In this document: piece by piece, positions 1 to 64,000 of the stretch
Layout of the letters: the number at the start of each line of letters is the position of its first letter
Position numbering within the stretch: position 1 is the first letter of the stretch
Assembly: GCA_965240325.2 (NCBI GenBank)
Contig: OZ251249.1
Span: 62,001-126,000 of the forward strand
Length of the DNA stretch: 64,000 nucleotides
Direction: 5' to 3'
Origin: Rebecca billardiae RCC1528
Lineage: Eukaryota > Protista > Haptophyta
Notes under the pieces: generated by a model
The model's input: only the letters and a program-made list of their open reading frames with translations
Databases searched by the model: none
Told to the model about the DNA's origin: nothing
Program-made: the position numbers and the translations under genes

Positions 1-2
1 GC

Positions 3-713
3 CGACGTGACAGCGAGCCGAGTGGCGTGCGCGCCAAGCCTTTGCACGCGCATATCGGCCGTCACGCGGAGGCCACCAACATCCGAGGTGGTCGGGGCGG
101 CGCCAGGGCGCGCCCAGGTCGACACCTTCGCGCCGCGATCGGACTGCAAGTAGAGCACGATGCGTGCGTACGGCGCACGCTCGTCGGCATCTCCTTCGAG
201 CAGCACGTTCCGGGTGATGGCGAGCGTGCCGGCGTGCAAATCTGGCAGCAGCGCGTACGAGGCACCGCGGTCGACACTCACGGTCGCGCCGCCCGGCGCG
301 TACAGCGCCCCGATCGCGACCCGCGCCAAGGCGCGCGCAGTCCCTTTCTCTGCCTCAGACTGGAGCTGGCCCAGCCCGCAGGCGGCTTCGTCGGGCGCCT
401 TCAGCCGGAAGGAGACCGAGGTGCGCGTCTGCTCGCTCCGCCGAGCAAAGGTGGGCGACCCAGGGAGCGCGTCGGGCACGCGCGCCGCGCCGCCCCCCGT
501 CGGCGCGGCTGCTGGACCCGGCGCGGCAGCGGGCAGCGCCGCGCACGTGGTCGCGCCCGCAGCTGCGCCGGCCGCCGCCCCCGAGGAGGAGGCGACACAG
601 CCGAGCGGCGGTGCCGTGCTGCCGGACGGCAGGGCAGCCGCAGCGGCTGCGGCGGCGGTGGCGGCCGCGGCGCTGCCCATCGACGGCGGATGGCCGCCGA
701 AGTGCCCGCCACT

Positions 714-763
<50 letters not shown>

Positions 764-908
764 GAGCGGCGGCGGAGGCGGAGGCGACACAGCCGAGCGG
801 CGGTGCCGTGCTGACGGGCGGCAGGGCAGCCGCGGTGGCGGCTGCGGCGGTGGTGGCGGCCGCGGCGCTGCCCATCGACGGCGGATGGCCGCCGAAGTGC
901 CCGCCACT

Positions 909-962
<54 letters not shown>

Positions 963-1112
963 GGGGGCCGCGGCGGAGGCGGAGGCGACACAGCCGAGCG
1001 GCGGTGCCGTGCTGCCGGACGGCAGGGCAGCCGCAGCGGCTGCGGCTGCGGCGGTGGTGGCGGCCGCGGCGCTGCCCATCGACGGCGGATGGCCGCCGAA
1101 GTGCCCGCCACT

Positions 1113-1171
<59 letters not shown>

Positions 1172-1316
1172 GAGCGGCGGCGGAGGCGGAGGCGACACAG
1201 CCGAGCGGCGGTGCCGTGCTGACGGGCGGCAGGGCAGCCGCGGTGGCGGCTGCGGCGGTGGTGGCGGCCGCGGCGCTGCCCATCGACGGCGGATGGCCGC
1301 CGAAGTGCCCGCCACT

Positions 1317-1370
<54 letters not shown>

Positions 1371-1520
1371 GGGAGCCGCGGCGGAGGCGGAGGCGACACA
1401 GCCGAGCGGCGGTGCCGTGCTGCCGGACGGCAGGGCAGCCGCAGCGGCTGCGGCTGCGGCGGTGGTGGCGGCCGCGGCGCTGCCCATCGACGGCGGATGG
1501 CCGCCGAAGTGCCCGCCACT

Positions 1521-1570
<50 letters not shown>

Positions 1571-1718
1571 GAGCGGCGGCGGAGGCGGAGGCGACACAGC
1601 CGAGCGGCGGTGCCGTGCTGACGGGCGGCAGGGCAGCCGCGGTGGCGGCTGCGGCGGCGGTGGTGGCGGCCGCGGCGCTGCCCATCGACGGCGGATGGCC
1701 GCCGAAGTGCCCGCCACT

Positions 1719-1766
<48 letters not shown>

Positions 1767-1916
1767 GGGAGCGGCGGCGGAGGCGGAGGCGACACAGCCG
1801 AGCGGCGGTGCCGTGCTGACGGGCGGCAGGGCAGCCGCGGTGGCGGCTGCGGCGTCGGTGGTGGCGGCCGCGGCGCTGCCCATCGACGGCGGATGGCCGC
1901 CGAAGTGCCCGCCACT

Positions 1917-1973
<57 letters not shown>

Positions 1974-2123
1974 GGGAGCCGCGGCGGAGGCGGAGGCGAC
2001 ACAGCCGAGCGGCGGTGCCGTGCTGCCGGACGGCAGGGCAGCCGCAGCGGCTGCGGCTGCGGCGGTGGTGGCGGCCGCGGCGCTGCCCATCGACGGCGGA
2101 TGGCCGCCGAAGTGCCCGCCACT

Positions 2124-2173
<50 letters not shown>

Positions 2174-2318
2174 GAGCGGCGGCGGAGGCGGAGGCGACAC
2201 AGCCGAGCGGCGGTGCCGTGCTGACGGGCGGCAGGGCAGCCGCGGTGGCGGCTGCGGCGGTGGTGGCGGCCGCGGCGCTGCCCATCGACGGCGGATGGCC
2301 GCCGAAGTGCCCGCCACT

Positions 2319-2366
<48 letters not shown>

Positions 2367-2516
2367 GGGAGCGGCGGCGGAGGCGGAGGCGACACAGCCG
2401 AGCGGCGGTGCCGTGCTGACGGGCGGCAGGGCAGCCGCGGTGGCGGCTGCGGCGGCGGTGGTGGCGGCCGCGGCGCTGCCCATCGACGGCGGATGGCCGC
2501 CGAAGTGCCCGCCACT

Positions 2517-2570
<54 letters not shown>

Positions 2571-2717
2571 GGCCGCCGCCCCCGAGGAGGAGGCGACACA
2601 GCCGAGCGGCGGTGCCGTGCTGCCGGACGGCAGGGCAGCCGCAGCGGCTGCGGCGGCGGTGGTGGCGGCCGCGGCGCTGCCCATCGACGGCGGATGGCCG
2701 CCGAAGTGCCCGCCACT

Positions 2718-2767
<50 letters not shown>

Positions 2768-2915
2768 GAGCGGCGGCGGAGGCGGAGGCGACACAGCCGA
2801 GCGGCGGTGCCGTGCTGACGGGCGGCAGGGCAGCCGCGGTGGCGGCTGCGGCGGCGGTGGTGGCGGCCGCGGCGCTGCCCATCGACGGCGGATGGCCGCC
2901 GAAGTGCCCGCCACT

Positions 2916-2962
<47 letters not shown>

Positions 2963-4910
2963 GAGCGGCGGCGGAGGCGGAGGCGACACAGCCGAGCGGC
3001 GGTGCCGTGCTGCCGGGCGGCAGGGCAGCCGCAGCGGCAGCAACGGCGGCGGTGCCGGCCGCGGCGCGGCCCGCCGACGGCGGATGGCCGCCGAAGTGCC
3101 CGCCAGCACCCGCTGCCTGCTGCGACGCCGTCGCCACGGTCGCCCCCGCCGTGGAGGCCAGCGCGCCCGGTCCACCCGCAGCCGGCCTGGCAGGCTCCCT
3201 TGGCGCGCCGCCAGGCTGGCCACCGCAGGCCGCCGTCCGGGTTGGACGGTTCGGGCTGCGCGCGCCTCCCTGCACGCCTGCGGCGCGTTCGAGCGGCCGA
3301 GCCCGTGGGCCGAACGCGAGCCGGCCCACGGCGTTCGTCGGCAGCGCCTTCTCAGGCTCCCGACGCGCTGCGAACTGCAGCCTGTCGTCACTGGCGTGCT
3401 GCAGCATACCGCCACCAGCATGCGTGCACGCGTTCACCAGCGCCGCGCGCACGCGCACAGCCGCCCCGCACTGCACATTGCGATTGGCACCCTTCCGCCG
3501 CGCGCCCGTTGTTTTCTGAGTCGGGGCGAGATGCCGGGCGAGCGAGCAACCCCCACCGCCCACTGGCTCGATCGTCGCGCCTCCGGTGTGCAGCGCGAGC
3601 GCAATCAGCGCGCACTGCAGCGTGAGCACGCGAGTGATGCTGCACGCGGCCACCGTCCCGCCGGCGGCGAGGGCAAAGCGATCCTCCATATGCGACTCGG
3701 CTGGAGATCCCATGGGCGCGGCGAGCCGCAGCACGCCGGCATGGTGTTTGACGCAATCGTCAGAGTTGACGCCCGTGCCCACGACGGCAGCCTCGCACGC
3801 GCGCACTAGCGCGGCGGCTGCACGCATCGGCTCCAATAGCGCGAGCCGAGCGTCACCGCGAGCGCGATGTTCGCCCTGCGCCTTGTCTGCCGCCACCTCG
3901 CGCATCGCCAGCTGGCTCTCTTTGTCGCGCGACCTCGCCAGCTCGGCTGCGCCGACAGCGTCGGGCCGAGGGCCATCGGCGGCCAACGAGGCCAGGCAGA
4001 GACCGGGGAGCTGCACACACAGCCACTGCACGTCGTGCTCGTCGCGCGCGTCGCACACGACAGCGTCGATGCGATCGCCTGGTACCGTCGACTGCACGAG
4101 GCCGCCTCGCCACGCCTCGACGGTGTCGCCCGACTCGCGCTGCGGCGCGGGCGCGTCCGTATCCAGCACCTTGAACACGCTCACGCACCACGAGGCGTCG
4201 GGCGCACCGTACAGCCCGTTGTCCTCGTCGTTGGCATCCAACTCCTTCGCGGCTCCCGCCTGGGCCGCCTGCGCCCACTGCTGCCGCGCCAGCACCGCTC
4301 CCTGCGGGCGGGCCGCGAGCACCTTGTGCACATCGCCGACGGTGACTGTGCCATCGCGCAGCTGCGCGAGCGCGTCCGCGACCGTGCAGCCGTCGACGAG
4401 GGCGAACGAGGCGGGGCGGGCGCCTGCGGGCGCGCCGGGCGCGTCGAACGCCTCCCCGAGCGTGTCGAGTGCCGACGCGGTGCCCACCGCCACCGGATCG
4501 AGGCGGCACTGGTCATCCGCGCGACCACTCGGAAAGAGCACAAAGGTGGCGACCGACTGTGCAGCTGCGCGCGCGCCACCACCGTCTGCCAGCGGCTGCA
4601 CGGACGCGGGGCGCGCGGCGACCAGCAGCACGTCGCCGGCTCCGTCCGGCAGCGATACCCGGTCCACGTGGGTCAGAGCAGTCGTCGGGGCCCACCGCCC
4701 CCCAGAGATGTCACCGCCGCCGTCGGCGGCAGCGGCAAAGTCGCGCGCGCGCGCCACTGCCGTGAAGAGCGTGGCGAGCAGCGGGCCGCTGCCGTCATCG
4801 GCAGCAGGTGCGAGCTCGGCGAGGGCGGGCTCGCGGAGCACGACGAGCGGCACCTGCCGCGCGCCCGCTTGGCTGCTCGCGCCACCGTCGTCGGTAGTGA
4901 GGCTCGCCAT
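3..4910 (-). CDS. Large intronless ORF (>1630 aa, runs off the left edge) with 13 Ala-rich repeats; unknown product
   Basis: Manual translation from ATG (cat 4908-4910) reads MASLTTDDGGASSQAGARQVPLVVLREP... with no stop seen to position 3. Codons mostly end in G/C. It is absent from the ORF track, presumably because it has no stop in the window. Track ORFs 27..3809 and 3867..5024 are its antisense shadows. Confidence 0.6.
575..3107. repeat. Minisatellite, ~200-bp unit x13, each with variable (GCG)n tracts
   Basis: Anchor gcgacacagccgagcggcggtgccgtgctg recurs 13 times. Unit length varies only by triplets. Confidence 0.95.
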
Positions 4911-5039
4911 AGCTCGGCGGCGTACCACACTCGACGAGGCAGTTTGGGCTCGCTCACCGGCACGCCAAGGAAGCTTCCGGCCGGACAAGGGCGGCGATTG
5001 GTGATTCGGATACAAGTTTACTAAGAATAAGAGACGCAC

Positions 5040-6147
5040 CAAGGGAGGTCCGGGCCGGGAGCTCCCAGCGAGCGGCCAGCGCGACGTCACTGCAAAGTTT
5101 TTCCCTGAGCGCCGGGCGGTGGCGGCGGCGAGGGCGAGTGCTCCGCTGGCGGGGCGCGCACGGGGCACAGCGCTGCGGGCGCGGATGTGCCCGCAGAGCC
5201 GGCGCGTGCGGACGGGCTGTTTGCGGGAGAGCACTCGGCGCCCTCCTGCGCCTCGCGTCTTGCGCCACGCCTCTTTCGCCTCGGCTCAGGGCAGCGCGCA
5301 CATGCGCGCCGCGTCAAGGCCAGCCTTGCCTGCGCCGCAGCCGACCGCGCGCGCGCCGTGCGCGGCGTGGTCGGGAACGAACGGGCGCTGCTGCCGGGCG
5401 AGATGGCGACACCACGCGCGCACGCCATGCCGCCCCGCGATGCCGCGAAAGGGCACGGCAATAGATGTGCACAGCTGTTGACGAGTGCTGATCACTTGTC
5501 GTGCCAAGCCAGACCTGAGCTCGAAGAAGCTGATGAAAGAGCATCAGCGCGAGGAAAGCGTCGCATCCAGCACCTCTACATGACCACACGATGATGAACA
5601 TCCATGTAAGAGTAGCCCGCGCGCCCGTCTGGCACTGTTCTGCGTCTCAATGATTGTCCCGACAAGGGACCGCGAGGCTGCGTGCACACCATTTGTGACA
5701 AGTCGAAGAGGCATGCAAACGGACCGACGACACGCTCGTCAAGGCGTGGCGGGGCGGCATGGCGTGCGCGCATGGTGTCGCCATCTCGCCCGGCAGCAGC
5801 GCCCGTTCGTTCCCGACCACGCCGCGCACGGCGCGCGCGCGGTCGGCTGCGGCGCAGGCAAGGCTGGCCTTGAGGCGGCGCGTGCGTGCGCGCTGCTCTG
5901 AGCCGAGGCGAAAGAGGCGTGGCGCAAGTCGCGAGGCGCAGGAGGGCGCCGAGTGCTCTCCCGCAAACAGCCCGTCCGCACGCGCCGGCTCTGCGGGCAC
6001 ATCCGCGCCCGCAGCGCTGTGCCCCGTGCGCGCCCCGCCAGCGGAGCACTCGCCCTCGCCGCCGCCACCGCCCGGCGCTCAGGGAAAAACTTTGCAGTGA
6101 CGTCGCGCTGGCCGCTCGCTGGGAGCTCCCGGCCCGGACCTCCCTTG
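5040..6147. mobile_element. Foldback MITE with ~400-bp inverted arms, CAAGGG..CCCTTG ends and 7-bp TSD (P-element-like)
   Basis: Arms ~5040-5437 and ~5750-6147 are near-perfect reverse complements. GACGCAC is duplicated at 5033-5039 and 6148-6154. Confidence 0.85.
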
Positions 6148-6265
6148 GACGCACACAGCTCAGGCAGGCGAGATTGACGCCCGCCAACAAGTAAGGGGTT
6201 AAGCCACTATATAACTGTCAGGCAGCCGCCATCGTGCGGCGACGTGCCCGCGGCCGACGTGCGCG

Positions 6266-6410
6266 AATTTGTGCGACGGCGGCAGCGATGAGGTCGCGGT
6301 CCCCGGCCGCTCCGACGCGCTCTTGACTTCCGCGTGGGACGTGCGGAGGTCAAGAACCCATCCTACTCGTCGCCGGTGCCAACCTCGCCGCTAGCGGCGT
6401 CGCACAAATT
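6266..6410. other. ~145-nt imperfect hairpin (small MITE-like or structured RNA)
   Basis: Outer stem AATTTGTGCGACG/CGTCGCACAAATT; inner stem TCTTGACTTCCGC/GCGGAGGTCAAGA. Confidence 0.6.
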
Positions 6411-6692
6411 TGATGATTGGTACCTTGGGCATGGCCCGCGGCCCGCATGCCAGGTCCGCGCGGCGCTCGGTGGGCAAGCGAGCCAAGGGGCGCAGCGAGT
6501 CCGGTGCGGCTGTCGTACGGGTCGAGCGCGAGCGCCGAGTCGCAGCCGCGCGCGCGCCGCGCCGCTGGCGCCGGGTCGCCCGGGGGAGAAGGCGCAGCTG
6601 CAGTGCTCCTCTGCCATCGCGCGATCCGCCGGCAGAAAGACCAGACTTTGCGCCCAGTTTTGACCTAGTATGATGACTCGGTACCGCCCAGC

Positions 6693-7800
6693 CAAGGGAG
6701 TTCTTCAAAGACTGGTGCCCGCGCCCCAGTGGCGCGCTCGGCGGATGTTGGGACTCACCTTTTTGCCCGGCGCCCTGCGGCGGCTGCGGCGAGGGCGTGC
6801 TCCGCTGGCGGGGCGAGCGCACGGGGCACGGCGCTGCGGGCGCGGATGTGCCCGCGAAGCCGGCGCGTGCAGACGGGCTGTTGCGGGAGAGTATTCGGCG
6901 CCCTCCTGCGCCGCGCGACTTGCGCCACGCCTCTTTCGCCTCGGCTCAGAGCAGCGCGCACGCACGCGCCGCCTCAAGGCCAGCCTTGCCGCGCCGCAGC
7001 CGGTCGCGCGCGCGCCGTGCGCGGCGTGGTCGGGAAGGAACGGGCGATGCTGCCGGGCGAGATGGCGACATCATGTGCGCACGACATGCCGCCCCGCGGC
7101 GCCTTGATGAGCGTGTCGTCGGTCTGTTTGCATGCCTCTTCGACTTGTCACAAATGGTGTGCACAGCCTCGCGGTCGTGACCCTTGTCGGGACGATCATT
7201 GAGACACAGAACAGTTCCAGACGGCCGCGCGGGCTACTCTTGCATCAGGGTGTTCATCACCGCGTGGTCATGTAGAAGTGCTGGGTGCGACGCTTTCCTC
7301 GCGCTGATGCTCTTTCATCATCTTCCTCGAGCTCAGGTCTGGCTTCAGGCACGACAAGTAATCAGCACTCGTCAACAGCCGTGCGGATCCGTTCTCGTGC
7401 CCTTTCGCGGCGTGGCGAGGCGGCATGTCGTGCGCTCATGCCGTCGCCATCTCGCCCGGCAGCAGCGCCCGCTCCTTCCCGACCACGCCGCGCACGGCGC
7501 ACGCGCGGCCAGCTGCGGCGCGGCAAGGCTGGCCTTGAGGCGGCGCGTGCGTGCGCGCTGCTCTGAGCCGAGGCGAAAGAGGCGTGGCGCAAGTCGCGCG
7601 GCGCAGGAGGGCGCCAGATGCTCTCCCGCAACAGCCCGTCCGCACGCGCCGGCTTCGCGGGCACATCCGCGCCCGCAGCGCCGTGCCCCGTGCGCTCCCC
7701 CCGCCAGCGGAGCACGCCATCGCCGCCGCCCGCCGCAGGCCGCGGGCAAAAATATGTGTGCTCGGCACATCCGCCGAGCGCGCCCTTTGACTCCGCGTGG
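6693..7800. mobile_element. Second, more diverged copy of the foldback MITE, in opposite orientation
   Basis: Starts CAAGGGAG at 6693. Arms are homologous to 5040-6147, and the spacer ~7100-7420 is the reverse complement of ~5440-5745. The right end is eroded and no TSD was recovered. Confidence 0.75.
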
Positions 7801-9069
7801 GCGCGGGACCGGGTGGGCCTCGATACCCGGGTACGGTACCTACTGACGATGCGCGACGGAACACGCCGCGGCCCGCGGGCGTGAGAAGGTGGAGGGGCGC
7901 CAGCCCGGCGCGGCTCTGCCCCAACCCGAGCCGCCCGGGCTCACGAAGTCTGCGCACCGCGCACGGGGTCGGCATCACAGCCTGCCCTCGTGCACTCGCC
8001 GCACGCACGCACGGAGCTCACGCCACCACACGGCAGCCGCGCTGCGGCGAGCCCGCGGCCCGGCCGGCTGGTCGTAAGGAGGCGTATGCCAGTGGCTGGG
8101 CCTCGAGTGCGGGATGCGCTAGCGAGACGACTGCAAGGGGTCACGGGCAAGGGCAGCGGGTGCTTCGCACACCCACATCCCCACTGCCGGCCGCCATTGA
8201 CGAGCGGCATCGGCTGCAGCCACCCGCGATCACGAGTGGGTCTGTGCGTGCGGTCTCTGGGCACGGCTCGGACGGACAATCCGCCCGCCGTGGGCGCCGC
8301 CGCGCGGGCAGCCGGGGCTGGCCACGACGACGAGCATGCGCCCTGCACGTCGTCCGCACTGCCGTCCGAGTCCGTGCGCCGGCCCAATCGCTGCGAGCCC
8401 CTCGCCTCCCTGCTAGCAGCAGCGGGCAGAGCGCACATCAGAGCTGGCCACGTCTCGGCACCGTCTCTATTTCGTTGATACTACACGGTGATGCACGCAC
8501 GTACTATGACATGCCGACTCGACACTGCCGCAGCGGCGGCGACCGACATGAATGAACAGTCATCCGACGAGCCTGAATAAGAGCGGTCGTCACTTCATCA
8601 ATCCGGTCTGACTCGGATGTCCCACTGCTGTCCTGTGCCATCGCTGCGTTTTTCCACGGGCCGGTCCGCCAGACCGCGAAACAATTCACGCATTTTCAGA
8701 GCGAGTCGCGGCTCCGCCTTCCCATTGGTCGGTTGGGGGGGGATCGAAAAATGAGCGGTCGCCAAAGTGAGACATATTATCTCAATACCATCAGGCGAAA
8801 GACTGGAATCAGGAAGAAAACGAGCCAATGGTCATCCCGGAAGGCATGATGGCTTGGCCGCAATCTCCTTAGCATCTCAGCAATCTTCGCTCCTTTTTTG
8901 TGTCCTTCTCCACCTCCACGAGGCCTGGACGAGATCGCTTGCGAGCGGAAGGGCTTCGGGTCGAGACTCGAGTAGAGCGCGTCAAAGCGAAGGGGAGCCG
9001 CTGGCTCGCTGGCTCCGTGAGGTTCAAGGCAGCTAGCCGCCGACGCTGATGGCGAAGACGGCGGCTGGC

Positions 9070-9786
9070 CAAGGGCCGTAAGGGCACCCAACTCCCAGTG
9101 CGGCCAGCTCGGAGGTTGAGGTGCCTCTGTCTGTCTCGTGGCCTCGCGACTCGCGTCCGGCCGGCGTGCTTCAAACGCTGCGCGAGGGCGCGACGTCGAG
9201 CGCTCTGCCTGGATGACTGGCGGCGATGCCGAACCCGGACGGCTCGCCGCTGAGCGGCGCGGGTCAAGGCTCTCCTGACACGCGCGTGAGTCCGCCAGGC
9301 TCGCCTCTTTCGCCTCTCGGCCCGTGCAATCGGCAGTTGCCAACGCGGCGCGCGAGCTCACTCGTGCCGTGCGCGCCAGCAGCAAACGGAGCGCTCGGGC
9401 TGCTTGCACCGGGCACGCAGGGGCAAGCGTGGGCGCCCGCCCGCACTTTGGCTTGTAGGCCCCTACGGGCAGCCTCCATGTCCGCCTGACGCACTTCCGT
9501 TCCCGGCGGTCGGCTGCTCGACTCGTCGCGCGTCCGGTGGCCTCAGCCGAGCTGCGCTCGGCTCGCCCCCACCTCCGCCTCCACCTCCGCCTCGCCATCA
9601 GCACTGTCCGCCTCGCCCGCCGCGCGCCGCCCGCCGCGCGCCGCCCGCCGCGGCGCCCCGTCATGCCCGCACCCTCGCCTCCCGCGTCTTCGGCGACGGG
9701 CCACTCACCGCGGGCACTCACGGAGGCGAGCACAACAGAGGCGCCCCAACCTCCGCACTGGGAGTTGGGTGCCCTTACGGCCCTTG
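9070..9786. mobile_element. P-like MITE with ~35-55-bp TIRs (CAAGGGCCGTAAGGGCACCCAACTCCCAGTGCGG) and 7-bp TSD
   Basis: TIRs at 9070 and 9786. GGCTGGC is duplicated at 9063-9069 and 9787-9793. Confidence 0.9.
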
Positions 9787-11089
9787 GGCTGGCGATGGTC
9801 GCAACTCAAGTGGGATTGGGGATTGGAAGATGGGCTGAAAGACCAGGCATCGTATTCAACTCCAGCCGACCAACACTGCAGCTCTGTGATGCGGGCCCGG
9901 CCACTGTACTGTACACGGCAGGCCCGCCGGGCTTGCGTCGCGCCGCAGGTTGGGGTCGCCGGCCTTCCTATAGGCGCTCACCACGGCTCTTGCGACGGTG
10001 ACGGTGACATGGATGAAGACGATGGCGACGCCTTTCACGACGCTGCCTCTGCGTGGCCAGACTCGCTGCGCAGTCGATCGGCCGGATGCACATCAAAAGG
10101 GTGGTGGCGGGCCGGTCCGCGGCGGGCAAGCTCATCATGTCGTTCGGGCCTGGCGTCCGCGGCATGTGCCGTTTTCACCTCCCGCAGGTCGCATTTGAGC
10201 TGATGGAGTTATGCGGCGACGTCCTCAAGACCGGGCCAGAGGATCACAGCGTGGAGTGCAACGCTTGTTTTGCCGGGCGGTGAGCCGCGCGTGTTGATTC
10301 GCCGCGAATGATCGCTCGGCGACGACGACTACCGGTCGTCGACTATACGGCCGCGTACGTACTGCTATAATAACGGCGGTATAACTATCGGACCGTGTAG
10401 TCTTAGTACCGGCGGGCCGTGGCGCGCCGCCGAGTCGTGCCGATTCCAGGACGTTATTCCGCCTATTCGTTCCGACGACTCATCCGACGTCGGGCCCGCG
10501 CGCGCACTTGTTAGCCCGTTATTATTACTCGTCGTTGTTCACCTACTTCCTGAATTCCTCATCCCGATCCGAGTCCGACTCAGAAGTCAGTGTCAGATCC
10601 GGGCGCTGCGCCATCAGTGCGGGCGGCGTCACCACTTCTGTCGCCGCCGGCGGAACGTCTCCGCCGCCGGTCGGACCGGCGCTAGAAGTCGTAGATGAAT
10701 TGCTGGCGCTATTGCTACTGCTAGATCCGAGTATCCGTCCGAGACGTGATGCGGCACCGTAATCCCGTGATGGGACATGAGTCTGGTCCGGCGGCGGCAC
10801 TCGCCAATCGCGATAGTTCGACACGCGGTGACTGCATGCTCTGATGATGATCGTCATCTGTATATTGAGTGACTGGCGGGCAGCAGAGTGACGACGACGC
10901 CCACCGCGCTGTCGTCCGTCTAGTGCCAAGCTCCCAAGAGTCGTCGGGCCTTTGACTCAATTCCCTTTGACGCGGGGCGCCGTGCGCACCGGCGCTGCAA
11001 TAACTCGCCAACTCGGCATCGTCACGAGTCTGCACGGGCCTCGGCCGATTTGGTGAACCCAGCGGCGTGCACTGCCGCGAGCGTGCTGC

Positions 11090-11432
11090 CCGGGCTGACC
11101 TTGGATTCGATGCCAGAGTGATAAGACATGACAATTCCATAGTCTGTGCTTGCCCTCCCCACCGTACCCGCGTACGCCGCGAGTGCCTCCGTACGAGTTC
11201 ATGGCCGCGTAGAACGGCGCACCGTGCGGCGGGCGACGAGGCCGCACTCGTGAGCTGCATGCTGCATCCAGGCAACGCCTTGGACGCGTACCTGTGCTTC
11301 CTGAGAAGGCGGGCCTCACGCCTGGCTGCGCTGGTGTCGGTGGACGCCCTGAGCTTCACCGCAGCCAGCCCACCCTGGGCGTCGACAACCTTGTTTACAA
11401 ACCGTGCCGTGCAGGAGCCCGCTCCCACAAGC
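11090..11432 (-). pseudogene. Protein kinase N-lobe remnant
   Basis: LVGAGS...VNKVVDAQGGLAAVK...AARREARLLRKH resembles kinase subdomains I-III. It is followed by a GT donor and frameshifted, decayed sequence. Confidence 0.45.
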
Positions 11433-12598
11433 TGCTCTCACAGTGAGCCGCAGCTGGGACATCCATCTGTTCGGCCTCCTCGCTGGGGAGCGTCAGGTCG
11501 AGCGCCGGAACTTCCGACTTGCGCGAGCCCAGCAGCCGGCCGAGCGGGCGCCCAGCCGCGCGCGCTCTCCCCCTCCGCGCGGCGCAGCGTGAATGAAGGC
11601 GGGCGCGCACGACGTTGATTGAGAAAGAGCTCCTCCTCCTGCACGCGCAGGCTCCACAGCACGAGCGCGCCCGATGCGAAGAGGAAAGCATCGAAGGGTG
11701 CGGGCAGCGGCGTGCTCGTCGCGCTCCCACTGAGAGCGCGACGTGGGCAACGTGAACGTCACGTGCCGACGGGCGTCGGTCAGACGACGTGGACGGGAGG
11801 CGAGCAGCGCGGCGGAGGAGACGTGGGTGCCAGTGAGCGTGCACGGCGCGGACGGCTCCCCGCCGCAGGGCGGCGTCGTGTGCTCGCCCGCCGGCCGCCC
11901 GTGCTCTAGGATCCTCAGAATCCTAAGAAGTCCGCCTCGCCGGGCCGCGTTGAGAGCCCCAACTGAAAACTCCCAAGGGGGGCTTCCAGGTCTTGCATCT
12001 GAAGACCACGATCTCCGTCCGATCTTCGTTTAGTCTATTGGTGCGACGAAGCAGGAATATGATTTTCTTTTGTCCTCCGCGTGTCGATCTCGCCGGCTCG
12101 CAAGCCAAGCCTTTCAGAAACGCGGCGGACCGCAGCCATAGGACTGCGGGTCCTATGAGTACAGTGACCCGTATGCCACAGGCACAGGACAGCCACAGGG
12201 ACGCCACTCAGTATATATATATAGATCGACGACATTTTCTCATATTGCCGAATGGTACGACTGCTGCACCTATAGGGGTCGGTAGCAGTGTCGCCACCAT
12301 CCGCCAGAGCGAGCTTGTTGTGATTTTCGACCACCACCGCATGTTTTGGGCTGGGGGGCAGTCAAGGTGGACGCGAGTCGTCGTCACTCGGACCGACTAT
12401 AGTCTATACTTACTCGACGATCGTCGTCGGCACTTAACTGTGATGAGTGACTACGCGAGTTATCGGATGACGACAGGCATCATCTGCAGCGCGCTAGTCT
12501 GTTTTAGAAGTTCCGGCCGGTAATTGACACTCTGACTGAGAGTGACAGCCCGTCGTGATGACTGCGTGTGATGAGTGAGCCACCGTCCTCGCATGGCG

Positions 12599-12601
<3 letters not shown>

Positions 12602-12651
<50 letters not shown>
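12602..12651. repeat. (GA)n microsatellite
   Basis: Directly visible. Confidence 0.98.
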
Positions 12652-12655
<4 letters not shown>

Positions 12656-14229
12656 GATATACGTATACCCGTATGTGGGTGGGGCCGCCCTCATGAGACA
12701 TGACGCGGTGAACGTTGCAGCGGCAACTAGTCTCGACTCTTGCCGCTCGTAGTCCGCCTGTGATTAGTCCTGGGCCGTGCGGACCACGTGACGCCCTCTA
12801 CTCGGGGAGATGGGCCTGTGTGGGGTGCGCACGCCGCGTGCTCCGCTGCGGCCGCGGCAGCCGGGCCGCGGCGCGCCGGGACGGGTTGGTCGCCTGCCGT
12901 GCTGGACCGAGCCACGTCGTACCCACGCCGCGGGCGCGCCGCGCCCGCCAGCGCCCGCGCCCTCACCGAGGCCACACGAGTTGAGCGAGCAGCAGCCTGG
13001 GCCACTCGGCGCCGCTGGAAGAGTTGGCCGCTCCCGGTGGCGCCGACCTGTGCCCGCCACTGGGAGCAGTCAATTCTCCGCCGCCACCGAGCCGGCGCCA
13101 CGCGCTCGCGCTCGCGCTCGCGCTCGCGCCCGAGCAGAGGCGGCGCGCGCCGGCCGCGCCGGCGTGGCCGCGCGATCGCGCGCGGTTGGCAGCCGTGTGC
13201 GTGTGCGCCCGCCGCGCGCGACGCTCCGCCCGCTGGCACCGCACGCGAGCCGCCGCTCGTCGCGCGACCGACCGACGCGAGCGGCAAGGGGCGGGCGTGG
13301 CCTCCGGAAGACGCGGTCGTCCGCCAGCCCCGACTCGACAGATCGCCCTGCGCCGGCGCCTCGCCGCGCGCACGGGCGAGCGCACGAGCTGCCGTCGCAC
13401 AGGGCGCGTGCCCCCACGTGACTGGCGCGGGGTGGCGCCCAGAGAGTCGCCCCGCACGGGCCGCAAGCGCCTTCTCGACGGCGCACGCGAGCAGGCCCGC
13501 GCAGCGGGAGAGAGGAGCGAACGGGCACGAGGCCAGCCGGGACGAGGGTGGGTATCCGCGTCTCCAGGTGCCACCCGCCCGGCGCGCGCGAGTGTGCGCG
13601 TCGCAATGACTGTGCGGGAGCCTACGACCGTACGTGGCTCGCGCGTGGGCGGGCTCGCCGCCATCGCCGTCTCTGGTGGCCCGTGTTCCAGGACTCACCG
13701 CGCAGGCTGGCATCGTCGCAGGTTTCTAAAGCTTTACACGCACCACTGGTTTTGCAGTACAGCCTACAGTACTGTACACTCAATCTCTGATGCGTACTGT
13801 AGTAGCTATGGTACTCACTACGACTGTACTGTACAGTACAGGGCCGATCTCGGATCGATCTCGCGGCGCCATCGTCGGACTCCTCGCTGCATGGGCCGCC
13901 GCATCGGGCGGATCATGCGGGGAGTGTATATAGATATAGACGAGTAGTCCATCCTGCCGGCGGCGAGTGCTGCCCACACCGGCATCGTCAATCCGGATCT
14001 CCTCATCGGCGGCTGGCAGCAGCACGGCGAGACACAGCAGTGCATGCACATACTGACGACGCGGGATTGCGCGCGTAGCCGTCTGCATGCATGCATGCGC
14101 GCGGCCGGCCCGACCGAGGCCTGACGCGCCGCGGGTCACGGGCGAGACGAGGGGCAATGCGGCGACGGCGCGAAGGCGGCGACGAGGCGGCGAACTGCGC
14201 GCGCGCTGCGGCCCTCGCAGGCGTGGCGC

Positions 14230-15822
14230 CTACCCACCGCCGCCGTCCGCCGCCGCGGACGTAGGCGACGCGAACGCGTCGGCGCCGGCGCTGGGCGCGG
14301 TGGGCGCGGGGGCGAGCGGCTCCGTGTTGTCGTGCGCGTCGAACAGGCGGATGAGGGTCTTGGACACGGGCGCGCCGACGTCCCCCGTCACGACCAACGC
14401 GTGCATCTTCTCGGTACGATGCCCCAGGCCGGCAGGCACGGCCGCGAGGCCTTCCTTGATGCGCACGGCGAGCCCGGGCGCGGACCGGTGCGGCACCTGC
14501 AGCAGCGCGAACGGATCACGCGCGCTCAGCGGAAGCACGAGGTGGGCATCGGCCACGGTGCGAATGGCCTCCTCGATGCACGCATGGGCGGCACCGAGGA
14601 GCGCGCTCTCCGCCCGCTCGAGGCTCGTGGCGAACCCGACCTCGCGCTGCTGCGCAACGTGGAAGGGCTCGGCCTGCGAGCACGCGAGCGCCTCGTCCGT
14701 GTCCAGCCGGGCGAGCTGCTGGCGCACGTCCGGCCGGCACAAGAACGTGGCGAGACCCTTGACATACTCGTCAGTGGGCTCGCGGCAGAGCGCCTTCGCG
14801 AGGGACGCCAGGAGCCCGTCGCCCAGAGGCGGGTGCTCCGTCCGGTACCAGCGCATCACGGCGGCGTACGAGGTGAGCGAGCGCGCGCTCTCGGAGCCGT
14901 TCACCCCACCAATCGACGGCATGCGCGTGAGCATGCGCAGCGCGCACGGCGGGAGGTCGACGATGCTCATGCCGATCCACGTGAAACCCGGCCGGCAAGA
15001 GTTGGGCACGACGGCGTCGCAGAGCGGCTTGTGGAAGAGGTCGTGATCGAGGAACTCGAGCATGAGCGCGCGAATCGCGTCGGTGGTCAGCAGCCCGTTC
15101 AGCTGCGAGGCGGCCGCGCACGAGCGCATGCGACGCGCGAACTCCTGGCCTGACGCCTGCCGGTCGGCGAGGCCAAGAAGCAGTGCCATGCACGCAGGGC
15201 GCTCGTGGAACGCGCCAACCTCGAGCATCAGCTCGGGCCTCGCGACGCCCGAGCCGACGCGCGAAGTGCCGAGGACCCGCCGCGTGAGCGAGCCGACGTC
15301 GGCACTGGGATCGACCGCGTCCCTCAGGAGCGCCTCGGACGTCTCGCACGGGGCCACGCCGTCGGGCAGCTGCACGATCGCGCTGAGGAGGCGAGCGCCG
15401 GCGGCCTTGATCTGGATCTCCACGCCATCGACCAGCGTCGGCACAGGCAGCGCGCGAAGAGCGGCGCATGCCAACTCGGCCTTCACGCGCTCGATCAGAA
15501 CGTTCTGATCGTACGGCGTCTTCTGCACCTCGGCGAGGAGCGCGGACAGCGCCGTGGCGTCTGGGACGTTCGCGCGGCCGTACACGCGCGCCAGTACGTC
15601 GGGCGCGGCAACGATCAGGTTGGACTGCGCGCGCAGCGCCCGGAAGTCGGGGCTCTCTGCGTCGGCGCCGTCCGTGCAGACGACGAGCGATTTGCTCGCT
15701 GTGCTGAGGTTGCGCAGGTCGTTGAGCGTGAGCGCGTCGGCCTCCGGGCCGCCGGGCGGAGTGAACACGCCGGGAGCAGACTGCACGAAGATCCGCGCGG
15801 CATGTGGGGCGTCGTTCGCCAT
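14230..15822 (-). CDS. Intronless hypothetical protein, ~530 aa (MANDAPHAARIFVQ...)
   Basis: Long ORF with non-repetitive, globular-looking composition and G/C-ending codons. ATG at 15822. No family recognised. Confidence 0.7.
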   Translation of the reverse strand: MANDAPHAARIFVQSAPGVFTPPGGPEADALTLNDLRNLSTASKSLVVCTDGADAESPDFRALRAQSNLIVAAPDVLARVYGRANVPDATALSALLAEVQKTPYDQNVLIERVKAELACAALRALPVPTLVDGVEIQIKAAGARLLSAIVQLPDGVAPCETSEALLRDAVDPSADVGSLTRRVLGTSRVGSGVARPELMLEVGAFHERPACMALLLGLADRQASGQEFARRMRSCAAASQLNGLLTTDAIRALMLEFLDHDLFHKPLCDAVVPNSCRPGFTWIGMSIVDLPPCALRMLTRMPSIGGVNGSESARSLTSYAAVMRWYRTEHPPLGDGLLASLAKALCREPTDEYVKGLATFLCRPDVRQQLARLDTDEALACSQAEPFHVAQQREVGFATSLERAESALLGAAHACIEEAIRTVADAHLVLPLSARDPFALLQVPHRSAPGLAVRIKEGLAAVPAGLGHRTEKMHALVVTGDVGAPVSKTLIRLFDAHDNTEPLAPAPTAPSAGADAFASPTSAAADGGGG

Positions 15823-17224
15823 GCCGGTGGCGACGCGACTGGGACGGTGACGAGACCTCGGTGGCCGCGGCGGTGGACGACGGCGTTCGTGATCAGCGCC
15901 CACTCGCTCGACTCGTGAGGCGAACCCGGCCAACCGCCTCGTCGATGCAGATTCATTGTGCTGGCTCAAGAGGCTGAGGCGTCCGGATGGCCAGCCGGAT
16001 CGGCTTTAGTCATCGAGACGTGTTGGCGCCATGCCCGCCCGCCCTCGCCACCCTGCGCGCACGGCCCGGCTAAAGCCGGCGAGGAGGCGCGGGCTGGGCA
16101 CGCGCCGGCCGCACCGCGGACTCGGTGCCGCTCGGCACGCTGGTGGCATGGCGCGGGCCGGCGCGGGCCGTCCACTGCGGCGCGAGGCGGCCAAGCGCGG
16201 GGCCGCGCGGAGAGACCTGCCGGCCTGGGACTGCGCGCTCGTGCCTGTCGCGAGCTCTAGTCCCAGCCGGTGACGAAGTCGCGGCCGACCGCGAGCACTC
16301 TGGCTCGGGCTGCTGCCAGCCGCGGTCGTGATCGCCGTACGTGGGCGGAGACCGGCTAGTCGCTCTACGCGCCATCGCCACCGATCGCGCGGCCGCCGTG
16401 ACCACGCGTGAGCCCGGCGGTGACATCCGCCAACGCGCGGCGGACGTTGATGCGCCCGTCGTCGCGCCGCGAATCGACGGAAAGGCGCGGCGCCGGCGCC
16501 GGCCAGTGCGACCCGCCGGCACCAGCGCCGCCGCTCGCGGCGTCGCGGGTGCGGACGTCACCATGCGGACGACGAGTAGCGCACGACTTGATGATGATGG
16601 CGCGGCAGCGCATCGTTGTCGGCGCGCTGTCGTGCTTGCGGCCCGATCAGCAGCGGCTCGTGCTCTCGCCAAGGCCTGCGGCTTCGCCCTGCCGCGGCGG
16701 TGCTTCGCCCTGACGCACCGCAGTCGATCACGACGATCGTCGCCGAGGGCGGCGCACACACACCTGTCGCCATCATCATCATCATCGGCGTTGCGGGCGC
16801 GCTGATGCATCACGCCGCAAGCACTCTGCATTGGCCGCGTCGCGCACCCGCGTCAGCGGGCGAGCCGGGGTTGCTGACAGGCAGGTGGGCTGCAGGTGAT
16901 ACCGGCTCGACACGCGCCCCGCCGCCACTCTTCTCGTTTTCAGACCACGTCACTGCACGCTGGTGCACGTCGCAACCCGTGGCGCCATCCATCCATCCGA
17001 ACCCGTGCGGTTGGCAGCGAGCTTGACTTTGAGCAAATAAGCCAAAGGGCGGCGGCGAGTGAAGTATAATATAAGCCGCGCGTTTATACTTACGTTTTAC
17101 CCCAGAATGGCAGTGCAAGCCGCACGATGGCTTCGTCCGAAGCCGAGCTGCTCGCCACGTCAAGCGACACACTCACTGACAGTGACTGAGTGTGACGACG
17201 ACGTAATCGGGACTACTAGCGCTA

Positions 17225-17520
17225 GTACTACGACCGTGTGACGCGCCCGGACGCTGCGCGCATATACCGGCCGCAGCGGCCCGTGCCCGGTGCTCGGACC
17301 GTGATGACGACCGGGTGGCGGGACGAGACTGCTGCGCTTATATTATTCCGCCGCGAGCAGGCGCAGCAGACTCCGTGATGGAGCAACCTACCGTCGCGCA
17401 CACTCCTCAGACTCAGTGCGAGTCTGTCAATCATCATAGCAATAAGCCAGCGCAGTCACATCATCAACTACCGCGCCGGCGGATGTCAGCAGCTCGGACG
17501 AACTCCGCAGCGCGGTACAG
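17225..17520 (+). repeat. Dispersed repeat; empty-site paralog of 33365-33420 + 37420-37700
   Basis: cccggacgctgcgcgcatata|ccggccgcagcggcc... is contiguous here but split by a ~4-kb insertion at 33421-37419 in the other copy. Confidence 0.85.
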
Positions 17521-18434
17521 CTATATATATCGGCGGATGATGATGAGTAGCGGCGGAGTCACTCAGTCTAACTCGGCCGAGTCGGACGATGAGTGCCGTT
17601 ACTCCGACCGTAGTACACGGCGGGCACGAACTGCGCGTATGTTTACTGTCCTGAGTCGTTCCAGTACTACGCTAGTAGTGCTGCTCAGATCGACAGCATC
17701 CGCAGTGGGCCATCGTGATAAATAACGCGGCATCGGCCGCGAGGAGCTACCAATGGCGACGGCCGGGGCGTGGGAGATGGATGCTGCCTGCAGAACGATG
17801 CGCGCGATGCGCCCAAGGCCAAGGCCCCACTGCAGGTGGCCCTGTTACGGGTGGCCCTGTTAAGCCGCCCGAGGCCGCTGCATGACATCGCGTCACGACT
17901 CGCACGCACTCACACCGCTCATCGCTGTGCATGTGGCCGCCGTAGCCCGTACCGGCGGCGATCCGGTGGGCCAGTGGGGCAGTCGCCCGCCTACCGCCAG
18001 AAGTGACCGCCCTCAGTCAGGCCTCACGGCACTGAGCTTACGATCCCCGCCGACGCTCGACCGGAATCTCAATCATAACGTCAACGACATCAGTAAACGT
18101 GCGCGCCCGAGCGATGAGAATATAATCCTGCGGTCCGACTGTTCGCGGCTTCATGGGCGGTGACAGTTGGCAGGCATCAATCTCGCCTGCCTGAGGCTCC
18201 GTGTGTGCGTCGTACTGGCTCTTATATTCTGCTGCTTAGTAAACTGTACTCTCTCGAAATGAGTACAGTGGCAGCGGGGCGCGCCGGGGCCAACTGGACA
18301 GCCCGCGATGATTATATATAATATATACCGCCGCCGTTTATTTATACCGCGTCGTCGTTACCACCGTCCGTTACGGATTCGATATAGTATAGATGATTTA
18401 GCCGCGGCGGCCGGCGGCTTATTAAATCAGCAGA

Positions 18435-18436
<2 letters not shown>

Positions 18437-18529
<93 letters not shown>
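18437..18529. repeat. (GA)n microsatellite
   Basis: Directly visible. Confidence 0.98.
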
Positions 18530-18530
<1 letters not shown>

Positions 18531-18846
18531 GAGTTATAACGCTACGACTAATATCCGCCGATGGCCGATGACGATGCTAAGGTGATGTCGATGCGGATCC
18601 GCGGGACTCAGTCAGTGCTAGATGATCGGTACGGGTAACGCCTAACGGGGCGGGCAACGCTACAACGGGACTGATGCTGCAACGGGTAACTGCAGCAGTC
18701 GTCGGATGATTGACGATGGACGGCCGCCGCCAGAGCCGCGCTACACACTACTGCTGACGTCTGATAGCCGTCGCCGCTTAGCAGTAAGACTCCCGGCTGG
18801 TGTATAGTAGTAGCAGCAGAGCGCCGCGCCCGGCGACGGCCCGACG

Positions 18847-19216
18847 CTACTGCCGCCGCCGCGCCGCGCGCACCAGGTACGGCATCAGCGTGGCGACCTC
18901 CTCGAAGGTGCACGCGTCGGCCCGCGCGCCGCGCGCCGCGCCGCGTCGCGCCGGCGCCATCACCGCGACGAGCGCGTCGAGGAATCGCTCGACGACGGCG
19001 AAGCCGCGCGTGCGCGCCGCGGCGATGGCCGCGCGCCCGCCCGTGGTGTTCACCGCGGCGATCGGCCCGCACGGCGGCGACGCGTGCACGACCACCGCGA
19101 CGGGGCGGCCGCCCGAGCGCGCCTCGAGCTCGGCGCGCACGCGCGACGAGCGCGCACACGCGCGCCGGCGCGCCCTCGGACGCCAGGTCGAGCCGCACCA
19201 GCTCCGCGCGCTCCGG
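18847..19216 (-). pseudogene. C5 cytosine DNA methyltransferase fragment (motif IV-VI region)
   Basis: AELVRLDLA...[frameshift]...VVVHASPPCGPIAAVN...GFAVVERFLDALV...CTFEEVATL. SPPC (19069-19080) resembles the catalytic motif IV and FEEV resembles the ENV motif VI. Confidence 0.55.
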
Positions 19217-20310
19217 GGCTGGCGGCAGGCGTACCCCCCGGTCCGAGTAGTACCCTCGCCAGCCAGCCACTCGCCAGCGCCAAAACGCTTGGAGCGTGAC
19301 CCGGTTTGGAGCACGCGCTGAGCGCCGCTCATCCACCACTGCTGCAGCGCGCGGCCCACGCGGCTCAATTAGAAGGCGCGCTGGCGCGGGGCGAGCTCTG
19401 CACGCTCCGGGGCTGGCGGCAGGCGTACCCCCCGGTCCGAGTAGTACCCTCACCAGCCAGCCACTCGCCAGTGCCAAAGCGCTTGGAGCGTGACCCGGTT
19501 TGGAGCACGCGCTGAGCGCCACTCAGCCAGCACCGTGCTGGCGCGCGGCCCGCGCGGCTCAATTAGAAGGCGCGCTGGCGCGGGGCGAGCTTTGCACGCT
19601 CCGGGGCTCGCGACAGGCGCACCCCCCGGTCCGAGTAGTACCCTCGCCAGCCAGCCACTCGCCAGCGCCAAAACGCTTGGAGCGTGACCCGGTTTGGAGC
19701 ACGCGCTGAGCGCCGCTCAGCCACCACCGTGCTGGCGCGCGGCCCGCGCGGCTCGATTAGAAGGCGCGCTGGCGCGGGGCGAGCTCCGCACGCTCCGGGG
19801 CTGGCGGCAGGCGTACCCCCCGGTCCGAGTAGTACCCTCGCCAGCCAGCCACTCGCCAGCGCCAAAGCGCTTGGAGCGTGCCTCGTCTTGGAGCACGCGC
19901 TGAGCGCCGCTCAGCCACCACCGTGCTGGCGGGCGGCCCGCGCTGCTCAATTAGAAGGCACGCTGGCGCGGGGCGAGCTCCGCACGCTCCGGGGCTGGCG
20001 GCAGGCGTACCCCCCGGTCCGAGGAGTACCCTCGCCAGCCAGCCACTCGCCAGCGCCAAAGCGCTTGGAGCGTGACCCGGTTTGAAGCACGCGCTGAGCG
20101 CCGCTCAGCCACCACTGCTGCAGCGCGCGGCCCGCGCGGCTCAACTAGAAGGCGCGCTGGCGCGGGGCGAGCTTTGCACGCTCCGGGGCTCGCGGCAGGC
20201 GTACCCCCCGGTCCGAGTAGTACCCTCGTCAGCCAGCCACTCGCGCGCGCCAAAGCGTGCACAGCGTGACCCGGTTTTCCACACGCGCTGGGCGCCACTG
20301 AGCCACCGCG
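19209..20310. repeat. 194-bp tandem repeat, ~5.7 copies
   Basis: gctccggggct..caggcgtaccccccggtccgagtagtaccctc recurs at ~19210, 19404, 19598, 19792, 19986 and 20180. Confidence 0.95.
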
Positions 20311-20349
20311 GCTGGCACTGCAATGGCAGCGCTCGAACGTGCTCGGCTC

Positions 20350-23300
20350 GGCCTCAACGCGCTCGCGCCGTGGCAAGGCGCGCCCGCTTCTTCGACGTGA
20401 GGCGCGCGCGCGACCAGCTGCACTGCAGTGGGCGCATGTCATCTCAGGGGCAGCTGTGCGCCGAGAGCGGGCGCTCACGCGCGATGACGAGGGCCCTGGT
20501 GGTTGCTGCCCGCCGTACGAGCACCAGGTGCAGGTTGGACGAGCGTCAGATGGGAGGGCGGGGCGGGACAGCTTCGACCAGGGCGAGACGCTGGGACGGC
20601 TGCTGCGCTCCACGTCCGCAGCTCCCGGGTGCGCAGCCCGCCTCCCGGGCGCCGGCTCCGCGTCGGCCCAGCAGTCAACAGCACTCGGCGGCAGCTGCCA
20701 CAGCAGCAGCACTCGGCCGGCGCCGCCGCGCGCCGTGCGGTCAGCTCGGGCGCGGCGCGGCAGCCTCGGTGCAGCAGGAGCGCGCGCGGCGGGGCGAGGG
20801 CTCACCCACACACAAGTCCCACCGCACGAGAGCCGCGCCACCGGCCGCCGTGACGCGCTGCTCGGCGCGGCTGCCATCAGCCAGATCGAAAGGCAGAAGC
20901 CAGCGACACGCTCCGTCACTCGCAGGCCGCGGCAACTGAGACTACGAATGGCGGCGGCGGGCGCGGGCGCGGGCGATGGGCTGCTGACTCGACAATGTGC
21001 GCACGACGCAGCCAAGGCTCGTCGATAGACGCCCGTCATCGCCGCCTGCCCGCCCAAATCGCCCTGCGCGGCTATCGGATGGTCCGCGCCGCTTCGGGCT
21101 TCGGACGGCAAGTGAGACGGGGGGGCGGCGGGGGGGGGTGGGGGCGCCTTGGGCTGGTGAGGGGTGCAGGAGCGGATACGGCGCTCCGCGTGCGTACCTG
21201 CAAGCGCACGGCCGCCCCGTCCGACGCTGGCTCGCGCCCATCTGCGCCGCGGGATGCAGACCCGTGGGGAGTGGCCATGCTGCTTCGAACGCGCGCCATA
21301 CGTACCAGCAGACGATATTCCAGCCACGGGAAATCCGGAATCGGAAACCAGCATGGCGGCGCTTCATCCACGCCACCCGCCCGGAGGGCGGCTGTCGTGC
21401 GCGTCGCGTGCGCGCGCACGGCGGCCCAGTGGTGCTCGAGAGGATCCACGCGCCGTCGAAGCGTGCGCCCAGAGCGCCTTGGCCAGCTCGCCACGTCCCA
21501 CGCGCGGCCATCGCGGCGGCGCGAGCGCACTGCCAGCCAACCTTGCTCGGCCGCGCTGCCACGCACACGCTGCCGGCTGCGCGCGGCCGCGCGCGCGAGC
21601 GGTCGAGCGCGCGTGCTGGGAGGATGCATTCGCGTCTCCGCCAATCGCACGCACGACGCCGCGCAGTGCGCGATGCCAGCCAGCTACGCGCGAACTGCCG
21701 CCAGGTGTGCGCGCAGCGCTCGGCCGCGCGCTCAAGTGGCTGTTCAACGCAAAGGCTGTGCGACTCCTGCCCGCCACCGCCGACCCGCGGTGATCGCGCC
21801 AGAGTGTGCGCTCGCCTCGACCGCCCCGCGCCATGGCAAGGGACGGCCGCTCGCCCTCGAAGCGAGGCGCGTGCGCGAGCGGCGTGCGCGGCGCGGCCGT
21901 GATGGCGCGCACGGGTGGAGGATGGGGGCGCGGGGGCGGCGGCAGGCTGGGCCGGCGTGTTGCGCCAGCCACGACCGCTGCTCGCCGCCGCGATGGTCGC
22001 GCTCGGCAGTGCTTCGACAGTGCTCGTCTCGGCCGCCGCGGCAAGGCGCGCCCGCTCCTTCGACTTGAGGCGCGCGCTCGACCAGCCGCACAGCAGTGGG
22101 ACGGCAGTGGGACGGCCGTGCGCCGAGAGCGGGCGCTCACGCGCAATGAAGAGCGCCCTGATGCTTGCCGCTCGCTACGCGGCCCACCAGGCGCAGGCTT
22201 GACGGAGGGTAAGATGGGGGGGCGGGGCGGGGCAGCATCGACCGGTGCGAGGCGCTGGGCCGGCTGCGGCGCTCCGCACCCGCAGCGCCCGGCCGCGCGG
22301 CCCGCCTCTCCGGCGCGGCCCAGCCAGCAGCAGCAGCACCAGGCAGGCGCCGCCGCGCGCGCCGCGCGGTCTGCTCGGGCGCGGAGCGGTAGCCTCGGTG
22401 CCGCAGGAGCGTGCGCGGCGGGGTGAGGGCTCACGCGACAAGTTTCACCGCGCAAGAGCCATGCAATCGGCAGCCGTGAAGCGCCGCTCGGTGCGGCCAC
22501 GCTCCCGCCCTGACTGGGCCGCCCTTGCTGCACGCGGGGATGCCCTCGCGGGCGTGGCCCGTTCACTAACCGATTCGGCCGTTCAAGTGGCCCGATTGCC
22601 CACACACAACCATGCAGTGCTGCGCCACACTGGGCGCAACAGCACCGAGCCAGCCAGAAAGGCAGAAGCGCGCGGCAGTAATTGCCGACTGGTCCGAGCG
22701 GGACACACTACTCGCAGGCAGCAGCGACTGAGACTCCAAATGGCGGCGGCGGGCGCGGGCGCGGGGGACGGCTGCCGACGAGACGACGCTCACGATGCAT
22801 CGACGGCTAGCCGAGGTGGACGCCCAGCATCGCGGATCCCCCGCCCGAACCGCCGGGCGCAGCTGTTGGAGAGCCCACTGCGGGCTAGACTCGTCCCCGT
22901 GTGGGGAGAGGCCATGCTGAATTCGGCGCTGCCGCGACCAACGGTCGCTCGTCGGTGGCGTCGGAAAAAAGATCTGGTATTCCAAGCGACGAGAAATCCG
23001 GCCTCAAAGACCAGACCAGCATGGCCGCACTCCATCCCCGCCGTCCGCCAAAGGCGGCGGTCGTGCGCGTCGCGTGCGCGCGCACGCCGGCGCAGTGGTG
23101 CGCGAGGGGATCCACGCGCCGTCAAAGCACGCGCCCAGAGCGCCGCTCACCACGTCCCACGCGTTGCCATCGCGACAGTGCGCGGCGGCGCGAGCGCACC
23201 GCCAGCCCCTCGCTCGGCCGCGCCGCCACGCAAACGCAGCCGGCCGCGCGCGGCCGCGCGGGTGCACTGCGGAGCGGTCGAGCGCGCGTACTGGGGGGAT

Positions 23301-23700
23301 GCACTCGCGTTTCCGTCGCTTGCACGACGCCGCACAGTGCGCGGTGCCCGTCAGCAACGCGTGAACAGCTGCCAAGTCTGCGCGCAGAGCTCGGCCCGGC
23401 GGCGTGCGCGGCCGTTCAACATGTAGACTGCTCTTCTGCTGCTCGCCACTGCCGACCCGCGCTGACCGCGCTGGGGTGTGCTCGTCTCGATCGCCACGTG
23501 CACGCGTCCCTGTAAGGGGCGGCCGCGCCTTCGACGTGAGGCGCGTGCGCGACCAGCGGCATGCAGCAGCTGCGCGTAGACCGCTCGCGGCCGTGATGGC
23601 GCGCACGCGAGGCAGCTCGGACGAGGTGGAGGATGGGGGCGCGGGGGCGGGGGCAGCTGAGCTGGTGCGCGGCGCCAGCCACGTCCGCGGCGCGCTCCCG
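20350..23700. repeat. Diverged tandem duplication, period ~1.7 kb
   Basis: Matching blocks at ~20370/22040, ~20935/22727, ~21315/22977 and ~21835/23512. Confidence 0.75.
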
Positions 23701-24719
23701 CCACGCGCCGCCGAGCAGCACGCGCTGCGGTCGCTCGGCTGGCTCGCACCGCCCCACGCGCTGCCGTCGCGCCCGCGCGGGCGCGCGGTGGACAGCCCGC
23801 GACGACAGCGCGCGCTGCCCCAGGCCCAGCATCGGTATGGCCGCGACAGCCCGAGCCTGGGGCACGGGCAGCCCGTGTGGGCCCGCGCGGGCATAGTCGC
23901 GGGATGCCACGCCTCGACCTCGGCCGCGGCGCCGCGTGCTTCGCCGAGGTCAGACGAGCCCAGCCGAGCCCGGCGTTCAGCACCCCGAACCACCGCTCGC
24001 GAGACGACGACCGCGGGCAGCAGCGGCCCGCGCCGCGCACAGCGGGCGAGAGCGGGCGCTCGTCTTGAAAGGAGGCGCGGGAACACCCGTGCGGGCCGAG
24101 CCCTCCGAGTCCGCCGCACACGATCCGGGCGTGCGGCCCCGGCGCGCGCGCGCACCGGTCCAGCCCGCCGCGCCGCCGGACTACGACATACTGGCAGCCA
24201 TGCATCATCATCACTTCAGCATCAGCGCAATATATTTGGGGTTATTGGTACAATAACTGATTGTCTAAGAGGACGACAAGAACGCCGGGCGCCAGCGCCG
24301 CTCATCAGCCACATCGCCCTCTACCAGACCATCGCCTCAAAGGGCGCTGCTCCCGGACAAACAGTCTGTCCGGGTTGTTCTGCCGCCCAGGAGATCGGTT
24401 TCCGGCGCCGGCCTCTGCCGCCTGCTTCGCCAGGCGCGGCGTGCGAGATGGCTCCAGCCAAGCTCGTCCTGCGTCGCCGGCGGCGGCGGCTCGCACGCGG
24501 GTGGCGCGTCGCGTGCACCGACCAACATCTTATCACTCACGCACCGCGTCTCGTCTGACGGCGAGCGGCATGCCCACCGCATCTGCTGCCGCTCGCCAAG
24601 GCATGAGGACACGTAAATCCCACTGAGTAGGAACACACGCAGCCGCCTCGGCATCGACATGCCAGGCAGCGTGCCCACCTTCGGCCAGCAGTTGGCGTCG
24701 GCGTTCACGAGGACGGCTA

Positions 24720-29596
<4,877 letters not shown>

Positions 29597-29609
29597 TATA
29601 TATATAATG

Positions 29610-32600
29610 CACAGCGCAGGATTCCGGCGGGAAAAGATGTCGTAAGGCCCCCCGCCGCGCGCGGAAATTCAGTATGGCTGCCGACGACGCGGCGAGGGCG
29701 CGGCGACGCGCGCGCGCGATCCCGGACGACTCGAATGAATTTCCAAACCGGCGCTGGGCAGGCCCCAGCCATCGCTCGTCGCGTTTTGGCCGTGTTGCAA
29801 CTGGCCCGCGGAGCAGCCGACGAGCAACGTTGTCAGGTGAGCGCTCGTGCACGCGACTCAGATGTGCCCACTGCATGCACTGGCCAAGACTTGGGCGTGG
29901 ATATGTGCGAGACGTACCAAGTGTCTCAGCCAGCCACCGTGTACCACGGACAGGCCTGGCTCAGGGCCCTGCCGAATTGATTTCAGCGTCGCGATGAGCT
30001 GCGCGGTGATCGCTGCTCGGCTCTGGCAGCCAGTTGGTTCCACGTCCTCGTCAACGCCGGCTCATCTGCGTGGTGGAGAGCTTCTTAAGGGCACGTTCGT
30101 GGTCAACGGATGCGCATGAGCCTGTAGGGCCCCTTCGTCCGTCTCGCCCCGCCGTTCAAGCGCTCTGGCCCTGTTCGCGCTCGTGCTTGCACTCGTCGGC
30201 AAAGGAGCCATTGCCAAGGTGATCGTGCACGTGTGCGCGCGCGCGATGCGGCGCACGAGGCTGACCCTCGCGATGATATTCTAGCTGCGGCCCTGCAATT
30301 AGGCCGAACGCTGAACTCACCGTCAATGCGTGCCGTCCATCGCGTGCTCCGCAGGTTCGCAATCACTCGCGGCAGCGGTGAATGCAGCACTCAATCCGTG
30401 ATTGCGGTAGCGTGGAGCATCTGCTCGTCTCGGCTGAGCTCCGCTCGGGACAGAGGGCGAACTCACGATGGACGAAGCTGGACACGTCCAGGTGAGCGTA
30501 CGCAGGTAGCCACCGTTGCGTGCGACAGCCCCGACCAACCCGCTCCAGCCGCTGTCGGCCCGAGAAGAGCCCTGCCGCGGCGCAGACGATACGCGCTGCG
30601 GCGGGCGCTCTGCCTTGCTCAGCTTGCGACTCGCCTGGCTCCTGCCTCACATGGCGGTGGGCGCGCCCAATACGCGCAGCAGGCGGGTCGGCGCAGGTGG
30701 CCTGTCGCCTCTGGCATCGCCCAAGCTGGCAGCCCTGCCACCGCCCCATCAGCCCGCCTTCGGCGCTGGCCGTCGGCGGCGGGCCACACGCGCGGCAGTG
30801 GGCCACCGCTGGCCGCGCTCGCGCGAGCGCGCAGCAGGTGGCTCGTCAGCGTCGGCGGTCTGCCGCTGCAGCCCGCCTTCGAGCGGTCTGCCACGCCACC
30901 GCAGCACTGCGCGCCGTCGACGCTGGCGGCCAGCTTCTGCCCAACAGAGCTCAGGTCGGCACGCCGCCGTTGATGGCACTGGGTCTGGAGTGGTCGTCGT
31001 CGACGCGGGCGACGGTGGGCGCGGTGGAGGCTACGGCGCGATTGGCGGCGCCGCTGCCGAGCGAGGCGGGCGGGCTCGCGCTGGCGGCAGACTGTGACCG
31101 TGACTGCCGGATGGCGCGGCGGGCTCGGCGGCCGAGTCGGCGGCGCCGCCGCACGGCGATGGCAGCGGCGCGGTCCGCGCCTGCGCGCGGCCGTCGTCAT
31201 TCATATCCGCGCAGTCGCGCACCGTCAGCGGCCGCGGGCCGCGCCGTGCTCGGTGCTGCGCGCGTGATTCGTCGTGTCTCGTGAACGTCGTCAGTCTCAG
31301 CAGTCGGACGACGTGCCAGCACGCTGACACAGACTATACCTGACTCTGACGACCTGACGGCTGATTTATGCCGCTGCCCGGCCGCCGCCGGCTGGCCCGC
31401 GTGGCTCGGCCGGCATCGTGGCCCCGGCCGGCGGGCCGCGTCGCCAGCGCGCCGCCCGCGGCCGCGGCCGCGCGGGGCCGGGAACCGTGGGCAGTGCGTG
31501 TGGCTGCGCCAGCGGCAGCGGGTCGTCATCTGCGGTGCCAGTGCGCGACTTATTAGCGGATGCGCTCATCAGCAGTGACGACCTGGGCGAGTCTTGAGTC
31601 TGATGATCGACGACGAGTCTGGTCGGGTGCTGACGACTATACTAATAATCCGCGGCGCGTCGACAGCTTCCCTCCGCGCCGAGCCGAGTGCCTGAGTGAT
31701 TACCGCGGTGCCCGAGTCACTACTGAGCCGAGTCACACCTGGGTGCCGAAGTCGTAGGCGCGGCGAGCACGCAAGCATGCGATGCGTCTTGTCCACCGCC
31801 CGGCCTGCGTGCGCCATCGCCGTCTTTGCGCGGCCGACTCGAGCTGTCTGCTGCGCGGTCGCACGACCAGCATGGCCGCCTCGCTGCTAGAGCCAGACCG
31901 GTGCAGCACCACGGCAAGTGTGCTCGCACAACACTCGCAACGATCGAGTGCGGCGATGGGCGAGCTGCGCCTTGGGTATGGCTGCGACGTTGAAGAGAGT
32001 GCCGTGCCCCATCACAGCCCTCGTGCCGAGGTACACGCGCCCGTGAATATGCGCGCTCTCGGTCATCGGCATCTCCGCGCGCTCGAGACAGCGGATGCGC
32101 TGGCCGAGACCGGATGGACGTGTGCAGCCAGGGCTCCGTCAGCTGCAAGTTGTCAACTGCGCGCACGACACGCGGGTTTCGGGCGAGAATTGTCCATAAG
32201 TCGGTGATGCTCTTGCCATGGCAGATGCGCCGCATGCCGTCCAGCGCATCGTCGCCGAGCCGAGGGGTCGCTGCGCGCGCCACGACGGTCGAGCGACTGC
32301 CGCTGATCATCAGGTGTAGGCGCCCATGGCACGTGCGCGCGTCCACGCGGTGCAGCGAGTGCCCAAGGTGCGTCGAATGGCCCGATCGAGGCGGGGTGCA
32401 CTCCTCTGGAGGGTACGTCACTGCTCAGCCGCAGAGCCGCGGGCAGCTCGTTCGTCTCCACCCCGTCCCACCGTCAGGTACTCGCTCGACTTGATCGTCG
32501 ACTCGTCGCTCTGCAGCAGCGCAGCTGTGTTGCGCACGCGTCTGGAACCAGCACGCATGGTCTTGGTGCCGGTTGGCGTCGATATACCAGAGCCCACATC

Positions 32601-33211
32601 ACGTGATATGCGCCGCACCAGTCGTTGCCCGCCAGGCCCTCATCCGGCTTCGCCATGGCCTGCGCGACGGTCGGTCGGATCGCGGCGAGCGGTTGGGCGG
32701 GGGTGGGGTCACTCGACGTTTGTGTCGTGCTTCGTGCAGTTTTTGCGCTGCAGGGCGCGCGGACCACGGCAATCGCATGGCAGCCCTGACCCCAGCAACA
32801 ACCACTTATTCACCGAACCCCGCCAGATACCAGCTTCTCGCGCCGCGCGTGTCGCAAGCCGCACACCAGCCATTTCTCGAGCGGTCGGTGCACGCGTGGG
32901 CACATTGGCCGATCGACGAGCCGGTGGCGAGCCTCTACCGCGGGGTAGTAGTGGGGAACACAACAGCACACATGCACATCAACAGCGATCGATCGAACGC
33001 GCCGGCGCTGGTCGGCATCGCCGCCGTCTTCGCTCGCCCCAGGGTCGAGAAGCCCGTCGGGAGCGCACTTTCGCGCGACGCCGCCGTCCGAACGCGCCTC
33101 GTCGCGACCGTTCGGGCGACCGGAGGCCATTTCGGGCTAGACCATTTTCGGCGATTTTCCCGGATATTACCTTACGACACTGGAAAATCGGATCCCTGCG
33201 CTGTGGTCGTG
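29610..33211. mobile_element. Non-autonomous DNA element with CAC..GTG ends, bipartite imperfect TIRs and 5-bp TSD (Transib/CMC-like)
   Basis: Left end CACAGCGCAGGATTCC..TGTCGTAAGG; right end (reverse complement) CACGACCACAGCGCAGGGATCC..TGTCGTAAGG. TAATG at 29605-29609 and 33212-33216. The interior is decayed coding-like DNA. Confidence 0.65.
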
Positions 33212-33216
33212 TAATG

Positions 33217-33310
<94 letters not shown>
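33217..33310. repeat. (TA)n microsatellite
   Basis: Directly visible. Confidence 0.98.
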
Positions 33311-33313
<3 letters not shown>

Positions 33314-33483
33314 CTGCATCATCACTTGCGATCGATTATTATAGTATATAGAGTAGTACGTGACGACGATCGGACTACTACCGTGTGCCACGCGGTCAGC
33401 CCGGACGCTGCGCGCATATACAGGCAATCGCGGGCAATAATAAGGACGAGCTGTCACGTTAAGAAACTGGGGCGCTTGCTATC

Positions 33484-36400
33484 TGTCAGGGAACGCGTCT
33501 CGAGGCTTGACGGTCGCGAGGTCGGTCGACGGCTTCGGCTGTTGTTTGCGGTGGTGAGCTCAGCGTGTTTTGAGTGATCGGCTCATGTTTCGTTCACGAG
33601 TTTCGGAAGCATCTAGAATGCTTCCAGATGCCGCCGCCAGCCATGCTGTCCTGCTGTATTTTAGGATGAGGTTCAGGTTGATTTTGGAGGATTTTGTGCG
33701 AGCGCCGCCGCAGCGGTCGCGCCGCCACTGTGTGACTGCGAGTAAAATGTTGGATTGGAAATTGGAAATCACTGTAGATTGGCGATTCCTTTGACACCCC
33801 CCCTCAATCCAATATGCGCTCGTCTGTGAGGACTAAGCTTGGATTATGAGTGATTTTGGGCTTGGTATTGTTTGTGCATCTGTGTGCATGAGTGAATTGG
33901 AGTCAGTAATGGTTGCCAATGCCAGGATACGGGTCATGTGCTGGGACTTCCGTGTGACGGTTTTGGGTAACCCGAGTCAGTCCTGGGCTTATTTGCACCA
34001 TATGTTCACTCTTTGGCCTTGATTTTGGACCTTGTTATTGGGTCATGCCCTGCCTTGATAGTTAATCATAGGCATCCGGAGCAGGAATATCCAGGAAATG
34101 GATACGCTCCTTGGGAAATTTGTTGGCTCCCTTGTTTTTGCCTTTGTTGTAATTGTTGGCGTTGGGGCGTAGCTCTGGGTGGAGCTTCCAACACTGCTGG
34201 GCAGTATGGTTCTTGAGACCACAGTGAGTGCACCGTTTGCCGGTGTCCGAGTTATTCGGCCCGCTCTCGCCATTGGCTGGAGCCTTTTGGGCCTGAGCGG
34301 CGAAGACTTCGGCGCCCTCAAAGTCACCGCGTCGCCGCGTGCCTTGCTGATAATCAGCATTTTGGCGTATCTTGGAATAATTTTCGGTCTCTCTCCCCTT
34401 GGTATTGTTCTGATGGAGTAGCTTCATTGAGCCGTGCCGTTTGTAGGCATCTTCCATCTGGGCCATTATCTGGTCAGTGTTATCCACACATTGCTCGGGC
34501 GTGAGCGCTCCGAAGTGCGAGATAACTGACTCGTAGACTTGGGGATGGTCGTGCATGCTGTTATACAGCTTGAAGACCAACATCGTAGCATCGTCCAGAT
34601 TCCCATATCGAGATGAGCGGACTTGCTCGACGGATTTCTTGATAATGTCCGATGCGCCAATGGGCGACACCTTTGTCGGGTATAACTTCAGGAATTCATC
34701 CCTGAGTTCGGACATAGTTGTGATCTTGAGCTCGCGCTCAAATATCTGTAGCAGCAGCGCCAGATCCAAGTAGTTCTTGGTCGGATCGCTGATGTGCAGC
34801 TTCGATTCCAGATAGGCGAATAACTGAGGCTCAATAGAGTCCTTCAGCTGCTTGAATATCGCTGCCGCAGATCGATCGTAGACCGATCCGATCTTGTTGG
34901 CGTCAGCGTTGTCAGCCTTGTATGGATCGATTTTGGCTGCGTCTTTCACCCATTTGTCTTTGGCAATGAGTTGAAAGCCGGATAGCTTGCTATTTTTGGG
35001 CTCCATTATGTCAGGTGTGACATCTGAGGATTTGCCCTTGTAGTAGGTGCTCACTTCTGCGAGTGCATCCCGTATCGCGCTGTGTACCGCGCGCTTGGAT
35101 TTCAGAGCCGACTGTGTCAGCTTGTGTGTGGCGGGTGTATCCACTCCTGCCGAGGATTCGCGTGCCATGAACACACGTTCCTTCTTGGTTGGATTAGAGT
35201 CTGTGACTCCTCCTTCGATGACTATCCAGTCACGTTTCTTCGACTCAAGTGCATTGGTCGATGTGTCGCGCGCGCTCTGTGGCGATTCGCGCTCTACCTT
35301 CGAGCGAGGAGTGACCCTCGTCGAGGCTGTGGTGCCTTCTTTGGGCTTCTTCACGCTCGTTCTGTCCAGCGGTGATGCATGTGCATCCGCGGCAGCTTCG
35401 GCGGAATACTCTTGCTTGCAAGAGTGTGGCGTTGTGATGGCTGACGCAGCTGATGCATGCGCACGCGCGTCGCGCTCGCCAACTTGGTTTTGCTGCGGCT
35501 TTGCCGTCAAGCAGGTGTATGATGCCCCCCCTGCATCGCATGCGCTTCCTACGTTCGACGCGAGTCGATACGTGCCAGACGAGGACTCTGCCGTCTCTGC
35601 GGCGGTCATCTCGCGGCTGCTTGTGTCGCTCGTGGCGAGCAGCTCGGCTTCGGAAGCCATCGTGAGGCTGGTAATTTTGGGGTAAACGTATTTGTTTGGG
35701 TCAGGCGCATCAACAATAAATGCGGCCGCTGACTTAATGCTTGAGTTCGCTGTGACAGAGTCACGCGTCGTCGCATCTTGGAGCATAGTTTGCTCTGCCA
35801 GACCATACAGGTCGTTTGAGTCGCACTCATCGGTGCTAACAAGGTCATCGTTCGATCGGTCAGACTCAGACACAGAGTCGTGCGAGCGAGGCTGCAGACT
35901 GACTGCGGTCACGACCGCGCTGTCATTGGCGGCGGCCAGAAGGCCAGCACGCCGAGCAGCGTTGGCAGGCTCGAGGGCCTCGACGGTCGGAGCGGCATCA
36001 GCGGCAGCAGCGTCGAGCGCTACATCTGCCCCGGAACGCTCGGTGACCTCGTTCGATGACTCGGAGGCCGCAAGGCACTCCTTGAGCTGCGGGCTCTCAG
36101 CCGCGCGCTCTTGAACCGCGCTCGCGGGCGCAGAGTCCCGGGCGGTAGTTGTTGAGATCCCCTGCGCAACGACGTGCGTGCGGATGGAGTGGCGCGATGG
36201 CGGGGGGATGCGAGCGGCAACGCTCCTCCTCACCGCGCTGTGCGCGAACCTCCTCCTCAAGGTGATCCTTGATGTCGGCTCGAGGCCTTGCGTGCGATGC
36301 AGCATTGCGCGCATACGACACGATGCTGCCTGAGTTCAGGTCAGCGATGTTGCCAGGCCCGGAGGCGCTGGAGATGGGCTTGCGGAGAAGCGTGAGCTTC

Positions 36401-36945
36401 TCGCCTTGCCGGTTCTTCTCAGCCTGCATGCCCCTCAGGGCAGCCGCGAGGTAGTCTGGCGTGCGCTTGCGCGCAACCGCCGATGAGCCGCGCGGCATTG
36501 CCGCGCGCTCGGCCACGCCTGGCTTCAACCCAATGAGGGGAGCAACTGGGGCGGGCTGATGGCCGTTCACGTCCTTGCCGCTGTTCTCATCGTCTCCATC
36601 CTTGCCCAAGTTCTCCCAGCACCGTGCTAGCATGTCAGGGAACGCGTCTCGAGGCTTGACGGTCGCGAGGTCGGTCGACGGCTTCGGCTGTTGTTTGCGG
36701 TGGTGAGCTCAGCGTGTTTTGAGTGATCGGCTCATGTTTCGTTCACGAGTTTCGGAAGCATCTAGAATGCTTCCAGATGCCGCCGCCAGCCATGCTGTCC
36801 TGCTGTATTTTAGGATGAGGTTCAGGTTGATTTTGGAGGATTTTGTGCGAGCGCCGCCGCAGCGGTCGCGCCGCCACTGTGTGACTGCGAGTAAAATGTT
36901 GGATTGGAAATTGGAAATCACTGTAGATTGGCGATTCCTTTGACA
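33484..36945 (-). mobile_element. Gag-only (TR-GAG-like) Copia-type LTR retroelement
   Basis: 313-bp TG..CA LTRs at 33484-33796 and 36633-36945, with no difference seen. TSD CTATC at 33479-33483 and 36946-36950. Polypurine tract at ~33797-33805. No pol motifs. Confidence 0.92.
34062..36314 (-). CDS. gag: Gag-like protein with CCHC zinc knuckle
   Basis: CTHCGLKNHTAQQCWKLHPELRP is a Copia-type knuckle. The overlapping upstream ORF 36097..36633 may be a frameshifted N-terminus. Confidence 0.8.
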   Translation of the reverse strand: MRAMLHRTQGLEPTSRITLRRRFAHSAVRRSVAARIPPPSRHSIRTHVVAQGISTTTARDSAPASAVQERAAESPQLKECLAASESSNEVTERSGADVALDAAAADAAPTVEALEPANAARRAGLLAAANDSAVVTAVSLQPRSHDSVSESDRSNDDLVSTDECDSNDLYGLAEQTMLQDATTRDSVTANSSIKSAAAFIVDAPDPNKYVYPKITSLTMASEAELLATSDTSSREMTAAETAESSSGTYRLASNVGSACDAGGASYTCLTAKPQQNQVGERDARAHASAASAITTPHSCKQEYSAEAAADAHASPLDRTSVKKPKEGTTASTRVTPRSKVERESPQSARDTSTNALESKKRDWIVIEGGVTDSNPTKKERVFMARESSAGVDTPATHKLTQSALKSKRAVHSAIRDALAEVSTYYKGKSSDVTPDIMEPKNSKLSGFQLIAKDKWVKDAAKIDPYKADNADANKIGSVYDRSAAAIFKQLKDSIEPQLFAYLESKLHISDPTKNYLDLALLLQIFERELKITTMSELRDEFLKLYPTKVSPIGASDIIKKSVEQVRSSRYGNLDDATMLVFKLYNSMHDHPQVYESVISHFGALTPEQCVDNTDQIMAQMEDAYKRHGSMKLLHQNNTKGRETENYSKIRQNADYQQGTRRRGDFEGAEVFAAQAQKAPANGESGPNNSDTGKRCTHCGLKNHTAQQCWKLHPELRPNANNYNKGKNKGANKFPKERIHFLDIPAPDAYD

Positions 36946-38256
36946 CTATCTGCGGATCTTCATCTGGCCTAGACGAAACTGAGACTAGCGATTGGCTGGT
37001 TCGCTATACGCATAGTCACACTAAGAAACCGGGACTACTGTCGTCGCGGCTGACGAGTGCCGGTCCGCCGAGGCGCAGTGCCAGAGTGGGACCGGCGGCG
37101 CGCGGCCCGACTACGAGTACAGGCCAAGGATTCCCGACTTCTCCTGATGACTGACTCCTGGCCAGTGCGCGCAGCATCCATGCAACATCATGCCAGATTT
37201 GCTCCAAAATGGCCCAAATTTTTTCGTCGGCCTCGCAGGCCGGGCCTAACTAGTCACTCAGCTGGGCCGGCTCAGCCCCCCTGCGCCCCCCTCGCCTGCG
37301 CGGCGGGCGGACCTAGCTAAGAAACTGAGACTCCGTAGGCGGTCGGGCTACCGAACGGCTAAGGAACCGAGACTAGCCGTGAGATCTCTGACTTCTGCTT
37401 ATTGCCCGCGATCAGCCTGTACCGGCCGCAGCGGCCACGGTGCCCGGTGCTCGGACCGTGATGACGACCGGGTGGCGGGACGAGACTGCTGCGCTTATTA
37501 TATTATTCCGCCGCGAGCCAGGCGCAGCAGACTCTGATGGCGGGAGCAACCTACTCGCGCACACTCCTCAGTAACTCAGTGCGAGTCAGTGACTCATCAG
37601 CAAAGTATAAGCAGCGCAGTCATCGACATCGTCATCAACTACCGCGCCGCGGCGGATGTCAGCGTCAGCAGCTCGGACGAACTCCGCGCGCGCGCGGTCA
37701 GTGTCACTCATGCTGCGGCACCCGAGCGCGCACGGACGGCAGACGCGCGAGGCGACTGCCGACTCGGCCGAGGAGTACCGCGGCGTGACACGCGGCACTG
37801 TCGGCTTACTACGGTAGCTCGGCCGTCGGCATTCGGATGACGAATTATACGATGACAGCGGAAACGCAGGATCGATCGTAGTCGACCGGGCATGGCTCGG
37901 CTGCTGCATGCTGGCTCGATCGCCGTGCTGATGCTGCTGCCATCCGCCGGCGGCCGCGCGCGGCCGCAGCGAGCGCGAGCGCAGGCGGCGCCGCAGCCGC
38001 GGCCGAGTGCAGCCGCGCGGCAGTCGTCCCCCGCGCGGCGGCCGGCGCCCGAGCCATCGCGGCGCTTCGCGCCACCGCTCAGCCGCGCGCGGGGCAGTCG
38101 TGTACACGTCTGCTGTCTGCAACACAGCGACGGACCCCGCCCGGACACAGCGGCGTGCGGGCCGCCCGAGGCGCGGCGCGTGCGGGTGTGAAGCTGCGAC
38201 GGCGCCCGGTAAATGTTTAAAAGAACGCTGGAAAATCGCCAGGGACCCACCTATCA

Positions 38257-38457
38257 GCCCCGGGTGGTGCGCGTAGTGCCCGAGCATCCGGCCGCTGTGC
38301 TGCCCCTGCGCCTGCTGCTGCTGCTGCTGCTGCTGCTGCGCCAGCTGCTGCTGCAGCGCCGCCGCGCCGTGCAGCTGCGCGGCGAGCTGCGCGGCCGCGT
38401 GCGCCTGCGCCTGCGCTTGCGCGTGCGCGTGCGCCTGCGCCGCCGCGTGGTGGTGCG
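38257..38457 (-). repeat. Duplicated exon fragment of the 46411-49888 gene (source ~46569-46784)
   Basis: Shared gccccgggtggt..tagtgcccgagcatccggccg.. and the peptide QAHAAAQLAA..QQQLAQQQ..GQHxGRMLGHY. Confidence 0.85.
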
Positions 38458-38467
38458 ACAGCGATCG

Positions 38468-39486
38468 ATGCTGTTGCTGGCCTCGCGCAAGCTGCACGCG
38501 CGCAACCTCCCGCGCTCGGACTCGGATCGGGCGGCGGGCGTGTGCTCGCAGAACCACTCCATCACGATCCCCGCGATGTCGAGGGCGGTAGCGGAGAGTA
38601 TCTGCACCAACCTCGGGATGCCCGCGCCGACCGCCTCGACCGACACGCCGTTTACTCGCGCAATAAGAGCGGCAAGACGACGCGCACGTGGCTGCAGCAG
38701 GACTGCGCGGCCATGCGCGAGAACTGGCGGCTGAAGTCGGCGGGCCCGGCGGCGGCGGCGCGGTGCCGTGGGATGGGCAAGGTGCTGCAGCAGGGGACGG
38801 TGGCAGCGGTGATCATCCTGCCGCTGGAGCTCCACCACGTGCAGCTGTGGTCGAAAGAGCACGGGATGTACTCGGAGAAGCTTACGCTGGCCTTCCGCGC
38901 GGCGCGCCTCGACCTGCGCACGGACACGATCCATTGGCCGGCGTGGGGGCAGGGTGAGCGCCCCACCCGGCGCCCGCTGCGCCGCGCGCCAACGCGAGCA
39001 CTGGCAGAGACCCGTGCGTACCCCACGCGCGCGCCCCGCTCGCCGCGCAGAGGAGCCGACAGCGGAGGTGATGGCGATCCACACAGCACACGTGCGCGCG
39101 GTGGCCCAGGAGCTCGCTCGCCAACTTCAGCTCGCAGTGCGCCGAGCACGACGGCAAGCACATCAAGACGGACTTCCAGCGCAACTCGTGCAAAACCAAG
39201 GGCACGACGCGGCGGCGGAAGGACGGCCGCGTCATCCAGTTCCGGAGCCGCATCGAGTCGACCTTCCGCTTCACGTCGGCGCGGAAGATGATCGGCAAGA
39301 AGCAGAAGAAGACCAAGGGCATGAAGCTCGAGACGAACTGCAAGCTGCTCAAGCAGGCCAGGGCCGCCGCGGCGCGGGCCCGCAAGGTGCGTGCTGCGGC
39401 GCGCGCACTGGCCATACTGCACGCGTATGCTCATTGCTCACTCGCCCACCTACGCCCCGATGCGCGCGCCGCGCGCGCAGGCGTGA
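38468..39486 (+). pseudogene. C-terminal half of a RAG1/Transib-like DDE transposase (two introns, frameshifts)
   Basis: ...HVQLWSKE...WGQ[intron ~38954-39050]EEPTAEVMAIHTAHVRAVAQEL[frameshift]LANFSSQCAEHDGKHIKTDFQRNSCKTKG..., followed by a basic tail and a second intron ~39387-39480. Confidence 0.6.
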
Positions 39487-40161
39487 ATGAGCTCGCGGTT
39501 CTCCGCCGTCGGCTGCGCCCGTCACCGCGCCGCGGGGCAGGCTCAAGATTGACGCTGTTCGCGGCGCTGCGCACGGCGCGCGGGTCTGAGATGATAGCCG
39601 ACTCGTCACCTGCTGCATTCCGAACACATCTAGTGCCGGTACCCGTCAGCAGCCAGCAGCGGGGCGCGGCGGCCGTGCGAGAGAGGCTGGGGGGCGGCCG
39701 GCGGCCGTCGGCCGCCATTGTTTGTCCGCTCCGCCGCTGGGGCGTGTTCACTGTGCAAGCAGTAAAACTTAAAATAAGCCGCGCGCGCCGCCGAACCGAA
39801 AGATATATGGCGGGGTAGTTTTTCAGAGTTTTAAATTCCCCTTTATAACGGGCTCCGGGTGATCAGGCTGGCGGCCGAAGCCTCCAGCCCTACCCTGGCC
39901 AGCCCCCAACCAACCACCACCCTCACCCAACCTCAAACCACTGACCGAGACACCTAGTGTCTTGACACCACTCCACTGTGGACAGCCCGCCTCCAGAGGG
40001 GGCGGGGGTATGCCATTGCCAACAGCATACGAGCCCAACACTGTGGGGTGGTCCCAGGTACAAGCAGTGTACGGCCTTGCAATTCAAGATCATCGAGTTT
40101 GAGCCGAGTCGGCAGCAGGGGCACCCCCTAGGGTGCCCCAGTGTGGGCAGAGGGCCAGCCA

Positions 40162-42531
40162 CTAGCCGATCCCTGCGCGGGGAAGGGAGCTGAGGGGACT
40201 GTCATCGAGCCCAGTAGCTGGGCAGGGGTCTGGGCCACTGGCCCTGGCAGCGAGGCGCCTGTATTTCACTCGTGCAGCTATGGAGGCAGAGGGGGTCATG
40301 TCAGACATGTGTGCTACATCGGGCATCAAGTCCGGGCGTGGGCCGCTGTAGGAAGCAAGCAAAGTGGTGGCGATGGCTAATACACCTGGGGAGGTGTCGT
40401 TCGCTCGCCTCTTCCTGCTGCGCTGTGCAGGGGGTAGCGTGCTCCGCTGCGGCACATTTGCCTGGCGGGGTGGGCAGTGTCGTTTGGGCGGGGGGCTGTC
40501 CTGCTGCGCTTGACTAGGAGGAGGCAGCCCGCGCCTGGGGGCTGCCGGTGGCCTGGCAGAGCCAGCAGGCGGCTGTGCGGCCTGCTGTCCAGTGTCTGAC
40601 TGTGTAAGGTCGCTGTGAGCTCCGTTACCAGTGTGACTGCCAGCAGCCGGGTCTGCCTCCATCTCAGGGCCCCCATGTGTCAACATATTGTCCGGCGGAC
40701 CCACATTGCTGCGAGCCAGCGGGGTGGCATATTGGAGCTGCCATGCCACAAGAGGTGTGGCAGGCTGCAGAGGCCACGCAATCACCATAGGGAGGGGGCG
40801 AGCACGCTGAAGGGGCCACGCCTGCGAGAGTGACTGGGGGCGCACGTGGTGACCGCGCGCTATGGGCTGGTGCAGGTTGGCCTGCCCCGCGCCTGCCTGC
40901 CAGCCCTGGCCAGCCTGGGCAGGGGGTTGCTGCTGGATGACAGGTGGTCCTTGCAACTGATTATTCATGGCAATCGCCCCTCCTGGGCCTGCCTGTGCCT
41001 GTGGGGGTGGGGGCTGCCCCCCTGGGCCGTGCCCAGGCGGCGGCCGAAGCTCCCTGGCATGTCGAAGGAGACGTCCTGCCTTCGACAGCTGGGAGTCCAC
41101 GTCCTTGCGGGCCTGCATGATGCCTAGCCCTGCCTTCAGTAAGGCCACGTGCATGGTCCTGCCGAGATGCACGTTGCCCCCCACAGTGGTCTTCAGTGTG
41201 CTGGGCACCCTGCCCATGAGAGCAGCCCCAGAGCACACGTGACGTGCCAAGTTCCATGCTGCAGCCTGTCCCTGCATGAATGGCTCAATTACATGCGATA
41301 CGCTTCTGGCAGCAGCCATTCGGTAGGCATCGACCTCAGGGCACTCAGAGAAGAGGTGGTGCTCAGTATCTGGCGCTGGATGTAGCAGTGGAGCATGATC
41401 GCAGAGGGGGCAGGCATCGCTAAATGCCGCCCCCGACTGGAATCGCACAGAGAGCAACGTCGGGTCTCGCAAGGCAGCAGGCTGCAGGAACTCATATCCG
41501 TGGTGGAGTATGTAGTAGGCAGGCACAGTGTTGGCCTGCCAGGTCCGTAGTACGCCAGTGGAGGCCTCTGGCCACACGCCGGTCCATTCACCCACCAAGT
41601 CACAGCTGGACTTGGTGACTTGCAGGTGGGTTGCCCTTTGTGATAGCACACTGTCATACACAAGGGGCTTGATTCGGCCTGCCACTGGCTCTCCATCGGC
41701 CAGCTGTACCATTGCATGGGAACCCGCATTTGGGTGGCCACCTCTCTTGTGAGTCACACAGGGGGTTGCGGGGTCAGAGCAGCAGTGCTTGGCCCCCGCA
41801 TCGCTGCATGCGTTGAGCAGGGTTTTGGGGTTCATCCCTGCTTGGCGCAAAGCCGCCACACTGTGTTGGCTGACAGTGCAGTGCTGGTCCCCCGGGTTGT
41901 GTGTGAGGCTGAGGTGTCGCGCAGCAGCATCGTCAGCAGAGTGCGCCTTGACATGCTCGAATGAAGTGGTGCTGCCATGCCGCAAGCGGCGCCAGCCCAC
42001 CAGGCTCATGACCCTGGCGATGTATGGGGCGTACGTGTGGTGCCCCTGCCGAAGCCGTCGGTCCCAGGGGTCGTTTTGCCACATTTCGGCGGCCTTTACC
42101 ATTTCCTGCAGGTCAGTGCACACCAGCAGGTTGGCGGTGGGGTCTATCTGCACCAATGCATCTGTGATGGCCATGAATTCGGCTGGGCCTGGTGCCTGGT
42201 GCCCCGCGAACTTGGAGCAATACACATGCACAGGGGCAGTGTAATTGTTGCCGTTGAAGAAGGAAAAGGCACACGCTGCCTGCCCGTTCTCTGCATCGAA
42301 TGAGCCGTCCGTGGCCACCATTAGCATGCCAGGCACAGGAAGTGCAGGCAGATGGCGGGGATTGGGTGGATCACAGACAGTACGCTTGGCGGCAGGCACG
42401 TGCCCCAGGTACCTGTAGTAGCTCTGGTCGGTCAGGACTGCCCTCAGCATATCCCTCACTGCCAGTATCACCGCCGGGCGGGACCTATGTGGCAGTGAGG
42501 ACAGCTCCGCATAGAACGCAGTGGAGACCAT
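40162..42531 (-). CDS. LINE ORF2 C-terminal part (frameshifted): RNase H plus zinc knuckle
   Basis: ATDGS, AEFMAI, CTD, HVKAH and NACSDAGAK form the RNase H set; CPLC..EHHLFSEC is the knuckle. Confidence 0.85.
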   Translation of the reverse strand: MVSTAFYAELSSLPHRSRPAVILAVRDMLRAVLTDQSYYRYLGHVPAAKRTVCDPPNPRHLPALPVPGMLMVATDGSFDAENGQAACAFSFFNGNNYTAPVHVYCSKFAGHQAPGPAEFMAITDALVQIDPTANLLVCTDLQEMVKAAEMWQNDPWDRRLRQGHHTYAPYIARVMSLVGWRRLRHGSTTSFEHVKAHSADDAAARHLSLTHNPGDQHCTVSQHSVAALRQAGMNPKTLLNACSDAGAKHCCSDPATPCVTHKRGGHPNAGSHAMVQLADGEPVAGRIKPLVYDSVLSQRATHLQVTKSSCDLVGEWTGVWPEASTGVLRTWQANTVPAYYILHHGYEFLQPAALRDPTLLSVRFQSGAAFSDACPLCDHAPLLHPAPDTEHHLFSECPEVDAYRMAAARSVSHVIEPFMQGQAAAWNLARHVCSGAALMGRVPSTLKTTVGGNVHLGRTMHVALLKAGLGIMQARKDVDSQLSKAGRLLRHARELRPPPGHGPGGQPPPPQAQAGPGGAIAMNNQLQGPPVIQQQPPAQAGQGWQAGAGQANLHQPIARGHHVRPQSLSQAWPLQRARPLPMVIAWPLQPATPLVAWQLQYATPLARSNVGPPDNMLTHGGPEMEADPAAGSHTGNGAHSDLTQSDTGQQAAQPPAGSARPPAAPRRGLPPPSQAQQDSPPPKRHCPPRQANVPQRSTLPPAQRSRKRRANDTSPGVLAIATTLLASYSGPRPDLMPDVAHMSDMTPSASIAARVKYRRLAARASGPDPCPATGLDDSPLSSLPRAGIG

Positions 42532-45500
42532 CTAGCTGTCTTGGTGGCTGTTGCATGAGCACACCTAGCAACACGTGCTGGGTACCGTCCACCAGTGAGT
42601 GCTCGATCCGGCTGAGCATCTCTCCGTTCGCGTCAGGAAGGCCGTGTGGTGCCAAGCAGGGGAGGGCAGCTGCCCCTGGCATTGCGGCGAGTCTTGTATA
42701 TGCCCTGTGGGTCCGGTTTGTGGCCAGCATCCCGAGCCCGGGGGCCAGCTGCTGCATCAGCTTGCTGCCGAGATTCACTTCGGATGGGAGCAGTGCCCAC
42801 CCCATGCGTCGTACAGAATTTCTCCCGGTGACGATGGTGGAGGCAAATGTAGAGGCGCCGCGTACGCGCGCCCGTGCTGGGTGCTCTACTGATTGCAGGG
42901 CACCCATGGCTGCCATGGACGTGCGCGCACATAGCCCACGTGGGTCATCTGCCAGGAAGTGGTAGTACGCGTGTGCCTGGACACTCTCCAGGTGCGCATG
43001 TAGATTGATGAGGCCTAGGCCCAGGAACTGGGGAGGAAAGCACGCTGCCTCGTATGCGATGCGCCCTGGCAGGGCAGCACTCCTGACCACTGGCTCCACC
43101 ATGAGGCTTTGCAGCTGGTTGAGTCTGCCCCTGGACATGCCAACCACCTCGTAGAAGTAGAATAATATCGACGTGACATCCCACACAGTGAGCAGCTTTT
43201 TGGTCTCGGTGCAGCAGTCAGCTGCCTGCACCCGCGCGGCGGCTTTGGCCACTCTGGCCTTGAGACTGGCGAACATCCTGTCAGTTGCCAGATGAATGTT
43301 GGTCACCACCCCTGCATACGTGAAGTATTCGCCATCCTGCAACGTGTCTATGAGAGCAGCTTGTCCAGTTGCCCTGTTGATGACCTGTATTGGGTCCACC
43401 TGTGCGTGCCCAGGGGGCACATACACTGCCACCTTGGATTTGGGGTAGTTGGGCTCCATATCATAGTACCACAAAAAGTCGACGAGGTCCTGCATCATGG
43501 CTGTGATGTCTGCTCTGCTGTGCGCGTACAAATTGATATCGTCCATGATAGCAGTGGCCACCACTGTCACCTGCCCTGCAGCAGCGTCCGCGTCGTCTGA
43601 GCTGCATTTGGACTGTACATGGTACCCGCCATGCCTGCTCTTCAGGTACCTGAGGAACATGTTGATGAACAGGCAGAACTTAGTGGAGCTAGCAGGGTCA
43701 CCTTGCTTCGTGCCACACAGTAAGCGTACACTATCAGTGGGCCCATATGGCGTCCTCACCACCACATCATGCCCCTCTCCTAAGGAGCGCATGAGGGTAT
43801 AAAACATGGCTGGGTACCCATGGCTGCGGAAGCCATCCTCAATGCCTTGGTATGGCACAGTGTCGAAGGCTTTTTGAATGTCCATCAGTGCACAAAACAG
43901 CGTGCGCCGGGAACGGTGTGCATCGGCCACCACATTGGCAAAGACAGCGACTTGCTGTACCACTTGCCCACCCTCTCTGCTGGCAGCCTGTTCCGGCTCG
44001 ATTAGCCTGAGCCTGTCGGACGCAGCTTGCATGACGTTGTTTTGGTGTCTTGCCATGATTTTGTACACCACACTGTTGAGTGTTATGCCCCTGTAATTCC
44101 CGAGCACGTGCATATCCCCGTGCTTGTGTAGTGAGACAACCTCCCCTTGCTGGAGTCCGTCCAGAAGAGTCCCTGTCGCGTACATGACTGCGCAGAGATT
44201 AGATATAATAGTGGCGATCGGGCCAGGGTGTCCTGTCCCCTGTCCCCTGGCTGCCCCCTGCTGGGCACCAGTCTGCTGTGCAGCGTGCTGCCTGTGTGTG
44301 CGCGTGCCGCTTGGCAGTACAGGCTCGTCGCGCTCGGCATGGTGGCCTTCCAAGAGCTTGAGTACATTGTACTGTATGCCATCTGGACCAGGTGCCGAGT
44401 TGCCTCCCACCTCAGATGTGATGATGTGCCGTATTTGCGCGGGGGTGGGTGGCGTTCCGAGGGCGGTGACATATGCGTCCCCCGGATCAGTATGCCATGC
44501 GGCCCTAATGTCGTGCCACATATGACCTCCAGCGTGCCAAGGAGGCCTGCCCCCGGGCCGAGTGTATTGTCGCTCCAGAAGGCCCTGGTAGTGCCCCCTG
44601 TACTCCGATTTCACATCGTCAACGCTGGTGGCCAGTGCCCCATCGCTCCTTCTGACGATGGTAGGCAGTGTGATGGGGTCCTTGGCATACACCATGACAC
44701 GCAATTTATGCGAGTTCTTTTTGGTCTCAACCTTGACTTTGGCGAACCACGCCCTCTTTTGTTCCTCGGCCTGCTGCTGCCACACAGCTTTCACTTGCGC
44801 GCGGCTCGTCCTGCATTGCTGCTGCACGATTTGTCTCCAGCGCTGGTGGGACAGAAATGGCCCTACCGGCACCTGTCCGTGAGGCCCCATTGCCACTTGT
44901 ATCCAGTGCTGGGACTGTGCAGCTCCAGTGCCCCAGGTCCGCTCGTACCTGCGCACTGCTCTGCGCACTGCTGGACCAGCTGGCAGCCCAGCAGCTGCTC
45001 TGTTAGCCAGAATATCGCCTGCATGCAGCGCAGCAGAAGCAGCATCTGCTTTGGATTTGTGTTGACCCGCTGCTGCGCCCGCTGTGGCTGGTCGGATCTT
45101 CAGGGGCGTGTCTGGTTGTCCGTCATATACACTGGGTTGCTCCAGTACAGTTGCCATGTCCCTGGTGGCCAGTGTGGTCAGGTGTCTCAGCGTTGTCAGC
45201 GCAGTGGCTGCTGTCGTCACCAGCGAAGGTTGCACCAGCATATGTGCCGGCACTGGGGCCTCAGCAAAGTCCGCAATGTGTAGTGGCAGGCCCTCCATCC
45301 ACATCGCAAGCAGCTGTTTGGCTTTATTCCAGTCAGGTGACGTCTTTCCCAGGTCCACGCGTATGTGCCTGGGAGGTTGCACTGGTGAGGCCAGTACTGC
45401 AGCAGCGCCGCGCAGTGCCACCGAGTGAATCCGGCCATATATTGGGACGTGTGCTCCTGGCATTCGCAGGGTGGCCTTTTCCGATATGTCCATGTGTCCG

Positions 45501-45961
45501 GTGTGCCCAACTGTGTCCATGTTGGAGAATATGTAGTCAATCACAGATCGATCCGCCCCATTGCCGTCCTCCCTGTGTGCAGTGATGAATGTGGGCCTTT
45601 CGAGCGTGTCCCATCGTGTGGTGCTGGGTATTTGGTTGAAGAGGTGGTCAGCGTCTGTCATGTATGTGCGGAACACTACCTTGGGGGTAGCCCCCTCCCC
45701 TGCGTTGCTGTCGTGCATGTGCCCATTTCCATCGCATGCTACCAATTGCAGCCTGGCAGCATGCCTGGCTACGTGCACAGCATGAGTCCGCATGTTGCCA
45801 GCTGTGGGAAGGCCTATGCATGTGCCTGTACGAAGGTGGTTGACTATGTGTGGAAGCAGCAGGTGCTGCCGTTCCTCATCATGCGGGTTGTAGAAGCAGC
45901 ACACCCACATGGGGACAGCCAGTGACGAAATATACGCTCGAATTGATGTAGCAGTGGGCAC
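42485..45961 (-). CDS. LINE ORF2 N-terminal part: partial APE endonuclease plus reverse transcriptase
   Basis: APE motifs CDGN, PTF, SVIDYIF and AHVPI; RT motifs SAPGPDGI, NYRGITL, DIQKAFDTV, GTKQGDPAS, IMDD and FTYAGV. Confidence 0.88.
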   Translation of the reverse strand: MPTATSIRAYISSLAVPMWVCCFYNPHDEERQHLLLPHIVNHLRTGTCIGLPTAGNMRTHAVHVARHAARLQLVACDGNGHMHDSNAGEGATPKVVFRTYMTDADHLFNQIPSTTRWDTLERPTFITAHREDGNGADRSVIDYIFSNMDTVGHTGHMDISEKATLRMPGAHVPIYGRIHSVALRGAAAVLASPVQPPRHIRVDLGKTSPDWNKAKQLLAMWMEGLPLHIADFAEAPVPAHMLVQPSLVTTAATALTTLRHLTTLATRDMATVLEQPSVYDGQPDTPLKIRPATAGAAAGQHKSKADAASAALHAGDILANRAAAGLPAGPAVRRAVRRYERTWGTGAAQSQHWIQVAMGPHGQVPVGPFLSHQRWRQIVQQQCRTSRAQVKAVWQQQAEEQKRAWFAKVKVETKKNSHKLRVMVYAKDPITLPTIVRRSDGALATSVDDVKSEYRGHYQGLLERQYTRPGGRPPWHAGGHMWHDIRAAWHTDPGDAYVTALGTPPTPAQIRHIITSEVGGNSAPGPDGIQYNVLKLLEGHHAERDEPVLPSGTRTHRQHAAQQTGAQQGAARGQGTGHPGPIATIISNLCAVMYATGTLLDGLQQGEVVSLHKHGDMHVLGNYRGITLNSVVYKIMARHQNNVMQAASDRLRLIEPEQAASREGGQVVQQVAVFANVVADAHRSRRTLFCALMDIQKAFDTVPYQGIEDGFRSHGYPAMFYTLMRSLGEGHDVVVRTPYGPTDSVRLLCGTKQGDPASSTKFCLFINMFLRYLKSRHGGYHVQSKCSSDDADAAAGQVTVVATAIMDDINLYAHSRADITAMMQDLVDFLWYYDMEPNYPKSKVAVYVPPGHAQVDPIQVINRATGQAALIDTLQDGEYFTYAGVVTNIHLATDRMFASLKARVAKAAARVQAADCCTETKKLLTVWDVTSILFYFYEVVGMSRGRLNQLQSLMVEPVVRSAALPGRIAYEAACFPPQFLGLGLINLHAHLESVQAHAYYHFLADDPRGLCARTSMAAMGALQSVEHPARARVRGASTFASTIVTGRNSVRRMGWALLPSEVNLGSKLMQQLAPGLGMLATNRTHRAYTRLAAMPGAAALPCLAPHGLPDANGEMLSRIEHSLVDGTQHVLLGVLMQQPPRQLDGLHCVLCGAVLTAT

Positions 45962-46410
45962 TTGGCCGACTTCGGGCGGCCGTGCTGACGACGACTAACT
46001 ACGAAAGTGATGTCCAGAGTAGTGAATCCACGGCCACCAGGGGCTTATCCCGGCATCAACGGTGAAGAGATGGGGGCGCGGGGCGGGGGCTCACTGGCAC
46101 CACGGACTGCCTCCCGAAGCGGCTAGGCTGCGGCGGCCCAGCCGAGCCGCACGGGCGCCACCGGCGCAGCGGCCCGGCTGGCTGCCCGAGGCCGAGGGCC
46201 CATCGGACCTAGGCCCGAGCCGAGCCGCGCATGTGCGCTGGCCGTCCAGAGACGACCGCCGTCGCACGCGCCGGGTCGCGCAGCGGTCGTCGCGCGCGAC
46301 GCCGCCCGCGCGAGAGCGGGCGGCGGCGGCGGCGTGGGGCAGGGCGGGGCGTGACGTGTGTGCTGCTGCGTGCCGCCGCCGCCGGCGGCTGCCCGCAGCT
46401 CTTGCGGCGC

Positions 46411-49316
46411 TCACTGCTGCGGCGGCTGCGGCGGCAGCGGCGGCGGCTGCGAGCCGCCAAACATGTCCATGCCGCTCGGGTCGTAGTAGGCGCCGCCCAT
46501 GTGCAGCCCGTCGGCGTAGCCGCCGCCGCCGAACACGGCGCCGCCGCCGAACGGCGCGAGCCCGTGGTGCCCCGGGTGGTAGTGCCCGAGCATCCGGCCG
46601 CCGTGCTGCCCGTGCTGCTGCGCCTGCGCCTGCGCCTGCGCCTGCTGCTGCTGCGCCAGCTGCTGCTGCAGCGCGGCGAGCTGCGCGGCCGCGTGCGCCT
46701 GCGCTTGCGCGTGCGCGTGCGCGTGCGCCTGCGCGTGCGCGTGGGCGTGCGCCTGCGCCTGCGCCTGCGCCGCGTACTGGTGCGCCGGCGGCGCCTGGCC
46801 CCCGGCCCCCGGCGGCGGGCCGCCGCCGGGCTCAAACGGCCGGCCGCCAAACGCGCCGCCGCCGCCGGACGCGTCGTACTGCGCGCCGCCGCCGTACATC
46901 GCGCCGTCCGCCCACGGCGGCGCGTTGGCACTCATGCCGCTGCCGCCGCCCACGAGGCCGAGGCCGGCGACCCACTGCGCGCCGCCGCCCGAGCCAAACC
47001 CGCCGCCCGCCGTCGAGTGCGGCGGCTGCTGCGGCTGCGGCTGCGGCGGCGGAGGCTGCCGCGGCGGCGGCTGCGCCGGCTGCTGCGCCGGCGGCTGCCC
47101 GCCCCACATCACGCCGCCGCCGCCGCCGCCGTGCGAGCCGTCGGCCGCGGCCGCCGCGCTCGCGCCGCCGCCGCCGCCAAACAACCCGTGCGCCGCCGCG
47201 GCGGACGGGCCCGAGGACGCGGGCGGCTGGCCGACAGGGCCGCCGAGCGGCGCCCACGCGCCGCCCCCACCGCCCGCCGCCGCGGTGGGCGAGGGGCGGT
47301 CCATCTCGTCGAGGAGCCCGTTGGCGAGCAAAGCGGCGTGCACCGCCTGCGCCTCGTCGTCCATCAGGGCGCCAAAGCCGCCGTCCGCGCCGCCGCCGCC
47401 GCCGCCGCGCCCACCCCACAGCCCGCCGCCCAGCGCGCCGCCGTCCGCGCCCCAGCCGCCCATCGGCGGCGGCGCGTCCGGCGCCGCGCTCGCCGGCTGC
47501 TGCGCCGGCTGCGGCTGCTGCGGCGGCGACGGCGGTTGCTGCGGCGGCTGCGGCTGCGGCTGCGGCGGCGGCGACTGCGGCTGCGGCGGTGGCGCGGCCG
47601 CGCCCGCCGCGCTCACCGCCGCCGCGGGCTGCGCCGCCGTCTGCGGCGGCTGCGCGCCGCCCGCCGCCGGCTGCTGCGCGCCGACGGGCAGCGCGTTGGC
47701 CGCGACCGCCGCCGCGCCCGCGGCGGTGCAGTGCGCCCACGGCGCCTGCGCGGAGCGTCGCGCGCGCCGCGGGGTGCGCGTGAGCTGGCGTCGTGGGCGC
47801 GCGTCGCGGGGTCGCGGGGTCGCGCGCGCACCGGTCGGGTCACGGCGGGCGGCCCCGCGTTGGCGCCGTCCGCCGCCGCGGCCGCGGCCGCGAGCGCGGC
47901 CGCGGGCGGCGCCTGGCTCGCGGCCTGCAGCAGCTGCGCGTACGGCGGCAGCGCGCCGCCCTCAAAGGTGCCGACGCACGGGATGCCGCACAGGCTCAGC
48001 TTGTGCTGCCCGCGCACCGCCGCCGCCGCGTTCTCCACCGACGCCTGCCGCGCGCGCGCGCGCGATTCGCGCTTCGCATGAGAGCCGGTGCGCGCGCGCG
48101 ACCGCGCGCGCGCGCCGCGCGGTGCGCGCACCCACGAGTCGAGGATGAGCGCGGCGACGGGGCCGCTGAGCACGAGCTCGCGCCCGCCCGCGGGCGCGTT
48201 GGCGGGCGGCTGCAGCGGCAGCGCCGCGCTCGCCCACCAGCGCGCCCCGCCGCGCGCGCCCCCCAGCGGCAGCACGCGCACCAGCCCGCGCAGCCGGCCG
48301 AGCGCGTGCAGCAGTCCGGGCTCGCCCAGCCGGCCCGCGGCGAGGCCGAACCACTCCGCCGCCCAGCCCGAGCCCAGCGACGCGACGGAGCCCTGCGCGC
48401 GCGCGCGGGGGCGCGCGCCCTCGCGTCAGAGCCGCCCCTGCGCGTCTGCGCGCGTGTCTGCGCGCGCGCGCGCGCCTCACCTTGTGCACGATCCGAATGT
48501 CGAGCCGGGGCGCGGAGGCGAGCGAGGCGTCGTCGGACGAGCCGTCCGCCGCGGGGGCGCCCTCGGCGCCGTCGTTCCACTCGCCCGCCGCGGCGAGCAG
48601 CTCGTCCTCCGACTCGCTCTTCAGGATCAGGTTGGCCTGCGCGCGCTCGGCGCGCAGCGCGCGCATCGCGCGGCGGCGGCGCAGGCTCAGCGCGGAGCCG
48701 CGAGGCCGCGGAGCGGGCGGGCGGCGGCGATGGCGCGTGCGCGCACGAGGTACTTGGAGAGGTCGCGCTTCCGCCGCGCGCCGCGCTTCTGGTTCACCTC
48801 CTCGCGCTTGGCGATGCGCAGCAGCTTGAGCGCCTGCGCGCGGCAGACAGGCGCGCGGCGCGCGGCGCACGCGTGAGCGGCGGGCGGCGGGCAGCGCGCG
48901 CAGCGCGCGGAGGGGGGCGGCGCACCTTGGACACGCCCTTCTGCTGCGCGAGGTCCTGCAGCTGCTGCGCGACGGGCGGCGAGATCGCCATGCTCTGCAG
49001 CAGCCCCACCAGCTGCGCCGACCACGCGCGCAGCTGCTCGGGCGTGAGCGGCGCGCCCGCCGGCCCGCCGAGCGCGCCGCCCTCCTCGCCGTCCGGGAAG
49101 GGGCACTGGTTGGCGCGGTGGCCGGGGCGGTTGCACGTGAAGCAGAGCTCCTCGTCGGCGGCGTTGGGCGCGCTGCCCCCGCCGCCCGCCGCGCCGCTCC
49201 CGCCGCGCCCGCCGCCGCCCGAGCCGCGCTGCGGCGCGTGGTGGCCGTTGGCCGCGCCGCCGCCGCCGCCGCCGCCGCCGCGCGAGCCCGCGCCGCCGCC
49301 GCGCCCGCCCGCGCCC

Positions 49317-49362
<46 letters not shown>

Positions 49363-49410
49363 TCGACGGCGCGGGCGCGTTGTTCGCCGCGGCGGCCGCC
49401 CACGACTTGA

Positions 49411-49442
<32 letters not shown>

Positions 49443-49790
49443 GACGCCGCGGCGGCCGCGGCCGCGGACGCGCCGCGCGCGCCGCCTCCGCCGCCGCTCC
49501 CGCTCCCGCCGCCGCCGCCCCCGCCGCCGCCGCCGCTCGGCGCGTCGCGCGTCGGGTCGCGCCGCTTCGCGTGCGTCGCCTCCTCCTTGAGCGAGCGCCG
49601 CTTGTCCTCCGAGCCCTGCGTGAACTTGCGCGCGAGCGAGAGCGCGAACGCTGACGGGTTCTTGGCGGAGGAGGCGCGCCAGACGATGTAGTTGGCGAGC
49701 TCGGCGGCGGACGACTGGTGCACCTTGCGCACCTCCTCCGCCGCCTTGTCGTCCAGGATCGACAGGTCGGCGAGCTTTGGCGGCGGCTGC

Positions 49791-49828
<38 letters not shown>

Positions 49829-49888
49829 GCCGCCGCCGCTCCCGCTCCCGCCGCCGCCGCCGGCGGACGCGCCGCCGCCCTGCCGCAT
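46411..49888 (-). CDS. Multi-exon low-complexity protein with CCHC zinc knuckle (probable RNA-binding protein)
   Basis: CFTCNRPGHRANQC. The N-terminal helical segment LDDKAAEEVRK..KNPSAFALS is reminiscent of the hnRNP-Q acidic domain. GT..CAG introns (e.g. donor at 48925) and a G/Q/P-rich tail. Exon boundaries are approximate. Confidence 0.7.
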
Positions 49889-50204
49889 GGCGCTCACCGT
49901 CCCCGCCCGCCTGCTCGTCTGCCGCGAGCCGCCGGGGCACGGAGCGCGTGTGCTGCCGCACGCGCCCGGCTCCGCTCCTGTCTGTGTGCAGGTGCCGCGC
50001 TCGCCCGCGGGTGGCGCCCGCCCCTGTGTGTGCTGGGCTCGACGGCGCGAGCCGCGCGCTGGGCTGGGGCCAGCCCCGCCGGACTCTTCGACGGGCGGGC
50101 GGGATTCCGCGTGACGTGCCCCACGCCCGGAGCTTGTGACTACCACAACCGCGACTAAACGGCCCGGCCGCGCCGGACTCTTCTCTTCCATCGGGCGCCA
50201 GTCG

Positions 50205-52152
50205 TCAGACCATCGCCGCCGCCGCGCGCCGCGCCGCGTGCGGCGGCGCGCCGGCGGGCGCGGCGTCGGCGTGCGCCTCGCGCCGCGCGGCGCACGGCAG
50301 GCGGAGCGCGTGCGGCTTGAGGCTCGCGAGCAGCAGCGCGAACGCCAGCGCGCGCAGCCCCAGCCCGATGCCGAGGAGCGCGAGCAGGTGCGACGCGCAG
50401 AGCGACGGCAGCGGCGCGCGCGCGGCGCACAGCGCGCCGCCCGACGCGCCCGCGGCCTGCATCGACGCGTCCCACGCGAGCAGCGCGCCCAGCCCGTACT
50501 CGGACGGCGCGGCCACCCGCCCCGCCTCGCCCACGTCCGCGCACGCCGGCACGATCCCCATCGAGTGCAGGAAGAGCGCGCCCAGACGCGCGTGGTACGC
50601 GGACGGCATGCGCACCAGCTCGCACGAGACGACGCACTCGACGCCCCAGCGGCCGAAGGAGAGGGCGAGCGCGAGCTGGGTCAGCGGGCTCCCCTCCGCC
50701 TCCGCCAGCGTCGGCGCGTTGCCCGCGAGGAAGCCTGCGCGCGCGCGCGCGGCGGCGGCGGCGCCAGGCGGTCAGCCGGGCCTCGGCCGCGCGCGGCGCG
50801 GCGCGGCGCGCGCGCACCGGTGCAGAAGCAGACGATGAAGCCGCAGAGGACGGCGGAGAGCGAGGGCGGCGCGGCCACCGAGCACACGTACCCCACGCCC
50901 GACGCGCACAGCATCACGCCCTGCGCGCGGCGCGCGGCGCGCGCGGCCGTGAGCGCGCGCGGCGCCGCGAGCCACGGCGGAGCGCGGCGCGGCGCGGCGG
51001 CGCACCGAGAACAGGAGGCTGAGCTCGGCGGTGCCGACGTTCGAGTCGGCCACGTCGGCGTAGACGAGGCAGAACGCGAGCACGTGCAGCCCGAGCGGCA
51101 CGAGCTCGACCAGCAGCCGGCTCGCCAGCAGAGGCCCCACCGGCAGACCGGCCGCCACCTCGCGCGCGCTCACCAGTCGGTCCGCCTCGAGCACGCGCAC
51201 CGACGCGAGGCCGACGTTGAGGGAGAAGGCGCAGACGATGAGCGCGTAGACGGTGGGCAGCCGCTCGAGCTTGGCGGGGACCTGGCCGCGCGCGAGCACG
51301 CCCGTGAGCAGCGCGAGCCCCGCCGTGCCGCACAGCTCCGCCGCCACGCTGCCGCCGCTCCGCAGCCGCGCGCGCGCGTGCGACCGCACGCACGCGGCCA
51401 GCGCCGCGCGCCACCGGATCGGCCGCCGCCGCTCGATCGAGAGCGAGCGCTCGTAGCCGCGCACGGCCCAGACGGGGACGGGCGCCTTGGAGTCGGGGCC
51501 GTCGGGGTGCAGCGCCGCCCAGTGCGCGCGGATCTCGCCGAGCGACTCCGCCGCGGGCACCGCGGCCGGCGCCGGCTCGACCGCGGCCGCGCCGTCGGCC
51601 GGCGGTCGCGCGCGCGGCGTGCGCGCAGACACGGGCGTGGGCGGCGCGTCGGCGGACGCGGCGGCGGCGTCGGCGGCGGCGCTCGAGCCGCGCCGCGCCG
51701 GCGCGAACGAGCGCCGGCGGTACTCCGCGAACGCCGCAAAGTCGAGCAGCGCGTCCGCGGGCGACTCGGCGAGCGCGGACGCGGCCGAGCCGCCCGACGC
51801 GGCCGCGGCCGAGCGCAGCAGCCGCAGCGCGGGCGAGGCGCGCGCCGCGCCGTCGCCGTCGGCGTCGTCGTCGTCGAAGAGGCCGGCGGCGCCCACCTCG
51901 GCCGAGAGCCGCGGCGCCTCGGGCGGCGAGGCCGGCGGGCTCGCGCCGCGCAGGTCGACGCCGCCGCCGCCGCCGAGCGCGGCGGCGGCGCGCGCGGCCG
52001 CGGCCGTGAGCGAGACGGCGGGCGCGGCCGCGGCCGCGGCCCTCGGCGGCGTGGGCGCGCGCCGCCCGCGCCGCGCGGCCGCGGAGGAGGGCGGCTGCTC
52101 GGAGCGCGTGCGCGCGATCGCGACGACGCCGCGCGCGCCCGCCGCCGCGCCC

Positions 52153-52184
<32 letters not shown>

Positions 52185-64000: not shown

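Follow-up and report, generated by a model that had tools for sequence, protein, structure and literature searches.

A probable CMCT-clade transposon relic in Rebecca billardiae whose right end opens with the V(D)J heptamer

The locus raises the question of whether position 39755 of the window (the whole 64-kb stretch of DNA analysed) is the end of a transposon and whether this end resembles a 23-RSS, an antibody-gene recombination signal, beyond its first seven letters. The heptamer, spacer, and nonamer reported in the initial annotation are present on the minus strand, with CACAGTG at 39755–39749, 23 nt at 39748–39726, and ACAAACAAT at 39725–39717, which matches the RSS nonamer ACAAAAACC at six of nine positions. 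No other site of this quality was found within the 64-kb window. Using order-2 local shuffles, the probability of at least one such site per 64 kb was estimated to be 0.047 at a spacer of 23, 0.10 at a spacer of 12 or 23, and 0.23 when each of the two spacers was allowed to vary by 1 nt. With a chance of 4.7–23% per window, the motif by itself is therefore only mildly unusual. The boundaries and end features of the element, which were compared with a homologous (sister) family from metagenomes, are listed below.

38120–38122, plus strand: CAA, left copy of a probable 3-bp target duplication
38123–39755, plus strand: whole defective element of 1633 bp, with a firm right boundary and a probable left boundary
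38123–38129, plus strand: candidate left terminal heptamer CACAGCG, the sole CACAG start on the upstream side whose flank matches over at least 3 nt
38142–38147, plus strand: CGGACA block, common to the right end (39728–39723, minus strand) and not significant alone
39717–39725, minus strand: ACAAACAAT, with C at essential position 6, possibly lying within a family-specific second block
39726–39748, minus strand: 23-nt stretch from the heptamer to the A-rich block, with no significant similarity to the sister ends
39749–39755, minus strand: right terminal heptamer CACAGTG, identical to the heptamer that ends the sister family in 14 junctions
39756–39758, plus strand: CAA, right copy of the probable 3-bp target duplication

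The motif was said to lie past the stop of a transposase gene with its heptamer facing outward, which agrees with a stop codon at 39484–39486, 269 nt before the heptamer. The transposase that was presumed there is not intact, as its gene is frameshifted and internally deleted. The host genome is eukaryotic and very GC-rich with spliceosomal introns, and the remnant was resolved into the following parts.

38257–38463, no strand assigned: low-complexity segment, 78% identical to 46569–46790
38518–38953, plus strand: transposase exon remnant, with homology firm from 38770 and weaker and frame-ambiguous from 38518
38954–39050, plus strand: putative GT-AG intron, with its donor placed after a WPAWGxG motif, an arrangement shared with the sister family
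39051–39115, plus strand: short exon piece with the His motif H-x2-H, with a frameshift at approximately 39115
39114–39386, plus strand: C-terminal transposase exon, with a putative catalytic Glu codon at 39144–39146 in the motif AEHDG
39387–39486, plus strand: putative last intron (39387–39480) and stop TGA (39484–39486), from sequence inspection only

In the six-frame translation, the first exon ends in WPAWGQG at 38953. The stretch from the intron to the His motif is approximately 390 nt shorter in the window copy than in the sister elements; the window copy lacks CxxC, and its His spacing is H-x2-H versus H-x4-H in the sister family. Only the putative Glu of the DDE triad is recognisable, both in the window copy and in the sister elements. 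Judged from these lesions, the window copy cannot encode an active enzyme. The segment at 38257–38463 is probably captured or duplicated filler in the place expected for the 5' half of the transposase. It is coding-like and rich in Gln and Ala, and may represent a captured gene piece. A RAG2-like gene was thought to have no room in the element, and this held, as one remnant fills the 1.63 kb and the ORFs have no Pfam match. The 2.2-kb sister elements are likewise filled by a single gene, and their ORFs have no Pfam match.

The transposase exons were searched separately and not as a joined spliced model. In the Pfam and PDB sequence searches, neither the remnant nor the sister protein matched a curated family, RAG1, or Transib. 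Two structure models were of low confidence (pLDDT of 41 and 31), too poor for an informative fold search, which gave no link to RAG1 or Transib, and word-index protein searches using single exons as length-limited queries found nothing. In the Atlas feature search, the named clusters that came closest to the sister exon were RAG1_ZnH2 (0.86) and DUF4218 (0.84), which are leads only.

The relationship of the remnant was instead provided by the sister family, which consists of undescribed, multi-copy elements of 2.2 kb in ENA metagenomes. The set comprised the P0001 loci and its cluster (L001 and L003–L017), mostly from one ENA metagenome series. The C-terminal exon matched P0001 (43%, E 3.5e-5), the sole true relative in an exhaustive search, and the upstream exon matched the sister loci (42%, E 5e-13; 30% over 148 aa, E 1.5e-14). 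The intron position is the same in the sister family and the window remnant, and in the sister proteins, CRRC and HVMIAH precede CEHDG. A further candidate, P0002, was rejected because it is a repeat protein, and eight JGI matches to the sister-end pattern were rejected as chance because no transposase accompanied them. Several sister loci (L003:119-2322, L008:7-2258, L009:62-2272, L014, and L015) represent mosaic subfamilies swapping internal segments, and some copies appear to be inserted into one another.

Whether homology stops at the GTG was examined in the sister family as a proxy. At the right end, homology stops at CACTGTG in 14 junctions, each with a different flank, of which two or three are nested or mis-joined. 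The left ends also open with CACAGTG, and between L003 and L009, homology runs exactly from CACAGTG to CACAGTG. As the sister elements end exactly in CACAGTG on both sides and the flanks all differ, the heptamer is a true terminus throughout the lineage. The right terminus lies 343 nt past the stop in the sister family versus 269 nt in the window element. The window heptamer agrees with the sister terminus in its letters, its orientation, and its place relative to the gene; thus, 39755 is very likely the genuine right terminus of a defective element, and the claim of a transposon end was borne out. Its agreement with the antibody-gene recombination signal over the first seven letters is accounted for by its relatives, all of which end in this way.

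Copies of this exact family were sought in addition. No sibling copy was retrieved, and the sole sequencing run that shared any words with the window (X1, 7% of words) covered the flanking repeats only; its contigs contained nothing at 38474–39679 and no empty-site joint. A pattern search of viral contigs for sibling copies gave 0 matches, and scans of viral and JGI contigs for related loci found nothing. The boundary at 39755 thus rests on a relative and not on siblings.

For the left end, both the proposed candidate CACAGCG at 38123 and the CAA at the two flanks (38120–38122 and 39756–39758) were confirmed. Among 767 upstream CAC starts, no 5-nt flank match was found, and neither a 2-bp nor a 5-bp duplication paired with any other of these starts fits. 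A flank match of at least 3 nt occurs by chance at 1.1% of positions. Chapaev3 elements make 3-bp target duplications. We consider a left end at 38123 with a 3-bp duplication to be likely. The heptamer CACAGCG recurs 23 nt into the left end (38146); in one sister subfamily (L003:119 and 134), the heptamer also recurs in the left end, 15 nt in. The proposed sharing of CCCC..CGGACA by the two ends is present in the sequence, but a 6-mer common to both ends is no more than chance would give (P=0.43). CGGACA stands 12 nt from the left heptamer and 20 nt from the right heptamer.

These observations bear on how much of the motif belongs to an element at all. A chance cryptic RSS, unrelated to any element boundary, is very improbable: such sites do arise in 5–23% of the shuffled windows, and seven further exact CACAGTG sites occur at 39900–44000, but the place, orientation, and exact letters of this heptamer are those of the proven terminus of a homologous family. 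An element that is 5'-truncated or interrupted, with a real right end, a chance occurrence of CACAGCG at 38123 and of the CAA match, and a duplication of 0, 2, 3, or 5 bp, is unlikely, although it deserves more weight. CACAGYG is expected 0.18 times per 600 nt, the inner alignment of the left and right ends gives only P=0.16, and 38257–38463 is foreign filler. Both the sister scaffolds and run X1 speak for it, as the former show no duplication and the latter offers no empty site. All five sister scaffolds with both ends are of this kind; they are probably collapsed short-read assemblies of a many-copy repeat, which join the flanks of different insertions, and the duplication length is thus not settled by them. 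Truncation is less easily reconciled with the flank match, whose chance is only about 2% given two nearby candidate heptamers, and with the heptamer..CGGACA pattern, which was chosen post hoc and is confined to the two ends, in inverted orientation on either side of the remnant.

Functional RSS-like signals with asymmetric ends, of the kind found in subgroup I Transib or RAGL elements, are quite improbable here; in such a reading, the A-rich block at 23 nt would be bound by a nonamer-binding-type domain and paired with a left end of shorter spacer. A perfect heptamer with a 6/9 nonamer at exactly 23 nt is what such a signal would look like, and when the true end is taken as given, the chance of this nonamer is 0.3% at spacer 23 and approximately 2% over 12±1 and 23±1. 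The right end also carries AA at positions 34–35, matching the Transib TIR consensus (PMC1131882), CGGACA occurs at both ends with an offset of 8 nt, and asymmetric TIRs are known for AanRAGL (4/13) and ProtoRAG (27/31) (PMC9435367, PMC8289069). However, ACAAACAAT has A at nonamer position 5 and C at position 6, both of which were described as essential positions (PMC1131882), and AA at these positions is obtained only when the spacer is read as 22, with the score then falling to 3/9. The left end matches the nonamer at two of nine positions at 12 nt and at four of nine at best (13 nt), has TG at positions 34–35, and is offset from the right end by 8 rather than 11 nt; the duplication is 3 bp or undefined and not 5 bp. 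The sister right ends match the nonamer at only two or three of nine positions at spacer 23 with TT at positions 34–35 (TT, TG, or TC among the sister ends), and heptamer-N23-ACAAA is absent from every fetched sister locus. The sister family has a second block of its own, ATGT[A/C]AACT, placed symmetrically at 18/18 nt at both ends (P=0.0015). An apparent alignment of the AAAC block of the window with this block was not significant and was rejected.

Thus, the description of the site as 23-RSS-like found no support beyond the heptamer, and neither did that of asymmetric RSS-like ends. The expected paired left ends were found in the sister family with CACAGTG, while their second block turned out to be equally spaced and not asymmetric. 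As the signal beyond the heptamer is not common to the relatives, it does not speak for an ancestral form of the 12/23 signals. A RAG2-less, RAG1-like algal family with a functional nonamer-like block at 23 nt on the right and 15 nt on the left appears to be a long shot; if true, a spacing rule of the RSS kind would exist outside animals, being either of independent origin or very old.

As a whole, the observations are best explained by a CMCT-clade relic with a 3-bp CAA duplication and a coincidental nonamer likeness, with a probability of roughly 60%. In this reading, a cut-and-paste DDE transposon of this clade would have left a non-autonomous relic of 1.63 kb (38123–39755), with its right terminus at position 39755. 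An intact transposase from elsewhere in the genome would bind and pair both ends in trans and cut at the terminal CAC, and insertion by a short staggered cut would double the CAA; no RAG2-like partner would be involved. In this lineage, the ends would be bipartite, with a heptamer-like tip, a spacer, and a second block giving family specificity. ACAAACAAT would be either the second block of the family itself or unconstrained sequence, and its RSS-nonamer likeness at 23 nt would be coincidental. These steps of transposition are modelled on CMCT, Transib, and RAG biology, while the homology, the gene decay, and the terminus of the relative were observed directly.

Elsewhere in the window, another element that ends in CACAGCG (29610–33205) has an inner block of different sequence, TGTCGTAAGG, placed at 21 and 19 nt (P=0.0005). 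Together with the sister block, it suggests that bipartite ends whose second block differs from family to family are characteristic of the lineage. This element, read as 29610–33211, is located in a TA tract; beyond its right heptamer (33205) lie six extra letters, CACGAC when read inward, and then TAATG, a sequence also found in front of the left end, so that there is either a 5-bp duplication after a cut at the outer CAC or no duplication.

Other repeats were also found in the window. A non-LTR-type retroelement at 40162–45961 (minus strand) contains an ORF for reverse transcriptase (Pfam RVT_1, E 1.5e-17) and, after it, an ORF that opens RNase H-like by eye, and related copies occur in run X1. 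Two near-identical long terminal repeats at 33479–36950 accompany one 750-aa ORF with no Pfam match, and a 1518-aa ORF at 24902–29606 (minus strand) with a weak RVT_1 match (E 0.014) adjoins a TA tract. A dispersed repeat at 37420–37692, 84% identical to 17265–17514, lies immediately left of the element. Two long near-perfect inverted repeats at 5039–7759 (406 nt at 98% and 351 nt at 92%) are mutually related and foldback-like.

With the window element, an undescribed algal CMCT branch gains one defective copy, and the independent metagenomic sister family shows that CACAGTG, letter for letter the V(D)J heptamer, is a terminus of this branch, whereas each family has its own second block and spacing. 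This sets the heptamer, which is old, apart from the nonamer, which is specific to the family. Were siblings to keep one constant nonamer-like block behind spacers of unequal length, a single-gene transposase would allow the origin of the 12/23 rule to be tested.

Compared with known systems, the right end resembles a V(D)J 23-RSS in its exact heptamer, 23-nt spacing, and 6/9 nonamer, and differs in the changed nonamer position 6, the missing 12-RSS partner, and the lack of conservation among relatives. The RAGL, ProtoRAG, and AanRAGL elements share a heptamer-like tip and, as in this lineage, bipartite ends, and AanRAGL is also algal (PMC9435367, PMC8289069); the window element differs in having neither a RAG2-like gene nor a 5-bp duplication, and the sister family in having no asymmetry. 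With Transib, the element shares the CAC terminus, the RSS-like heptamer, AA at positions 34–35 of the right end, and a single gene with no RAG2; moreover, the HzTransib ends are described as showing a heptamer match with little or no nonamer match (PMC8289069). In contrast to Transib, the best candidate duplication is 3 bp instead of 5 bp, AA at 34–35 is missing from the left end of the window element and from all the sister ends, no similarity to the Transib structures in the PDB is detectable, and the window gene is spliced. Fungal EnSpm elements with CAC..GTG ends and a 3-bp TSD (PMC12730594) have the terminal CAC and the probable 3-bp duplication in common with the window element, and the likeness to these and to Chapaev3 is in end features only, with no sequence or profile link. 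Going by its letters, the end would work like a cut-and-paste end of the Transib/RAG1 type, while falling outside Transib and RAGL and fitting the broader CMCT (CACTA-Mirage-Chapaev-Transib) clade. This clade comprises EnSpm/CACTA, Mirage, Chapaev/Chapaev3, Transib, Plavaka, ESTA, and Lanisha, with a signature of C(2)C plus H(3-4)H lying between the second Asp and the last Glu, and with duplications of 2–5 bp overall, CAC..GTG ends with 3-bp duplications having been described (PMC12730594). The remnant differs from it in that no curated family matches in sequence, the first two Asp were not located, and the window copy is defective. It agrees with the clade in the CA..TG termini of both the window element and the sister family, in a probable duplication within the range of 2–5 bp, and in a His motif shortly before the last Glu, to which the sister family adds CxxC and H-x4-H; we thus assign the remnant to the CMCT clade as a defective member.
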